Shown here piece after piece: positions 1 to 64,000 of a stretch of DNA of 64,000 nt (positions are counted from its first letter, which is position 1; each line of letters begins with the position of its first letter). A model generated the notes under the pieces. It did no database searches, was not told the origin of the DNA, and saw nothing but the letters and a program-made list of their open reading frames with translations. This DNA comes from Phycisphaerales bacterium JB040 (GTDB lineage Bacteria; Planctomycetota; Phycisphaerae; Phycisphaerales; UBA1924): positions 16,206 to 80,205 of the forward strand of contig JBICID010000101.1 of assembly GCA_043101615.1 (NCBI GenBank), in the 5' to 3' direction. The translations under genes and the position numbers were made by a program.

Positions 1-1014
1 GGGGACGCTCGACGCGGCCATCGCCTGCGCCTCGCGCAGCTCGGCCCACTCGGACTCCTGGGGCTCGTCCGCCCGCTCTTTGAAGTTGGCGAGCTGGACG
101 AAGTAGAAGGGCATGTCCGGCTGGCCGAACGCGTCGCGCCACGACTCGATCATGGCGGGGAAGAGCGTGCGGTACTGCTCGGCTCGCCCGGCGTTCGATT
201 CGCCCTGGTACCAGATCGCACCGGAGACTTTGAGCGGCGTGAGCGGGTGGATCATCGCGTTGTAGAGAGAGCCGGAGGAGCGGTGGTCCGCCGCGCCCTG
301 CTCCTGATCGCGCTTCAGGATGCCCTCGTAGCCGCCGGCCTGCACCACGGGCTGGGGCGTCCAGGCCTCGCAGCGTGTGCCGCCCCAGTTGGTGCTGATC
401 AGCCCGATCGGGACGCCCTCGTGCTCGCGCAGCACTGCTCCGAAGTGGTACGCCACCGCGGAGAAGGTGCGGGCCGTCTCGGGCGTGGTGGGGGACCAGC
501 CGCTGGACTCGGCCTGTGTCTGCGGCTCCGCGGCGGTCTGGTGCGGGAGCGTGATCAGGCGGAGCCGGTCGTCGTCGGCGCCCGCGATGAACTCCTCGCC
601 GTGGGTTGTGGCGTGCAGGGGCCACTCCATGTTGGACTGGCCTCCCGCGAGCCACACGTCGCCGAAGAGGATGTCGGCGCGGGAGGTGAACTCGGGGACG
701 GCGTCGCCGTGCGTGCCGGAGGCGGTGACAGTCAGCGTGTGCGGCCCGCCCGCGGGCGAGGGCGGGAGTGTGACGGACCAGCGCCCGTCGGCGTCGGCGG
801 CGGTGACGGCGTCGTGGCCGGCGAGCTCGACGGTGATGTTGGCCCGCGGATCGGCGATCCCCCAGATCGTGCAGTCCGCGTCGCGCTGCAGCACGGCGTG
901 GTCGGAGAACCACGAGGGCAGCTCGGGCGGGGCCGCGAGGCAGGCTCCGGCGTGCGTGGCCAGGGCGGCGAGCGAGATTGCGAGCGTGGGGGGGCAGGCG
1001 GGTGTGGTCGGCAT
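1..1014 (-). CDS. sialate O-acetylesterase-like carbohydrate esterase (N-terminal part; the C-terminus lies beyond the left edge)
   Basis: Absent from the ORF track because it runs off the edge. My minus-strand translation from the ATG (cat at 1012-1014) gives MPTTPACPPTLAISLAALATHAGA (signal-peptide-like), then GDVWLAGGQSNMEW, ISTNWGGTRCEAW, LYNAMIHPL and GAIWYQGESN, the conserved blocks of the sialate 9-O-acetylesterase family. Confidence 0.8.
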   Translation of the reverse strand, partial: MPTTPACPPTLAISLAALATHAGACLAAPPELPSWFSDHAVLQRDADCTIWGIADPRANITVELAGHDAVTAADADGRWSVTLPPSPAGGPHTLTVTASGTHGDAVPEFTSRADILFGDVWLAGGQSNMEWPLHATTHGEEFIAGADDDRLRLITLPHQTAAEPQTQAESSGWSPTTPETARTFSAVAYHFGAVLREHEGVPIGLISTNWGGTRCEAWTPQPVVQAGGYEGILKRDQEQGAADHRSSGSLYNAMIHPLTPLKVSGAIWYQGESNAGRAEQYRTLFPAMIESWRDAFGQPDMPFYFVQLANFKERADEPQESEWAELREAQAMAASSVP

Positions 1015-1063
1015 GGGGGCTCCTCTCGGGGCCCAGCCTACCGCGCATCCTGTGACGAGCAGA

Positions 1064-1312
1064 TCAGTTCGGGTGACAGCCACACCCCGCGCCGCACCCG
1101 CCGCCGGGGAAGGACGGGCCGGCGTCGGGCTTGGAGCCGGACACGAAGCTGAGGCTCAGGATCTTCTCGACGGGCGATTTCCGTGGCGTGTCGCCGGGGT
1201 CGATCTCGGCCAGGTCGCACACCTCGCCCCACGTGCGCACGGTGCGGCTCATCGGGTGCTGGACCTCGATCACGCGGTCGTTGGCCTCGCAGCGGTACTC
1301 GTAGGTGGGCAT
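1064..1312 (-). CDS. FmdB-family zinc-ribbon protein
   Basis: The N-terminus MPTYEYRCEANDRVIEV is the canonical FmdB/CxxC_CxxC_SSSS start. The tail is Cys/Gly-rich (GGCGAGCGCH). 82 aa. Confidence 0.85.
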   Translation of the reverse strand: MPTYEYRCEANDRVIEVQHPMSRTVRTWGEVCDLAEIDPGDTPRKSPVEKILSLSFVSGSKPDAGPSFPGGGCGAGCGCHPN

Positions 1313-1325
1313 GGGGAATCCTATG

Positions 1326-3875
1326 TCAGCCGCCGGAATCGGTGGTGGCGGCCGCGTCCAGGGCGCGGGTCACCACGGGCGCGGGGTAGCGCGGGTCGGC
1401 GTTGAGTTCGCGTGCAAACGACGAGAAGGCCGGCTCCTCGGGGAACCGCAGCGCCAGGTTCGCGACCACGAGGCGCTTGAGGTACAGCTGCATCGTGAGC
1501 TGGCGGACGTCGCCGGGGTCCGGCGCGGACTCGGCGTTCAGCCACGCGGCGCACTGGCGCTGCTCGGCGTCGCCCTGCGACAGGGCGGACACGGCGCGGC
1601 CGAGATAGCCCGCGTGGCTGGGGTCAACGACCGGGGTCGCCAGCGCCGAGAGCAGCAGGGTGTTGAGATCGATCGAGTCGGGCTCGAACTCGTCGAGCGC
1701 GAGGGCGAGGGCTTCCGGGTCGCGGTCGAGCATCGCCGCGGCGAGGGCGTCCTCGGCGTACTGGGAGTTGCGCCAGAAGCTCGCGGCGGCCTCGATGCGC
1801 CCCGAGGCGATGTCGAGCAGGGCCATGAGCTCGGCGAGGTACTCGTTGTCGGTGTCGAGCACGCCGTCCGTCGTGCCGGAGGCGTACTCGCGCAGGATGG
1901 ACGCACCCCGGTCGGCACGCCCCCGACGTTCCTCGACCCAGGCGAGCAGGACCGGATCGATCCAGTCCGCGTACGAGTCCGCGTGGGTCGCGATGGCCTC
2001 GAGATCGCCGACACCCACCACAGCGTCGGTCCGCAGCGCGATCAGGTCGTCCTGGAGCGGGCCGTCGGGGTTCTCGGAGAGTTCGGCCGCGTCCGCGTAG
2101 CGTGCGGCCGCGAGGAACCCGAAGACGAGCGAGACGCGTGCCCTGGGCGCGGCGTCGGGGTGGCCCGAGGCCATCGCGGTGCGGAGCAGCGGCTCGGCCT
2201 CGTCGAGGCGCGGGAGCAGGCGGGCGTAGAGGTAGTCCGCCACGGGCTCGTCGGGCGTGCCCGCGACTTCCCGGCGCAGCGCGTCGTACTCGGCCAGCAG
2301 GTCGTCGAGGGCGGTGTCGGGCTCGCGCAGGGTCTGGGAGGCGCGGTGGGCCTCCATCAGCAGCGGGCGCTGCGCGCCGAGCTCCTCGAAGAGCGGGAGG
2401 TCTTCTTCGGTCGCCAACGCCGCGAGCGACTGCACGCCGTCCGCGTCGGTCGGGACGACACGGACGTAGTCTCGCAGCCAGGCCTGGCCGGTGCCGGGGT
2501 TCTCGCCCTCCATGTGGACCGCGATCGTGAACGGGTCGGCCGCGAGCACGCCGACGCGGTTGCGGGCCACGGCGTTGTTGCCGGGCAGCTCGACCTCGGC
2601 CGGGAAGGCCTCGAACGGGTGGTCGATCTTGCCGAAGTCGTACACGGGCTCGCCCGCGTGCAGCATGTAGGCGTCGGAGGGGAGCGAGGCGTTGCCGGTC
2701 GTCGAGTAGGTCGTGCTCTCGTACTCGATCACCCCGACGCGGTCGGGGTTGACCACCACGGTGCGCCGGACGAAGGGAGCCGCGAAGAAGTTGACACTCA
2801 GATCGAGCTGAAACGGCTCGAACCAGGGCGCGGGGTCGGCCTGGGTGACGTCGTGCACCCCGGCGCCCAGCGCCACGTCGCGGCTCAGCCCGGGGCTCAG
2901 GGTGATCGGATCACCGGCGATGGTCACGGTGTACGCGGCGTCGGTCGCGTTCAGGAGGTGGGCGCTCTGTCCGGCGCTGGCCACCTGGGCCCAGGTGAGG
3001 TACCCCATCCCCAGCCCCAGCACCGCGATATACGGGATATAGGAGATGATCGACCACGCCGCCCGGTTCTCGTTCAGGGGTGTCGCGGGGTCCCAGCCGG
3101 TGACGCCCCGGTACTTGGTCGGCTTGGCCACCAGCTTCTCGGCCTGCTTGCGCATGGGCTTGAAGACCTTCTTCTCCTCCAGCTCGGGCAGGCGCTGCTC
3201 GAGGCCGTCCATGGTGGACAGGGCGTCCTCGGCCCGCCCCGCGGACAGCAGGGCGTCGAGGTAGAGCGCGTACAGCGTCGTGTGGTCGATCTCGGGGCGA
3301 TCGAGGAAACGGCGCACCGACGGCTCGGCGTCGTCGAGCCGGCCCCACAGCAGCAGGTAATAGCAGTGTCGCGCGGCGGTCGCGTCGGCGTCGGTGATCG
3401 CGCGCGACGCCTCCCACACCCGGTCGGCGTCGTCGCGCCGTTCGAAGAAGGCGTGCCCGGTGGCGAGCGCGTCCAGCAGCTCGGCGTCGCTCGGGAAGCG
3501 GGACTCGATGTCGGACTCGAGCTCTTCGAAGAGAGCGCGGTCCTGAGACGCCACCGAGCCCGCGATCACCTCGACCGCCTGGTCGCGCGTGTGCTGGGCC
3601 CGGTAGATGTCCGCGCTGGTCTGCACGTTGGCGACGATCTGTCGCTGCCACGTGGCGTGCTTCACGCGGCTGTGCTTGGTGCAGGACGGGCACTCGTCGA
3701 CGATGCGCAGCGTGCCCATGGGCAGCACGGGCACGAAGAGCAGCACGAAGTACTTTCGGGTGTCGAACGAGCGCAGCTCGACGCTGGCCCCGCAGTGCGG
3801 GCACAGGTCGCGCCGCGTGAAGGTGTTCCGGCGGCCCCAGTACCAGGTGCCGATCCCGTTGACCACGTGTGGCAT
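1326..3875 (-). CDS. hypothetical membrane protein with an N-terminal double zinc ribbon (849 aa)
   Basis: CPHC...CPSC zinc-ribbon pairs lie in the first 70 aa. A hydrophobic helix (AAWSIISYIPYIAVLGLGMGYLTWAQV) sits mid-protein. Composition is normal, unlike the Arg/Gly-rich antisense ORF 1305..3899. Confidence 0.75.
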   Translation of the reverse strand: MPHVVNGIGTWYWGRRNTFTRRDLCPHCGASVELRSFDTRKYFVLLFVPVLPMGTLRIVDECPSCTKHSRVKHATWQRQIVANVQTSADIYRAQHTRDQAVEVIAGSVASQDRALFEELESDIESRFPSDAELLDALATGHAFFERRDDADRVWEASRAITDADATAARHCYYLLLWGRLDDAEPSVRRFLDRPEIDHTTLYALYLDALLSAGRAEDALSTMDGLEQRLPELEEKKVFKPMRKQAEKLVAKPTKYRGVTGWDPATPLNENRAAWSIISYIPYIAVLGLGMGYLTWAQVASAGQSAHLLNATDAAYTVTIAGDPITLSPGLSRDVALGAGVHDVTQADPAPWFEPFQLDLSVNFFAAPFVRRTVVVNPDRVGVIEYESTTYSTTGNASLPSDAYMLHAGEPVYDFGKIDHPFEAFPAEVELPGNNAVARNRVGVLAADPFTIAVHMEGENPGTGQAWLRDYVRVVPTDADGVQSLAALATEEDLPLFEELGAQRPLLMEAHRASQTLREPDTALDDLLAEYDALRREVAGTPDEPVADYLYARLLPRLDEAEPLLRTAMASGHPDAAPRARVSLVFGFLAAARYADAAELSENPDGPLQDDLIALRTDAVVGVGDLEAIATHADSYADWIDPVLLAWVEERRGRADRGASILREYASGTTDGVLDTDNEYLAELMALLDIASGRIEAAASFWRNSQYAEDALAAAMLDRDPEALALALDEFEPDSIDLNTLLLSALATPVVDPSHAGYLGRAVSALSQGDAEQRQCAAWLNAESAPDPGDVRQLTMQLYLKRLVVANLALRFPEEPAFSSFARELNADPRYPAPVVTRALDAAATTDSGG

Positions 3876-3955
3876 GCCGCCTCCTCAACGCCGGGGTGAG
3901 GGGGCAGTATGACCGAATTCCGGTGTCTGGTGCGCGGATTCCGGGCGGGCCGGTG

Positions 3956-5449
3956 TTAATCCTGGGCGAGCAGCTCGGCCAGCAGGCGGGTGCCGAAGCC
4001 GGTCGGGCCGGGGTTGAACGGGCCGGACTGCTTCTCGGTGGCGTGCACGCCGGCGATGTCGATGTGGGCCCAGGGGATGCCCTTCTCGACGAAGTGGGAC
4101 AGGAACGCGGCGCCCTGGATCGGGTGCGCCTCGCGCACCGGGGCCGAGTTCACGATGTCCGCCACCGGCGACTTCATCATCTGGTTGTACTCGGGGTGGT
4201 GCGGCAGACGCCACAGGCGCTCGCCGGAGACCTTGGCCGCCTGCTGCAGGCGCTGGCGGAGGTCGTCGTCGTCGCACCACATCCCGGCGAAGGTCGAGCC
4301 CAGCGCCACCACCACGCCCCCGGTCAGGGTGGCCATGTCGATGATGTAGGCCGGGTCTTCCTTGGCGCAGGCCCAGCACAGGGCGTCGGCCATGACCAGG
4401 CGACCCTCGGCGTCGGTGTTGGTGATCTCGACCGTCACGCCGTTCTTGAAGGTGATCACGTCGTCGGGCCGGTAGGCCTCGTCGGAGATCGAGTTCTCGG
4501 CGCAGGCCAGCAGGGCGACCACGCGCTGCCCGGGCTTGATGACGGTCGCGATGGCGTGCATGGCGCCGAAGACGGCGCACCCGCCGTCCTTGTCGCGCTT
4601 CATGCCCCGCATCGAGCCCCCCACCTTGATCGACAGCCCGCCCGAGTCGTACGTCATGGTCTTGCCGACGAACACCGCGGGCTTGCCGTTCTTCTTGCCG
4701 TTGCCCGCGGGCGTGTACTCCAGCCGGATCAGGCAGGGCGGGTTCTCCGAGGCCTTGCCCACGTTGATCAGGCCCTGCAGGCCCTCCTTCTCGAGGGCGG
4801 CGCCCTTGATCACGGTGCACTTCAGGTTCGGGTTCGCCTTGGCCAGCTGCATCGCCCGGTCCGCGATGTACGTCGTCGTCGCGATGTTCGGGGGTGTCTG
4901 CGACAGGTCGCGGCACACCCCGGCGGACTCGGCCATCGCCAGCCCGCGCTTCAGACCGGCCACAAAGTCGCGGTCCGAGGCACGCAGCGACAGCTTGGAG
5001 GTCTTGGGCTCGTCGGTCGCCTTGCCCCGCAGAGAGGTGTAGTTCCAGGTGCACAGCCCGACGCCCTCGCCGAAGGCGTTCCCGGCCTCGTGCTCGTCCA
5101 CGGCCTCCTTCAGGGAGCCCAGCGCCCCGTCCAGCTCGATCTGGACGCTGGAGATCTGGGCCCGGTCGGCCAGGCGGGCCAGGGCGGCGCCGGCGGCGCG
5201 GAGCCGCCCGGGGCCGAAGGTGTCCTTGTCGCCCAGCCCCAGGATCACGACCCGCTTGTACTTGCTGTTGCCCTCGGGGAAGGCCTCGACCAGCGAGCCG
5301 AGGTCGCCGGTGGCCTCGGGGCGTCCCGCGGCCTTCACCGCCGGGGCGCTCAGCTTGGCGGAGGTCTTGTCGAGCTTCTTGCCCTTGAACTGCCCGAGCA
5401 CCAGGGTGTTGGCCCCGGCGCGGGTGCTGACGGTGAGGTCGGTGATCAT
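3956..5449 (-). CDS. pepA: leucyl aminopeptidase (M17)
   Basis: NTDAEGRLVMADAL signature. 497 aa. GAGGAG lies about 7 nt upstream of the ATG. Confidence 0.95.
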   Translation of the reverse strand: MITDLTVSTRAGANTLVLGQFKGKKLDKTSAKLSAPAVKAAGRPEATGDLGSLVEAFPEGNSKYKRVVILGLGDKDTFGPGRLRAAGAALARLADRAQISSVQIELDGALGSLKEAVDEHEAGNAFGEGVGLCTWNYTSLRGKATDEPKTSKLSLRASDRDFVAGLKRGLAMAESAGVCRDLSQTPPNIATTTYIADRAMQLAKANPNLKCTVIKGAALEKEGLQGLINVGKASENPPCLIRLEYTPAGNGKKNGKPAVFVGKTMTYDSGGLSIKVGGSMRGMKRDKDGGCAVFGAMHAIATVIKPGQRVVALLACAENSISDEAYRPDDVITFKNGVTVEITNTDAEGRLVMADALCWACAKEDPAYIIDMATLTGGVVVALGSTFAGMWCDDDDLRQRLQQAAKVSGERLWRLPHHPEYNQMMKSPVADIVNSAPVREAHPIQGAAFLSHFVEKGIPWAHIDIAGVHATEKQSGPFNPGPTGFGTRLLAELLAQD

Positions 5450-5569
5450 GCAGACTCCTCAAGTCCGGACGTGGGCGGCGATGGCTCAGAACTGAGCGAT
5501 GGAAACGGGGAAATCGAGTCGCGGGGGCAAGTCTAGGGGCGGCGGCACGCCCCGGGCTAAACTGGGCGA

Positions 5570-6118
5570 ATGGCAGCTCCCGTCCCGCAACACGATCAAA
5601 GCAGCGGGGATGCGCTCTGGGCGCCCTGGCGACTGGAATACCTCGAGACCGTGGACGACGACGCCGACTCACGGCGCGACCCCGGCGCCACCTTCCTGAG
5701 CGACTACTGGGCCAATCCGGATCGGGACGTCGAGAATCTCGTCGTCCATCGCGACGCCCACGGCATGGTGCTGCTCAACCGCTACCCCTACTCCAACGGG
5801 CACCTGCTGGTGGCGCTGGGCGAGGCGCGCGGACGACTGCTGGACTACTCGCCCGAGCAGCGGGCCCGCCTGTGGGGGCTGGTCGACCGCGCGATGGCGC
5901 TGGTGGAGACCACCCTGGAGCCGCAGGGCGTGAACGTGGGGGTGAACCAGGGTCGTGCCGCGGGGGCTGGGGTGCCGGGTCACCTGCACGTGCACCTGGT
6001 GCCGCGCTGGGGCGGGGACGTGAACTTCATGAGCGTGGTGGGGCGGGTGCGTGTGATCCCGGCGTCGCTGGAGGCGATGTACGAGCGGTACGTGCTGGCG
6101 CGCGAGCGGATGGGGTAG
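5570..6118 (+). CDS. HIT-family protein (Ap4A phosphorylase/adenylyltransferase-like)
   Basis: Histidine triad GHLHVHLVPRW, plus an N-terminal LWAPWRLEY motif typical of this HIT subgroup. Confidence 0.9.
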   Translation: MAAPVPQHDQSSGDALWAPWRLEYLETVDDDADSRRDPGATFLSDYWANPDRDVENLVVHRDAHGMVLLNRYPYSNGHLLVALGEARGRLLDYSPEQRARLWGLVDRAMALVETTLEPQGVNVGVNQGRAAGAGVPGHLHVHLVPRWGGDVNFMSVVGRVRVIPASLEAMYERYVLARERMG

Positions 6119-6131
6119 TGGGAGAAATCTA

Positions 6132-6152
6132 CCTCGGCGCAAGCCGAGGGAG
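6132..6152. repeat. REP-like GC hairpin cctcggc-gcaa-gccgagg(gag); an exact inverted copy lies at 22670..22690
   Basis: The 21-nt string cctcggcgcaagccgagggag here is the reverse complement of ctccctcggcttgcgccgagg at 22670..22690. It forms a 7-bp stem with a GCAA tetraloop and lies between convergent genes. Confidence 0.8.
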
Positions 6153-6224
6153 CCGAGACGCGTCGTGCTCTTGGAAAAGCTCAGGCCGCGCGATGGGTCA
6201 TCGAGCCGGGCAACCTGCTTTGGC

Positions 6225-6557
6225 TCAAGCCACGCAGACCGAGGCGTCGCAGAAGACGCCGATGCGGAAGCCCTCGTCGGCGCGGTGGCAGCGGACGATG
6301 GTGCCGGAGCGCCCGGGCAGGTCGGAGCCGTTGAAGTGCAGGCGGACGTGGGCGCCGGTGGGCAGGTCCATCGGGCTGGTCAGGCCCAGCCCGGCGGGGG
6401 AGGCGTCGACGAGGCGGACGGTGGTGACGATGCGTCGGGCGCCGAGCTCGGCGATGGCGATCGCGCTGCCCTCGGCCGGGTAGCGGACGCACTCGCGTCG
6501 GTTGCGGTGGAGGGGCTTGACCTCGCAGAGTTCTGGGCGCGTCGCGTGGAAGTGCAT
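6225..6557 (-). CDS. PilZ domain protein (putative c-di-GMP receptor)
   Basis: RNRRECVRY (RxxxR-type motif) and DASPAGLGL (D/NxSxxG motif) occur at PilZ-like spacing. 110 aa. Confidence 0.75.
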   Translation of the reverse strand: MHFHATRPELCEVKPLHRNRRECVRYPAEGSAIAIAELGARRIVTTVRLVDASPAGLGLTSPMDLPTGAHVRLHFNGSDLPGRSGTIVRCHRADEGFRIGVFCDASVCVA

Positions 6558-6646
6558 CGTGTGCTCCCGGTGGGTACCCGAGGTATCGGGCCGTGGGGAG
6601 AACAGGTCCGGAACGGATCACTCGTCCGCAAGAGGGAAGGTGTTTC

Positions 6647-8041
6647 TCAGCCCGCCTGTGCGGGACGCCCCCCGAGACGGGTGGCCAGCAGGAAGGCCAG
6701 CTCCAGGCTCTGGGCGTAGTTCAGGCGGGGGTCGCACGGGCTGGCGTAGTTGGTGTGCAGGTCGTCCTCGGTCACGCCCGCGGCTCCGCCCACGCACTCG
6801 GTGACGTCGTCTCCGGTCAATTCGAAGTGGACGCCTCCCAGCACGGTTCCGGCCGCGGCGTGGGTGTCGATGGTCTGTTCGAGCTCGCTGAGGATGTCGT
6901 CGAAGTTGCGTGTCTTGATGCCGCCCTGGGTGGTGACGCCGTTGCCGTGCATGGGGTCGCACATCCAGAGGACGGGGCGTCCGTCCTGCGCGACGGCGTC
7001 GAGGAGGGGTGGGAGGGCGCGTTCGACGTTGCGTGCCCCCATCCGGGCGATCAGGACCAGCTTGCCGGGCTCGCCCTCGGGGTTGAGCGTGTCGATGAGG
7101 GCCCGGACCTCGTCCCCGGAGGCGGCGGGGCCGACCTTGACGCCCACGGGGTTGCGGATGCCGCGTGCGAACTCGACGTGGGCGCCGTCGAGCTGGCGTG
7201 TGCGCTCGCCGAGCCAGGGCAGGTGGGTGGTGAGGTCGTAGTAGCCGTCGCGGCGCGGGACGGTGCGGGTCTGGGCGGACTCGTAGTGGAGGTTGAGGGC
7301 CTCGTGGCTGGTGAAGAACTCGACGCGGGTGAGCTCGTCCACCCGCGCCTCACCCAGGTTCTCCATGAAGGAGATGCCGTCGGCCAGCGTGGCGGTCATG
7401 CGTTCGTAGACGGCCCTGCGGTCTGGGGCGAGGCCGGCGTGCTCGAGGAAGGAGAGGTTCCAGTACTCGGGGTGGTGCAGGTCGGCGAAGCCGCCCTCGA
7501 GCAGGGAGCGGATGAAGTTGAGGGTCATCGCGGCGTGCTGGTACCCCCGGACCATGAGGTGCGGGTTGGGGGTGCGGGCCTCGGGCGAGAAGGCGGCCTC
7601 GTTGACCAGGTCGCCGAAGTAGCTGGGCAGCTCGGTGGGGGCCCCGCCCAGGTCGCGGGTCTCGGTCGGGCTGGAGCGGGGCTTGGCGTACTGCCCGGCG
7701 AAGCGTCCGACCCGGGTGACCGGGCGCTTGAGCTCGTGGATCAGCACCAGGCTCATCTGGAGCAGGATCTTGAGCTTGTTGGTGATGACTTCCGGGCGGC
7801 AGTCGGCCAGCGTCTCGGCGCAGTCGCCCCCCTGCAGGATGAAGCGCTGCCCCCGCTGGGCCTGGGCCAGTTCGCTCTTGAGGCGTTCGATCTCCCAACT
7901 GGTGACCAGCGGGGGGAGGGAGCGGAGCTTGGCGAGCGCAACTTCGAGCGCGTCGCGGTCGGTGTAGCGCACCTGCTGCGCTTCCAGGCGCTGCTTCCAG
8001 GAGTTGGGCGACCAGTCTTGGGGAGTGCGGGGCGTGCTCAT
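6647..8041 (-). CDS. class II 3-deoxy-7-phosphoheptulonate (DAHP) synthase
   Basis: MSTPRTPQDWSPNSWKQRLEAQQVRYTD...FILQGGDCAETL...RFAGQYAKPRS is typical of class II (plant/actinobacterial-type) DAHP synthases. I placed the start at the internal ATG (8039-8041), not at the ORF-track start 8254, whose extra 71 aa are Arg/Pro-rich. Confidence 0.9.
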   Translation of the reverse strand: MSTPRTPQDWSPNSWKQRLEAQQVRYTDRDALEVALAKLRSLPPLVTSWEIERLKSELAQAQRGQRFILQGGDCAETLADCRPEVITNKLKILLQMSLVLIHELKRPVTRVGRFAGQYAKPRSSPTETRDLGGAPTELPSYFGDLVNEAAFSPEARTPNPHLMVRGYQHAAMTLNFIRSLLEGGFADLHHPEYWNLSFLEHAGLAPDRRAVYERMTATLADGISFMENLGEARVDELTRVEFFTSHEALNLHYESAQTRTVPRRDGYYDLTTHLPWLGERTRQLDGAHVEFARGIRNPVGVKVGPAASGDEVRALIDTLNPEGEPGKLVLIARMGARNVERALPPLLDAVAQDGRPVLWMCDPMHGNGVTTQGGIKTRNFDDILSELEQTIDTHAAAGTVLGGVHFELTGDDVTECVGGAAGVTEDDLHTNYASPCDPRLNYAQSLELAFLLATRLGGRPAQAG

Positions 8042-8400
8042 GCGTGGGGAACGGGTACGAAAGTGAGTGTTCAGGCGTGCGCCGGGGGTTCGGGATCGTG
8101 CGAAGGCGTGCGCGCCGGGAGCGAAACTTGAGATTTTGGGCGTGCGCATCGTTGCGTGGTCGCCCGGGGGGGTCGGGCTGGGGCCGCAGAAATTCGCACA
8201 AAGTGTTGAAATCCGTGCCTGAAACTTGATCCGGACCCGTCCGCAAGCCGACACACGCGCTGTCCGAGAACGCGCCGGCGCAGTGCCGGCACGGTCGGAC
8301 GCCGTCGGCTCTCATTGGGAGAGCCGGGACACCACCGCCCGGGGCGAGCCCGGGCATCGAGGGAGCCGAGGCATCGCGCCCGGCCCAATGGAGTATTCCG

Positions 8401-8862
8401 ATGGCAACTCGCAAGACCACCCACGCCCGCACCGCTTCCAAGCGAACCACCGGTCGCAAGACCACGGCGAAGAAACCCGCCGCCCGCAAGAGCACCCGCA
8501 AGGCCACCACCGGTCGCAAGACCACCGCCAAGAAGCCCGCCGCCAAGCGGACCACGGCGAAGAAGTCCACCACCCGCAAGCCCGCGGCCAAGAAGAGCAC
8601 CACCGCTCGCAAGCCCGCCGCCAAGCGCACCACCGCCAAGAAGGCCACCACCGGTCGCAAGACCGCCGCCAAGCGGACGACCGCCAAGCGGACCACGGCC
8701 AAGAAGAGCACGGGCCGCACGACCGCCGCCCGCAAGACCAGCGCCCGCAAGCCCGCCGCCAAGCGGACGACCAACAGCAAGACCAACTCCCGCACCGTCG
8801 TGGGCCGCATCGGCCCGCGCAAGAGCAACGCCCGCACGTCCTCGCGTCGTCGCGCCGCGTGA
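8401..8862 (+). CDS. histone H1-like, lysine/alanine/threonine-rich repetitive DNA-binding protein
   Basis: 153 aa made of about a dozen T-T-x-R-K-P-A-A-K-(K/R)-like repeats. GGAG lies 10 nt upstream. A strong intrinsic terminator follows immediately downstream. Confidence 0.7.
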   Translation: MATRKTTHARTASKRTTGRKTTAKKPAARKSTRKATTGRKTTAKKPAAKRTTAKKSTTRKPAAKKSTTARKPAAKRTTAKKATTGRKTAAKRTTAKRTTAKKSTGRTTAARKTSARKPAAKRTTNSKTNSRTVVGRIGPRKSNARTSSRRRAA

Positions 8863-8887
8863 TCGCTCAGCCGGTCTGAACCACGAA

Positions 8888-8918
8888 CGCCCGGGGCCTG
8901 ACGGCCGCGGGCGTTTTT
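8888..8918 (+). terminator. rho-independent terminator of the histone-like gene
   Basis: cgcccggggcc-tgac-ggccgcgggcg forms an 11-bp stem with one mismatch, followed by TTTTT (8914-8918). Confidence 0.8.
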
Positions 8919-8978
8919 CATGCGCGAGGGCGGTTCGGGGGAGCGTGGCAGGAGGCGAGGGGGGCGGTGGAGGGGGGG

Positions 8979-11666
8979 TCAGGGGGTGGCGGGGGAGGCG
9001 GAGGCGTCCCGGGGTCGGGTGACGACCTGGGCGCTCCCGTTCAGGCCGGGTCGGGCGTGCCCCTGTGTCTCGGGTGTGATGCCCAGGGTCGCCAGGTGGG
9101 TGTGCCAGGCCTCGGTGTGCACCTGCCAGAAGTGCTCGAAGGAGTTGGCGAGGCTGAACTGCTGGATGTAGTGGTGGGCGGCCAGGCCCATCGCCTTGCG
9201 CCGGTCGTGGTCGCAGATGAGGTCGGTCAGGGTCGAGACCCAGGCCTCGTCGTCGTCGTGGTCGAGCACGTAGCCGGAGCGTCCGTGCTCGACGATCTCC
9301 TTGGGCCCGCCGACGTTGGTGACCACCGCGGGCAGCCCGGAGCCCTGGGACTCCATGACGACCTGCCCGAGTGTGTCGGTGGTGGAGGGGAAGGCGAAGA
9401 GGTCGCACCCGGCGTAGATGGAGCTGAGCTCCTCGCCGTGCCGGAAGCCCAGGAAGTGGACCCCCATTCCCTTGAGCTCCCGGGTCATGGTCTGGCGGTA
9501 GGGCCCGTCGCCGACGACGACGAGCTCGGCCTGGACGCCCCGATGGGCGGCGTTCTCGCGCACGCGCGGCCAGATCCGCGCGAGCATGGGCAGGTTCTTC
9601 TCGACGCTGACCCGCCCGCAGTAGATGACCTTGACGGTGGCGGGGTCGAGCCCGAGGCGGGGCCAGAGGCTCTCGTCTCGGAAGCGCGGGTGGAAGACCT
9701 CTGCGTCGAAGCCGGGCATGAGGTGCACGATCCGGTCGCGGTTCATGCCCAGGTTGGCCAGCGAGGTGACGTAGTCGTCCGAGCGTGTGAAGATGGTGGC
9801 GAAGGGCTTGTAGAAGCCCCGCATGAACTTCTCGCAGATCTTGGTGAGGGTGTGGTCCTCGAAGAGTCGCTCGATGTAGGCGGGGAAGTCGGTGTGGTAG
9901 ACGCCCAGGACTGGCACCCTGAGCATCTTGGCGGCCAGGAAGCCGATGCAGCCGACGGGGCCCGGGGTCGAGATGTGGATGACGTCGGGCTTGTGTCGCT
10001 CGACGTGGCTCATGATCCGCATGATCGGGGGCAGGGCGAGGTCCAGGTCGTCGTACTTGGGCATCTTCATCGCGAAGACGGGCTTGAAGTTCGTGATGTT
10101 GGGGGCGTCGGGGCACTCGAGCGGGGAGGAGGTGATGACCTCCAGGTCGCGCCCGGAGGCGTGGGCCCGCTCGGCGACGTTCTGGATGAAGCGGGACACG
10201 CCGTTGACGTCCGCGAGCGTGTCGGTGAACAGGCTGATCTTCATGGGTCGCTCCAGGACGCTGACCCGGCTTCCGGGCGCGGAGGTCTCGTGCTCGAACC
10301 GGTCGAGGAACTGGCGTTCCTTGTTCTGGTAGAACAGGCTGAGCAGGTAGGGGAGCTGGGCGAACTGCAGCATCGCGTAGCTCACCAGGTACTCTGAGAT
10401 CTTGCCGGCGTTGCGCTTGCGCAGGGCCTTCTTGGCGCTGGGGGCCATCGAGCGCGACAGCGCGTCGGTCAGGTCCTGCATGAAGGCCTGCATGTCGTCG
10501 TGCTGGCTGACCGCGGCCCCGTCGACCCAGGTGTCCGGGTTCAGGCGGTCCTTGAGGGCGGGGTAGCGTTCCAGGATCTCGGGCAGGTCGTCCCGGAGTG
10601 CGCGGACGATGGGGAGCGACTTCTTTTTCTTGCCCAGCCAGACCTTCTGGGCGACCTTGTAGGCCGCGACCCGCTTCTTGCTGGGCGACTCCATGTGCAC
10701 GCCGAAGAAGCGGAGCAGCTTGGCGGAGACGTACTTGCCCACGGGTGAGCGTTTGCGGGTGAGGTGTCGCCCGAAGTAGTTGGCCCCGACGGTCGAGATC
10801 TGGTGGGCCAGCAGGGCGGAGTGCCCGCCCAGCCCCTCGGAGCGGCTCTCTCCCCCGGCCATCACGCGCCGCATGAAGTCGTGGGGGTTGGTCAGCACGC
10901 CCCCGGGCGTGTCCAGCTCGGTCCAGGTGCGCCCGATGTTGAGCAGGGCGTGGTCGTCGGAGCCGCCGGTGATGGCCTTGATCCAGGGGCGGTCGTGGCG
11001 TGCCCGCAACGCGTGCTTGGCCTCGAGCGCCTCGACCTGCTCGCGGTCCAGGTCGCTCACGAAGCGGTGGATCGCCCGGTTGAGGTGGTCCGAGTGGGCC
11101 CCGTTGATGCACTCGAAGCCCTTGAACAGCAGCACGCACCGCTCGACGTGCCACCGGGTCAGGCGCCCGTTCTGGATGTACAGCGGGTGGGCGAACGAGT
11201 GCGGGAGGGCGTTCTCCTCCAGCCAGTCCGCGAAGGCGTAGACGTCGGAGCGGAGGCTGTCGCGGTCGATCTGGTCGGCCAGGTCCGGTGTCAGCCCCCA
11301 GACCAAGACGTGCAGCAGGCACTTGTCCTCGGGGAAGCGGACGGAGACCTCCTGGCCGACGATGAAGCGTTCGAAGCCGCGGTCGACCAGCTCCATCGCC
11401 CCGGCGATGGTGTCGTGGTCGGTGATGGTGACCAGGTCCATCCCGCGCGCCACGGCCTGGTCGTACACCTGCTCCGGCTCGGAGTAGCACTCCGGGCAGC
11501 CGATGACCCCGGCCGCGGCCATGACGGGCTTGTCCGAGGCCTTGGAGTGGCAGTGGGTGTCGAGGCGGGTGATCAGGCCGTCGGGCGTGGGGGCGTCGGG
11601 TCCGCCCCCTGTGCGGGTTCGGGCGGGCGCGTCTCCGTTCTGTGTCGCGTGCTGGTCGCGTGTCAT
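8979..11666 (-). CDS. PHP (polymerase/histidinol-phosphatase-like) domain fused to a GT4-type glycosyltransferase
   Basis: The N-terminus has DTHCHSKASD...ITDHD (PHP metal motifs). The C-terminal half (KISLFTDTLADVNGVSRFIQN...GVYHTDFP...FPSTTDTLGQVVMESQGSGLP) is GT4/GT-B-like. I chose the start at MTRDQ (cat 11664-11666) because GAGGAG lies upstream. An alternative start is at 11738. Confidence 0.85.
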   Translation of the reverse strand: MTRDQHATQNGDAPARTRTGGGPDAPTPDGLITRLDTHCHSKASDKPVMAAAGVIGCPECYSEPEQVYDQAVARGMDLVTITDHDTIAGAMELVDRGFERFIVGQEVSVRFPEDKCLLHVLVWGLTPDLADQIDRDSLRSDVYAFADWLEENALPHSFAHPLYIQNGRLTRWHVERCVLLFKGFECINGAHSDHLNRAIHRFVSDLDREQVEALEAKHALRARHDRPWIKAITGGSDDHALLNIGRTWTELDTPGGVLTNPHDFMRRVMAGGESRSEGLGGHSALLAHQISTVGANYFGRHLTRKRSPVGKYVSAKLLRFFGVHMESPSKKRVAAYKVAQKVWLGKKKKSLPIVRALRDDLPEILERYPALKDRLNPDTWVDGAAVSQHDDMQAFMQDLTDALSRSMAPSAKKALRKRNAGKISEYLVSYAMLQFAQLPYLLSLFYQNKERQFLDRFEHETSAPGSRVSVLERPMKISLFTDTLADVNGVSRFIQNVAERAHASGRDLEVITSSPLECPDAPNITNFKPVFAMKMPKYDDLDLALPPIMRIMSHVERHKPDVIHISTPGPVGCIGFLAAKMLRVPVLGVYHTDFPAYIERLFEDHTLTKICEKFMRGFYKPFATIFTRSDDYVTSLANLGMNRDRIVHLMPGFDAEVFHPRFRDESLWPRLGLDPATVKVIYCGRVSVEKNLPMLARIWPRVRENAAHRGVQAELVVVGDGPYRQTMTRELKGMGVHFLGFRHGEELSSIYAGCDLFAFPSTTDTLGQVVMESQGSGLPAVVTNVGGPKEIVEHGRSGYVLDHDDDEAWVSTLTDLICDHDRRKAMGLAAHHYIQQFSLANSFEHFWQVHTEAWHTHLATLGITPETQGHARPGLNGSAQVVTRPRDASASPATP

Positions 11667-11890
11667 CTGGCCATCTCCTCGGCCTGCACCCCGGCGGAGC
11701 GGAGATCGGGCGTCCTGCCCGATGCGTGGCTGCCGCAAGGGTGGGAACGGATGTCTTGCGCCGGCCAGAGTTTATCCGGCGCACCGCCCCGGGCCGTGCG
11801 GCGCCGTGGCGTGTCCCCGATTTCACCGTTCTTTGACAGACCGGGCTGACCGTTTCATCGCGTGTTCTCGGACGGGCGCTCCGGGGGCCC

Positions 11891-11926
11891 AAAAAAACCC
11901 CGCGCCGGGGGGTCACCGGCGCGGGG
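11891..11926 (-). terminator. strong rho-independent terminator on the minus strand, with no CDS upstream of it
   Basis: ccccgcgccgg/ccggcgcgggg forms an 11-bp perfect stem (11898-11908 with 11916-11926) with a 7-nt loop. On the plus strand it is preceded by A7 (11891-11897), which is U7 following the hairpin on the minus strand. Confidence 0.75.
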
Positions 11927-12198
11927 GCATGCAGGGGCAGGCCGCGGGGTCGGGCGGTGGCGACTCCAACCCGACTCCCCGATCCGATGCGGCGAGCCCA
12001 CGGAACTGCGGGCCAAGGGTGCGTTGCGGATCGCGCCGCGACGAACGAGGGGCGGGGGAGGACTGGGGCCCCGGTCGGGCTGTGCGGGCTGGGCAAGGCC
12101 CCGCCCGGTTCCGGGGCCCGGTCGAGGGCGGAGGAGCGACTTCGCGGACCGAGCGTGCCTGCGCGGCCCGGGGGTGGCGGCGTGGGTAGCCTTGCCGG

Positions 12199-12909
12199 AT
12201 GGACCTCCGAGTGATCTCGATCGGCGCCCTCGCGGCTCACCCGTTGCGCAACGAACGCGGCTCCGTGCGCACGGGGCACGCCACCACCAGCCTGGTGCGG
12301 GCCGGGGACGCGGTGATCCTGGTGGACCCGGGGCTGCCCGGGCCAGCGATCGAGGCCCGCCTGGGCGAGCGGGTGGGGCTGAAGCCGTCTGACATCACGC
12401 ACGTGTTCCTGACGAGCTTTCACCCGGAGTGCCGTCGCGGGCTCGGGATCTTCGACAAGGCCGAGTGGCTGCTGAGCGAGCGAGAGCGGGAGGGCGTGGG
12501 GGTGCCGCTGGCGCAGTCGCTGGCGAGGCTGCACGAGAGCGTGGAGGCAGCGAAGCATGCCGGTGAGGCCCCGCCCGAGGACCACGCGCTGATGAGCGAG
12601 GTGGTGCGGACGGACATCGCGGTGCTGCAGAAGTGTCGGGCGGCGCCGGACTCGCTGGCGCCGGGGGTGGACCTGTTCCCGCTGCCGGGCGTCACGCCCG
12701 GGCTGTGCGGGCTGCTGCTGGCCGAGCCGACACGGACGGTGCTGATCTGCGGCGACGCGATCCCGACCGTGGAGCACCTCGAGCAGGGCAAGGTGCTGCC
12801 CGACACCGACGACCGCGAGCAGGCGCAGGAGAGCTTCAAGGAAGCGATCGAGATCGCGGACGTGCTCGTGCTCGGGCGGGACAACTGGGTGGCGAACAAG
12901 ACGCGGTGA
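12199..12909 (+). CDS. MBL-fold-like protein with a degenerate metal motif
   Basis: The layout resembles metallo-beta-lactamase fold proteins (VILVDPG...HVFLTSFHPECRRG...ICGDAIP). The canonical HxHxDH is replaced by SFHPECRR. This is a weak homology call made by eye. Confidence 0.55.
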   Translation: MDLRVISIGALAAHPLRNERGSVRTGHATTSLVRAGDAVILVDPGLPGPAIEARLGERVGLKPSDITHVFLTSFHPECRRGLGIFDKAEWLLSEREREGVGVPLAQSLARLHESVEAAKHAGEAPPEDHALMSEVVRTDIAVLQKCRAAPDSLAPGVDLFPLPGVTPGLCGLLLAEPTRTVLICGDAIPTVEHLEQGKVLPDTDDREQAQESFKEAIEIADVLVLGRDNWVANKTR

Positions 12910-12910
12910 G

Positions 12911-13096
12911 GAAAGACGGGTACGCGGAGGCGCGGAGTGAAGACGCGGAGACGCAGAGAAAGAAAGTACGGGCCTGAACGCGGAGTTCGCGCTCGGGGCT
13001 AGTAAAGAAAAACTGTCTCTCTCCGCGCCCTCCGCGTTCATGCCTGTCTTTCTCTGCGCCTCTGCGGTCCTCCGCGCCTCCGCGTACGGGTCTTTC
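12911..13096. repeat. about 186-bp imperfect inverted repeat (palindromic intergenic element) built from gcgcggag-like words
   Basis: The left arm is 12911-12985 (gaaagacgggtacgcggaggcgcggag...). The right arm is 13030-13096 (...ctccgcgcctccgcgtacgggtctttc) and is its imperfect reverse complement. The central loop carries gcgctcggggctagta, which recurs at 16110-16125. Confidence 0.8.
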
Positions 13097-13124
13097 TGGC
13101 TTTCCTTGTTGCTACGCTGGATCC

Positions 13125-15932
13125 ATGCCCGAAGAGTTTGCTGGCATCCGGTTCGGGGGGACGCTGCGTGACAACCAGGAGCGGGCCGCGGCGGCCATCC
13201 GTAAGCAGCTCGCGCGCGGGGAACGGCGTCTGCACATCGTCGCGCCGCCGGGGTCGGGCAAGACGGTGCTCGGGCTGTACGTGTGGGCGGAGTTGATGCG
13301 AACGCCCGCGGCGGTGCTGAGCCCGACGTCGGCGATCCAGAGCCAGTGGCTGAGCCGTGCGTCGCTGTTCGGGGTGGAGCGTCGTGACGAGCGTCTGAGC
13401 GACGATCCCGGGCGTCCGGGGCTGCTGACCTCGCTGACGTATCAGGCCGTGACGATGCCGGCGCGGGCCGACGAGGAGCTGGATCACGCGGCCCGGTCGC
13501 TGTGGATCGAGACGCTGGTCGCCGACGGGCACGCCGACGATCCGGACGAGGCGGCGGTGTGGGTTGATGACCTGCGCGCGCGCAACCCGGCGTACCACGA
13601 CAAGCGCCTGGCGTCGTACCGCAGGAAGGTGACCGAGGCCCGGACGTACGCGGGCGAGGCGACGAGCACGCTGCACGCGGGCGCGCTCGACGCGATCCGT
13701 CGCCTGCGCGAGCGCGGCGTGGGGCTGGTGATCCTGGACGAGTGCCACCACCTGCTGGGGCACTGGGGGCGTGTGCTGGCCGACGCGCACGACCTGCTCG
13801 ACGGGCCGGTGGTGCTGGGGCTGACCGCGACGCCGCCGGACGAGCGTGGGCGGGACGAGCGGGACACGGCCCGGTACGCCGAGTTCCTGGGTGAGGTGGA
13901 CTTCGAGGTGCCGATCCCGGCGGTGGTGAAGGAGGGGCACCTGGCGCCGTACCAGGACCTGGTGCACTTCGTGCGTCCGACGCCGGACGAGCTGGAGTTC
14001 GTGGCCGGGGCGGACCGTGCCTTGCATGAGCTGGTGGAGGAATTGTGCGCACACAGAGAGCAACCAGCAGTGGAGTCCGGGCGGGTGGCTTCCCTGCCCG
14101 AGTGGCTGGCGGAGACGCTGGCGACTCGCCGCCTGCCGACGGGTACTGCCAAGACATGGAACGCGTTTGCGCGTCGGGACGAGACGCTGGCGTGGGCGGG
14201 GCCGCTGTTCCTGCATCGGCGGGGGGTTGCGATCCCGGAGGGCGTGCCGTCGCCGGACGCGGGGACGCTGGCGGACCCGCCGCCCGAGGACGCGGTGGCG
14301 GTGGCGGTGCTGGACCGGTACGTGCGTCACGCGCTGCGTCGGAGCGCCTCGCCCGAGGACCACGCGCTTGCGGAGCGGGTGGTGGACCGGCTGCGGCTGC
14401 TGGGGGTGCAGATCACGGAGACGGGGTCGAGGCCGTGCGCGTCGCCGGTGGGGCGTGTGCTCGCGTACTCGAAGGCGAAGGCCGCGGGGGTGGTGGAGGT
14501 GCTGAAGGCGGAGCGGCGGACCTTGGGCGAGTCGATCCGGGCGGTGGTGGTGACGGACTTTGAGCGCACGAGCGCTCAACTCGGCGCGGCCGGTGAGGTG
14601 GCGGACGAGACCACGGGCGGGGCGATCGCGGTGTTTCGGGCGCTGCTGAGCGATGAGGAGACGGACGCGCTGGACCCGGTGCTGGTGACGGGCAGCACCA
14701 TTCTGGTGGACGACGACCTGGTGGATCGGTTCCTGGGCGAGGCTCGGGCGTGGCTGGCGGAGCACGCGACCGGGGAGGTCACCCTTGAGGCGGAGATGAA
14801 CGAAGCGTTCGGCGTGGTCACGGGGCGTGGTGAGGGGTGGGGGCCGCGTTTGTACGTCGCGATGATCACGGCACTCTTTCAGGCGGGGGTCACGCGCTGC
14901 CTCGTCGGCACGCGCGGCTTGCTGGGCGAGGGCTGGGACGCGGCCAAGACCAACGTGCTGATCGACCTGACCGCGGTGACGACCTCGATGAGCGTGAATC
15001 AATTGCGCGGGCGGTCGATCCGGCTCGACCCGGAGCTGCCGGGCAAGGTGGCGAACAACTGGGACGTCATCTGCACGGCCGACGAGTTCGCCCGCGGGCT
15101 GAGCGACTACGAGCGGTTCCGCGATCGGCACGCGACGTGGTACGGCGTGACCGAGGACGGGCAAGTGGAGAAGGGCGTGGGGCACGTGCACGCCTCGTTC
15201 ACGGACCTGGCCCCTGAGTCTTTGGCCGAACTCATGCCCGCGATCAACGCGGAGATGCTGGGTCGGGCGTCGCGGCGCGACGAGGCACGCGGGCGCTGGG
15301 ACATCGGCGGCCCGTTCGAGGGCGTGGCGACTCCGATGCTGGAGGCGAGGCCGAGCGTGGCGGCGGAAGGGCAGTCCGGCGGCTTCCCGGTGTTCCAGGG
15401 TCAGAAGGAGGCGTGGAGTGAAGTCAGCCTGACGCGCGCGGTGGCGAAGGCGGTGCTGGGGGCGCTTCGGGACGCGGGGCTGGTGGAGCGGGGTGACGAC
15501 ACGGGTTTGCAGGTCACGGCCCGCTCGGGCGGGTACGTGCGGGTGATGGCGGGGGACCTGGGCGAGGACGAGTGCTCGCTGTTCATGGCGTCGCTGGCGG
15601 AGGCGCTGGGGCCGATCGACCGACCGCGGTACATCATCGAGCGGGTGGTGCGGAACCGGCACGAAACGCTGCTGTCGAGGCTGTTGCCCGGGGTCATCGG
15701 GCGGTACTTCCGGCGGACGCGTCTGGAGGTGGCGATGCTGCACGCGGTGCCGAGTGCGCTGGCGCGGAACAAGGAGCTGGCGGACGTGTACCGGCGTCAT
15801 TGGGGGGCGCACGTCGGGCCGGGTCGCGTGCTGTACACGCACCGGGGCGAGGGGGAGAAGGTGCTGCACGAGGCGTTGGCGGGGGGGATGACGCCGCGTC
15901 ATGGGGCACGGGCGGGGGAGGTGTTCCGGTAG
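13125..15932 (+). CDS. superfamily-2 DEAD/DEAH-box helicase family protein (935 aa) with an uncharacterised C-terminal region
   Basis: Walker A APPGSGKT, motif II ILDECHH, motif III GLTATPP and motif VI QLRGRSIR. About 300 aa of the C-terminus have no motif I recognise. Confidence 0.9.
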   Translation: MPEEFAGIRFGGTLRDNQERAAAAIRKQLARGERRLHIVAPPGSGKTVLGLYVWAELMRTPAAVLSPTSAIQSQWLSRASLFGVERRDERLSDDPGRPGLLTSLTYQAVTMPARADEELDHAARSLWIETLVADGHADDPDEAAVWVDDLRARNPAYHDKRLASYRRKVTEARTYAGEATSTLHAGALDAIRRLRERGVGLVILDECHHLLGHWGRVLADAHDLLDGPVVLGLTATPPDERGRDERDTARYAEFLGEVDFEVPIPAVVKEGHLAPYQDLVHFVRPTPDELEFVAGADRALHELVEELCAHREQPAVESGRVASLPEWLAETLATRRLPTGTAKTWNAFARRDETLAWAGPLFLHRRGVAIPEGVPSPDAGTLADPPPEDAVAVAVLDRYVRHALRRSASPEDHALAERVVDRLRLLGVQITETGSRPCASPVGRVLAYSKAKAAGVVEVLKAERRTLGESIRAVVVTDFERTSAQLGAAGEVADETTGGAIAVFRALLSDEETDALDPVLVTGSTILVDDDLVDRFLGEARAWLAEHATGEVTLEAEMNEAFGVVTGRGEGWGPRLYVAMITALFQAGVTRCLVGTRGLLGEGWDAAKTNVLIDLTAVTTSMSVNQLRGRSIRLDPELPGKVANNWDVICTADEFARGLSDYERFRDRHATWYGVTEDGQVEKGVGHVHASFTDLAPESLAELMPAINAEMLGRASRRDEARGRWDIGGPFEGVATPMLEARPSVAAEGQSGGFPVFQGQKEAWSEVSLTRAVAKAVLGALRDAGLVERGDDTGLQVTARSGGYVRVMAGDLGEDECSLFMASLAEALGPIDRPRYIIERVVRNRHETLLSRLLPGVIGRYFRRTRLEVAMLHAVPSALARNKELADVYRRHWGAHVGPGRVLYTHRGEGEKVLHEALAGGMTPRHGARAGEVFR

Positions 15933-15953
15933 GGGGGAGGGAGGGGGGCGTTC

Positions 15954-16174
15954 ACGGAGGCGCGGAGGACCGCGGAGGCGCGGAGAGAGCGCTTGGGGCG
16001 GTGCCCTGCTTCGACGCGCAGCGCGAAGCAGGCTTTGGGTGGGGAGGCCGCCTTAGCCCTTAGGGTCGAAGGCGGGCACCCGAGCATGTAGACAAGAACC
16101 CCTTCGCTGGCGCTCGGGGCTAGTACTTGGTTTTCTTTGCGTCTTGGCGCTGCTTTGCGTCTTGGCGTTCGCGT
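15954..16174. repeat. composite intergenic repeat region related to the 12911..13096 element
   Basis: 15954-15988 (acggaggcgcggaggaccgcggaggcgcggagag) closely matches the arms of the 12911 element. Other pieces are a hairpin ctgcttcg...cgaagcag (16006-16031), an 18-nt exact inverted copy of 23904-23921 at 16063-16080, gcgctcggggctagta at 16110-16125, and the 15-mer ctttgcgtcttggcg twice (16135-16149 and 16153-16167). Confidence 0.7.
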
Positions 16175-17341
16175 TTAGGCGAGCGCCTGGTCCAGGTCCG
16201 CGATGAGGTCCTCGACGTCCTCGATGCCGACGGAGAGGCGGACGAGGGAGTCGGAGATGCCGAGGGTTTTGCGTTGCTCGGGTGGGACGCTGGCGTGGGT
16301 CATGATGGCGGGGTGCTCGATCAGGGACTCGACGCCGCCGAGCGATTCGGCGAGGCTGAAGAGGCGGGTCTTCTCGAGCATCTTCTTCGCGGCGTCGAGG
16401 CCGCCGGTGAGGTAGATCGTGATCATGCCGCCGTAGCCGTTCTCGGTGTGCATCTGGCGGTTGGCGAGGTCGTGCTGGGGGTGGCTGGGGAGGCCGGGGT
16501 AGATGACCTTCTCGACGGCGGGGTGGTCGTCAAGGTGCTTGGCGATGGCCATGGCGTTCTCGCCGTGGCGCTGCACGCGGATCTGGAGCGTTTTGGTCGA
16601 GCGGAGCATGAGGAAGCACTCGTTGATGCCGGGGACGGCGCCCTCGGAGAGCTGCAGGAACTTGAGTTTCTTGTGCAACTCGTCGTCGTTGGTGATCAGC
16701 GCGCCGCCGATGCAGTCGGAGTGGCCGCCGATGTACTTGGTGAGCGAGTGGCAGACGATGTCGGCCCCGAGGGCGAGCGGGTTCTGCAGGACGGGGCTGG
16801 CGAAGGTGTTGTCCACGGCCAGGATCGCGTTGTGGGCCTTGCTGGCCTTGGCGACCGCGGCGATGTCCACGATCTTGAGTGTCGGGTTGGTCGGCGTCTC
16901 GAGCCAGACGAGCCTGGTGTTGGGCTTGAAGGCCGCTTTGAGGGCCTCGGTGTCGGTCATGTCCACGAGTGAGATCTGGATGCCGAGCTGCTGGAAGACG
17001 CGGTGGAAGAGTCGGTTGGTGCCGCCGTACACGTCGTCGCAGAGCAGGACGTGGTCGCCGGCGGAGAGGAGGTGGATGACGGCGCCGGTCGCGGCGACGC
17101 CGGAGGCGTAGACGAGGCCGTGCGTGCCGCCTTCGAGCGAGGCGAGGTTCTTCTCGAGCGCGGTGCGTGTGGGGTTGGCGGCGCGGGAGTAGTCGTAGTC
17201 CTCGATGAACTCGCCGGGTGACTTCTGGACGAAGGTGGAGGTCTGGTAGATGGGCGTCATGATGGCGCCGGTGGCGGGGTCGGGGTGCTGGCCGGCGTGG
17301 ATGGCGCGGGTGGCGAACTTGTCGGAGGGGGAGTGGGTCAT
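16175..17341 (-). CDS. PLP-dependent trans-sulfuration enzyme (cystathionine gamma-lyase/gamma-synthase family)
   Basis: FATRAIHAGQ...IYQTSTF...SLTKYIGGHSD (PLP-lysine motif). The start is uncertain: MTHSPS at 17341, or 17374. Confidence 0.9.
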   Translation of the reverse strand: MTHSPSDKFATRAIHAGQHPDPATGAIMTPIYQTSTFVQKSPGEFIEDYDYSRAANPTRTALEKNLASLEGGTHGLVYASGVAATGAVIHLLSAGDHVLLCDDVYGGTNRLFHRVFQQLGIQISLVDMTDTEALKAAFKPNTRLVWLETPTNPTLKIVDIAAVAKASKAHNAILAVDNTFASPVLQNPLALGADIVCHSLTKYIGGHSDCIGGALITNDDELHKKLKFLQLSEGAVPGINECFLMLRSTKTLQIRVQRHGENAMAIAKHLDDHPAVEKVIYPGLPSHPQHDLANRQMHTENGYGGMITIYLTGGLDAAKKMLEKTRLFSLAESLGGVESLIEHPAIMTHASVPPEQRKTLGISDSLVRLSVGIEDVEDLIADLDQALA

Positions 17342-17369
17342 GGGGGGCTTTCGGGAGGGAGGACCGGGC

Positions 17370-17389
17370 CCCATTGCTTACGCAATGGG
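17370..17389 (-). repeat. intercistronic hairpin cccattgc-(gtaa on the minus strand)-gcaatggg
   Basis: An 8-bp perfect stem. The tetraloop reads GTAA (GNRA) on the transcribed minus strand. It lies between the CBS stop (17412) and the gamma-lyase start, and is followed by gggctagt, which also occurs in the 12989 and 16110 repeats. Confidence 0.7.
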
Positions 17390-17411
17390 CTAGTTCTTCA
17401 ACGCGGCCGGA

Positions 17412-18782
17412 TCAGGCCTTCTGCTTGGCCATGTGCTCGATGAGGTCGATCTCGGTGAGGACGCCGATGACCTGGCCGTTGTCGACCACGATCGCGGCCT
17501 CGTCGGCTCCGAAGACGCCGAAGAGTTCCTCGGCCTGGGCCTTGGGGTGGACCTGGCCCATGAGCTGGGTCTCGATGTCTTTGACGGGTGACTGGCCGGT
17601 GACCCGGCCGTCGGAGAGGCCTCGGAGCAGGTCGATCTCGTGGACCATGCCGAGCGGCTTGCCGTTGGGGTCGACGATGGGGACCTGGGAGACGCCGGCG
17701 GCCCGCATGCGCCGGACGACGTCGGCGACGGATTCGTTCTCGGTGGCGGTGATGACGGTGCGGCCCGGGTCGAGCAGGTCCTCGATGAGTCCGAGCCCGC
17801 GCCGGGGCTCGAGGAAGCCGTGCATCTTCATCCAGGCGTCGTCGAGGTACTTGGTGAGGTAGCGGGAGGCGTTGTCGGGCAGGACGACGACGACCTTTTT
17901 GCCGGGGCCCATCTCCCTGGCGATCCTGACGGCGATGTGTGCCATGCCGCCCGACGAGCCGCCGCAGAAGAGGCCTTCTTCGCGGGTGAGGCGGCGTGCC
18001 ATGGTGAAGCACTCGTAGTCGTTGACCTGGTACATCTCGTCGAGGTACTGGGGGAGGAAGGCCTCGCACCTGATGTCCTCGCCGAGGCCCTCGACCTTGT
18101 AGACGTAGGGGGTGGGGAGCTCGCCGGTCTTGAACAGGTGGTAGTGCACGGAGCCGAGGGGGTCGACGCCGATGATCTGGCAGGGCGAGTTCTTCTCCTT
18201 GAAGAACTGTCCGATGCCGGACGCGGTGCCGCCGGTGCCGGTGCCGACGACGATGGCGTCGATCTGCCCTCCGTCGGTCTGGTCCCAGATCTCCTGGCCT
18301 GTGGAGAGCTTGTGTGCCTCGACGTTCCACTGTGAGTGGTACTGGTCCATGTAGAAGGAGCCGGGGGTGTCGGCGGCGATCTTCTTGGCGCGGTTGACGT
18401 AGTGGTCGGGGGAGTCGCCGGGCACGTCGGTGGGGGTGATGATGACCTCGGCGCCGAAGGCGCGCAGGCCGTCGATCTTCTCCTGGCTCATCTTGTCGGG
18501 CATGGTGAAGACGCAGCGGTAGCCCTTGGCGGCGGCGACCATGGCGGCGCCCATGCCGGTGTTGCCGGAGGTGTTCTCGACGATGGTGCCGCCGGGCTTG
18601 AGCAGCCCCTCCTCCTCGGCGCGTTTGATGATGTGGGCGGCCATGCGGTCCTTGATGGAGCCGGCTGGGTTCATGAACTCGCACTTGGCGTAGACGTCGG
18701 CGGAGTTGGGCTCGACGACGCGCCGCAGCCTCACCAGCGGGGTGTTGCCGATGGCGTCGATGATGGTGTCGTAGGTCTGCAT
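17412..18782 (-). CDS. cystathionine beta-synthase (PLP domain plus a C-terminal CBS-domain pair)
   Basis: MQTYDTIIDAIGNTPLV...PAGSIKDR...SGNTG. The C-terminal pair of CBS motifs is (VITATENESVADVV...VPIVD, VVDNGQVIGVLTEIDL). GAGGGAG lies upstream of the ATG at 18780-18782. The 1089-aa ORF-track entry is an artefactual upstream extension. Confidence 0.92.
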   Translation of the reverse strand: MQTYDTIIDAIGNTPLVRLRRVVEPNSADVYAKCEFMNPAGSIKDRMAAHIIKRAEEEGLLKPGGTIVENTSGNTGMGAAMVAAAKGYRCVFTMPDKMSQEKIDGLRAFGAEVIITPTDVPGDSPDHYVNRAKKIAADTPGSFYMDQYHSQWNVEAHKLSTGQEIWDQTDGGQIDAIVVGTGTGGTASGIGQFFKEKNSPCQIIGVDPLGSVHYHLFKTGELPTPYVYKVEGLGEDIRCEAFLPQYLDEMYQVNDYECFTMARRLTREEGLFCGGSSGGMAHIAVRIAREMGPGKKVVVVLPDNASRYLTKYLDDAWMKMHGFLEPRRGLGLIEDLLDPGRTVITATENESVADVVRRMRAAGVSQVPIVDPNGKPLGMVHEIDLLRGLSDGRVTGQSPVKDIETQLMGQVHPKAQAEELFGVFGADEAAIVVDNGQVIGVLTEIDLIEHMAKQKA

Positions 18783-19020
18783 GGGGCTCCCTCGGAAGTC
18801 CCGGCAAGCCCGCGAAAATCGGGGTCCGGGACGGGGAGGATAGCGGGGCGTGGGCGGAAAAACCGCGAACCGGACCGGGCCCGGGGCGTATCTGAGGGCG
18901 AGCGCGGGCGATCGCCCGCGTCCACCAACCGATCGAACTTTGACCGGCCTGAGCGAGCCCGGGAGCGTCCCCGGTGCCGCTGCCGGTCTGCGCTCGTTCT
19001 CGGGGTAGACGGGGCGAAGC

Positions 19021-19866
19021 ATGTGCGGGTGCGGATTCGAGATGTCGCTGGGGGACACCGTGGTGCTGCTCGGGCTGCAGTGGGGGCTGGGCGTGCCGGT
19101 CTTCGGGTTCCGGCGACGGCGCGAGCGTGTCCGCGGGGGCCCGGACCGGAGCGACCACGCGTGCGCGGGGTGCGGGTACAGCCTCGAGGGGCTCGACGAG
19201 CGGGCCCGGTGCCCGGAGTGCGGGCGGGACGACGCGCGCCTGAGGTTCCGGCAGGAGCGGGTGGCGGTGCGTTGGAGCCCGTGCGTGCGGACGCTGCTCG
19301 CCGGGACGGCGCTCGGGAGCGCGGTCGTCGCGTCGTGCGTGATGCGGATGGAGCTGATCCGGGGCGCGGCCGAGCGCGTGTACGGCTTCCCGCTGCTCGA
19401 CCGCTTCTTCCGTGAGGACTTCAACTGGGGGTACCTGCTGATGCTGCTGGTGTGGCCGCTCGCGCTGGTGATCGGGCGGGCGCACCGGGCGCCGCTCGTC
19501 GGCTCGCTGCTGTGCTCGGCGGCCCTGTTCGGGGCGGTGTGCGTGCAGACGTGGAGCGCGGGCGTGTTCACGCCCGGGGCGGAGCTGAAGTTCTGGGCGA
19601 ACGTGTCGGGCCTGCTGGGCGTGTGCGCCGCGTTGGTGCTGTCGGTGCTGATCGCCGAGGGCGCTGCACGGCGTAGGATGCCGCACCAAACGGAAGCGAG
19701 CGAGACCCCCCCATGCGCATCCTCCTCACCAACGACGACGGCATCGACGCGCCCGGCATCCGGGCCCTGCACGCGGCGCTCACGGCGAGCGACCCCGCCT
19801 CGCGCGACGCGTTCGGCGGGCCGATCGGCGGGCCCGAGACCGAGGTCTTCACCGTGGCCCCGATGA
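19021..19866 (+). CDS. hypothetical zinc-ribbon membrane protein
   Basis: CAGCGYSLEGLDERARCPECG zinc ribbon followed by 3-4 hydrophobic helices. Third-position G+C is very high. The last roughly 50 codons overlap surE in another frame and are Pro/Ser/Arg-rich. Confidence 0.6.
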   Translation: MCGCGFEMSLGDTVVLLGLQWGLGVPVFGFRRRRERVRGGPDRSDHACAGCGYSLEGLDERARCPECGRDDARLRFRQERVAVRWSPCVRTLLAGTALGSAVVASCVMRMELIRGAAERVYGFPLLDRFFREDFNWGYLLMLLVWPLALVIGRAHRAPLVGSLLCSAALFGAVCVQTWSAGVFTPGAELKFWANVSGLLGVCAALVLSVLIAEGAARRRMPHQTEASETPPCASSSPTTTASTRPASGPCTRRSRRATPPRATRSAGRSAGPRPRSSPWPR

Positions 19867-20735
19867 CGGTGCAGAGCGCCACCAGCCACGGCGTGACGTT
19901 CCACCAGCCGCTGATGACCCGCCCGGCCACGATCAACGGGCGTGCGGGCGTCGCGGTGGACGGGCGCCCGGCGGACTGCATGAAGCTGGCGCTCTCGACG
20001 CTGTGGCCGGAGCGGTTCGGCGAGGGCGAACGCCCGGACCTGGTCGTGAGCGGGATGAACGCGGGTGCGAACGCGGGGATCAACATCATTTATTCGGGCA
20101 CGGTGGCGGCGGCGATCGAGGCGGCGTTCCTGGGCGTGCCCGCGGTGGCAGTCAGCCTGCACCTGGGGCGGGGCAACCCGGACTTCGGGGCGGGGGCGCG
20201 TCACGCGCGTCGTGCGATCGAGCGTGTGATCGCCGCGGACGGCAAGGGCCCGGGCGAGGTGGGGCTGGACCCGCACGAGGTGATCAACATCAACGTGCCT
20301 CGTTGCGAGGCGCCGGCGCCCGAGGTGCCCGAGACCGAGGAGGAGCGTGTGAGCCGCCTGGTGAGGGCAGGTCTGCCGTCGCAGGCGCCGTCCCGGGGCG
20401 ACCCGACGAACGCCTCGGGCTTCTTCCCGGACCCGCTGCTGGCCGGCCCGGACGCCGACCAGCCGCACGACCCGGAGGCGGAGCTGCCCGTGGTGGTCTG
20501 CCCGATGAACTGCCACGGTCACGCCGACCAGTACGAGCGCCGCTCGACACCCAGCGGGCAGTCGTACTACTGGGCCGCGGCGGGCGGGTTCGACTTCCAC
20601 GAGATCGACGCGGGGTCGGACGTGGAGCTGCTGTTCAAGCGTTGCATCACGGTGACGCCGCTGCGGTACGACCTGACGCACGCCGAGCGTGCGGTGGTGT
20701 GGGCCCAGCGCCTGGGCGAGATGAGCGCGTCATGA
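19713..20735 (+). CDS. surE: 5'/3'-nucleotidase SurE (with a low-complexity insertion)
   Basis: Canonical N-terminus MRILLTNDDGIDAPGI, then GMNAGANAG and IYSGTVAAA. At 340 aa it is longer than the roughly 250 aa I recall as typical, because of an acidic/Pro-rich insert (EAPAPEVPETEEERVS...). Confidence 0.9.
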   Translation: MRILLTNDDGIDAPGIRALHAALTASDPASRDAFGGPIGGPETEVFTVAPMTVQSATSHGVTFHQPLMTRPATINGRAGVAVDGRPADCMKLALSTLWPERFGEGERPDLVVSGMNAGANAGINIIYSGTVAAAIEAAFLGVPAVAVSLHLGRGNPDFGAGARHARRAIERVIAADGKGPGEVGLDPHEVININVPRCEAPAPEVPETEEERVSRLVRAGLPSQAPSRGDPTNASGFFPDPLLAGPDADQPHDPEAELPVVVCPMNCHGHADQYERRSTPSGQSYYWAAAGGFDFHEIDAGSDVELLFKRCITVTPLRYDLTHAERAVVWAQRLGEMSAS

Positions 20736-22051
20736 GTGTGGGCCGGGGTGCGTGGCCGGGGTGGTGGGTGCTGGGGTGGCTGTGCGCGGGGGCGTCGGCC
20801 CAGCCGGGGGGGTGCGACGAGACGGTGGATTGCGACCCGCCGGATGCGAGCGGGGCGTACGTGCTCAACGAGCCGGGCCCGCTGGGGTACACCTCCGACC
20901 TGGCGGGCTTCACGCCGGACCGTCGCCCGATCGCGGTGATCTCGCCGTTCAACGGGTCGCGCTCGCCCGAGGACGGTCTGGGCTTTGTGCCGGCGTTCGT
21001 GGACTGCCCCGGGGCGGAGGCGTGGCTGCTGGGCGAGCTCGAGCGTGCGTGGGGGGCCGGGTTCCGGCGGTTCATCCTGAACCGTCCGGGCGGGCTGCCG
21101 GCGAGCAACGGGCACGTGGCGCAGCAGCAGTTCCAGCACCTGGAGCGGTGGCGCAAGGCGGTGTACGCGGACGCGGTCGGGGGCTGGTTCTCCGAGAAGC
21201 TCGCGGAGGACCCGGACGCCGAGCTGGGCGTGTTCATCGGGTCCACGCAGAACAACGCGTGCGACCCGTGCCACACGCCGCGTGCCGGGGTGGAGCGTGG
21301 CGAGTTGCTGTACGACTGTACCGGGACCGACTCGACCCTGACGCGCAACATGAGCGCCGCGGAGCGGGCCAGCGCCGAGCTGACGTACCAGAACACGCGC
21401 CCGTGGATCGAGGCGGGCTACAACGCCTTCTGGTTCGACGCGACCTCGCGGACCGAGGTGGTCGATGCGCACGGGTTCTCGGAGCCGGACACCATCCTCG
21501 CGATGGCGGACAACCCCGACTACGCGGGGGTCAAGATCGCGGGCGAGGCGGTGCCGGTGGCGCGCGGGCGTCCGATCGAGCGGTACACGCGCGGGGCGGC
21601 GTGGATCGGGCTGCACCGGTTCTTCGAGAACTCGCGTCTGAACGCGGCCACGCTCGACCCGGGCACGACCGAGGTGGTCTGCGCGTTCCAGGGCCCGGAG
21701 GGGGGGCGCGGGTACCCGGCGTACGACCTGGCGTTGGTCGCCCGGTACCGGGACCGGGGGTTTGTGCTGGCGTCCTGGCGGTCGGACTCGTACCCGCACC
21801 TGCGCCGCGTGCTGGACGTGCTGGACGGGACGCTCTCGCCCCGGGAGCTCGCCGACTTCGACGCCGACGGGACGCCCGACTGCGACGACTGGGACCTGTT
21901 CCACGCCCGGTGGCGGCTCCACCGGGGGGAGACCGACACCGACCCGGCGGTCTGGGACGGCGACGCGGACGACGACGGTGACGTCGACGACGACGACCGG
22001 GCCCACTTCGTGCGGAACTGGCGCAGGCTGGGGCTGGAGCCCTGCGGCTGA
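20732..22051 (+). CDS. hypothetical secreted protein with a degenerate double EF-hand (dockerin-like) C-terminus
   Basis: The start ATG overlaps the surE stop (ATGA at 20732-20735). The signal-like N-terminus is MSVGRGAWPGWWVLGWLCAGASAQ. The C-terminus has DFDADGTPDCDD and DADDDGDVDDDD loops and ends in ...EPCG. Confidence 0.7.
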   Translation: MSVGRGAWPGWWVLGWLCAGASAQPGGCDETVDCDPPDASGAYVLNEPGPLGYTSDLAGFTPDRRPIAVISPFNGSRSPEDGLGFVPAFVDCPGAEAWLLGELERAWGAGFRRFILNRPGGLPASNGHVAQQQFQHLERWRKAVYADAVGGWFSEKLAEDPDAELGVFIGSTQNNACDPCHTPRAGVERGELLYDCTGTDSTLTRNMSAAERASAELTYQNTRPWIEAGYNAFWFDATSRTEVVDAHGFSEPDTILAMADNPDYAGVKIAGEAVPVARGRPIERYTRGAAWIGLHRFFENSRLNAATLDPGTTEVVCAFQGPEGGRGYPAYDLALVARYRDRGFVLASWRSDSYPHLRRVLDVLDGTLSPRELADFDADGTPDCDDWDLFHARWRLHRGETDTDPAVWDGDADDDGDVDDDDRAHFVRNWRRLGLEPCG

Positions 22052-22105
22052 CGGTGCGGGCGGGGGTGGCCCGCCGGTAGACTGCGCCCAGCCGGGAGGT
22101 GACCC

Positions 22106-22642
22106 ATGGGCGGCAAGCAGTCGGTCCCCGCGACGAAGTTCGACCCGAAGCTCTTCGCGCGACAGGTGCAGCGGGTCAGGAACGATCAGAAGAAGAACTT
22201 CTACGACTGGATCGACCGGGAGTGCGCGTCGCTCGAGAAGTCGCTGGAGCCGTTCGCCAAGGGGAAGGTGAAGCCGGACAGGGCGCCCGCGGAGATCAAG
22301 AAGCTGGTCAGGGCGCAGAAGAAGGGGCTGGACAAGCTCGAGAAGGCCGCGCGCGACAAGGCGAACTACCCGGAGGCGTTGCGCACGCTGCTCGAGACCG
22401 CGCCGGACGACCTGGACGACAAGACGAAGCTGGTCGTCACCAAGCTCGCCGAGACCGGCGCGGGGCAGACCGAGGACGAGCGTCGCGAGCGGGAGAAGCA
22501 GCTCAAGACCACGCTGGAGCACATCGCGCGCAACCGCGGGCAGATGGAGAAGGTCTACGGCTCCGAGGTGGCCGAGCCCGTCACGGTGCTGACGCTTGCG
22601 CTTGCGCTGTTGCTGGACTATGTGAGCCGGAAGAAGAGGTAG
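22106..22642 (+). CDS. hypothetical charged/coiled-coil protein with a C-terminal hydrophobic anchor
   Basis: GGGAGGTGACCC precedes the ATG. 178 aa, Lys/Glu-rich, ending in VTVLTLALALLLDYVSRKKR. No family recognised. Confidence 0.65.
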   Translation: MGGKQSVPATKFDPKLFARQVQRVRNDQKKNFYDWIDRECASLEKSLEPFAKGKVKPDRAPAEIKKLVRAQKKGLDKLEKAARDKANYPEALRTLLETAPDDLDDKTKLVVTKLAETGAGQTEDERREREKQLKTTLEHIARNRGQMEKVYGSEVAEPVTVLTLALALLLDYVSRKKR

Positions 22643-22669
22643 GGGTGTTTCTTCGGTTGCCCCGGAGGT

Positions 22670-22690
22670 CTCCCTCGGCTTGCGCCGAGG
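22670..22690. repeat. REP-like hairpin, inverted copy of 6132..6152
   Basis: ctccctcggcttgcgccgagg is the exact reverse complement of the 21-mer at 6132..6152. It lies between convergent genes. Confidence 0.8.
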
Positions 22691-22857
22691 GCTCGCTCCG
22701 TGGTGGGCGCACTCGCCTGATGCGCAGAGTAGAGGAGGGCGCAAAGTGAACGGCTGCTGATTGCTCGGCAGCCGCTCGGAGGGAGAGAGAGAGATTCGGA
22801 TGCGGGGCGGGCGATGGCGCGTCGCCCCGCGTGGTGTGTCTGGTGCGTCCCGTCGTG

Positions 22858-23736
22858 TCAGAGGGTGGAGTCGATGGACTCGAAGACCTCGGGCAGCGCG
22901 GCCCGGATGGAGTCGATCTGCTCCTGGCTGATGTTGAGCTGCTGGCGGACCTCCTGCGAGATCTCGAGGCTGGGCAGGTCGAGGCGGAAGCCGCCGCACT
23001 CGGCCGCGAGGCGGTCGGCGATGTAGACGATCGCGCACAGGGTCTTGTTGTCGCTTGCGACGGCGGAGGGGTCGTGGTGGTGGCCGGTGACGGTGATGAA
23101 CGGGGCGGGGAACTTCCACTTCTCGCACAGGGCCTTGCCGAAGTCCTGGTGTGTCGCGCCGAAGACGCGCTCCTCGGCCTCGAGCAGGCCCACCGCGGGC
23201 ACGCCGTCCTCGTCGGCCCCGCACAGCTCGATCGTCTCGATGAGCTTGTTGCGGTCGTACTGCATCTCGACCATGAGGCCGATGTCGTGGATCAGTCCGG
23301 CGAGGTAGGCCTCGTCGCCCAGGCCGAGCTTGAGCTTGTCGGCGATGATCTTGCAGGCCATCGCGACTTGGTTGGAGTGCGTCCACAGGTCCTTGGCGCT
23401 GAAGGTGCTGGTCAGCTCGCCGCCGCGGAACAGCTTGGCGAGGCTGGCTGCGATGGCGATGTTCTTCACGGCGTTGAGGCCGAGCATGACGATCGCCCGG
23501 TTGATCGAGGCGATCTGCCCGGGCAGGCCGTAGAAGGACGAGTTGACGACCTTCAGGATGCGTGAGCACAGGGCCGGATCGTTGCTGATCACCGCGTGCA
23601 GGTCCTGGGCGGTCGAGGAGGGGTCCTCGACGAGGTCGATGATCTTGAGGGTGATCTCGGGGAGCGTCGCGATGTGGCTGATCTCGCGGATGGCGCTCTG
23701 GACGATCTGCTCGCGCTGCTCGGTGGAAATGGCCAT
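22858..23736 (-). CDS. HDOD domain signalling protein
   Basis: LPEITLKIIDLVEDPSSTAQDLHAVISNDPALCSRILKVVNSSFYGLPGQIASINRAIVMLGLNAVKNIA is the typical HDOD N-terminal region, followed by an HD-like GLIHDIG. Confidence 0.88.
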   Translation of the reverse strand: MAISTEQREQIVQSAIREISHIATLPEITLKIIDLVEDPSSTAQDLHAVISNDPALCSRILKVVNSSFYGLPGQIASINRAIVMLGLNAVKNIAIAASLAKLFRGGELTSTFSAKDLWTHSNQVAMACKIIADKLKLGLGDEAYLAGLIHDIGLMVEMQYDRNKLIETIELCGADEDGVPAVGLLEAEERVFGATHQDFGKALCEKWKFPAPFITVTGHHHDPSAVASDNKTLCAIVYIADRLAAECGGFRLDLPSLEISQEVRQQLNISQEQIDSIRAALPEVFESIDSTL

Positions 23737-24040
23737 GCCGGTCTCCTTGAGGGTGTCGCGACCAGCATCGACCGCTGACCCTGCCGACTTTTCCGAACCG
23801 TCCGTTTTTTCCGAGTCCCATCACATCGGGGCGCGCCGCGGGCCCCCGGACACCCATAACGGTGGGGACGTAGCGTCGCAGGCTGCCCGGATGGGGTGTC
23901 TTTGGTGCCCGCCTTCGACCCGGAGGGCGAAGGCGGAAGCGAGCGGAGTAGGTTCGGGCGTGCTTTGCCCTGCGGGTCAAAGCACGGCACCGCAACCTGT
24001 GGCGATCCGTGGAGAAGGCCGCGCCGTCTCCACGCCACCC

Positions 24041-25255
24041 TTAATACGCGCAACGCTTCCGCAGCCGGCGCTCGTCGTGCGGGTCGTGCGTGGCGAGAGC
24101 CTCGGCGATGCGGACGCCCGCCAGCCCGTCGCCGAAGGGGTGGCTCGCGCCGCCCTCGTCGGACGTGTCGCACTGGGCCGCGCGGTCGAGGGCCCCGCGG
24201 ATCGCCTCGGCGTCCTCCGCCGCCCAGAAGGTCAGGCCCTCGGCCCGCTCGCGACCCGCCTGGCGCTGCCCGATGTCCACGGTGGGGCACCCGAGGGCCG
24301 CGGCCTCGATCAGGCCCGAGGACGAGTTGCCGACCAGCACCCCCCCCCGGGAGTCTGGCTTGTCGTCCGCGTGCTGCTCGGCCAGGCGCTTCAGCACGCC
24401 GACGAACTCGTCGCGCGTCAGGTGGCGTTCCAGGTGGACCGCGTCGCCAGCGTTGACCAGCGCCCGCAGCACGCCCTCGCGCCCGGGGTCGAAGTTCGGG
24501 TGCAGCGCCAGCACGCGTCGGCCTTCCAGGGCCTCCAGCACCAGGCTGGTCGCGTGCTCCTCGGCCTCGTCGGTGCGCCCGATCGGGTGCATCAGCAGCA
24601 CGGCGTCCGGGGCGCCCAGCTCGGCCCATCGCTTGTCGCCGATCGGGCGGACCGAGGCGAGCCCGTCGAGCGCCGGCGAGCCGACCACGACCACGTCCTG
24701 CGGGCGCTCGCCCATCTTGCGGATGCGCTCGCCGGAGGTCACGGTCGCCGCGAGGTGCAGGTGGGCGAGCTTGGTGATCGCGTGTCGCATCGACTCGTCG
24801 GCGACGCCCTCGGCCCGGTCCCCGCCGTGGATGTGGGCCAGGGCCAGCCCGCCCAGGCTCGCGGCGGTCGCGGCCGCGTACGCCTCGACCCGGTCCCCCA
24901 GCACCACCACCCACTCGGGCGCGTGTGCCCGGAACGAGCGTCCGAAGCGCGAGATCCCCTTGCCGACCGCTTCCACGTCGGCCCAGCGTCCGACCTTCCC
25001 GGCGACCTGCATCGGGACCGAGTCCGCGACGTCGAAGTCCCGCTTCACGTCGTAGAAGGTCAGCCCGGGCTGGATGAGGTGCGAGCCCGAGGCGATCACG
25101 AGCAGTTCCAGGTCGCGGCGTGTCTGGATCGCGTGCATCACGGGGCGCAGCAGCCCGTAGTCGGCGCGCGAGCCGGTCACCACCGCCACGCGGCGCGGGC
25201 GGTCGGCCTCCGCGGTCCCGCTGCGTTCGTCGCCCGCCCAGTCCGGTCCGATCAT
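24041..25255 (-). CDS. neuC: UDP-N-acetylglucosamine 2-epimerase (hydrolysing), NeuC-like
   Basis: VAVVTGSRADYGLLRPV...HIHGGDRAEGVADESMRHAITKLAHLH...GNSSSGLIEAA, the NeuC/hydrolysing-epimerase blocks. Confidence 0.85.
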   Translation of the reverse strand: MIGPDWAGDERSGTAEADRPRRVAVVTGSRADYGLLRPVMHAIQTRRDLELLVIASGSHLIQPGLTFYDVKRDFDVADSVPMQVAGKVGRWADVEAVGKGISRFGRSFRAHAPEWVVVLGDRVEAYAAATAASLGGLALAHIHGGDRAEGVADESMRHAITKLAHLHLAATVTSGERIRKMGERPQDVVVVGSPALDGLASVRPIGDKRWAELGAPDAVLLMHPIGRTDEAEEHATSLVLEALEGRRVLALHPNFDPGREGVLRALVNAGDAVHLERHLTRDEFVGVLKRLAEQHADDKPDSRGGVLVGNSSSGLIEAAALGCPTVDIGQRQAGRERAEGLTFWAAEDAEAIRGALDRAAQCDTSDEGGASHPFGDGLAGVRIAEALATHDPHDERRLRKRCAY

Positions 25256-25331
25256 GCGCTGCCTCGCGTTCCGTCGGGGGGCGGTGGGGGCGTGCCATGC
25301 CGCCCTCGCCCCGGGCCACTACGCTTGCCCG

Positions 25332-26603
25332 ATGCCTCCCGGAGCATACACCCCGCCCGTCCGAACCACTCGTCGCGATCCCGAGCGACCGGTGCGAGTC
25401 CTCGTGCTGGGTTCGACGGGCTCCATCGGGACGCAGACGCTCGACGTGATCGACCATCTCAACGCCCTCGCGGAACGCGGCGAGACGGCGCAACGCTTTG
25501 CCGTCGTGGGCCTTGCGGGCGGCAACAGCTCGGACCTGCTCGACGCGCAGGCGCACACGCACGGGGTCTCGCGCGTGGTGCGGGCGTCCGACGACGAGCC
25601 GGGCCGCCCCGGCTCTGGCGCCGAGCGACTGGTGCGCGAGCTGGGCGAGGACGACGCGCTCCGCCCGGACATCGTCGTGGCCTCGATCGTGGGGGCCGCG
25701 GGCATCCGGTCCACGCTGGCCGCGGCGGGGCTGGGGCTGGACCTGGCGCTGGCGAACAAGGAGTCGCTGGTCGCGGCGGGGGAGCTGGTGGTGAGCGCCT
25801 GTCGCGCGTCCGGGGCGAGGCTGCTGCCGGTCGATTCCGAGCACGCGGCGCTGTGGCACGCGTCGATGTCGTTCGCCGGCCCGGGCTACGCCCCGCCCGC
25901 GCCGCTGCCGGCGGGCGTGCGCCGACTCGTTCTCACCGCCTCGGGCGGCCCGTTCCGCGACGCGGACGAGTGGCCCGCGGACCGGCTCGCGAGCGTCACG
26001 CCCGAGCAGGCGCTCGCCCACCCCACCTGGGACATGGGCCCCAAGGTCACCATCGACTGCGCCAGCCTCACCAACAAGGCGCTGGAGCTGATCGAGGCCC
26101 ACTGGCTGTACGGCGTCGGCGAGGACCGGCTCGACGTGCTGGTGCACCCGCAGTCCACGGTGCACTCGATGGTCGAGGGGGCCGACGGGTCGTTCGTGGC
26201 CCAGCTCGGCCCGACGGACATGCGGGCCCCGATCCAGCAGGCGCTGACCTTCCCGGAGCGCGTCGAGCCCGCGTGCGGTCGGATGGCGCTGGGCGCGCTC
26301 ACCCGCCTGGACTTCCACGCGCCGGACGAGTCGCGCTTCGGGGCGATCGGGCTGGCGCGGCGTGTGATGCGGCTCGGGGGCAGCGCGGGGGCCGTCTTCA
26401 ACGGGGCCAACGAGGAGGCGGTCAGGGCCTTCCTCGACGGACGCCTGGCGTTCGACCGCATCACCGCGCTCGCGGCGGAGGCGATCGACGAGCTGGGCGC
26501 GAGCGAGCTTCGCACCCTGGGGGACGTGTGGGAGGCGGACCGCGCGGCCCGCGAGTTCGTGCGGGCGCGTCTCGCCCCGTCCGGCGCGGGGCGTGCCCCA
26601 TGA
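25332..26603 (+). CDS. dxr: 1-deoxy-D-xylulose-5-phosphate reductoisomerase
   Basis: VLVLGSTGSIGTQTLDV, LANKESLV and PVDSEHAALW. I set the start at MPPGAY (25332). The ORF-track start 25254 adds an implausible extension. Confidence 0.93.
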   Translation: MPPGAYTPPVRTTRRDPERPVRVLVLGSTGSIGTQTLDVIDHLNALAERGETAQRFAVVGLAGGNSSDLLDAQAHTHGVSRVVRASDDEPGRPGSGAERLVRELGEDDALRPDIVVASIVGAAGIRSTLAAAGLGLDLALANKESLVAAGELVVSACRASGARLLPVDSEHAALWHASMSFAGPGYAPPAPLPAGVRRLVLTASGGPFRDADEWPADRLASVTPEQALAHPTWDMGPKVTIDCASLTNKALELIEAHWLYGVGEDRLDVLVHPQSTVHSMVEGADGSFVAQLGPTDMRAPIQQALTFPERVEPACGRMALGALTRLDFHAPDESRFGAIGLARRVMRLGGSAGAVFNGANEEAVRAFLDGRLAFDRITALAAEAIDELGASELRTLGDVWEADRAAREFVRARLAPSGAGRAP

Positions 26604-28393
26604 GCGACCCGAGGATCCTCAGGCAGCTCCAGCAGGCGCACGAGAAGTTCGCGAAGGGGCGTGTGGACGAGGCGATCGCGGGCGCCCGGCGCGCGATCGC
26701 GAAGGCCCCCGGGCACCCCGAGGGCGCCAGGCTGATCTGCCAGATGCTGCTGACCCGCGGGCGTGTGGACGAGGCGCGGTACGCGCTCGAGGGCGCCCTC
26801 CGGACACACCCCGAGCGTGCGGACCTGCACCTGCAGGCCGGCGAGGTCGAGGCGATGGCCGGCGGGCACGCCCCCGCGCTCGGTCACGTCGAGCGGGCGT
26901 TGGAGCTGTCCCCGGGCCTGCCCCGGGCCCTGGCGGTCCGCGGGCGGTTGCTGCTCGGGGCGGGGCGACACACCGAGGCCGTGGCGGATCTCCGCGCCGC
27001 GTCCGAGGAGCTGCCCGACGAGCCGGAGCACCGGTCGAATCTCTCGATGGCGCTGCTGGCGACCGGGCACGCGCCCGAGGCGTGCGACCTGCTGCGCGAG
27101 CTGTGCCGCGAGCGGCCCGCGTTCCTGCCGGCGCGGGCGGCGCTCGCGCAGTCGCTCAACTACCACCCGGACGCCTCGCCCGAGGAGATCGCCGAGGCGC
27201 ACCGGGCGTACGGACGCCTCGCCGAGAGCCAGGTGAACGAGCTCGCCCCGGACCCGGGCGCGCTCAAGGGAGACGGACCGGTCCGCGTGGGGTTCCTGAC
27301 GCGCGACCTGCGCCGGCACTCGTGCGCGTACTTCCTGCTGCCGATCCTGGAGCACCTGGACCGCGCCCGCTTCGAGCCCGTCGCGTACATGGACGACCCG
27401 CACGCCGACGACCTGACCGAGGTCTTCCGGGGACGGTTTGCGCTGTGGCGCGAGACGGCCCGGCTGAGCAACAGGGACCTCGCCGACACGATCCGCAAGG
27501 ACCGCGTCGGGCTGCTGCTCGACCTGGGGGCCCACTTCTTCGGCAACCGATTGGCGGTGATGGCCCACCGCCCCGCACCCGCCAGCGCGACCTACCTGGC
27601 CTACCCCAACACGACCGGCCTGTCGCGCGTGGACGCCCGGATCGTGGACGGGCTGACCGACCCCGAGGGGGGCGAGAGGGGGGCGGACCCCTTCGCGACC
27701 GAGACGCTGGTGCGGCTCGAGGCGCCGCTGTGGTGCTACCGCCCGGACACGGGCCTGCCCGAGCCCGGGGCGTGCCCGGACGGGCAGGCGTTCACCTATG
27801 CGAGCTTCAACGATCTCAAGAAGATCAACGGCCCACTGCTGGACGACTGGGCCGAGATCCTGACCAGGGCCCCCGGCACGCGCCTGCTGCTCAAGACCGG
27901 GGCGCTGGGCGACGACGCGGTCCGCGCGGAGCTGCGCGAGCGTCTCGCGTCGCGCGGCGTCGATCCGGACCGGTTCGAGCTGCTGGGGCACGTCGCGGAC
28001 CACGCCGAGCACCTGGCCCTGTACAGGCGGGCCCACGTCGCGCTCGACACCCACCCCTACTGCGGGACGACGACCACGCTCGAGGCGGCCTGGATGGGCG
28101 TGCCGACCGTGACGCTCGCTCCTGATGTCCCCCGTCACGCGTCCAGGGTCGGGCTGAGCCTGAACACGGCGCTGGGGCTGACGGACTGCATCACGGGATC
28201 ACGCGCCGAGTACGTGAACCGCGCGGTCGAGCTGGCAGAGTCGTTCCAGGCGGATCCCTCGCGGCTCAACACGCTGCGGGTGGGCCTGCGGGAACGGTTC
28301 GAGGGATCGCCCCTGCGAGACGAGGCGGGGTTTACCCGCAGGTTCGAGGCGGCGCTGGAGCGCGTCATCGAGCTCGCCCGCGGGCGCGCATAA
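26600..28393 (+). CDS. TPR-repeat protein fused to a GT41 (SPINDLY/O-GlcNAc-transferase-like) glycosyltransferase domain
   Basis: TPR-like helices at the N-terminus. The C-terminal half (VGFLTRDLRRHSCAYFLLP...SFNDLKKIN...LDTHPYCGTTTTLEAAWMGVPTVT) matches the bacterial SPY/OGT-like family. The ATG overlaps the dxr stop (ATGA at 26600-26603). Confidence 0.85.
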   Translation: MSDPRILRQLQQAHEKFAKGRVDEAIAGARRAIAKAPGHPEGARLICQMLLTRGRVDEARYALEGALRTHPERADLHLQAGEVEAMAGGHAPALGHVERALELSPGLPRALAVRGRLLLGAGRHTEAVADLRAASEELPDEPEHRSNLSMALLATGHAPEACDLLRELCRERPAFLPARAALAQSLNYHPDASPEEIAEAHRAYGRLAESQVNELAPDPGALKGDGPVRVGFLTRDLRRHSCAYFLLPILEHLDRARFEPVAYMDDPHADDLTEVFRGRFALWRETARLSNRDLADTIRKDRVGLLLDLGAHFFGNRLAVMAHRPAPASATYLAYPNTTGLSRVDARIVDGLTDPEGGERGADPFATETLVRLEAPLWCYRPDTGLPEPGACPDGQAFTYASFNDLKKINGPLLDDWAEILTRAPGTRLLLKTGALGDDAVRAELRERLASRGVDPDRFELLGHVADHAEHLALYRRAHVALDTHPYCGTTTTLEAAWMGVPTVTLAPDVPRHASRVGLSLNTALGLTDCITGSRAEYVNRAVELAESFQADPSRLNTLRVGLRERFEGSPLRDEAGFTRRFEAALERVIELARGRA

Positions 28394-28462
28394 CCGCGGT
28401 CTCACCCCCCCCCCCAGCGCCCCGAAGAGCCTGACTCAACCGGGGATCGAGCAGTGGGGGGG

Positions 28463-29281
28463 TCAGCAGCCGGCGAGGAAGGCGTTGACGAAGGCCCCGA
28501 TGTCGCCGTTGTCGATGATGCCGTCCACGGTGAAGTCGGCCGCCGGGTCCTGGGCCAGGAAGAGTGTGATGAAGGCACCGATATCGCCGTTGTCGACCAC
28601 GCCGTCGGCGTTCAGGTCCGGCGGGCAGGGCGGCTCGATCGGGCCGACCGAGATCGCGAACCCGACGGTGGAGAAGCTCGGCCCCTCGGCGACGATCCTC
28701 GCGGAGCGGATCACCGGGGCGGGAAAGTGCACGCCCTTGAAGTCGAGAAACAGCTTCAGATGGATGATGTCCGCGGTGTAGAAGTCCGCGAGCAGGGCCC
28801 CCTCGCCGTTCGGTGCGTCGAAGACCTGGATGCGGTCGCGGTCGTTCGGCGTCAGGCTGGTCGCGAACGGCCCGAGGATGGAGGTGCTGCCGAACGCGGT
28901 CAGTGGCTCGGAGAAGTTGATGATCAGGTCACCGGTGGTCGGTGACGGGTTGGCGTAGTCCCCGTCGAAGTCTCCCGGGTCGACCATCGGGTCGGGGGTG
29001 ATCCGGAAGGAGTCCCAGGTGCTCGGGGTGTAATTGATGCAGCCCGAGGGGAAGCGGTGATCGATGGTGAATTCGCTGTAGTAGGACGCCGTCACGATGT
29101 GCCCGGCGCCCGTGTCGATGGGGATCGAGTCGCGATAGTGCACGCCGCACGGTGAGGGGTTGTCGATGTCGTAAAAGACGGCGTACGGGATGTCTGAGAA
29201 GGAATCGACCACCGTGCCCTGGGCGCGGGCGTGGTTGTTGGTGATCACGACGACGGCCAAACCCGACACGAGCGTGCGCAT
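28463..29281 (-). CDS. secreted hypothetical protein with a C-terminal 54-aa GC-ending dockerin-like module
   Basis: Signal-like MRTLVSGLAVVVITNNHARAQG, with GGAGG upstream. The C-terminus is CPPDLNADGVVDNGDIGAFITLFLAQDPAADFTVDGIIDNGDIGAFVNAFLAGC-stop. Confidence 0.85.
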   Translation of the reverse strand: MRTLVSGLAVVVITNNHARAQGTVVDSFSDIPYAVFYDIDNPSPCGVHYRDSIPIDTGAGHIVTASYYSEFTIDHRFPSGCINYTPSTWDSFRITPDPMVDPGDFDGDYANPSPTTGDLIINFSEPLTAFGSTSILGPFATSLTPNDRDRIQVFDAPNGEGALLADFYTADIIHLKLFLDFKGVHFPAPVIRSARIVAEGPSFSTVGFAISVGPIEPPCPPDLNADGVVDNGDIGAFITLFLAQDPAADFTVDGIIDNGDIGAFVNAFLAGC

Positions 29282-29415
29282 GGGAAGCCTCCGGATGGAT
29301 CGCGCGAGTCTACCCATCCGTGCGCTCGCTTCCACCGGGTGCGCGGGGCTCGCCGTTCGAAAAACACGCGACGGACGGCGGGCGGACGGGGCCGATACGG
29401 TCGCGGTTCGTGTGT

Positions 29416-30834
29416 TCAGCAGCCGGCGAGGTAGGCGGTGACGAAGGCGCCGATGTCGCCGTTGTCGAGGATGCCGTCGCCGGTGAAGTCGGCCGCGAGG
29501 TCCGAGTCGAGGAAGAGCGTGACGAAGGCGTTCAGGTCGCCGTTGTCGAGCACGCCGTCGGCATTGATGTCGGGCGTGCAGACGGTCTCGCACGAGTCGG
29601 CGACGCCGTTGTTGTTGTCGTCCACGGGGTTGGCCGAGACGATGCGTCGCAGCTCGCCGCTGCCGTAGAGCGCCATGTACATCTCGCCGGCGAGGTCCTC
29701 GCCGAAGGAGGTCAGCTCGAACCCGCCCGGCCCGATCTGGTTGGTGAGGTTCTGGAAGTCGGTGCGCGAGACGCCGTCGGTCTTGAGTGCCCAGACCTGT
29801 CCGGTGCAGTAGTCGCCGAAGAGGTACCAGCCGTCCAGCTCGGGCGCGGCGCACCCGCGGTAGACGTACCCGCCGGTGATCGACGCGCACACCTTGCCGA
29901 CGTGCGTGTAGTCGTGAACAGGCTCGGTCAGCGTCGACGGGTCGGGGCAGTTGCCGGTGTTGAAGTCGAAGGTGCCCTCGCGGCAGCGCCAGCCGTAGTT
30001 CTCGCCGCCCACGCTGGACGCGCCCTGAAAGTTGACCTCCTCGCGCGCGTTCTGCCCGACGTCGGCGATGTACAGGTCGCCGGTCTGGCGGTCGAAGCTG
30101 TTCCGCCACGGGTTGCGCAGCCCGTAGGCCCAGATCTCGTCGAGCCCGCTCACGCCCACGAACGGGTTGGACGACGGGACAGCGTAGTTGCGCGCGTTGT
30201 CGGCTGGGAAGTCGTCCCCGTCCACGTCGATCCGCAGCATCTTGCCCAGCAGCGTCTCGAGGCTCTGCCCGTTGCCGACGTCCGGGTTGTGCCCGGCGCC
30301 CGTGTCCCCGCTGCCGCCCCCGTCGCCCGAGGCTATGTACAGGTACCCGTCCGGGCCGAAACCGAGCCACCCCCCGTTGTGGTTCGCCTGCGGCTGCCCG
30401 ATCCGCAGCAGCTCGCGACGGGACGAGGCGTCGGCCCGCGTCGCGGTCAGCGGGTCCCCGTCGGCGGCGTACTCGGCCAGCACCGACGTCCCCGAGAGCT
30501 CGGTGTGGTAGATGTAGAACAGCCCGTTCTGCTCGAACTGCGGGTGGAAGGCCAGCCCCAGCAGCCCCTGCTCGCTGACGGTGCTGGTGCTCGAGGCGAT
30601 GTCGAGGTAGCTCGCCCCCTGCACCTGCCCGCTCGCCAGGTCCACCAGCCGGATCCGCCCCGCCTTCTCGAGCACGTACAGGCGGCCCGCGTCCCCGGGC
30701 GCGTGCGTCACGAACGTCGGAGAGCTCAGGCCCGTCGCGACGGTCTCGGTCGACAGGTCGAGCTGGGCCGACGCGAGCGACGAAGAAACGGCGAGCGCGG
30801 AAGCGGCGAGCACGGTGCTGGGTCTGCGGGGCAT
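29416..30834 (-). CDS. PQQ-dependent (soluble) sugar dehydrogenase-like beta-propeller with a C-terminal GC-ending dockerin-like module
   Basis: GLLGLAFHP, NHNGGWLGFGPDGYLYIASGDGG, GLRNPWRNSFD and the LYIADVGQN blocks are typical of the sorbosone/glucose dehydrogenase family. Signal-like MPRRPSTVLAASALAVSSSLASAQ. The C-terminus is CTPDINADGVLDNGDLNAFVTLFLDSDLAADFTGDGILDNGDIGAFVTAYLAGC. Confidence 0.88.
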   Translation of the reverse strand: MPRRPSTVLAASALAVSSSLASAQLDLSTETVATGLSSPTFVTHAPGDAGRLYVLEKAGRIRLVDLASGQVQGASYLDIASSTSTVSEQGLLGLAFHPQFEQNGLFYIYHTELSGTSVLAEYAADGDPLTATRADASSRRELLRIGQPQANHNGGWLGFGPDGYLYIASGDGGGSGDTGAGHNPDVGNGQSLETLLGKMLRIDVDGDDFPADNARNYAVPSSNPFVGVSGLDEIWAYGLRNPWRNSFDRQTGDLYIADVGQNAREEVNFQGASSVGGENYGWRCREGTFDFNTGNCPDPSTLTEPVHDYTHVGKVCASITGGYVYRGCAAPELDGWYLFGDYCTGQVWALKTDGVSRTDFQNLTNQIGPGGFELTSFGEDLAGEMYMALYGSGELRRIVSANPVDDNNNGVADSCETVCTPDINADGVLDNGDLNAFVTLFLDSDLAADFTGDGILDNGDIGAFVTAYLAGC

Positions 30835-30925
30835 GGTCCCTCCCTTGGAATGGTGCCAGCCCAAGGCTACACGACAACCCGGACCGCTCCAAGGGAATTC
30901 GCAAACCGGAGGTGCGTGTCCGTGC

Positions 30926-32722
30926 TCAGCACCCCGCCAGGAAGCGCTCCACGAACGCGTGTATGTCGCCCTGGTCCACCACGCTGTCGCCGTTCACGTC
31001 GGCCCAGCGCGAGCCGGACAGGAACTCGCTCACGAAGCCGCTGATGTCGCCCAGGTCGAGCACGCCGTCGCCGGTGAACTCGGCCGGGCAGAAGTAGGCG
31101 TTGGGTGTGGCGAGCACGAGCGCCTCGGTGGTGTCCTCAAAGCGGACGGAGAGCAGGACCTGCTTGTGCGCGTTGGCGGAGGCCGGTCGCCCGTGGTGGC
31201 GTCCGTCCGACGGCGTGACGAACACGGCGTCGACGATCCGCACGTCGCCGGGGCCGACCTCCAGCGCGTCGCCGTGACGGAGGATGAGGCGCGGGCGCGG
31301 GGCGGCGTCGGACATCACCGCGGCGTACCCCTCGCCCAGGTCGTCCTCCACCCAGCACCACGCCGCGACGTGCCCGTCTCCGAGCGCCGCCATCGGCGCG
31401 AACGTGAACAGGTCCCAGTTGGCGACGAGGCCGGCGAGGGGCTCGAGGTCGATCGGGACACGGCGCTCGTTCATCAGCCAGCGTTCGTCTCCGCCCTGCG
31501 TGCGCTCGATCAGCCCGTCCATGAGGTCGAGCACCTCGTCGTCGGCCTGGACCATGATGAGCACGTTCCCGTCCTCGTCGGTCTGGTAGTCGCCGATGTG
31601 CTTCACCTCGTCGCCGGGAGCGCCCCCGGGCACCGGGTCGCCCTCCTGCTTGAGCACGCTCAGCACCCCGGCGTTCCACTCCAGCAGCACGTAGGAGCCG
31701 AAGTTGGTCGCCTCTTCCCGGGCCGCGGCGAAGAAGACGATGCGCTGCTCGCCCGCGAACAGCGGGCGGTTGGTCGCGCTCTGGCCCTGCGGGTAGGTCA
31801 GGCTCTGCAGGTAGCGGGGCGGGTCGTACCCGGGCACCTCGTCCCCGCTGATCGCGACCGGGTTCCCGCCCGTGGCCGGGCGGCTGGTGAAGATGCCCGA
31901 GCCCGGCGCGGTCCCGCCGTCCTCCAGCAGGCGAGCGTCCCACAGCAGGCGCCCGTCGCCGCTGGCGCTCAGCGTCCCGAACGCGTGGTAGTTCCAGGCC
32001 GTTTCGCTTCCGAACACCGGGGCCGCGTCGCCGGTCCGGGCCAGCTCCTCGCCGAACTGCCCGTCCGCGGTCACCAGGGCGATCGCGTCCGAGCCGTCGG
32101 CGTAGTTGACGATGACCCCGAGCGAGCCGTCCCGCCCGTACACGACCGGGTCGTTGCGCCCGCGGATGTTCCTGTCCAGGTCCTCGCCCGGGGCGATCCC
32201 GGTCGGCGGGTTCCACGGGTCGAACAGCACGGACGGCTGGTTGTCGTCGGTGCGCCGGAAGACGACGCGGCGCTGGTCGCTCTGGTCCGGGTTGGAGACG
32301 TACGCCGCGAACGCCGCGTCCGCGTCGGACTCGCTGAAGAACAGGTCGAACGGGAAGGTCCGGTCGAGCAGCATGACCTCGCCGGCGACCAGCCCCGGCG
32401 CGGTGTCGCCCTGCTGCGCGATCGCGGAGAGGGCGAGCGGCGCGTTCGGATCGCCCCGCATCAGCACCGCCTCGCCCGCCTGCTCGGTCAGCACGGGGTC
32501 GAAGAGCTGCGCGCCGAACATCGCCCCGGACCGGTCCGAGAGTTCCGGCAGGTGGTAGGACCGCACCCGGTCCACGCCGACGCTCTCGAAATCGAAGCCG
32601 GGGACGGGCGCGCCCTCGGGCAGCCGGGTCGAGGCCACCACGTCCAGGTCGAACGCACGCGGCGGGGGCGTCGCCATCGCCTGGCCCACCACACACGCCA
32701 CGACCGCTGTCTGTGTCCGCAT
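30926..32722 (-). CDS. secreted hypothetical protein (598 aa) with a C-terminal GC-ending dockerin-like module
   Basis: Start at MRTQTAVVACVVGQAMA, with GGGAGGG upstream. The C-terminus is CPAEFTGDGVLDLGDISGFVSEFLSGSRWADVNGDSVVDQGDIHAFVERFLAGC. Confidence 0.8.
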   Translation of the reverse strand: MRTQTAVVACVVGQAMATPPPRAFDLDVVASTRLPEGAPVPGFDFESVGVDRVRSYHLPELSDRSGAMFGAQLFDPVLTEQAGEAVLMRGDPNAPLALSAIAQQGDTAPGLVAGEVMLLDRTFPFDLFFSESDADAAFAAYVSNPDQSDQRRVVFRRTDDNQPSVLFDPWNPPTGIAPGEDLDRNIRGRNDPVVYGRDGSLGVIVNYADGSDAIALVTADGQFGEELARTGDAAPVFGSETAWNYHAFGTLSASGDGRLLWDARLLEDGGTAPGSGIFTSRPATGGNPVAISGDEVPGYDPPRYLQSLTYPQGQSATNRPLFAGEQRIVFFAAAREEATNFGSYVLLEWNAGVLSVLKQEGDPVPGGAPGDEVKHIGDYQTDEDGNVLIMVQADDEVLDLMDGLIERTQGGDERWLMNERRVPIDLEPLAGLVANWDLFTFAPMAALGDGHVAAWCWVEDDLGEGYAAVMSDAAPRPRLILRHGDALEVGPGDVRIVDAVFVTPSDGRHHGRPASANAHKQVLLSVRFEDTTEALVLATPNAYFCPAEFTGDGVLDLGDISGFVSEFLSGSRWADVNGDSVVDQGDIHAFVERFLAGC

Positions 32723-32806
32723 CGCCGAACCCTCCCGGTGCTCCGGACCCATGCTACCGGCGACGGCGGGGCGTGCCAACGGAATTCCGGAGCGGTCGAG
32801 GCGATT

Positions 32807-33712
32807 TCATCCGCCGGACTGGAGCCGGCGCCGACGGAGCGCGGGGCGCTCGTGGATCGCGGTCGAGCCGCCCACGGCCGCGTCCAGGTCTCGCACCGGC
32901 CCGAGGGCGATCCGCTCGGCCGCGTGCTCGGCGTTGGGCTTGGAGTACTCGCACCCGATGAAGCTCCGCCCCATCGCGTGGGCGACCACGCCCGTGGTGC
33001 CGCTGCCCAGGAACGGGTCGAGCACGAGCATGCCGGGGTCCGAGCAGGCCGCGACGACGCGGTGCAGGTAGACCTCTGGGAGCTGGTTGTCGTGCTTGTG
33101 CCGGCGTTCCTTGTTGTTGCCCTGGATGCGTCCCCAGTACTCGCCGTACCAGACGTCCATGGGCACGCGCAGGCCGGCGGGCATGCCGTCCTTCTTGGAC
33201 TCGGTGCGCGGGTCGGCGTAGACCGCCCGCCGGTCGGAGGTCTCGACCACCGCCTCGGGGTTCCACACGCGGTTGGCCCGGTCCTTTGCGAAGTACAGCG
33301 CGTGCACCTTCGAGTTGATGAAGCGGCGCTTGGTGTTCTGCCCGAACCGGTAGTGCCAGATGCACCAGTTCACCATGTCCAGCCCGCGCGACTTGAGGTG
33401 GACCACGATCTCCGCGGCCCAGCTGTCCGGGATGTTGACCCACATCGAGCCGTGCGGCGCCAGCCCGTCCACGCACAGGTCCAGCCAGTCGCGTGTGAAC
33501 GCGAGGTACTCGTCCTCTGACATCGAGGCGTCGTCCCACGCGTCGCCGGTCTGGTGCCGGTCGTAGTCGCGGGCCCAGTTGAAGGGCGGGTCGGCGAAGA
33601 CCAGGTCGAGCCCGCCCGAGGCGACCTCCGGGATCTTCGGCAGCAGCTCGCGACAGTCGCCCCGGTAGATCCGCGTCGTGCAGTCGGCGTGGGCCCGGTT
33701 CGGGATCGACAT
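32807..33712 (-). CDS. site-specific DNA methyltransferase (N4/N6, beta-class motif order), orphan
   Basis: Motif IV FADPPFN lies near the N-terminus and motif I DPFLGSGTTGV near the C-terminus. No endonuclease gene lies next to it. Confidence 0.9.
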   Translation of the reverse strand: MSIPNRAHADCTTRIYRGDCRELLPKIPEVASGGLDLVFADPPFNWARDYDRHQTGDAWDDASMSEDEYLAFTRDWLDLCVDGLAPHGSMWVNIPDSWAAEIVVHLKSRGLDMVNWCIWHYRFGQNTKRRFINSKVHALYFAKDRANRVWNPEAVVETSDRRAVYADPRTESKKDGMPAGLRVPMDVWYGEYWGRIQGNNKERRHKHDNQLPEVYLHRVVAACSDPGMLVLDPFLGSGTTGVVAHAMGRSFIGCEYSKPNAEHAAERIALGPVRDLDAAVGGSTAIHERPALRRRRLQSGG

Positions 33713-33865
33713 CGGGCTCCTGATGGTGCCGGCGCCGGTGAACGGCTTCCTGCGCCGCCCGGCGCGCTCGCCGGGCGCACGGGTGTGTGATGTGCCGGTG
33801 GCGTGTGTCCTAGGGTGGGTGCAATATAGCGCGTGGCGCGCGCCCGCGCCACCGGGGACGCCCTG

Positions 33866-34729
33866 TCAGCCCGCTGATCGGCGCAGGGGGTCGTCCGCGG
33901 GCGTCGCGTCCCCGTGCGCCGTCGCCTCGGCGCGGATCTCGCCCAGCATCGCCCGGGCACGATCTGCGGACACCCCGGCGGCGCTCGACAGCGCCCGCAG
34001 CGCGAAGCCCTCCGGGCACTCGGCCCCGACGCCGCGGGATTCGACCAGCAGCATCTTGATCGCGTGGCGCACGAACGCGTGGTCCGCCCCGCGTCGGTAC
34101 CCCACCCCCACCGTGTCCAGCCAGACCAGCCCGCCGTCCTCGCGCACCAGCACGTTGGAGGGCTTGGGGTCGCGGTTCCACACCCCCGCGCGCGCACACT
34201 TCGCCAGGTCCTCCCCCAGCCGGTCCGCCAGGGACGTGTCCGGCCCGGTTCCCAAGTCCGCGTCGCCCGACGCGATCGCCTCCAGCAGCGTGCGACCGCT
34301 CACCTCGGGCAGCAGCAGCACCTCGCAGCGGGTCTGGCGCGCCCCCAGGCGCAGGCGACCGCGCAGCAGCGCCACCGGGGTCGCCGGCGCGAGCCCGTGG
34401 CGTGCCAGCGTCTCGGCCCCGCGCCACTGGCGGTGGTGCTTGCTGAGCGCGAGCAGGCTCTTGAACCGCTCGACCGGGCCGTCGAGCGGGTTGAGCTTCA
34501 CCACCAGCGCGTGGCGAGCGGTCTCGCGCTTCGACCCCGTCGGCATGCTCAGGCGCAGCGAAAACACCGAGGCGTAGGACGCCCCGGTGTCGGGATGGGT
34601 CGTGGTCTTGAGGACCTGCGACTCGCCCTCCCGGATCGCACGCTCCAGCACGCCGGGGGGGTGGCCCCAGCCGGGCGCGTAGCGGGCCAGGCTCAGGTCC
34701 GTCGGGCGTGTGATCGGGTCGTCGGGCAC
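33866..34729 (-). CDS. protein-kinase-like fold protein (Kdo/WaaP lipopolysaccharide-kinase-like)
   Basis: The catalytic-loop-like NRDPKPSNVLV, followed by WLDTVG (DxG-like). The overall size of 287 aa fits. This is a by-eye call. Confidence 0.6.
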   Translation of the reverse strand: MPDDPITRPTDLSLARYAPGWGHPPGVLERAIREGESQVLKTTTHPDTGASYASVFSLRLSMPTGSKRETARHALVVKLNPLDGPVERFKSLLALSKHHRQWRGAETLARHGLAPATPVALLRGRLRLGARQTRCEVLLLPEVSGRTLLEAIASGDADLGTGPDTSLADRLGEDLAKCARAGVWNRDPKPSNVLVREDGGLVWLDTVGVGYRRGADHAFVRHAIKMLLVESRGVGAECPEGFALRALSSAAGVSADRARAMLGEIRAEATAHGDATPADDPLRRSAG

Positions 34730-34769
34730 ACCGGCATGCTACCGGGCCGGCGCCCCCGTCCGCCCGGGC

Positions 34770-35243
34770 TCACGCGGACTTGGCGAACGTGCCCTCGCCC
34801 TCGCCGGGCATCGGGCGGGCGAACGCGCCGGGCACCGCGGCGGACACCGGGGCGTTGGCGTCGAACCCGGCGTCGCCCTTGGGGCTCGGGCCGTACTTGT
34901 TGGCGCCGGGCTGGCTGTCCATGCAGAACATCACCAGCAGCACCAGCGAGGCGATGATGTTCACGAACGGGACGAGCAGCGACAGCATCCAGAAGCCGCT
35001 CTTGCCCAGATCGTGCAGTCGGCGCACGCTCACGGAGAGCGAGGGCAGCAGGATCGCCAGGTTGAAGGCCCACGCCAGGAAGATCACCGGCGAGATCGAG
35101 TCCGCCGAGCTGGTCACCGCCCCGACGAGGCCCAGCCCGAAGAACACCACGACGTTCAGCAGCGTGAACGTCCAGTACTCGCTCCTGCGTGACCGCCCCT
35201 GAAAGTCCATCGTCCGCTTCCACGCCTGCAGGTACATCTCCAT
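34770..35243 (-). CDS. DUF805 family inner-membrane protein
   Basis: GRSRRSEYWTFTL...VRRLHDLGKSGFWML, the hallmark DUF805 motifs. AAGGAG lies upstream of the ATG at 35241-35243. Confidence 0.85.
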   Translation of the reverse strand: MEMYLQAWKRTMDFQGRSRRSEYWTFTLLNVVVFFGLGLVGAVTSSADSISPVIFLAWAFNLAILLPSLSVSVRRLHDLGKSGFWMLSLLVPFVNIIASLVLLVMFCMDSQPGANKYGPSPKGDAGFDANAPVSAAVPGAFARPMPGEGEGTFAKSA

Positions 35244-35441
35244 CGCACAGCTCCTTCGCCTGGCCGCGCCGTCGCCCCGCCCGACACCGGGCGCGCGCCG
35301 TCGCCGAAACTCTCCACGAACATCGGGAATCGTGGCGCCCCCCGCGACGCCCCCGGGCAAACGCCTCCAGATCGCCCGCCACGCGCCGCCCTGCGCGGGT
35401 CGCCCGGATGACCGGTGCCCCGATAACCCGGGGCGGGGGGC

Positions 35442-35867
35442 TCAGCGGTCGCGCGCCAAACGGCGCGTCAGGGACGCCAGGGCCTCCAGCGTCTCGGTCG
35501 AGCAGTGGTGCTCGATCCCCTCGGCGTCCACCTCGGCCTGCCCCTCGGACACGCCCGCCGCCCGCAGGAACGCCACCACGATCTCGTGGCGCTCCCTCGC
35601 GTGGGCGGCCATCCGCTCGCCCTTGACCGTCAGCACGATCGGCTGGTAGGGCTCGGTCCGCACCAGCCCGTCGCGTTCCAGGCGCGTCACGGTCCGGTTG
35701 ACGGTGACGTGCGAGACCCCCAGCATCTCGGCCAGGTGGGTCACCCGGGCCACGCCCCGACGCTCGATCAGTTCCGCGATGGCCTCGACGTAGTCCTCGG
35801 CGACCTCGAGGGCGTGGGCGGCCCGGGTCGCCTCGAACCGCTCGGGATCGCTCGCGCGCCGGGGCAT
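35442..35867 (-). CDS. DtxR/MntR-family metal-dependent transcriptional repressor
   Basis: EDYVEAIAELIERRGVARVTHLAEMLGVSHVTVNRTVTRLERDGLV (winged HTH) plus a metal-binding/dimerisation region ERHEIVVAFL...IEHH. Confidence 0.88.
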   Translation of the reverse strand: MPRRASDPERFEATRAAHALEVAEDYVEAIAELIERRGVARVTHLAEMLGVSHVTVNRTVTRLERDGLVRTEPYQPIVLTVKGERMAAHARERHEIVVAFLRAAGVSEGQAEVDAEGIEHHCSTETLEALASLTRRLARDR

Positions 35868-36706
35868 CAGCCCGACCCGCCCGCGGGCCCGGCGTCCCGG
35901 TCCTGCTCCAGCTCCAGCAGCATCGCGTGCTTCTGAAGTGTGGCGCTGGCGGTCGCCAGCGCCGCGAGCCAGCCCGCCCGCCCGTCACGCCACGCCTGCT
36001 TGAGCACCATCTGCTTCAGGAACGCCCCGGCGGGCGAGGTCAGGCAGCGCAGGCGCGAGCCGCGCTTGCCCGCCTCGTGCAGGTTCGCCGCCATCAGGCG
36101 GGCGTACCCCGAGTCCTTGGCGAACTGGTCCGCGAACGACTCGAACGAGTCGTGGATCAGCGTCCCGGCCAGGTCGTACTCGCGCACGCTCCGATCGACA
36201 CTCAGCTCCAGCTTGTCGTGCGGGTCCAGCCCGGTCCAGCGCGCCATGGCCCGGGGCACCAGGCGCAGCCGCCACTCCGGCTGCCACGCGTGTCGCAGCA
36301 GTCGCCCGCGGTAGGTCACCCTTCGGTTGACCCGGGCGCACGCGGGGCGTCGCTCGTCGGGCTCCTCTCCCTCGTCCCCGACGAAGGCCCGGATCGAGGA
36401 CGCGAGCTCGTCGTCCACGATCTCGTCGGCGTCCAGGCAGAGCGCCCAGGGGCGCGAGCAGCGGTCCAGCGCGAGCTGCTTGGTCCTGACGTGCCCCAGC
36501 CACTTGTGCTCGTGCACCGTGGCGCCGTGCTCGCGCAGCAGGTCCATCGTCCGGTCGGTCGAGCCCGAGTCCACCGCCACGATCTCGCCCGCCCACTCCG
36601 ACACGCTCTCCAGCACGCGACCGATGGTGCGCTCGGAGTTCTTGCACACGATGGAGATCGAGATCGGCAGGCGCTCGGGCACGCCCAAGCCTACCCCCCC
36701 CCACAT
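35867..36706 (-). CDS. glycosyltransferase family 2 protein
   Basis: ISISIVCKNSERTIGRVLESV...IVAVDSGSTDRT...CLDADE (DxD), a GT-A fold signature. Confidence 0.85.
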   Translation of the reverse strand: MWGGVGLGVPERLPISISIVCKNSERTIGRVLESVSEWAGEIVAVDSGSTDRTMDLLREHGATVHEHKWLGHVRTKQLALDRCSRPWALCLDADEIVDDELASSIRAFVGDEGEEPDERRPACARVNRRVTYRGRLLRHAWQPEWRLRLVPRAMARWTGLDPHDKLELSVDRSVREYDLAGTLIHDSFESFADQFAKDSGYARLMAANLHEAGKRGSRLRCLTSPAGAFLKQMVLKQAWRDGRAGWLAALATASATLQKHAMLLELEQDRDAGPAGGSG

Positions 36707-36813
36707 CGGGACGCATCCGGCGGGAGGCCCCGGAAGTGGGCATGGGGGCCCGGCGCGAGCGCCGGGGCTCGCACGCGCGGAAAGTCCAGGCGGGCGCCTC
36801 CCAATACACTCTC

Positions 36814-37134
36814 ATGCAGATGGCCGCGACCGACCCATTCAACATCCGAGGGCGATTCGGGCACGACTACGAGCGCGTGTCGCGTGTGTACCGCATGGCC
36901 AACGCCCAGCCGTCGTGGGCGGCCCGCATGGCCGCGTTCATCGTCAGCACCATGGTGCTGCTCGTCGTGCTGGTGCTGCTGCTCCCGCTGATCCTGCTCG
37001 TCGCCCTGGCGGTGCTCGCGTTCGTGGCCTACGCCCGCCTGCGCCTCGCCATGGCCAGGCGTGGGTGGTTCACCCGCGACCCCGCCCACGACTCGGCGCG
37101 GCGCAACGTCCGCGTCCGTCGCCCGGAGGAGTGA
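36814..37134 (+). CDS. small hypothetical membrane protein
   Basis: 106 aa with one long hydrophobic stretch (AAFIVSTMVLLVVLVLLLPLILLVALAVLAFVAY). No RBS and no homology recognised. Confidence 0.4.
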   Translation: MQMAATDPFNIRGRFGHDYERVSRVYRMANAQPSWAARMAAFIVSTMVLLVVLVLLLPLILLVALAVLAFVAYARLRLAMARRGWFTRDPAHDSARRNVRVRRPEE

Positions 37135-37144
37135 CGGCGCACGC

Positions 37145-37972
37145 TCAGCCCCCGGGGTCGTACCCCCACGCGTCGCAGGCGTCCCGGTAGTCCGGATTCG
37201 CCAGGCACGCCTCCAGCAGCCCCTCGGGACGCTCCCGGGGCTCCAGGGGCGCGATCGCACGCCGTCGGTTCCCGCGGCTGTCGGCGGTGTCGCCCGTGAC
37301 GTGCCGGTTGTCGGCCCACCCCGACGCCCACCCCTCGTCGAATCCGAGCTCCAGCGTCTGGCACATGGCCCGCAGCGAGGCGCCCGGGTCCGCGCAGAAA
37401 TCCTCATACTTCAGGAGTGTGTGCGCGCTCGGGTCGGCGAGGCGCCCCGCGATGGCCGCCGTCTCGCGCGCGTACGCCGCGCAGGCGGCGAGGTGGGCCT
37501 CCAGCGTCAACGCACGCATCGTCTCGATCTTCCGGATGCTCAGCCAGTGGTCGATCGGGTGACGCACCGTGTCCACCACCCGCAGCGAGAACCGTTCTTC
37601 GAGCGCCCGCGTGGCAACGGGTTCCTGCGTGGGGGTGGCGAAGGGGACCCCGGCGAAGTCCAGGTGGGTCCACTCGCGCAGCAGCAGGCGCGAGGCGCGC
37701 GCCTCGGCCCGGACGTTGAGCTGGGCGATGATGTCCGCGTAGCCCGTCCCGCGTGTGAGCCACGCCTTGCACTCCTGGGGCGTGGTGAGCGCGTGCCACT
37801 CGCGGGCCTGCCCGAGGACGTTGGACCAGCGGCCCAGGGCCTCGGGGTGGGTCTCGCTGAGCAGCATCACGCCGTTCATGCACCCGAGGCACTTGGAGAT
37901 CACGGTCCCCCCGGTGCGTGCGAGGTGGCGTACGAGGCGGAGGGTCGGTCTGGAACCGGGGGCGGGGGGCAC
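37145..37972 (-). CDS. sulfotransferase-like protein (putative GTG start)
   Basis: HLARTGGTVISKCL resembles the H-x-P-K-T-GGT PAPS-binding loop of family-2 sulfotransferases. No in-frame ATG precedes it, so I propose the GTG at 37970-37972. The rest of the 1147-aa ORF-track entry is antisense to the GH57 gene. Confidence 0.5.
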   Translation of the reverse strand: MPPAPGSRPTLRLVRHLARTGGTVISKCLGCMNGVMLLSETHPEALGRWSNVLGQAREWHALTTPQECKAWLTRGTGYADIIAQLNVRAEARASRLLLREWTHLDFAGVPFATPTQEPVATRALEERFSLRVVDTVRHPIDHWLSIRKIETMRALTLEAHLAACAAYARETAAIAGRLADPSAHTLLKYEDFCADPGASLRAMCQTLELGFDEGWASGWADNRHVTGDTADSRGNRRRAIAPLEPRERPEGLLEACLANPDYRDACDAWGYDPGG

Positions 37973-38128
37973 GAGCCCACGGTACGCCGCGTGGGCACGC
38001 GCGTCCGATTCCGGACCCCGAGACCCTGTTCGGGGCGTGCAATTCCTGCGAAAAGTCTTTCGCGATTCGGCCTCGCGCGATACCCTCTCAACGGCACGCA
38101 ACACGTCGTGCCGAGGGAGTCTTGAGCC

Positions 38129-41062
38129 ATGTCGATCCGTCCGAAGCGGATGCTGACCCTCGCGGTCGGCTGTGCCCTGTCCGCAAACACGCTCGCCGGT
38201 GAGGGCGAGGCCGGCCCGGAACAGGCCCGCGCCGGCGGGCCGGTGCAGGTGTCGTTCCTGTGGCACATGCACCAGCCGATCTACGTCCCGTACGTCGACC
38301 CGATGACGGCCAACGGGTTCTTCTCGTTCTCGGTGACCGACGTGCACAACTCGCGGTTCGGCCCGTACACGACGTGGCCGGCCGACGCGGTCGGGATCGG
38401 CGTCTCGATGCCCTACCTGGGTGCCCAGGTCAGCTTCTCCGGCTCGCTGATGGAGAACCTGAACAGCATGGAGTCCGCCGGCATCAACGGCGGGATGTGG
38501 AACAACTGGAGCGGGACGTACGCCGGGGCCCAGTCCATGCTCACCGCGGGGGGCAACCGTCGCCTCGAGCTGGTCGGCTTCGGGTACCACCACCCGCTGA
38601 TGCCGCTGATCGACGAGAAGTCGATCCGCATGCAGGTGCGCCTGCACCGGATGATCGCGGGCGCGGAGATGGGCGCCCCGGCGAGCCGCGGGATCTTCCC
38701 GCCCGAGACCGCGTTCAGCACGAGGATCATCCCGGCGCTGGTGGCCGAGGGCATCGAGTGGGTCATGGTGGACAACATCCACTTCGACCGCGCCAGCCAG
38801 AACTACCCGTGGAACAGCGGCACCAGCATCATCCCGCCCAACCGGGCCGACCAGATCAATCCCGACCCGGCGTCCAACGGCGGGCGGTGGGTGCAGCTCA
38901 ACAACCTCTGGGCCCCCAGCCCGGTCTCCGTGCCCTTCGGCTACCAGCCCGCGTACACGCAGCACGTGGACCCGGAGACCGGCACCGTCACCCAGATGAT
39001 CGCCGTCCCCGCGGCCCGGTACGAGGGCAACGAGGACGGGCGGGGCGGCTACGGGGCCTTCCTGTACGACCAGGTGATGGACGCCTACGTCAACGACTCG
39101 CTCACCGCCGACCGCCCCATGCTCGTGCTGCTGCACCACGACGGCGACAACTTCGGCGGCGGCAGCGAGGCGTACTACCACCACAACTTCCAGAACATGG
39201 TCAACTGGGCCAGCGCCGACCCGGACTACGACGTCACGACCGTCAACGACTACCTCGACCGCTTCCCCGTCCCGGCCAACGCGCTCATCCACATCGAGGA
39301 CGGCTCCTGGGCCGGGGCCGACGCCGGCGACCCCGAGTTCAAGAAGTGGCTCGGCGGGGACGTGAGCGCGGGGGCGGTCAGCCCGGACATCAACTCGTGG
39401 GCCGCCCTCGTCTCGGCCCGCAACACGCTGGCCACCGCGGAGCAGGTCTTCGGGGCGGTCGACGTCACCAACGCCTCGCACATGTCCAACGTCATGCAGG
39501 GCGTCGGCACCGACGTGCAGCGGTCCTGGCACTGGATGCTCGTGGGTCAGGCCAGCGACTACTGGTACTGGGACGGCACCGAGGTGTGGGACTCCAACCC
39601 GACCCGGGCCGCCAACCAGGTGCACGCGATCGCCGGGACGGCCCTGGCCGCCGCCTTCTTCCAGGACCAGACCCCGCCGACGGTCTTCGTCCCGCAGCGC
39701 GAGCCGTACAACCCGGGCGCGTTCGAGTGGAACCAGACGCCCGAGCCGTCCGACTTCGAGGTCTGGACGCTCATCGACGACTGGAGCGGCGTGGCCGACG
39801 CGACGCTCAAATGGCGGATCGACGCCGACGGCGCCAACCCGCTGAGTTCGGTCCAGAACGAGACCTACGCCGGCGGGCCCGAGGTCGGCCCGTGGCAGAG
39901 CGTGCCGATGACGGCGAACGCGGTGCCGACCCCGGCGGGCGTCCTCGCCGCGACCGACAAGGCGGTCCGCTACGGGGGGACGATCGCGGGCCAGCAGAAC
40001 GTGCTGATCGACTACTACGTCGAGGCGACCGACACCGCCGGGAACACGGCGCGATCCGAGATCATGCACGTCTGGGTCGGCGACGGCGCGACCGGGGGCA
40101 CGGGCAGCGCGGTCACGCTGCTGCCCGAGACGCCCGTCGCCGGGCAGCCCGTCACCGTCACCTACGACCCGGCGGGCGGCCCGATCGCGGGGGCGTCCAC
40201 GGTCGTGCTGCACTACGGCTTCAACGGCTGGACCGGCGTCTCCGACGTCGCGATGAGCGGGCCCGACACCGAGGGGCTGTTCAGCGTCACCGTCCCCGTC
40301 CCCTCCACCGCCACCGAGTTCGACTTCGTCTTCAACAACGGCGCGGGCGTCTGGGACAACAACAACGGGCAGGACTGGATCATCCCCGTCAGCGGCGGTG
40401 AGCCCGGACAGCAGTGGGAGATCGACGGTGCCCTCGACACCGAGGCGCAGCAGCTCGCCACCTCGTCCGGCGTCACCCTCTGGGCCGGCCTGATCGACAG
40501 CACGCTCTACCTCGCGACCGAGCCCGCCGGCGCCGGCAACGACCGCTTCCTGTTCCTGGCCGAGACCCCCGGTGCACCCGCCGCGCACCCGTGGGCCAAG
40601 TCCGGCACCGTCGCCCAGTGGGACGCCTACATCGGCAACGAGGCCGACAACGGCTGGGCGGGCTGGTTCGGCGGCGCGGGTGCCACGCTCGCCAGCGGCG
40701 GCGTGCTCGAGACCACCGTGGACCTGGTCGCCATGTTCGGCTCCGTGCCCGAGTCCGTCGCGGTCGCCGTGGGCAGCTACGCGTCGCCCGACGGCGGGGC
40801 GCTGGTCGCCCAGTCCCCCGCGGGCAACGCCGACGGGAACATCGACGCCTCCGAATACCTCGTCATCGACCTCTGCTCGCTCACGCCGGAGGGCTGCTGC
40901 CCGGCCGACGTGAACGGCGACGGCGTGCTGGACAACGGCGACATCGGGGCGTTCGTCACGCTCTTCCTCGCGGGCGACCCGGCCACGGACTTCAACGCCG
41001 ACGGCATCCTCGACAACGGGGATATCGGGGCGTTCGTCACACTTTTCCTCGCCGGGTGCTGA
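38129..41062 (+). CDS. secreted GH57 alpha-glucan-active enzyme with a CBM25-like starch-binding domain and a C-terminal GC-ending dockerin-like module
   Basis: All five GH57 regions are visible: WHMHQPIY, LELVGFGYHHPLMPL, IFPPETAFS, LLHHDGDNFGG and ASDYWYWDG. The CBM25-like segment is VVLHYGFNGW...FDFVFNNGAGVWDNNNGQDW. Signal-like MSIRPKRMLTLAVGCALSANTLAG. The C-terminus is CPADVNGDGVLDNGDIGAFVTLFLAGDPATDFNADGILDNGDIGAFVTLFLAGC. Confidence 0.88.
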   Translation: MSIRPKRMLTLAVGCALSANTLAGEGEAGPEQARAGGPVQVSFLWHMHQPIYVPYVDPMTANGFFSFSVTDVHNSRFGPYTTWPADAVGIGVSMPYLGAQVSFSGSLMENLNSMESAGINGGMWNNWSGTYAGAQSMLTAGGNRRLELVGFGYHHPLMPLIDEKSIRMQVRLHRMIAGAEMGAPASRGIFPPETAFSTRIIPALVAEGIEWVMVDNIHFDRASQNYPWNSGTSIIPPNRADQINPDPASNGGRWVQLNNLWAPSPVSVPFGYQPAYTQHVDPETGTVTQMIAVPAARYEGNEDGRGGYGAFLYDQVMDAYVNDSLTADRPMLVLLHHDGDNFGGGSEAYYHHNFQNMVNWASADPDYDVTTVNDYLDRFPVPANALIHIEDGSWAGADAGDPEFKKWLGGDVSAGAVSPDINSWAALVSARNTLATAEQVFGAVDVTNASHMSNVMQGVGTDVQRSWHWMLVGQASDYWYWDGTEVWDSNPTRAANQVHAIAGTALAAAFFQDQTPPTVFVPQREPYNPGAFEWNQTPEPSDFEVWTLIDDWSGVADATLKWRIDADGANPLSSVQNETYAGGPEVGPWQSVPMTANAVPTPAGVLAATDKAVRYGGTIAGQQNVLIDYYVEATDTAGNTARSEIMHVWVGDGATGGTGSAVTLLPETPVAGQPVTVTYDPAGGPIAGASTVVLHYGFNGWTGVSDVAMSGPDTEGLFSVTVPVPSTATEFDFVFNNGAGVWDNNNGQDWIIPVSGGEPGQQWEIDGALDTEAQQLATSSGVTLWAGLIDSTLYLATEPAGAGNDRFLFLAETPGAPAAHPWAKSGTVAQWDAYIGNEADNGWAGWFGGAGATLASGGVLETTVDLVAMFGSVPESVAVAVGSYASPDGGALVAQSPAGNADGNIDASEYLVIDLCSLTPEGCCPADVNGDGVLDNGDIGAFVTLFLAGDPATDFNADGILDNGDIGAFVTLFLAGC

Positions 41063-41115
41063 CCCGCACGCCCGCCTCCCGAACCGACCGACCGCACGCC
41101 GCGTAAGGACTCACC

Positions 41116-43464
41116 ATGATCTTTTTCAAGCCCGCCCTGTTCCTCGCCTGCTCGCTCGGCGCGTCCGGCGCCCTGGGTGCCGACGCGGACAACAACGTCG
41201 AGTGGAACGGCCTCTCCCACGTGGTCCACCACGACCTGCGCCCGCTCGTCCCGCTCAGCGGCGATGATGTCGTGGTCGAGTTCCAGGCCTACCGGGGCGA
41301 CCTGACCGCCGCCAACGTGCTGCGGACCGTCAACGGCGGCACCACCTCGCACGCGGCGTCGATCGTCGGCCAGCGGGGGCCGTACGACCTGTGGCGGGCC
41401 ACGCTCCCGGGCACCACGCAGAACCAGCTCGCTTACGTCATCGAGGCCATCGACGGGACCGATACCGACTACCTCGGGGCACGCGCCGACCGCCCGCACG
41501 AGTGGGCGGTGAGCGACAACGCCCCCGCCAGCCCCTTCCTGCTCGACTTCACCACGCTCAGCCACGCCCGCAACGGCGCGACGCCGACCTCAAGCGGCGT
41601 GGTCTTCAAGGTCTGGGCCCCCACCAGCGCGACGGCGCACGTCCGCGGCCAGTTCAACAGCTGGTCCACCACGCCCATGGCCAAGCACGGCGAGCACTTC
41701 GTCGCCCACGTCCCCAACGCCTCGCCGGGGCAGATGTACAAGTTCTACTTCAACAACTCGGTCTGGAACACGGACCCTCACGCCGCGCTGCTCAACGAGA
41801 GCGACAACACCAACGCGGTGATCCAGGACCCGCTGGCCTACGAGTGGCGGCACGACGGCTTCACCGCGGTCCCGCGCGACCGGATGGTGATCTACCAGCT
41901 GCACGTGGGCTCGTTCTCCGGCCTGAACGACCCGCTCGGCCCGGCCCCCACGCCCAGCCGCTACTACGACGTCGCCCTGCGGGCCGATCATCTGGCCGAG
42001 CTGGGCGTCAACGCGGTGATGGTGAACCCGATCAACATGTTCCCGGGCGATTTCTCGGGCGGGTACAACCCGACCTCGATGTTCGCGTGGGAGGGCAAGC
42101 TCGGCACGCCCGACCAGCTCAAGTTCATGGTGGACGAGCTGCACGAGCGCGGCATCGCGGTCATCCTCGACGTGGTGTGGAACCACTTCGACTCGGGGGC
42201 CAACTTCCTGTGGAACTACAACGGGTCGCAGCTCTACTTCGACTCGCCGGCGCAGGACACGCCCTGGGGCGCCCAGGCCGACTTCGACGCCGCGGGCGTG
42301 TACGACTACTTCCTGGACTCGGTGCACCACGTGCTGGGCGAGTTCCGCATGGACGGCTACCGCCAGGACGCGGTGATGTACATGACCGACTCGGCCCTGA
42401 CCGGCCAGTGGGGCGTGGGGCAGGACCTGGTCCGCGACATGAACGACCTGATCGACCGGCGCTACGCCGACGGGCTGGCCATCGCGGAGATGTACATCGA
42501 CTCGTCCTGGGTGACCAACCCGAACTTCGGCATCGCGTTCGACGCGCAGTACCACAACGAGTTCAAGGAGGCCGTGCGGTCGGCGACGTTCGGCGCCGCG
42601 TTCGGATCGCCCGACGTGTCGCGCGTCGCCGGCGTCATGGACGGGCAGGGCCCCGGCGTCGAGGGCTCGTTCGTGATGAACTACTTCGAGCTGCACGACG
42701 ACGCGTGGCCCCTCAACGGGCACGAGCGGGCCGTCAAACAGATCGACACCACCTTCCCCCACGACGACCAGTACGCCCGCGGACGCACCACGCTCGCCCA
42801 CGGGCTCGTGCTCACCAGCCGAGGCATCCCCGCGATCCTGTACGGGAGCGAGTGGCTCGAGTCCAACGGCTTCGAGAGCAAGATCGACTGGAGCCGCAGG
42901 GGCGCGAACGACGGCACCTTCGAGTACTTCAAGGACCTGATCGCGCTGCGGACGACCGAGCCCTCGCTCTTCGCCGACGCCCCGATGCGGGTCTCGCATC
43001 TGAGCGAGGGCAACGACGTCTTCGCCATGCACCGCTGGTCCGACGACGGGCGAGACGTGGTGGTGGTCGCCAACTACTCCGACACCGACTGGGGGGCCTA
43101 CGACCTCGGGTTGCCCCAGCCGGGCCAGTGGGACGTGCTGGTCGATTCCCAGTTCAGCGCGTACGACGGCTCGGGCTACGCAGACGCCCAGACCGGCGTC
43201 ACCGCCAGCGGCCCCGCCCGCGACGGCTTCGCCCAGTCCGCCACGCTGCGGATCCCGGCCCGCTCCCTGCTGGTGATGGCCCCCCCGACCGCCGACCCCT
43301 GCCCGGGCGACGTCAACGGGGACGGCGTGCTGGACAACGGGGATATCGGGGCGTTCGTGCAGCTCTTCCTCGCCGGCGACCCCGCGTCCGACTTCAACGG
43401 GGACGGGGTGCTGGACAACGGCGATATCGGGGCCTTCGTGACGGTCTTTCTCGCGGGGTGCTGA
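41116..43464 (+). CDS. secreted GH13 alpha-amylase-family enzyme (CBM48-like N-domain) with a C-terminal GC-ending dockerin-like module
   Basis: VVFKVWAPTSATAHVRGQFNSW (CBM48/E-set-like). GH13 regions are ILDVVWNHF, FRMDGYRQDAV, IAEMY and FELHDD. Signal-like MIFFKPALFLACSLGASGALGA. The C-terminus is CPGDVNGDGVLDNGDIGAFVQLFLAGDPASDFNGDGVLDNGDIGAFVTVFLAGC. Confidence 0.9.
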   Translation: MIFFKPALFLACSLGASGALGADADNNVEWNGLSHVVHHDLRPLVPLSGDDVVVEFQAYRGDLTAANVLRTVNGGTTSHAASIVGQRGPYDLWRATLPGTTQNQLAYVIEAIDGTDTDYLGARADRPHEWAVSDNAPASPFLLDFTTLSHARNGATPTSSGVVFKVWAPTSATAHVRGQFNSWSTTPMAKHGEHFVAHVPNASPGQMYKFYFNNSVWNTDPHAALLNESDNTNAVIQDPLAYEWRHDGFTAVPRDRMVIYQLHVGSFSGLNDPLGPAPTPSRYYDVALRADHLAELGVNAVMVNPINMFPGDFSGGYNPTSMFAWEGKLGTPDQLKFMVDELHERGIAVILDVVWNHFDSGANFLWNYNGSQLYFDSPAQDTPWGAQADFDAAGVYDYFLDSVHHVLGEFRMDGYRQDAVMYMTDSALTGQWGVGQDLVRDMNDLIDRRYADGLAIAEMYIDSSWVTNPNFGIAFDAQYHNEFKEAVRSATFGAAFGSPDVSRVAGVMDGQGPGVEGSFVMNYFELHDDAWPLNGHERAVKQIDTTFPHDDQYARGRTTLAHGLVLTSRGIPAILYGSEWLESNGFESKIDWSRRGANDGTFEYFKDLIALRTTEPSLFADAPMRVSHLSEGNDVFAMHRWSDDGRDVVVVANYSDTDWGAYDLGLPQPGQWDVLVDSQFSAYDGSGYADAQTGVTASGPARDGFAQSATLRIPARSLLVMAPPTADPCPGDVNGDGVLDNGDIGAFVQLFLAGDPASDFNGDGVLDNGDIGAFVTVFLAGC

Positions 43465-43568
43465 GCACGGCCAAACCGGAAAATCTGGAGCGATCACGGG
43501 ATTCCGGGAACCGGTAGACCGAAACGCACCAATGTGGTGGTGTCGCAACTCCGTTCGGAGGCACCGCC

Positions 43569-46058
43569 ATGACCCGCTTGTCCGTGACTGTATTCCTCGT
43601 TGGGCTCGCCCTGATCCGCTGCGTGTCGGAGGCCCAGGTCTGTGAGCCGAGTTTCGAGCTGCCGAATCTGACTCACGTGGAATTCACAGAAAAGTCGGTC
43701 GCGCTGGCCGATTTCAACGGCGACGGGCGTGAGGACGCGCTCCTCGCGGAGCTCGGGCCCATGATCCGCGTGTACTTCGCGGGCGAGTCCGGGGCCTACG
43801 ACGGGGGCGTCGTCTCGATCGACACGGGCCTGCTTCAGAGCCAAATGGCCATCCCGGCGGACATGAACTCGGACGGACATCTGGACGTGCTCGGCATGGC
43901 GAGTGTCGGCTACCAGGTCTCGGACCCTCGTCAGTTGCAGTACTTCCCGGGAGATGGTGCGGGCGGATTCGGGCCGGGCGTCCTCCTCCCCACCACGCAG
44001 TTCTTCACGCTCGGCACCGTGGCACGGGTCGGGGACTTCGACGGCAACGGACGCACCGACGTGGTCTTCCGCACCGGGTCATACAATCAGAAGTACTACC
44101 GGGTGGTGTTCCAGAACACCGACGGCACGTTTGACCAGCCCGTCTCTCTGCCCGCGCCCGGCGTGGCGCCCCCGCGCGTGGCGGATTTCAACGAGGACGG
44201 GCTCGACGACATCGTGTACGAGCACGACAGGGACATGTCCATCGTGTTCGGGCGGGCAGACCGTGTGCTGACGGACCGTCTCGATCTCGGCCCGATCCTG
44301 CCTCCCACAAACGTTCAGCCGCCTTATGGCCCTGCCTACTTCGGAGATCCGTGGATCGGGGACTTCAACGCCGACGGGCACGCCGATCTCTTTCTGAGCA
44401 GGCCCGATACCTTCGGCCCCATGAAGCGTGTTGTCCTGCTCGGTGACGGTGCGGGCTCGATGGTCCTGGGCGACAAGGGGTTTATCCCGACCGGGAGCGT
44501 GATCAGTGGTCTGGCCGACATCGACCGCGACGGCGCAGACGAGCTCATCGCCACATACTTCGGCGACAGCTACCTGGTCGAGTTCGACGGCGACGAGATT
44601 GTCTCGTCCGCCTGGTACTACACCGAGGGACACACGTCCATGATCGCGCTCACCGAGATCGGAAACGGACCCGGGCCCGAGGTCTTCTTGGCGTTCACCG
44701 ACCCCGCAGGAATCCTCGCGGCCGAACTGATGAGCGACCACTTGCCGGCACTGCCGGAGCGAAACGTGTACGGCGCCGGGCACCAGCTCGATCGGGCCGT
44801 CAGGATTGACGCCGACGCCGATGGCTACTCCGAGCTCTTCGCGGAGGCGGGATACAACAACCTCTTCCACGTCCGGCGCGGCACCCAAGGGGGTGGCTTC
44901 GAGAGAGCCACTCAGACCTTTTTGACAGACGAGCGGGGAGAGCTGACGACGTGGACCGTTGGCGAATTCACCGGAGACGGAGTCCCGGATGTGGCTCTCT
45001 CGATGATCCCGTGCGACGGGTGCGAGCCGGAGGAAGCCCCGCACGAGCTGATGGTGCATCCGGGAGGAGTCGGTGCCGAGGGGTACTCCGTCTCGGACTC
45101 CCAGATCCGAAGCGGGGATTCCGGTGTCGACAGTCACGCGTTCGTCTCGATGGCGCCGCTGGATCTCGACGGCGACGGCGTGGACGACCTCGTCGCGACC
45201 CGCTATCTCACCGGGGACGGGCCGTACCTGCTCCGCAACGACGGAACGGGCGTGTTCACGCAGACCACCCTCCCCCCGCCGGACGGGGCCCTCAACCCGT
45301 TCCTCATCGGCGCGTTCGACGCCACCGGGGACGCACTCCCCGATCTGGTCGTCAACGCCGGGAGCAGCATCTACGTCTACCGGGGCACGCACGGACCGGG
45401 CGGGCTCGCGTTCCAGCCGCCCGACTCGCCCGCGGCGCCGGGGTTCTTCACGACCCTCACGGGCGTGTCCTACCCGCGCACGGCGGACCTGAACGGGGAC
45501 GGGCGGACCGACTTCGCGGTCGCCGGTTCGAGCGCCGGGCTCGCCGAGCTTCGCGTCTGGACCAACAACTCCGACGGCACGTTCACGCTCACCGTCCATC
45601 CCACGCAGTCGCCCTCCCCGTCGGGCGTGACCCCAACGCTCGCGCTGGGTGACCTGAACCACGATTCGCACCTGGACGCCGTCGTCGTGGGGGATGTTTC
45701 ACTGACGCTGCTGTCCGGGGACGGGTCCGGTGGATTCGTCGCCGGGACGCCGCAGAGCGTGTTCAAGTCATGCTCCAACTGCGATCCCTTCACGGTGCTC
45801 ATCACCGATGTCAACGGGGACGGGTGGAACGAGCTTCTCTCTGAAGACATATTCGAGCTCGTCGTCTGGCGTGATACCTGTCTGCCGGACCCCTGCCCCG
45901 CCGACGTCAACGCCGACGGCGTGCTCGACAACGCTGACATCGGGGCCTTCGTCAGGCTGTACCTGGGCGCCGACACGGGCGCGGACTTCAACGGGGACGG
46001 CGTCATCGACAGCGCCGATATCGGGGCCTTTGTGAGCGTGTTCCTGGCCGGCTGCTGA
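43569..46058 (+). CDS. secreted FG-GAP/VCBS-repeat protein with a C-terminal GC-ending dockerin-like module
   Basis: Repeated D-x-(N/D)-x-D-G-x-x-D loops in a propeller-like context (FNGDGREDAL, MNSDGHLDVL, GDFDGNGRTDVV, FNEDGLDDIV, FNADGHADLF, LDGDGVDDLV, LNGDGRTDFA). GGAGG precedes the ATG. The C-terminus is CPADVNADGVLDNADIGAFVRLYLGADTGADFNGDGVIDSADIGAFVSVFLAGC. Confidence 0.88.
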   Translation: MTRLSVTVFLVGLALIRCVSEAQVCEPSFELPNLTHVEFTEKSVALADFNGDGREDALLAELGPMIRVYFAGESGAYDGGVVSIDTGLLQSQMAIPADMNSDGHLDVLGMASVGYQVSDPRQLQYFPGDGAGGFGPGVLLPTTQFFTLGTVARVGDFDGNGRTDVVFRTGSYNQKYYRVVFQNTDGTFDQPVSLPAPGVAPPRVADFNEDGLDDIVYEHDRDMSIVFGRADRVLTDRLDLGPILPPTNVQPPYGPAYFGDPWIGDFNADGHADLFLSRPDTFGPMKRVVLLGDGAGSMVLGDKGFIPTGSVISGLADIDRDGADELIATYFGDSYLVEFDGDEIVSSAWYYTEGHTSMIALTEIGNGPGPEVFLAFTDPAGILAAELMSDHLPALPERNVYGAGHQLDRAVRIDADADGYSELFAEAGYNNLFHVRRGTQGGGFERATQTFLTDERGELTTWTVGEFTGDGVPDVALSMIPCDGCEPEEAPHELMVHPGGVGAEGYSVSDSQIRSGDSGVDSHAFVSMAPLDLDGDGVDDLVATRYLTGDGPYLLRNDGTGVFTQTTLPPPDGALNPFLIGAFDATGDALPDLVVNAGSSIYVYRGTHGPGGLAFQPPDSPAAPGFFTTLTGVSYPRTADLNGDGRTDFAVAGSSAGLAELRVWTNNSDGTFTLTVHPTQSPSPSGVTPTLALGDLNHDSHLDAVVVGDVSLTLLSGDGSGGFVAGTPQSVFKSCSNCDPFTVLITDVNGDGWNELLSEDIFELVVWRDTCLPDPCPADVNADGVLDNADIGAFVRLYLGADTGADFNGDGVIDSADIGAFVSVFLAGC

Positions 46059-46084
46059 GCCCGTCCCGGGTACACTGATCGTCG

Positions 46085-47092
<1,008 letters not shown>

Positions 47093-47104
47093 CGAGGAGC
47101 CGCC

Positions 47105-47731
47105 ATGACCGACGAAGAACGACGCCGCCTCGCCACCGACACCGACAACGGCCTGCTGCTCATCATCTCGGGCCCCAGCGGCGTGGGCAAAACCACCATC
47201 ACACGCGGCGTCGAGCGTTCCATCGCCGACTCGGTCTTCTCCGTCTCCGTCACCACACGCACCCCCACCCCCGCCGACGTCGAGGGCGTGGACTACCGCT
47301 TCATCACCGACGACGAGTTCAACCGCCTCATCGAGACCGACGCCCTGCTCGAGCACGCCGACGTCTTCGGCAAGCGCTACGGCACCCGCCGGGCCTGGGT
47401 GGACGAGCAGCTCGCACGCGGGCGACTGGTCATCCTCGAGATCGACGTCGAGGGCGCCCGCCAGGTCAAGGCCAAGATGCCCGAGGCCTACGCCATCTTC
47501 ATCGACCCGCCCAACGAGCAGACCCTCCTCGAACGCCTGCGCGCCCGCCAGCGGGAGGGAGAGGACCAGATCCAGAAACGCTTCGCCGAGGCCACACGCG
47601 AGATGGCCCGCGCCCGCGAACTCCAGATCTACGATGCCTTCATCGTCAACGACCAGCTCGAGCGAGCCATCTCCGAGGCCGTGGCACTCGTCCGCAGCGC
47701 CCGCGATCGGGCGGGCGCCCGGCGCGCCTGA
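47105..47731 (+). CDS. gmk: guanylate kinase
   Basis: ISGPSGVGKTTI P-loop, then SVTTRTPTPADVEGVDYRF. GAGGAG lies upstream. Confidence 0.95.
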   Translation: MTDEERRRLATDTDNGLLLIISGPSGVGKTTITRGVERSIADSVFSVSVTTRTPTPADVEGVDYRFITDDEFNRLIETDALLEHADVFGKRYGTRRAWVDEQLARGRLVILEIDVEGARQVKAKMPEAYAIFIDPPNEQTLLERLRARQREGEDQIQKRFAEATREMARARELQIYDAFIVNDQLERAISEAVALVRSARDRAGARRA

Positions 47732-47735
47732 GCCC

Positions 47736-48134
47736 TCAGGACCGCAGCGGGGCCAGCGCCCGCACCCGCGGGTCGCGCAGCCAGAGCGACACCCACGCCA
47801 GCACCCCCAGCAGCACCGGGACCGCCAGCTCCACCTCCTCCAGGCGGGCGTGGGCCGACGTCGCCCCCCCCAGGTACCCCGTGATCAGGATCGCCCCGAG
47901 CACCGCCGTCTTCGGCAGCAGGTACAACGCGACGCACACGAGCTCGACGATGCCGAGCGCCGGGGCCAGCGACGACGGCCACCCCAGGTCGGCAAAGCCC
48001 TGCTCGACCTGCTCTCCGCCGGCCAGTTTCATCGCCCCGCTCATCGCGAGCATCCCGACGGGCGGCAACGCCGCGACCCAGCCCGCGACGGCCGTCTTGC
48101 TCACGCCGGATCCGGCAGCGGGCTGATCGTTCAT
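47736..48134 (-). CDS. DoxX-family membrane protein
   Basis: 132 aa with four hydrophobic segments and KLAGGEQVEQGFADLGWP...ITGYLGGA, typical of DoxX-like proteins. AGGAG lies upstream of the ATG at 48132-48134. Confidence 0.8.
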   Translation of the reverse strand: MNDQPAAGSGVSKTAVAGWVAALPPVGMLAMSGAMKLAGGEQVEQGFADLGWPSSLAPALGIVELVCVALYLLPKTAVLGAILITGYLGGATSAHARLEEVELAVPVLLGVLAWVSLWLRDPRVRALAPLRS

Positions 48135-48634
48135 GCGTGCTCCTGACCGGGACTGACCGGTCGATTCGACCCGTGGTGCCGGGGTCCACTCTACCGACCC
48201 TCGGAGCGACCCGTGGCGGGTTCCGAGCCAACTGTGGGGGTGGGTGGCACCTGTTCCGGTGGGTGGCTTGTCACAATTTTGACCACGCGCCGATCTCGCG
48301 CCGAACTTTCCCGCACGTTGGTGGTATGACAGGGGCAACGTCCGGTATGTTCCGGCGTTTAGCAACGCTCGATGCGCCTTGGATGCGGTTATCGGGCCAC
48401 GCCATCCGGTTACCGGACGCCCCACCCACACGACGTTCGACGTGTCACACCGGGGCGGTCGGGGACCCGATGAGGGGAGCCGTCTCCCCGGGTGGTGGTC
48501 CGATGCCGCCGGCTCGCGCGAGCACGACAGGTTCAGGTGACGGGCGACCCCCCCGACGTCGGGGGTCGCGGGCCGCAACACGTGACCGGCCCGCACGCCG
48601 CCCCTCACACCGGTTCAACAGTGGAGAAACGGTG

Positions 48635-51600
48635 ATGCAGAACAGACAGCGAAACAAGACCATCACGACGGGGCTGCTGGCCCTCGCGGTCGGCTCGGCG
48701 ATGAGCGTCGCGTGGGCCCCGCAGCCCGCCAACGCGTACGAGCCCCCGGCCGAGGGCGCCGACAGCGCGGTCGCGCCCTCGGGCCTCGAGTCCATCGATC
48801 TGGCGCAGCTGCAGGCGATGGCCCAGGCCCGGGCGTCGTCGAGCGCGCGCAAGGACGACAAGCCCGCGTGGAAGGACGTGTCGGAGGGCTTTACCAAGGT
48901 CATCTCGACCGCCGACGGCGGCAGCCTGTACAACGTCTTCCTCAACAAGGAGAAGAACCAGCTTCTGGCCGAGCTGCCACGTGGGTGGGAGCGCCAGAAG
49001 CACTTCTTCGCGATGACGGTCTCGAGCGGCGAGGAGTTCGCGGGCCTGCAGGCCGGCGACCTGTACGTGCAGTGGCAGAAGATCAACGACCGGCTCGCGC
49101 TGGTGCTGCCCCAGGTCAACGTCCGCTCGCTGGGCGAGGAGGGCTCGCGCGATTCGGTCGAGCGCCTGTTCACCGACCGCGTGCTGCTGTCGGTGCCGAT
49201 CGTCACCAACGGCCCCTCGGGCCAGCCGGTGATCGACCTGGACGACCTGCTGGTGGGCAACGCCGGTCGCTTCTTCGGCGGCTCGGCCGCGGGGCTCAAC
49301 TCGGGCCTGACGACGGTCGAGAAGGTCAAGGCGTTCCCCGAGAACATCGAGGTGACGCTGAAGGGCCCGGTCGCGAACGGGACGTTCAAGTCGTTCCACT
49401 ACTCGATCTCTCGGATCCAGGGCACGCCGGGCTTCCAGCCCCGCAAGGCGGACGAGCGTGTCGGGTTCTTCACGACCTCGTTCCAGGACTACGGGACGTA
49501 CGACCGCAACGAGCTGAACGTGCGGTACGCCAACCGCTGGCACCTGGAGAAGGCGGACCCGAAGCTGAAGATGAGCCCCCCCAAGGAGCCCATCATCTAC
49601 TACGTCGAGCACACCGTGCCCGTGCGCTACCGGCGCTGGGTCAAGGAGGGCATCGAGTACTGGAACAAGGCGTTCGAGAACATCGGCATCATCGGGGCGA
49701 TCGAGGTGCGCTACCAGGACAAGGCGTCCGGGGCGCACATGGAGAAGGACCCCGAGGACGTCCGCTACAACTTCATCCGCTGGCTGCACAACAACGTGTC
49801 CACGGCCATCGGCCCGAGCCGCGTCAACCCCGAGACGGGTGAGATCCTGGACGCCGACGTGGTGCTGACCGACGGCTGGATCCGCGTGTTCACCTACCGC
49901 TGGAGCGAGCTGCTGCCCGACCTGGCGATGGAGGGCATGAGCCCCGAGACCATGGCCTGGCTGGAGGCCAACCCGGAGTGGGACCCGCGCGTGCGTCTGG
50001 CCGAGCCCGCCGAGCGGTCCAACATCCTGGCCGAGCGCCGGGCCCGCGGGGTGTCGCGCTACGGCGGGCACCCGGCGGCGGTGTCGTCCGACTCGCCTCT
50101 GGTGGGCCACAGCGAGTTCGACGGCCTGCACCGCACCTCGCAGTCGGCCGGGCTGTGCCACGCCGCGAGCGGCAAGGCCCTCGCCCTGGCCCAGATGCAG
50201 ATGTACCTCTCGGCGCTGCCGGCGATCACCGCGGCGCAGTGCGTGTGCGACCACGGGACCGAGGCCGGCCTGACCGCCGTCGCCCGCGGCCCGGACGACC
50301 AGCCGGAGCTGGACGAGGACACGATCGAGCGTCTGCGCAAGCAGATCGAGGCCAACCCGGCGCTGGCGGAGATGATCCCCGAGTCGTACAAGGCCGCGCT
50401 CGGACTGACCCAGCCCGAGCAGCCGGAGGAGGCCGAGGACGGGGCCGAGGAGAAGCCCGAGGCCTGCGCCGCCTGCGGCGAGGACGGGTGCACCTGCGCC
50501 GAGGGCGAGTGCACCTGCGCCAAGAAGGACCAGGGCCAGCTGCTGGACGGCAACCCCGAGTGGTTCGTCGGCCCGATGCTCGCCGAGCTGGTCGCGCACG
50601 AGGTCGGTCACACCATCGGCCTGCGTCACAACTTCAAGGGCTCGTCCACCTACGAGTTCAGCGAGATCAACTCCGAGGAGTTCAGGGGCAGCAAGCCCTG
50701 GTCCAACTCGGTGATGGACTACAACGGCATCAACATCCGCATGCCCGGCTTCGCCGACGCGCAGGGTGACTACTCGGTGATCGACATCGGCCCGTACGAC
50801 ATGTGGGCCATCGAGTACGGCTACGGCTTCGGCGACCCCGCCGAGGTCGCCAAGCGTGCCGCGGAGCCCGAGCTGCAGTACGCCACCGACGAGGACACCT
50901 GGGGCCCCGATCCCTACGCCCGCCGGTACGACCTGGCCAAGGACACCATCACCTACGCCCGGAACCAGATGGCCCTGGCCCAGACCCTGCGCGAGTCCAT
51001 CCTCGAGAACTTCGTCGAGGAGGGCGAGAGCTGGTCGAACGCGCGGCGCGGCTACCAGACCACGCTGTCAACCCAGCTCTCCAGCCTGTCCATGATGGCC
51101 AACTGGGTCGGCACGGCGCACGTCTACCGCGACAAGAAGGGCGACCCGAACGGGCGCGCCCCCATCGAGGTCGTGGACGCCGCCAAGCAGCGCGAGGCCC
51201 TCAACTTCGTCATCGAGAACTCGTTCAACGACGAGGCGTACGGCCTGACCCCCGACCTGCTCCAGTACCTGACCGTGGACAAGTGGTGGGACACCGGCGG
51301 CATGAGCTCCATCATGACCGACCCGACCTACCAGATCCACGACACCATCCTGGGCGTGCAGGCCTCGGCGATGACCATGCTGCTCAACCCGACCACCCTG
51401 CAGCGCGTCTACGACCTGGAGCGGTTCGTGCAGGAGGGCGACGACGCCCTCACGCTGCCCGAGGTCATGGGCACCATCTCCGACGCCGCCTGGTCCGAGC
51501 TCGACGGCTCGCACGACGGCTCCTTCACAGCCCGCAAGCCGATGGTGTCCTCGCTGCGGCGCAACCTGCAGCGAGAGCACGTCTCCAGGCTCATCGACCT

Positions 51601-51871
51601 GTCGATGGACCAGGGCGGCTACTCGTCGGCCGGGAAGGCCGTCAAGACGCTGGCCACCCAGCAGCTCCGAGACCTGCACGCCAGGATCGAGAGCGTGCTG
51701 AGCAACGGCGCCCAGGGCAAGGCCGACCCGTACACACGGGCACACTTCAACGAGATCGCCCTCCGCATCGAGAAGGCCCTCGACGCACAGTTCATCTACA
51801 ACACCGACGACATCTCCGCGGGCGGCGGCGGCGTCATCTTCCTCGGACAGACCGCCCAGCCCGGCGAGTAA
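48635..51871 (+). CDS. large secreted zinc-dependent metalloprotease (HExxHxxGxxH)
   Basis: HEVGHTIGLRHNF plus a downstream SVMDY. Signal-like MQNRQRNKTITTGLLALAVGSAMSVAWA. GGAGAAACGGTG precedes the ATG. There is a Cys-rich insert, CAACGEDGCTCAEGECTC. The upstream 166 aa of the ORF-track entry are rejected. Confidence 0.88.
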   Translation: MQNRQRNKTITTGLLALAVGSAMSVAWAPQPANAYEPPAEGADSAVAPSGLESIDLAQLQAMAQARASSSARKDDKPAWKDVSEGFTKVISTADGGSLYNVFLNKEKNQLLAELPRGWERQKHFFAMTVSSGEEFAGLQAGDLYVQWQKINDRLALVLPQVNVRSLGEEGSRDSVERLFTDRVLLSVPIVTNGPSGQPVIDLDDLLVGNAGRFFGGSAAGLNSGLTTVEKVKAFPENIEVTLKGPVANGTFKSFHYSISRIQGTPGFQPRKADERVGFFTTSFQDYGTYDRNELNVRYANRWHLEKADPKLKMSPPKEPIIYYVEHTVPVRYRRWVKEGIEYWNKAFENIGIIGAIEVRYQDKASGAHMEKDPEDVRYNFIRWLHNNVSTAIGPSRVNPETGEILDADVVLTDGWIRVFTYRWSELLPDLAMEGMSPETMAWLEANPEWDPRVRLAEPAERSNILAERRARGVSRYGGHPAAVSSDSPLVGHSEFDGLHRTSQSAGLCHAASGKALALAQMQMYLSALPAITAAQCVCDHGTEAGLTAVARGPDDQPELDEDTIERLRKQIEANPALAEMIPESYKAALGLTQPEQPEEAEDGAEEKPEACAACGEDGCTCAEGECTCAKKDQGQLLDGNPEWFVGPMLAELVAHEVGHTIGLRHNFKGSSTYEFSEINSEEFRGSKPWSNSVMDYNGINIRMPGFADAQGDYSVIDIGPYDMWAIEYGYGFGDPAEVAKRAAEPELQYATDEDTWGPDPYARRYDLAKDTITYARNQMALAQTLRESILENFVEEGESWSNARRGYQTTLSTQLSSLSMMANWVGTAHVYRDKKGDPNGRAPIEVVDAAKQREALNFVIENSFNDEAYGLTPDLLQYLTVDKWWDTGGMSSIMTDPTYQIHDTILGVQASAMTMLLNPTTLQRVYDLERFVQEGDDALTLPEVMGTISDAAWSELDGSHDGSFTARKPMVSSLRRNLQREHVSRLIDLSMDQGGYSSAGKAVKTLATQQLRDLHARIESVLSNGAQGKADPYTRAHFNEIALRIEKALDAQFIYNTDDISAGGGGVIFLGQTAQPGE

Positions 51872-51923
51872 GCACGCCACCACACGGGCGACCTGAACCA
51901 CCGCCCGTACTCGTTTCTCCACG

Positions 51924-51962
51924 GCGGGCGGCCCCGATCACCTCGGGGTCGCCCGCTTCTTT
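51924..51962 (+). terminator. rho-independent terminator of the metalloprotease gene
   Basis: gcgggcggccccga-tcacc-tcggggtcgcccgc forms a 14-bp stem including one G-U pair, followed by ttctttgt. Confidence 0.75.
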
Positions 51963-51963
51963 G

Positions 51964-52154
51964 TAGGCACTAGGCATTAGGCACTAGGCATTAGGTGTTG
52001 GGTCTGTACTGGCTGAAGGGTGGCGCCACCTGGACAGGCGGCGTCCGGCTGATCCATTTCACCGATCAATAGCACCAACTCCTATTGCCTAGTGCCTAAT
52101 GCCTGATGCCTGATACCAAGTGCCTGCTGTCGCGTGCCTACTCCCCGGTGCCTC
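51964..52154. repeat. two opposed arrays of 7-bp-phased heptamers (TAGGCAY on the left, RTGCCTR on the right) flanking an ~86-bp spacer
   Basis: Left, 51964-51998: taggcac taggcat taggcac taggcat taggtgt. Right, 52085-52154: ttgccta gtgccta atgcctg atgcctg ataccaa gtgcctg ctgtcgc gtgccta ctccccg gtgcctc. The two arrays are reverse complements of each other. Local G+C is low. Confidence 0.8.
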
Positions 52155-52169
52155 TCCCTACCATCGCCC

Positions 52170-53084
52170 ATGCCCGATCCCGCTCCCGATGTCTTTCTCA
52201 ACGGCGCCTTCGTGTCTCGGCGCGACGCGCGCGTCTCGGCCTTCGACGCGGCGTTCCAGCACGCCGTGGGCCTCTTCGAGACCATGTCGGCCCGCATCGA
52301 CCCCGAGGGCGTGCCCCACATCGAACGCCTCGAGGCCCACCTCGAGCGTCTCGTCACCTCGGCCATGGAGCTCGGGCTGGTCGAGCGCCTCCGGGCCCAG
52401 CCGCTGGCCGACGCCGCCCTCGAGACCGTCCGCCGGGCGGGGCACGAGCGCGCCCGCGTCCGGCTCACGCTCACCGGGGGCGACCTCAACATGCTCGAGC
52501 AGGGGGCCGGCTCGCAGCACGACCCCACCCTGCTGATCGTCTCCCAGCCGGCCACCCGCTATCCCGATGCGCTCTTCGAGCGCGGGGGCGCCGCGGTCAT
52601 CGCCGACGCCAAGGCCAACCCGCTCGACCCCACCGCGGGCCACAAGACGCTGAACTACTGGTGGCGCCTGCGCGAGCTGCAGCGGGCCGCTCGCGCCGGC
52701 GCGGCCGAGGCGGTCGTCCTCCAGGTCTCCAACCACCTCGCAGGCGGGACGGTCTCCAACCTGTTCGTGGTCAAGGGCGGGACGCTGTTCACCCCGATCG
52801 CACGGGGCGAGGAGGAGGACGTGGGGGGGCCCGGGTCGATCCCCTCTCCGGTGCTGCCCGGGACGACCCGGCATCAGGTGATCGAGCTGGCCGAGTCCAA
52901 GCGCCTCGGGTGTGCCCGGAAGATGCTCGACGTGAACGACCTGCTGGACGCGGACGAGGTGTTCCTTACGAATTCCTCATGGGGCGTTCTCCCCATTGTG
53001 AAGATAGAGAAGGAAGCCATCGCCGACGCCGTGCCCGGCCCGGTGACCCGGGACCTCCGGGCCGCACTTCTGGGCTCCGAGTAG
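52170..53084 (+). CDS. class IV aminotransferase family protein (branched-chain aminotransferase / aminodeoxychorismate-lyase-like)
   Basis: FLNGAFVSRRDARVSAFDAAFQHAVGLFET...GHKTLNYW...LPGTTRHQVIEL...EVFLTNSSWGVLPI, the fold-type IV PLP enzyme blocks. Confidence 0.85.
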   Translation: MPDPAPDVFLNGAFVSRRDARVSAFDAAFQHAVGLFETMSARIDPEGVPHIERLEAHLERLVTSAMELGLVERLRAQPLADAALETVRRAGHERARVRLTLTGGDLNMLEQGAGSQHDPTLLIVSQPATRYPDALFERGGAAVIADAKANPLDPTAGHKTLNYWWRLRELQRAARAGAAEAVVLQVSNHLAGGTVSNLFVVKGGTLFTPIARGEEEDVGGPGSIPSPVLPGTTRHQVIELAESKRLGCARKMLDVNDLLDADEVFLTNSSWGVLPIVKIEKEAIADAVPGPVTRDLRAALLGSE

Positions 53085-53501
53085 CGATAATCCACGACTG
53101 TCGCGTCCCGCACCGACTTTCACATTTCCTTGGTCGATCCGAAACCGGGCCGTCGCGCGGCACGAATCGAAGCACGGCCTTGGCTTGCTCAGGCCGTTCG
53201 AAATGGGGCGTCCCGCCACGATCTGATGCGGGCCATCCGCCCTGGTGTCCGACGCTGGAACGGTCGGACCGCACAACCAACGATCCGCGCGGTCTCAAGC
53301 CGAGATCGCGACCGACCGCCGTCTGATGCCGGGTGGGTAGGACTTCCCAGCACTCAGCGAGCACGCTCCGAGCATTCGCCCCGGACGGGGCGACGGAGTC
53401 TTCACGCCCCGGCGCGATCGCGGGGCGACGATCGAGGAGAGAGGGGGGGCGGTGAGGACGGGGGGAGGGAACCGACCGCCGGAGTGTGTGCCCGGCGGAC
53501 C

Positions 53502-53534
53502 CGGGCCGCGTGTGTGATGCCGCGGCCCGTTTTT
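53502..53534 (+). terminator. plus-strand rho-independent terminator at the end of a roughly 430-bp non-coding region
   Basis: cgggccgcg (53502-53510) pairs perfectly with cgcggcccg (53521-53529) around a 10-nt loop, followed by TTTTT (53530-53534). The T-run overlaps the TAA stop of the convergent sulfotransferase gene. Confidence 0.7.
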
Positions 53535-54360
53535 AGTCGTACCCGTGTTGCGCCATGGCCTCGGCGAACGCGCCCTCGAACGCGTCGTCCAGGCCGGCCC
53601 CCCCCTTGATCGCCTCGTCCAGCCGGCGACCGCTCCGGCCCGAGTGCATGAACAGGGCGCCCTTGCGTGCTCCCGCGGCGTCGCCCACGAACAGGCGCTT
53701 GTCCAGGCTCTTCTTCTTCGGGTCGTTCTTCTCGCGGACCTCCAGGGCCCGCATCGCGTCGAACGAGCCGGCCCTCACCGCGCCAGCCACGGCCTCGTCG
53801 CTCGCCTCGATGCCCAGGAACGCCAGCACCCCGCGCAGCACGCCGGGCGTGTCCGCCTGCAGGTCCTCGTAGCGGACGCGGTGCACCGGGAAGCCGGGCG
53901 CGCTCCAGCTCGACGCGTGCCCGGCCCACGTCCCGAAGCCGCGCTGGGCGAAGCCCGGATCACCGCCCGCGCGGATGAACAGCTCGGCGTAGGCCCGGTC
54001 GCTGAGCTGGCCCGGGGTCGTGCCGGCCAGGCGGAGGTAGTTCAGACCGGAGAGCAGCACGTCGCGCGGGTGACGGATGACGTGCACGGCCCCCCACGTG
54101 CGGTCCAGGTGCGGGTGGCGCTCGGAGAGTTCGAAGTGGGTCTTCATCACGAGACGACCCCCGTACCCCCCGCCCGAGGCGGCCCGGGCCTCGGCCCCGG
54201 CGTCGGTGGGCATGGCACGGTGGACGTCCGGGATGCTGGCCGAGACCTCGACGCTCTGCGCGATGCTCCCGTGCACCGCGGCGTGCAGCAGGAACCGCAG
54301 CCAGGTGTTCCCGCTCTTGGGGTAGGAGGCCAGCCAGACGATCTCGGCGCTGCTCATCAC
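53533..54360 (-). CDS. sulfotransferase domain protein (PAPS-dependent)
   Basis: 5'-PSB loop SYPKSGNTWLRFLL and 3'-PB-like VIRHPRDVLLSG. Confidence 0.88.
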   Translation of the reverse strand: MMSSAEIVWLASYPKSGNTWLRFLLHAAVHGSIAQSVEVSASIPDVHRAMPTDAGAEARAASGGGYGGRLVMKTHFELSERHPHLDRTWGAVHVIRHPRDVLLSGLNYLRLAGTTPGQLSDRAYAELFIRAGGDPGFAQRGFGTWAGHASSWSAPGFPVHRVRYEDLQADTPGVLRGVLAFLGIEASDEAVAGAVRAGSFDAMRALEVREKNDPKKKSLDKRLFVGDAAGARKGALFMHSGRSGRRLDEAIKGGAGLDDAFEGAFAEAMAQHGYD

Positions 54361-54578
54361 CCAATATAGGCCCGGGCCCCTGCGCCCCAGCCGGGCGACC
54401 TATGATCCGTCAGGTCGCGGCCAGAGCGAACCCGGGGGATCTCTCCGCCCGAGCGCCGAAGCACCACGCGCGACCACCACACCAGGCCGAGGAAAGCTGC
54501 GGCGCGGCGTTCGCGACGGGCTCTCCGGTTCGGCGAACCACTCGCCGCGGGCACGAATCCGCGGCCCACAGGCGACCC

Positions 54579-56336
54579 ATGACCGACGAAGACCGCACCC
54601 CCCCCACCCCCCCCACCCCCTCCAAGCCCTCCGAGAACCCCGCCGACACCAGCAGCACCGACGCACCGGCCAAGAAGAAGCGCCGGCGCCGGCGCGGGAA
54701 GCGCGGCGGGAAGAAGACCACCGACGACGCACCCCAGGGCGAGTCCGGCTCCGACGCCGGCTCCGAGTCCGGGTCCGACAACGGCGCCGCGGACGCCCAC
54801 GATCGATCCGACTCGGACGACCGACCCCGGAAGAAGCGGCGCCGGCGAGGCAAGAGCGGGGGGGACGCCGGCGGGCGGGGCGAGGGCGGCGGGCGCCGTC
54901 GCGGGGGACGCGACAAGGACGCCGAGATCGAGCCGGAGCGCAAGCGCCGGGTCGAGCACGCGGTCTTCAGCCCCGAGACCTTCGACACCGACAAGACCTT
55001 CTCTGACCTGGGCCTGGGCGAGAAGACCATCGCGGGCATCGACCACGCCGGCTTCAGGCACCCCACCCACATCCAGTCCACGCTGATCCCCGTCGCCCTC
55101 ACCGGCAAGGACATCATCGGGCAGGCCAAGACCGGCACGGGCAAGACGCTCGCGTTCGGCATCCCCATCCTAGACCGGTGCGAGCCGGGCGTGCCCGGGC
55201 AGGCCCTCATCCTGGGCCCCACGCGCGAGCTGGCGGTGCAGATCCGCCAGGACCTCGACGAGGTCGCCCACGGCACCGGACTCTCCACCGTCGCGGTGTA
55301 CGGCGGGCAGTCCATCAACACCCAGGCCAACAAGCTGCGCGAGGGGCCCGAGATCATCGTCGGCACCCCGGGACGCGTCATGGACATGGTCAACCGCGGC
55401 TACATGTCGTTCTCAGACGTCCGCTTCGCGGTGCTCGACGAGGTCGACCGCATGTTCGACTTCGGCTTCCGCGACGACATGAAGAAGATCCTGTCGGCCT
55501 GCCCGAAGGACCGGCAGACCATCTTCGTCTCCGCCACGATGACCGACGAGATCGAGGGCCTGGCCCGGCGCTACATGCGCGAGCCGGAGAAGCTGGTGGT
55601 CTCGACGGGTTCGCTGACGGTGGACCTGGTCACGCAGAGCTACGTGTCGGTCGAGCCGTGGGACAAGAAGCGGATGCTGGCCCACCTGCTGACGCACGAG
55701 GAGCCCGCGGTCACCCTGGTCTTCTGCCGCATGAAGCGGACCGTGGACTCCGTGGTGCGCTACCTGGAACGCAAGAACATCGACGCGCACGCGATCCACG
55801 GCGACCTGTCGCAGGGCGAGCGCAACAAGGTGATGGGGCGCTTCCGCGACGGCTCGCTGTCGGTGCTGGTCGCGTCCGACCTGGCCAGCCGCGGGATCGA
55901 CGTCGAGGGCATCACGCACGTCGTGAACTTCGACCTGCCCGACGACCCGGACGTGTACGTGCACCGCATCGGACGCACGGCCCGCGCCGGGCGCGAGGGC
56001 GTGGCGTGGTCGCTGGTGCGCTCGGACGAGGGCAAGCTGCTCTCCGAGATCGAGAACCTGATCAACGCCGAGATCCCGGAGCGCAAGTACCCGGACTTCG
56101 AGCCCTCCGAGAAGCCCGAGGGCTGGAAGGACGAGCCGCGCGGCGGGCGCCCGGTGCTCGAGATCAAGGGCGTGGACAGCACGCCCAAGAAGAACCGCCT
56201 GGCCCAGGACGACGTGCCCGACGCGACGAAGATGGACGAGAAGGAACTCGCGGCCAAGTTCCCGGGCGGCGTGGTGCCCAAGAAGAAGCCCCGGCGCACG
56301 CTGGGAGGACGCGTCCGCACCCGCGGCGGGCGGTAA
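54579..56336 (+). CDS. DEAD-box ATP-dependent RNA helicase with a Lys/Arg/Gly-rich N-terminal extension
   Basis: Q-motif region FSDLGL...GFRHPTHIQ, then AKTGTGKT, VLDEVD, SAT and HRIGRTARAG. The N-terminal ~130 aa are KKKRRRRRGKRGG/RRRGGRDKD-like. Confidence 0.92.
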   Translation: MTDEDRTPPTPPTPSKPSENPADTSSTDAPAKKKRRRRRGKRGGKKTTDDAPQGESGSDAGSESGSDNGAADAHDRSDSDDRPRKKRRRRGKSGGDAGGRGEGGGRRRGGRDKDAEIEPERKRRVEHAVFSPETFDTDKTFSDLGLGEKTIAGIDHAGFRHPTHIQSTLIPVALTGKDIIGQAKTGTGKTLAFGIPILDRCEPGVPGQALILGPTRELAVQIRQDLDEVAHGTGLSTVAVYGGQSINTQANKLREGPEIIVGTPGRVMDMVNRGYMSFSDVRFAVLDEVDRMFDFGFRDDMKKILSACPKDRQTIFVSATMTDEIEGLARRYMREPEKLVVSTGSLTVDLVTQSYVSVEPWDKKRMLAHLLTHEEPAVTLVFCRMKRTVDSVVRYLERKNIDAHAIHGDLSQGERNKVMGRFRDGSLSVLVASDLASRGIDVEGITHVVNFDLPDDPDVYVHRIGRTARAGREGVAWSLVRSDEGKLLSEIENLINAEIPERKYPDFEPSEKPEGWKDEPRGGRPVLEIKGVDSTPKKNRLAQDDVPDATKMDEKELAAKFPGGVVPKKKPRRTLGGRVRTRGGR

Positions 56337-56349
56337 ACCCCAGATCCGA

Positions 56350-56439
56350 GCCGCGGGCGTAAGCACGCGGCCTTGTCTCCATTTGAGTCGCGCCAATACC
56401 AGCCGCGTGCGTGAGCACGCGGGGAGGGCGTTGAACGCC
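56350..56439. repeat. two copies of a 21-nt GNRA-capped hairpin plus a third small hairpin
   Basis: gccgcgggcgtaagcacgcgg (56350-56370) and gccgcgtgcgtgagcacgcgg (56402-56422). Stems are 8 bp, with loops GTAA and GTGA. A third hairpin, ggcg-ttgaa-cgcc, is at 56427-56439. Confidence 0.7.
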
Positions 56440-56455
56440 ATGCAATCGACAGAGT

Positions 56456-57379
56456 TTACGTTTCGTCGAAGTAGTCGGTATCGATCGCTTTGACGGTGTA
56501 AGTCGCGGTTTCGGTGACACCGATGCCGAAGTCGATCATGTACCGGGCGAGTTGCTTTCCGTCGATCAGCACGATCTTCTTCTCGATTTTTCGCACGTAG
56601 TCGTGTGCTTCTGAAGAAAACGCTGACGTGGTGATGAAGACGCCTTTCCTCGCACGGAAGCCTTCGAGACTTCCGGCAAATGCCTGGATATCAGGCCGAC
56701 CCACAGTGTTCTGCCAGCGTTTCGCCTGTATGTACACGGCATCGAGACCGAGCTTGTCTTCCTTGATGATCCCATCGATCCCGGCGTCTCCCGAGCGACC
56801 GACTGCCTGGCCCGCATCGGATCTGGAGCCACCATACCCCATGGCGACCAATAGATCGACAACCAGGCGCTCGAATGCTTCGGGCGTGTTCGACTTGATT
56901 GTGGTCAAGAGCTCGTCGGCCAGCGAGGCCCGGATGGTCTCGTAGTTTGCTTGCATGAGCTCTTCGGGTGTTTGCTCATCTCCAATGTCATCGTCTGTCG
57001 GCGAACTGTCCTTTTTCGTTTCTCCTGTTGGTGTCGTGTCCTTCTTGAACTCGACATATCCCTCGTATTGCTCCAGGTCCTTAAGTGTCAGGCCTGATGG
57101 GCTTTGATTCAGGAGCTCAAGACCCGCGCTCGTGATCCTGTACTTTCCTTTGCCTGTGGCTTCGAGCAGCCCCGCTTTTTTGAGGTACTGACAAGCCCAT
57201 GTCACTCGGTTGTACAGGCGTGTCTGGCTCCCGCTGGGGAGTACCGTGGAACGATCTTCCTGGCTCAGATTGAAGTGATCGGCGAGTGGCCCGACTTCTT
57301 CACGCATCCTCTTTTCCTGCCCGTCCTTGGCCCGGGACAGCATCGGTAGCATGAACTCGTGAAACTTTGGTACAGCCAT
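56456..57379 (-). CDS. mrr: Mrr-family restriction endonuclease (Mrr_N winged-helix plus Mrr catalytic domain)
   Basis: The N-terminus MAVPKFHEFMLPMLS...RVTWACQYLKKAGLL matches Mrr_N. The catalytic core is GIDGIIKEDKLGLDAVYIQAKRW. Hand-counted 60-nt stretches give roughly 50-55% G+C, clearly lower than the neighbouring genes. Confidence 0.9.
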   Translation of the reverse strand: MAVPKFHEFMLPMLSRAKDGQEKRMREEVGPLADHFNLSQEDRSTVLPSGSQTRLYNRVTWACQYLKKAGLLEATGKGKYRITSAGLELLNQSPSGLTLKDLEQYEGYVEFKKDTTPTGETKKDSSPTDDDIGDEQTPEELMQANYETIRASLADELLTTIKSNTPEAFERLVVDLLVAMGYGGSRSDAGQAVGRSGDAGIDGIIKEDKLGLDAVYIQAKRWQNTVGRPDIQAFAGSLEGFRARKGVFITTSAFSSEAHDYVRKIEKKIVLIDGKQLARYMIDFGIGVTETATYTVKAIDTDYFDET

Positions 57380-57590
57380 GTGGGCAGAGTACCACCTGAA
57401 GCAATGCTTTGGTCCGTCTCTGATTCGGAGTCGAATGAAGTACGAAAGCCTGATCGGACGTGTCGAAAACTCGGTTCACAGTACGGCTTGAATTCAGAAT
57501 GCCCAATATTTCTGTGTGATCTCACCGCGTGATTGTCGCTCCATTCAGGTCCGCCCATACAAACCGGCCCTCCCGATACACTGAACGATC

Positions 57591-60155
57591 GTGAACGACG
57601 ACCCGACCATACGCACCGACGACACGCCCGATTCCGAGGCCCCGACGACGGACGGGGTGCCGACGGGGCCGCGCACGCCGGGTTCCGGCAAGGGGTCGGG
57701 CACGCCGTCGAACCCGGTCCCGACCCCCGACGACGTCCCGACCTCCGCGGCGTCGCACCCGACCGCCGGTGCCGGTGATGGCGAGCATCCCGATCGGGTC
57801 GGGCGGTACCGCGTCGTGCGGACGCTGGGCGAGGGCGGGTTCGGGATCGTGTACGAGGCCGAGCAGACCGAGCCGGTGCGTCGTCGTGTGGCGCTCAAGC
57901 TGATCAAGCCGGGCATGGACTCGAAGGCGGTGCTCGCGCGGTTTGAGGCCGAGCGCCAGGCGCTGGCGCTCATGGACCACCCGGGCGTCGCCCGGGTCTT
58001 CGACGGGGGGCTGAGCGAGCAGGGGCGCCCGTACTTCGCGATGGAGCTGGTGCGGGGGGTGCCGATCACGAAGTACTGCGACACGAACAAGGTTCCGGTG
58101 CGCGACCGGCTGGAGCTGTTCGCGAAGGTGTGCGAGGCGGTGCAGCACGCGCACAACAAGGGCGTGATCCACCGCGACCTGAAGCCCTCGAACATCCTGG
58201 TGGAAGAGATCGACGGCGAGATGGCGCCCAAGGTCATCGATTTCGGCGTCGCCAAGGCGATCCACCAGCCGCTCACGCAGCAGACGGTGTTCACGCAGCA
58301 CGGCCAGATGATCGGCACGCCCGAGTACATGAGCCCGGAACAGGCGGAGATCGGCGCGGAGGACATCGACACGCGTTCGGACGTGTACTCGCTGGGGGTG
58401 GTGCTGTACGAGTTGCTGACGGGGTCTCGCCCGTTCGAGCCGGAGCGGCTGCGACTGGCCGGCTTCGCCGAGATCCAGCGGATCATCCGGGAGGAGCCCC
58501 CGGCCCGCCCGAGCACGAGGCTGAGCTCGCTGGCGTCGTCGGCGGGCGCCGACCGCGACCGCGCCAGCCGCGCGGCCGAGCAGCGCCGCACCTAGCTCAA
58601 CAGCCTCACCGGACTGTTGAAGCGCGACCTGGACTGGGTCGTGATGCGCTGCCTTGAGAAGGACCGGCGTCGCCGGTACGAGACACCGACCGAGCTGGCC
58701 AGCGAGGTGCGTCGCTTCCTGCACCACCAGCCCGTGCTCGCGGGCCCGCCGTCCGCGGCCTACCGCATGAGCAAGTTCCTGCGCCGCAACCGTGGCCCGG
58801 TCGCGGCGGGGTGCGCCGTGGGGCTGGCATTGGTGTTGGGGCTGGCGGGCACCGCCGCGGGTTTGGCCCGGTCCGCGGCGGCCGAGGAGATCGCGGAGCT
58901 GCGCCGATCCCAGATCGAGTCCTCCGCCCTGCTGGTCGCCTCGATGTTCGACGCGGTCGCGGCCCCCACGCGGGCCGACGCCCCGACCGACCCACGCGGC
59001 ACCGCGATGGCGCTCAGCGAGCGTGTCGAGGCGGTCGCGGGCGACGCGGGCGGCGTGTACGCCCTGCTGGCCGAGACACTGCGCGACGCGGGCGACCTGG
59101 GCACCTGGGCGGAGCTGGAGCGGATGCGGATCCTGGAGCGCGAGCGCGCGGGCGAGCTCGCCCCGGAGCAGGCGTCCGAGCGCCTGGGGAGCGTCGCGGT
59201 CACGCTGCGCGATCGCGGCGTGCCGGACCGGGCGGCGGACCACATGCTGGCGCTGGCGCAGCGTCCGAGCGACGACCCGACCATCCCGGTGATGTGGTAC
59301 CGGCGCGGGGCGGAGCAGCTGCTCATCGCCGACAAGCCCTCGCAGGCCCTGGAGGCGGCGGAGGCCGGCTACCGGCTCGCCGCCCAGCACGTCCCGCTCG
59401 GCGACAAGGGGCGCGTGCTGATGACCGTGGTCTACACCGACGCCCTGCAGCGCGTCGACGACGTGCGGACGGCCCTGGACGTCTGGCAGGCCGAGATCGA
59501 CGGCGACGCCAGCCAGGACGACCGCGAGCGCGCGTCCCGCCTCGAGAACCTGGCCCGCCTGCAACGCTCCGTCGGCGAGCGAGAAGCGGCCGAGCAGACC
59601 TTTACACGCGCCATCGGCCTGTACCAGCAGATGGGCGCCCACGCCTACGACGCCCTGCGCCTGCGCCGAGAGCGGGCGGCGCTGCGCCTCGAGCTGGGCC
59701 AGACCGCGCAGGCCATCGCCGACCTGGAGTCCGTCATCGATGCGTTCGAGCTGATCGTGGAGCCCGGAGACCCGCACCTGCTCTGGGCCAGGCGCTCGCT
59801 CGCCGAGGCGCTGCTCGAGGCCGGCGAGCACGAGCGCGTGGTGCGCGAGCTGCCGCGCACGCTGGTCCGGACGCGCCTGACCTACGGCAGCCTCGACAAC
59901 GGGACGATCAACGCCCTGGAGCTGCTCTCGCACGCGATGCTCGACTCGGGCCTGCACGCCGCGTCGGAGCAGCTCCTGCTCACCGCGATCAACGCGATCG
60001 AGACGCGCGGGTACGAGGCGGACGCCCGCTACCTCCGGTCGGACTACGAGCGGCTGGTCGCACTGTACGAGCGGTGGGGGAACGAGCCGGACCGCCCGGC
60101 CGACCTGGACGAGCGCCGGGCGGAGGCGCAGGCTAGGCTCGAGGCGCTGCGCTGA
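57591..60155 (+). pseudogene. Ser/Thr protein kinase with a TM segment and a TPR-like C-terminal region, interrupted by one in-frame TAG (58593-58595)
   Basis: The kinase motifs [25 protein letters not shown] and [10 protein letters not shown] lie in ORF 57591..58595. The same frame continues after the TAG as LNSLTGLLKRDLDWVVMRCLEKDRRRRYETPTELA..., which is the conserved C-lobe continuation. A TM helix (AAGCAVGLALVLGLAGTAAG) and helical repeats then run to 60155. Confidence 0.8.
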
Positions 60156-60267
60156 GCCCACCGGGTGGCGTGCAGACCGCGAGGCGCTCCCACGAGTCCG
60201 ACCCACCCGCATGGACAAGCCCGCGGCGTGTCCGTGGCACCCGAACGCGGCTCGGTTCGGTGCGGGA

Positions 60268-61287
60268 TCAGCACCCCGCCAGGAAGATCTGCACGAACGC
60301 CCCGATGTCGCCGTTGTCCAGGATGCCGTCGTTGGTGAAGTCCGCCCGCAGGCTCCCCGCGAGGAAGAGCGACACGAACGCCCCGATGTCGCCGTTGTCC
60401 AGCACGCCGTCGTTGTTGATGTCGCCCGGGCAGCTCTGCACCAGCGGCGCGAGCGTCAGCCCGCCGATCGTGTCGGGGTGGTCCACCTGCCCGCCCGAGG
60501 ACCACGCGAGCGGGTTGACGGACAGATCCATCTCGATCTGGTGCCGGCTGAACGCCGCGAAGCTCGGGTCGGAGTTCTGCACCATGTAGGAGTACACCGT
60601 GTTCGTCGCCGGGTCGTGCGTGATGTCGGTCAGGAAGAGCGGGATGGTCCCGAGCTGTGCGAGGCCGGAGGTGTCGAGATTGGTGGTCGTGAGCTGGAGC
60701 GTGTTGAAGTTGGTCCCGTTCACGTCGATCGCGAGGAACTGCCCCGTCAGCGTGTTGAACGCGGAGCTGTCGTTGTCGCGGTCGTTGATCGCGAGCAGGG
60801 ACGTCGCCCCGGTGTCCGGGTCGACGCCGATGATCTCGGACGAGAGGAACAGCTCACCGAACAGGTCGAAGAAGACGTCGTCGGTGTTGGGCACCAGGTA
60901 CAGGTCCCGCCCCGGGTCGTAGGCGATCGAGTCGTACAGCTGCGTCACCGCGGTGTTGCCCAGCGAGAACAGCACGCTGCCGGCCCCGGTCGCCCGGTCG
61001 ATCTCCGCCAGGTACTGGTCCCAGGTGTCGTCGGCGGTGCGGTAGACAAGGTACAGGGTGACCAGCCGGTCCCGGGCCGAGTCGTAGCACAGCTCGCCCA
61101 CGCCGTACGGCGAGCCCTGCGGACGGACGGGCGAGGACAGCCCGTGCGCCCCGACCACGGTGACGTCGGACGGATCCGAGGCGTCCCAACGGACCAGGTC
61201 GGTCCGCGTCAGCCCGTAGACCGTCTGGGCCGAGGCGACGGAGGACAGGGCGGCGAGTGCGGCAACGGCTGCGGCGTGCGTGTTCAT
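60268..61287 (-). CDS. secreted hypothetical protein (339 aa) with a C-terminal GC-ending dockerin-like module
   Basis: Signal-like MNTHAAAVAALAALSSVASAQ. The C-terminus is CPGDINNDGVLDNGDIGAFVSLFLAGSLRADFTNDGILDNGDIGAFVQIFLAGC-stop. Confidence 0.85.
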   Translation of the reverse strand: MNTHAAAVAALAALSSVASAQTVYGLTRTDLVRWDASDPSDVTVVGAHGLSSPVRPQGSPYGVGELCYDSARDRLVTLYLVYRTADDTWDQYLAEIDRATGAGSVLFSLGNTAVTQLYDSIAYDPGRDLYLVPNTDDVFFDLFGELFLSSEIIGVDPDTGATSLLAINDRDNDSSAFNTLTGQFLAIDVNGTNFNTLQLTTTNLDTSGLAQLGTIPLFLTDITHDPATNTVYSYMVQNSDPSFAAFSRHQIEMDLSVNPLAWSSGGQVDHPDTIGGLTLAPLVQSCPGDINNDGVLDNGDIGAFVSLFLAGSLRADFTNDGILDNGDIGAFVQIFLAGC

Positions 61288-61479
61288 GGGGATGCTTCCG
61301 GGGGATTGGCGCACCTGACGCGGGGCGCTCCGCCTCTGTTCTACCAGACTCCGTGCGTAGAACGCCACAAAGTTGTGCAAAATCCTCCCCGATTCCGACG
61401 AAACGGGGCCCGCCGGGCCCCGAACGGGTTGCTGCGACGCGGCGGGATCGGGCGCCGGGAGGGCGGCGCGCCGGGGGGG

Positions 61480-62544
<1,065 letters not shown>

Positions 62545-62699
62545 GGGTCGCTTTCGTGCGGAGAGTTGAGAAACGCTTCGGGGACGGCACCTACGACGCA
62601 CCCGGCCAAACGGTTCGCCGACCGGGGCGTGTGCGGGCCCGGTCGCGGGGACGGATTGTTGTCATCGGGCGACGGTGGGGGTCGATCGAGCGGGAGTTT

Positions 62700-64000
62700 T
62701 TAGGGCCCGGGCGAGGAGCTCGGAGTACGCGGGGGGTCGCCCGGCTCCCTGTTCTCGGGCGTTGTGCCTGGCGCTGCCCCCTCGGGTCTCTCCACGCCGA
62801 AGACGTCCGGGGCTTGCTTGTCGGGGTCGCGGTCGCCACCGAGCACCGCGAGCACCGTGAACGCCCCGAGGAAGCAGGCAAGCGCCGCGAGTGAGGCGAG
62901 CCCGATCGGGAGCGTGCGACGGGGCCCGGGCCCGCGTGCGTGGGTCTCGGCACAGGCGATCGCCATGAGCATCAGCAGGAAGGGCTCGTGGTACCGCTGC
63001 CACACGTTGGCCGAGGCGGTCTGCGACAGCGCAAAGCCCAGCAGCCCCAGCCCCATGATCCAGCGCGAGCGGGGCGAGAGCGCCGCCCCCCACAGCAGCA
63101 GCGCGACCGCGCCAGCGGGGGCCCCCAGCAGGACCAGCACCGAGGTGTGGCCCGCGATCACCGGCAGCCGGCGGACCACGTTCCACCAGCCCGAGGCTCT
63201 CCCCTCGTCGAACGACCACGTGGTCTCCGGAACGATCGCCAGCACGATCGCCGGCACGCACGCGATCACGACGAGCGCGATCGTGCGCCAGTCCGGGCGG
63301 GCCCGGAGCCACCGGGGCAGCAGCCACGGCGCGAAGAAGACCGACAGCACCGCGATCTCCAGCAGCAGGAACGCCGGCAGCGAGGGCGACCACGACTGTG
63401 TCGTCACCTGGAACCGGGGCGGCGTCAGCCCGCCCCACAGCCGGTAGAACCACCCGACGATCGCGAAGGCCGGCAGCGTGCACGCCACGCCCAGCAGCGT
63501 GCGGGGCAGCCGGCGTTTCACGCCCGCCCAGAGCGGTCGCTCCGCGTCGTGGTCGGGGGCCATCCACGCGCCCAGCCACACCAGCCCCGCCGCCCACAGG
63601 TGGATCTGGCGGGTGAACACCAGCAGCGCCAGCAGAACGCCCGAGACCGCAAGCCCGCCCGGCGAGACACGCCCCGCGAGCGTGCGCAGCAGGACCGCCA
63701 GCACCAGCAGCCAGGCCAGGTTGTCTGGCAGCACGAACACGCCGGGCAGCAGCGTGTAGTTCGAGGCGATCAGGGGCAGCGTGAGCGCGACGCCCAGCAG
63801 CGGGGGAGCACGCCTCACCAGCGCCCGCGCCAGCACGAACAGCAGCACGGCCGTGATGACCGCCGAGCACACCCGCATCGACGGGACCGAGTCCAGCCCG
63901 GCGCGCACGGGCAGCGCCAGCAGCAGGTGGTACCCCGGCGTGGTGGCGGTGAGGTAGTTGGAGAAGTCCGGGGCGGGCAACTGCTCGGCCAGGGCGCGGA
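62700..64000 (-). CDS. polytopic integral membrane protein, GT-C-like (ArnT/PMT-type glycosyltransferase?); the N-terminus probably lies beyond the right edge
   Basis: At least 10 hydrophobic segments. The reading frame stays open up to position 64000 (RALAEQLPAPDFSNYL...), so the TTG start in the ORF track is probably not the real start. The family assignment is tentative. Confidence 0.55.
   Translation of the reverse strand, partial: RALAEQLPAPDFSNYLTATTPGYHLLLALPVRAGLDSVPSMRVCSAVITAVLLFVLARALVRRAPPLLGVALTLPLIASNYTLLPGVFVLPDNLAWLLVLAVLLRTLAGRVSPGGLAVSGVLLALLVFTRQIHLWAAGLVWLGAWMAPDHDAERPLWAGVKRRLPRTLLGVACTLPAFAIVGWFYRLWGGLTPPRFQVTTQSWSPSLPAFLLLEIAVLSVFFAPWLLPRWLRARPDWRTIALVVIACVPAIVLAIVPETTWSFDEGRASGWWNVVRRLPVIAGHTSVLVLLGAPAGAVALLLWGAALSPRSRWIMGLGLLGFALSQTASANVWQRYHEPFLLMLMAIACAETHARGPGPRRTLPIGLASLAALACFLGAFTVLAVLGGDRDPDKQAPDVFGVERPEGAAPGTTPENREPGDPPRTPSSSPGP

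Follow-up and report, generated by a model that had tools for sequence, protein, structure and literature searches.

The window, a 64,000-nucleotide stretch of the genome of JB040, an uncultured member of the Phycisphaerales, contains a gene for a Hanks-type Ser/Thr kinase with a low-complexity N-terminal tail, a kinase domain, a single transmembrane helix and a predicted extracytoplasmic helical domain (Table 1). The frame that starts at GTG 57591 was open to the TGA at 60153-60155 with a sole break, the TAG at codon 335, and it comprises 854 codons when that codon is taken as sense. The ORF listing gave the gene as two pieces in a shared frame, 57591..58595 (334 aa) and 58617..60155 (512 aa, from a TTG). 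Frame reading and ORF listing thus confirmed the first-pass annotation, which had described two ORFs of the same frame separated by a single TAG. The TAG lies in a family-specific insert, with the αG region on one side and helix αH on the other, and is a single G>T step away from GAG (Glu).

Table 1. Features of the kinase locus in the window and lone in-frame TAG codons elsewhere in the genome
Feature	Position	Strand	Remarks
Mrr-type restriction endonuclease gene	56456..57379	-	307 aa, G+C 0.554, divergent from kinase
Whole Hanks-type Ser/Thr kinase / TM / TPR-like gene	57591..60155	+	GTG start, TGA stop
Pro/Thr/Asp-rich low-complexity N-terminal tail, codons 1-68	57591..57794	+	translation
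Protein kinase domain, residues 73-365	57807..58685	+	Pfam PF00069, E 2.6e-42
In-frame TAG, codon 335	58593..58595	+	context ACC-TAG-CTC
TTG	58617..58619	+	gene caller's start for the 512-aa downstream ORF (P0003)
Single transmembrane helix GPVAAGCAVGLALVLGLAGTAAGLA, residues 402-426	58794..58868	+	Kyte-Doolittle
Extracytoplasmic C-terminal helical domain, residues 426-854	58866..60152	+	weak TPR-like repeats about 651-749
valS TAG	contig C141, 25736	-	single-copy gene
mqnE TAG	contig C98, 27889		TIGR03700 alignment crosses stop
1544-aa protein TAG	contig C89, 84479	-

We examined the continuity of the kinase domain across the stop. The read-through protein passed the gathering score of the Pkinase profile (145.5 bits; cut-off 31.7), and its match extended over profile positions 1-254 of 263. 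The N-terminal part alone stopped at profile position 219, so that the TAG parts positions 1-219 from positions 220-254. The catalytic motifs were all intact (GEGGFG, residues 80-85; VALK, 100-103; HRDLKPSN, 194-201; DFG, 217-219; GTPEYMSPE, 242-250), as was the αH block DLDWVVMRCLEKDRRRRY at residues 346-363 beyond the stop. As deposited, no single polypeptide carries an uninterrupted C-lobe with αH/αI and the subdomain XI Arg; for that, the TAG would have to be an error or to be read through. All 117 aligned segments, from 109 homologue loci, were unbroken through ...RRT[E/D]hxxL...LRRDLDWVVMxCLEKDRxRRY... The closest solved structure, PDB 9EED chain A ('Kinase domain protein'), aligned with residues 68-377 (E 1e-52); this alignment takes in the family-specific insert and αH/αI and crosses the stop. 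Together with the Pkinase match and the homologous segments, it bears out the earlier claim that the block across the stop is contiguous in this kinase family.

PknB aligned over residues 71-311 (E about 1e-39). The protein resembles the Hanks-type receptor kinases (PknB and PknA of Mycobacterium, StkP) in possessing all Hanks motifs and in its architecture of a cytoplasmic kinase, a single transmembrane helix and an extracytoplasmic sensor. The sensor differs, however, in being helical and weakly TPR-like rather than of the PASTA type. The match to the Stk1/PknB PASTA kinase model NF033483 scored 232.6 bits, where the cut-off is 450, and was limited to the kinase part (residues 71-285), and no PASTA repeats were detected in this test. 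None of the NCBIfam equivalog cut-offs was reached either. Judged by its C-lobe block, ...RRT[E/D]...LRRDLDWVVMKCLEKDRxRRY..., the kinase belongs to an expansion in Planctomycetota, Gemmatimonadota and Acidobacteriota that this block marks. The family is large and fast-diversifying in Phycisphaerales and other Planctomycetota, and has roughly 20 paralogous members in this genome.

In the downstream part, the Kyte-Doolittle profile reached its maximum of 2.04 at residues 404-422. Matches to TPR_12, TPR_9 and TPR_7 in the C-terminal part were weak and every one fell below the Pfam cut-offs, and NCBIfam FxSxx_TPR scored 28 bits. The proposed transmembrane helix thus stood, and the TPR-like repeats proposed with it were recovered only as weak, sub-cut-off matches. 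An antisense frame at 57522..60218 was also open, over 898 codons. Given this and the 70% G+C of the genome, an open frame alone is weak evidence of coding; that the downstream part is coding follows from its homology, its GC3 (0.94 before the stop, 0.95 after) and its dN/dS.

The orthologue in a sister species (P0002) is intact, with 857 aa and 88% amino acid identity over 98% of the length. It aligned end to end, gap-free over 839 aligned residues, and the lone gap in the codon alignment was the three extra codons at the C-terminus of the orthologue. Synteny with it extended over at least 16 kb, and three independent JGI metagenomes carried the orthologue in identical form. The comparison with sister-genome orthologues proposed in the first-pass annotation returned a sense codon: P0002 carries GAG (Glu) where the JB040 gene has TAG. 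Among the 117 aligned segments (109 loci), the residue at this site was D in 44 and E in 38 (82 with E/D) and a gap in 17, giving a family consensus of E/D. Relative to the orthologue, dN/dS was 0.142 before the stop and 0.145 after it. Codons 69-334 gave 0.059 and codons 336-400 gave 0.067, while the C-terminal domain gave 0.15-0.16 and the fast-evolving N-terminal tail 0.50. We found no internal indels across the gene and no second stop in the 519 downstream codons. The marks of a decaying pseudogene, namely relaxed selection, indels and further stops downstream, were therefore not seen.

A same-genus relative (G001) had no orthologue, its best match being 62%, and the relative genome G004 had a truncated kinase remnant beside rpmE. 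A recurrent TAG in the kinases of relatives was considered and rejected. Four matches were flagged in 40 genomes (three TAG, one TGA); these were alignment overruns into upstream sequence or the truncated remnant beside rpmE, and no true internal-TAG interruption was found among them.

The genome is a fragmented draft MAG of 146 contigs, 94% complete. A genome-wide scan found at least three further lone in-frame TAGs in otherwise intact conserved genes, that is, at least four with the kinase. At the valS site the same-genus relative G001 has TCG, and the valS matches returned from 25 relative genomes were stop-free. At the mqnE site 12 relative genomes were intact, with GAG, GAC and other codons, and the 1544-aa protein was intact in 7 relative genomes. 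The record shows the mark expected of spurious internal stops, with lesions of this kind in essential single-copy genes and all relatives examined uninterrupted at the sites. Since a null of valS or mqnE would be inviable, the TAGs cannot all be real knock-outs. All four stand at positions that vary among relatives and share the context C-TAG-C/G, and the two sites whose ancestral codon can be securely inferred (GAG>TAG and TCG>TAG) are G:C>T:A transversions. The residues replaced differ among the four sites (Glu, Ser, Glu/Asp and possibly Tyr).

By the codon usage of the genome, 72% of one-step routes to a stop give TAG, with GAG>TAG the largest, so that interruptions by TAG only call for no special cause. 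An enrichment of TAG at same-frame coding/stop/coding junctions (15 of 70, against an 11% baseline) was considered as a sign of recoding and rejected, because most of these junctions are ordinary adjacent genes and codon usage predicts 72% TAG. Among the invariant residues of ValRS we counted seven lineage-specific changes, none of the G>T class, a count that is uninformative at a low implied rate. The lack of a G>T excess in valS indicates that the implied error rate is low, around 1e-5 per base. At such a rate, four nonsense events are plausible but not demonstrated.

TAG also serves as an ordinary terminator. It ends 248 of 2176 coding-like stretches genome-wide (about 11%), and in the window it ends the HIT-motif ORF (...HLHVHLVPRW...; TAG 6116-6118) and the ORF ending at 22642, the two examples of genuine use that had been put forward earlier. 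No tRNA with a CUA anticodon was present among the 52 tRNAs found by ARAGORN in this 94%-complete genome, nor at a 90% threshold, and PylS (TIGR02367) had no match in the genome. Of the RF1 gene, the N-terminal 139 codons were present where contig C31 breaks off; in the relatives the gene was complete in 10 of the 10 searched. Neither loss or decay of RF1, seen here for its N-terminal 139 codons only, nor depletion of TAG was found. Backup stops within 10 codons were not in excess after TAG (9.5%) compared with TGA (9.8%). Genome-wide reassignment of TAG is thus unlikely, as the first-pass annotation had argued. The JB040 genes resemble pyrrolysine systems and natural amber suppressors in having in-frame TAGs in genes that need expression. 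They differ from these systems in the lack of PylS and tRNA-CUA, in the common use of TAG as a terminator, and in that the TAG sites fall outside methyltransferase genes and correspond to different amino acids in relatives.

Several explanations of the kinase TAG were weighed. If it were a real nonsense mutation (GAG>TAG) of very recent origin, whether fixed or still segregating, the kinase gene would be a nascent pseudogene. Its 334-aa product would be without αH/αI, the transmembrane anchor and the sensor domain, and would probably be unstable and inactive. With about 20 paralogues in the genome the kinase is in principle dispensable, the family turns over fast (the missing orthologue in G001 and the remnant in G004), and no one-step route to a stop is commoner in this genome than GAG>TAG, all of which suit such a loss. 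Yet relaxed selection is untraceable downstream, by dN/dS or by internal indels, and genes that cannot be null bear the same type of lesion. The TAGs of valS and mqnE would then have to be unrelated errors. Two of the four TAGs are in essential genes, which argues that most belong to a spurious-TAG process. Because lesions in non-nullable genes already require such a process for this record, it suffices for the kinase as well, and we regard a true nonsense mutation as unlikely. A functional gene fission appears far more remote still. It would yield a soluble 334-aa kinase and a 512-aa membrane protein starting at TTG 58617, working jointly or apart. This TTG is start-capable, lies seven codons past the stop and was accepted by the gene caller, and both halves keep a coding signature. 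The cut, however, falls inside the kinase fold, ahead of αH/αI and of the conserved Arg of the CLEKDRxRRY block, so that the N-terminal part would lack part of the C-lobe and the C-terminal part would start with two orphan kinase helices. No purine-rich Shine-Dalgarno sequence was visible upstream of the TTG (...CTCACCGGACTG TTG), none of the 109 homologue loci is split here, the orthologue is unsplit too, and selection has had too little time to shape so recent a change.

It is also improbable, to a degree between these two, that all four TAGs are real and read through, by an unrecognised or missed suppressor tRNA, by near-cognate decoding or owing to a weakened or damaged RF1. Full-length kinase, ValRS and MqnE would then be produced in useful amounts. 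The presence of TAGs inside essential, single-copy genes, in a genome that is 94% complete, would be accounted for in this way, four of the four interruptions are TAG at variable positions in a shared context, and no more of RF1 is seen than the 139 codons that precede the contig edge. Against this, there is neither a CUA tRNA nor PylS, RF1 is here in part and complete in relatives, and TAG ends a sizeable share of genes with no excess of backup stops behind it. Moreover, the differing residues replaced give no sign of a single inserted amino acid, codon usage already leads one to expect interruptions by TAG only, and the relatives have no TAG at these sites. If the TAGs were true after all, this would be natural amber read-through in a planctomycete, with essential genes expressed through in-frame amber codons in an organism that would still end about 11% of its genes with TAG.

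We believe that the kinase TAG is probably a G:C-to-T:A consensus or base-call error, and that the organism in reality has an intact Hanks kinase of 854 aa. The first-pass annotation had listed nonsense mutation, sequencing or assembly error, programmed read-through and functional split without ranking them; its list is partly supported, and the evidence favours the branch of sequencing or assembly error. This follows from the single G>T step that separates the codon from GAG, from the lack of decay downstream and from the occurrence of the same lesion in valS and mqnE. On this account the TAG would be absent from the DNA of the organism, or from most of its cells, and a single G>T miscall would have turned GAG (Glu) into TAG. 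The gene of the organism would encode an intact receptor-type kinase with a cytoplasmic kinase domain, one transmembrane helix and a helical domain outside. Points counted against a base error include the missing G>T excess in valS, with the low error rate that it implies; the kinase, moreover, comes from a paralogous family of about 20 members, a type of gene that can be lost for real, and all four TAGs stand at variable positions, which tolerated read-through would predict as well.

We infer a technical cause, namely low coverage and/or C>A/G>T damage at oxidised guanine. It is documented that the choice of assembler and platform, and low coverage, can generate 'pseudogenes' with internal stops (Cooley & Wright 2024, PMC11017572). 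The present case resembles those in that a lone in-frame stop interrupts an intact conserved gene, several such stops occur per draft with essential genes included, close relatives are intact and the assembly is fragmented (here 146 contigs). The proof there was reassembly from reads, whereas the attribution here is inferential. 8-oxoG damage in library preparation gives C>A/G>T artefacts, with a hotspot at CCG>CAG and a low allele fraction (Costello et al. 2013, PMC3616734). GAG>TAG (preceded by C) and TCG>TAG are likewise G:C>T:A changes at CpG, but the context here is TCG>TAG and the changes are at consensus level, hence very low coverage would be needed. Drawn from two to three events, the 8-oxoG signature is suggestive only.

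Read literally, the deposited sequence points to a sensor kinase that is split or dying, or to read-through of a stop codon. What it most likely contains is an ordinary kinase gene, intact except for a blemish of one base, of a kind that recurs in essential genes of the draft. The lesson is one of data quality, as amber codons that look spurious number at least four in the MAG. Annotation pipelines will label valS, mqnE and the kinase as pseudogenes or split genes, and the metabolic and signalling inferences drawn from the MAG need correcting.

Independent sequence of the site was sought in several ways. JGI metagenome contigs gave no match to the exact local sequence when NNN stood in for the TAG codon, and exact look-ups found neither the 512-aa C-terminal part nor the full-length protein with Glu at the TAG on record. 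Fragment-sized protein searches around the kinase and valS TAGs returned only the 334-aa piece itself and nothing near-identical. One independent contig was found through a look-up of the Mrr gene (Logan, run SRR30568140, 1575 bp); it matches the window exactly and ends at window position 57974, 619 bases short of the TAG. The Mrr gene is identical in this contig. The first-pass annotation had pointed to a low-G+C Mrr islet directly beside the kinase. The neighbour was as described, but it has no bearing on the stop. The Mrr gene of the sister species carries the Mrr_N and Mrr_cat Pfam domains. An effect of the islet as the cause of the stop was rejected, since in the sister species Mrr is conserved at the same place (G+C 0.566), adjoining the intact orthologue.

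The kinase frame ran from GTG at 57591 to TGA at 60153-60155 and was interrupted solely by the TAG at 58593-58595 (codon 335), in agreement with the first-pass annotation, which had described two ORFs in one frame parted by a lone TAG. On the read-through protein, the Pfam Pkinase profile matched residues 73-365 (E 2.6e-42, profile positions 1-254 of 263), whereas the N-terminal piece by itself got no further than profile position 219. This places the TAG inside the kinase fold, within the conserved C-lobe as originally proposed. The set of catalytic motifs was complete and intact. The nearest solved structure, PDB 9EED_A, aligned over residues 68-377, crossing the stop; alignment with the solved structures of PknB and PknA covered residues 71 to about 310. 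No NCBIfam equivalog cut-off was reached by the kinase, which is therefore a generic Hanks-type receptor kinase. Of the downstream features claimed earlier, the TM helix was recovered (one, residues 402-426), while the TPR-like repeats gave only sub-threshold Pfam matches in the C-terminal 430 residues. With G+C at ~70%, the length of an open frame says little here: an antisense frame spanning the whole gene stays open for 898 codons (57522-60218, minus strand), an artefact of the base composition. Homology, a GC3 of 0.95 and dN/dS show the 3' part of the gene to be coding.

A large protein collection yielded a single true orthologue, a sister-species protein (P0002; 857 aa, 88% identical, 98% query coverage) encoded on JGI metagenome contigs of three samples, the gene itself having identical DNA in all three. 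Collinearity between these contigs and the window extended for 16 kb or more (48285-63989). Asking which sense codon the orthologue carries at position 335, a check suggested with the original observation, gave GAG, one G>T transversion away from the TAG. The dN/dS ratios of the table were obtained by the Nei-Gojobori method (dS ~0.52). The only gap was three additional codons at the orthologue's C-terminus, and the codon alignment contained no second stop in the kinase frame. Given this lack of decay, the change must be very new, if it is real at all.

Features of the kinase locus, codon ranges compared with the orthologue, and other lone TAGs in the genome (bare coordinates, window; L111, stretch of a sister-species contig; C89, C98 and C141, contigs of the source genome)
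Feature	Location	Strand	Remarks
Upstream ORF	57591..58595	+	334 aa, from ORF listing
Downstream ORF	58617..60155	+	512 aa, TTG start, same frame as upstream ORF
Kinase before stop	codons 1-334		dN/dS 0.142
Kinase after stop	codons 336-854		dN/dS 0.145
Kinase core	codons 69-334		dN/dS 0.059
Kinase codons after stop	codons 336-400		dN/dS 0.067
Mrr restriction endonuclease gene	56456-57379	-	divergent from kinase, G+C 0.554 (genome 0.70)
Mrr gene, sister species	L111:8897-9820		divergent from kinase, G+C 0.566
Conserved region downstream of kinase	60246-61257; L111:12757-13768		
valS TAG	C141, first base 25736 (gene about 27617-24450)	-	...LLGAFNPT(TAG)VLCTGRDIITLWVSRMVMF...KMSKS...; outside window
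mqnE (aminofutalosine synthase) TAG	C98 27889-27891	+	...GERLSLADG(TAG)VLYTTDDLW...; outside window
1544-aa protein TAG	C89, first base 84479	-	...ASDPDGG(TAG)LEGDLLTV...; outside window

The whole genome was scanned in all six frames for stops with open coding-like sequence (GC3 >=0.85 and GC1 > GC2) on both sides. Most matches were ordinary neighbouring genes in the same frame; the three exceptions were valS, mqnE and a 1544-aa protein. The sole ValRS gene of the genome, valS reads VLCTGRDII... after its TAG; the codon is TCG (Ser) in the same-genus genome, and none of the valS matches returned from 25 relative genomes contained a stop. In mqnE the TAG lies 49 codons into the open frame and is crossed by the TIGR03700 alignment; the gene is intact in 12 relative genomes, where the site holds various codons, among them GAG, GAC and CTG. 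The 1544-codon frame, which received no Pfam or NCBIfam name, is uninterrupted in seven relative genomes, and the same-genus genome has TAC. No lone TGA or TAA interruption of this kind was found genome-wide. Cells could not live with a null valS, nor a menaquinone-dependent organism with a null mqnE, so that not all of these TAGs can be true knock-outs. A process that places spurious or read-through TAGs in the record suffices to explain the kinase TAG.

Kinase paralogues are numerous: ~20 matches in the source genome, and dozens in every one of its relatives, which are MAGs of Phycisphaerales and other Planctomycetota. The block ...RPSTRL...RRT[E/D]hxxL...LRRDLDWVVMxCLEKDRxRRY... was unbroken across 109 homologue loci (117 aligned segments), where the TAG position showed Asp 44 times, Glu 38 times and a gap 17 times. 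Four flagged kinase matches in relatives (three with internal TAG, one with TGA) were traced to overrunning alignments or to a truncated remnant, and the in-frame TAGs are therefore specific to the source-genome record. The remnant, on the minus strand of L115 (G004:C3:134500-139000, from a relative), ends ...PEQAEMGALDIIRS at a stop directly followed by rpmE (ribosomal protein L31), and is a genuine truncated family member.

We believe that the kinase TAG is probably a base-call or consensus error in the draft MAG, the real gene encoding an intact, ordinary 854-aa Hanks kinase/TM/TPR-like sensor. The assembler, the platform and low coverage are documented sources of internal-stop 'pseudogenes' (Cooley & Wright 2024, PMC11017572). 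With this genome's codon usage, 72% of single-base routes to a stop yield TAG, GAG>TAG being the biggest, which accounts for the TAG-only pattern without a special mechanism. For two of the TAGs the direction of change is secure, and both changes (GAG>TAG and TCG>TAG) are G:C>T:A transversions at CpG, the class made by oxidised guanine in library preparation (Costello et al. 2013, PMC3616734). The hotspot published for that artefact, CCG>CAG, is however a different one, and a signature cannot be proved from two or three events. Invariant ValRS residues showed no G>T excess, which implies a low error rate, around 1e-5 per base. Scanning JGI contigs for the sequence pattern at the kinase TAG gave zero matches, and neither exact look-ups nor fragment-sized protein searches recovered an independent assembly of the site in the kinase or of that in valS. 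The only independent sequence found was a Logan contig of 1575 bp (SRR30568140), which matches window 56400-57974 without a difference and stops 619 bases short of the kinase TAG. If the change is instead real, it would be a very recent nonsense allele in a dispensable paralogue, which we regard as unlikely.

Genuine amber read-through across all four genes appears very improbable. In this 94%-complete genome (3.57 Mb, 146 contigs, the window being C101:16206-80205), not one of the 52 tRNAs called by ARAGORN had a CUA anticodon, lowering the threshold to 90% of the default brought up none either, and the genome search found no PylS. TAG terminates 248 of 2176 coding-like stretches, making genome-wide reassignment as unlikely as the first-pass annotation had judged. 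Backup stops within 10 codons were not in excess behind TAG (9.5%, vs 9.8% for TGA), and the residues replaced vary by site (Glu, Ser, Glu/Asp, possibly Tyr). RF2 is complete (C141:29336-30355, about 1.7 kb from valS). Of RF1 (prfA), complete in 10/10 relatives searched, the first 139 codons are present (C31:1-381, minus strand), cut at the contig edge, and the C-terminal part was not found elsewhere in the assembly. Functional fission with restart at the downstream TTG is scarcely credible, since that start is without a Shine-Dalgarno sequence, the cut falls within the C-lobe ahead of helices aH and aI, and no homologue is split at this position.

ARAGORN also reported a 93-nt 'tRNA-???' at C108:4211-4303, whose anticodon has four bases (ggcg); this may be an unusual tRNA-like element or simply a false call. 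Genome-wide, CTAG is extremely rare, with 586 occurrences where base composition predicts ~9850 (ratio 0.06), and TCGA and CTCGAG were over-represented 3.2- and 2.9-fold. The four in-frame TAGs all lie in C-TAG-C/G contexts (CCTAGC, CCTAGG, GCTAGG, GCTAGC).

The low-G+C Mrr islet that had been noted beside the kinase is real, the Mrr gene having been acquired long ago and having kept its unameliorated base composition. Its conservation in the collinear sister stretch makes the islet older than the species split and unrelated to the stop. At the start of the conserved region 3' of the kinase lies a ~165-nt segment (window from about 60246; L111 about 12781-12944), which recurs with 71-86% identity at window 28465, 29412, 30928, 40896, 43299 and 45893 (span 28465-46056) and is presumably a dispersed dockerin-like module.
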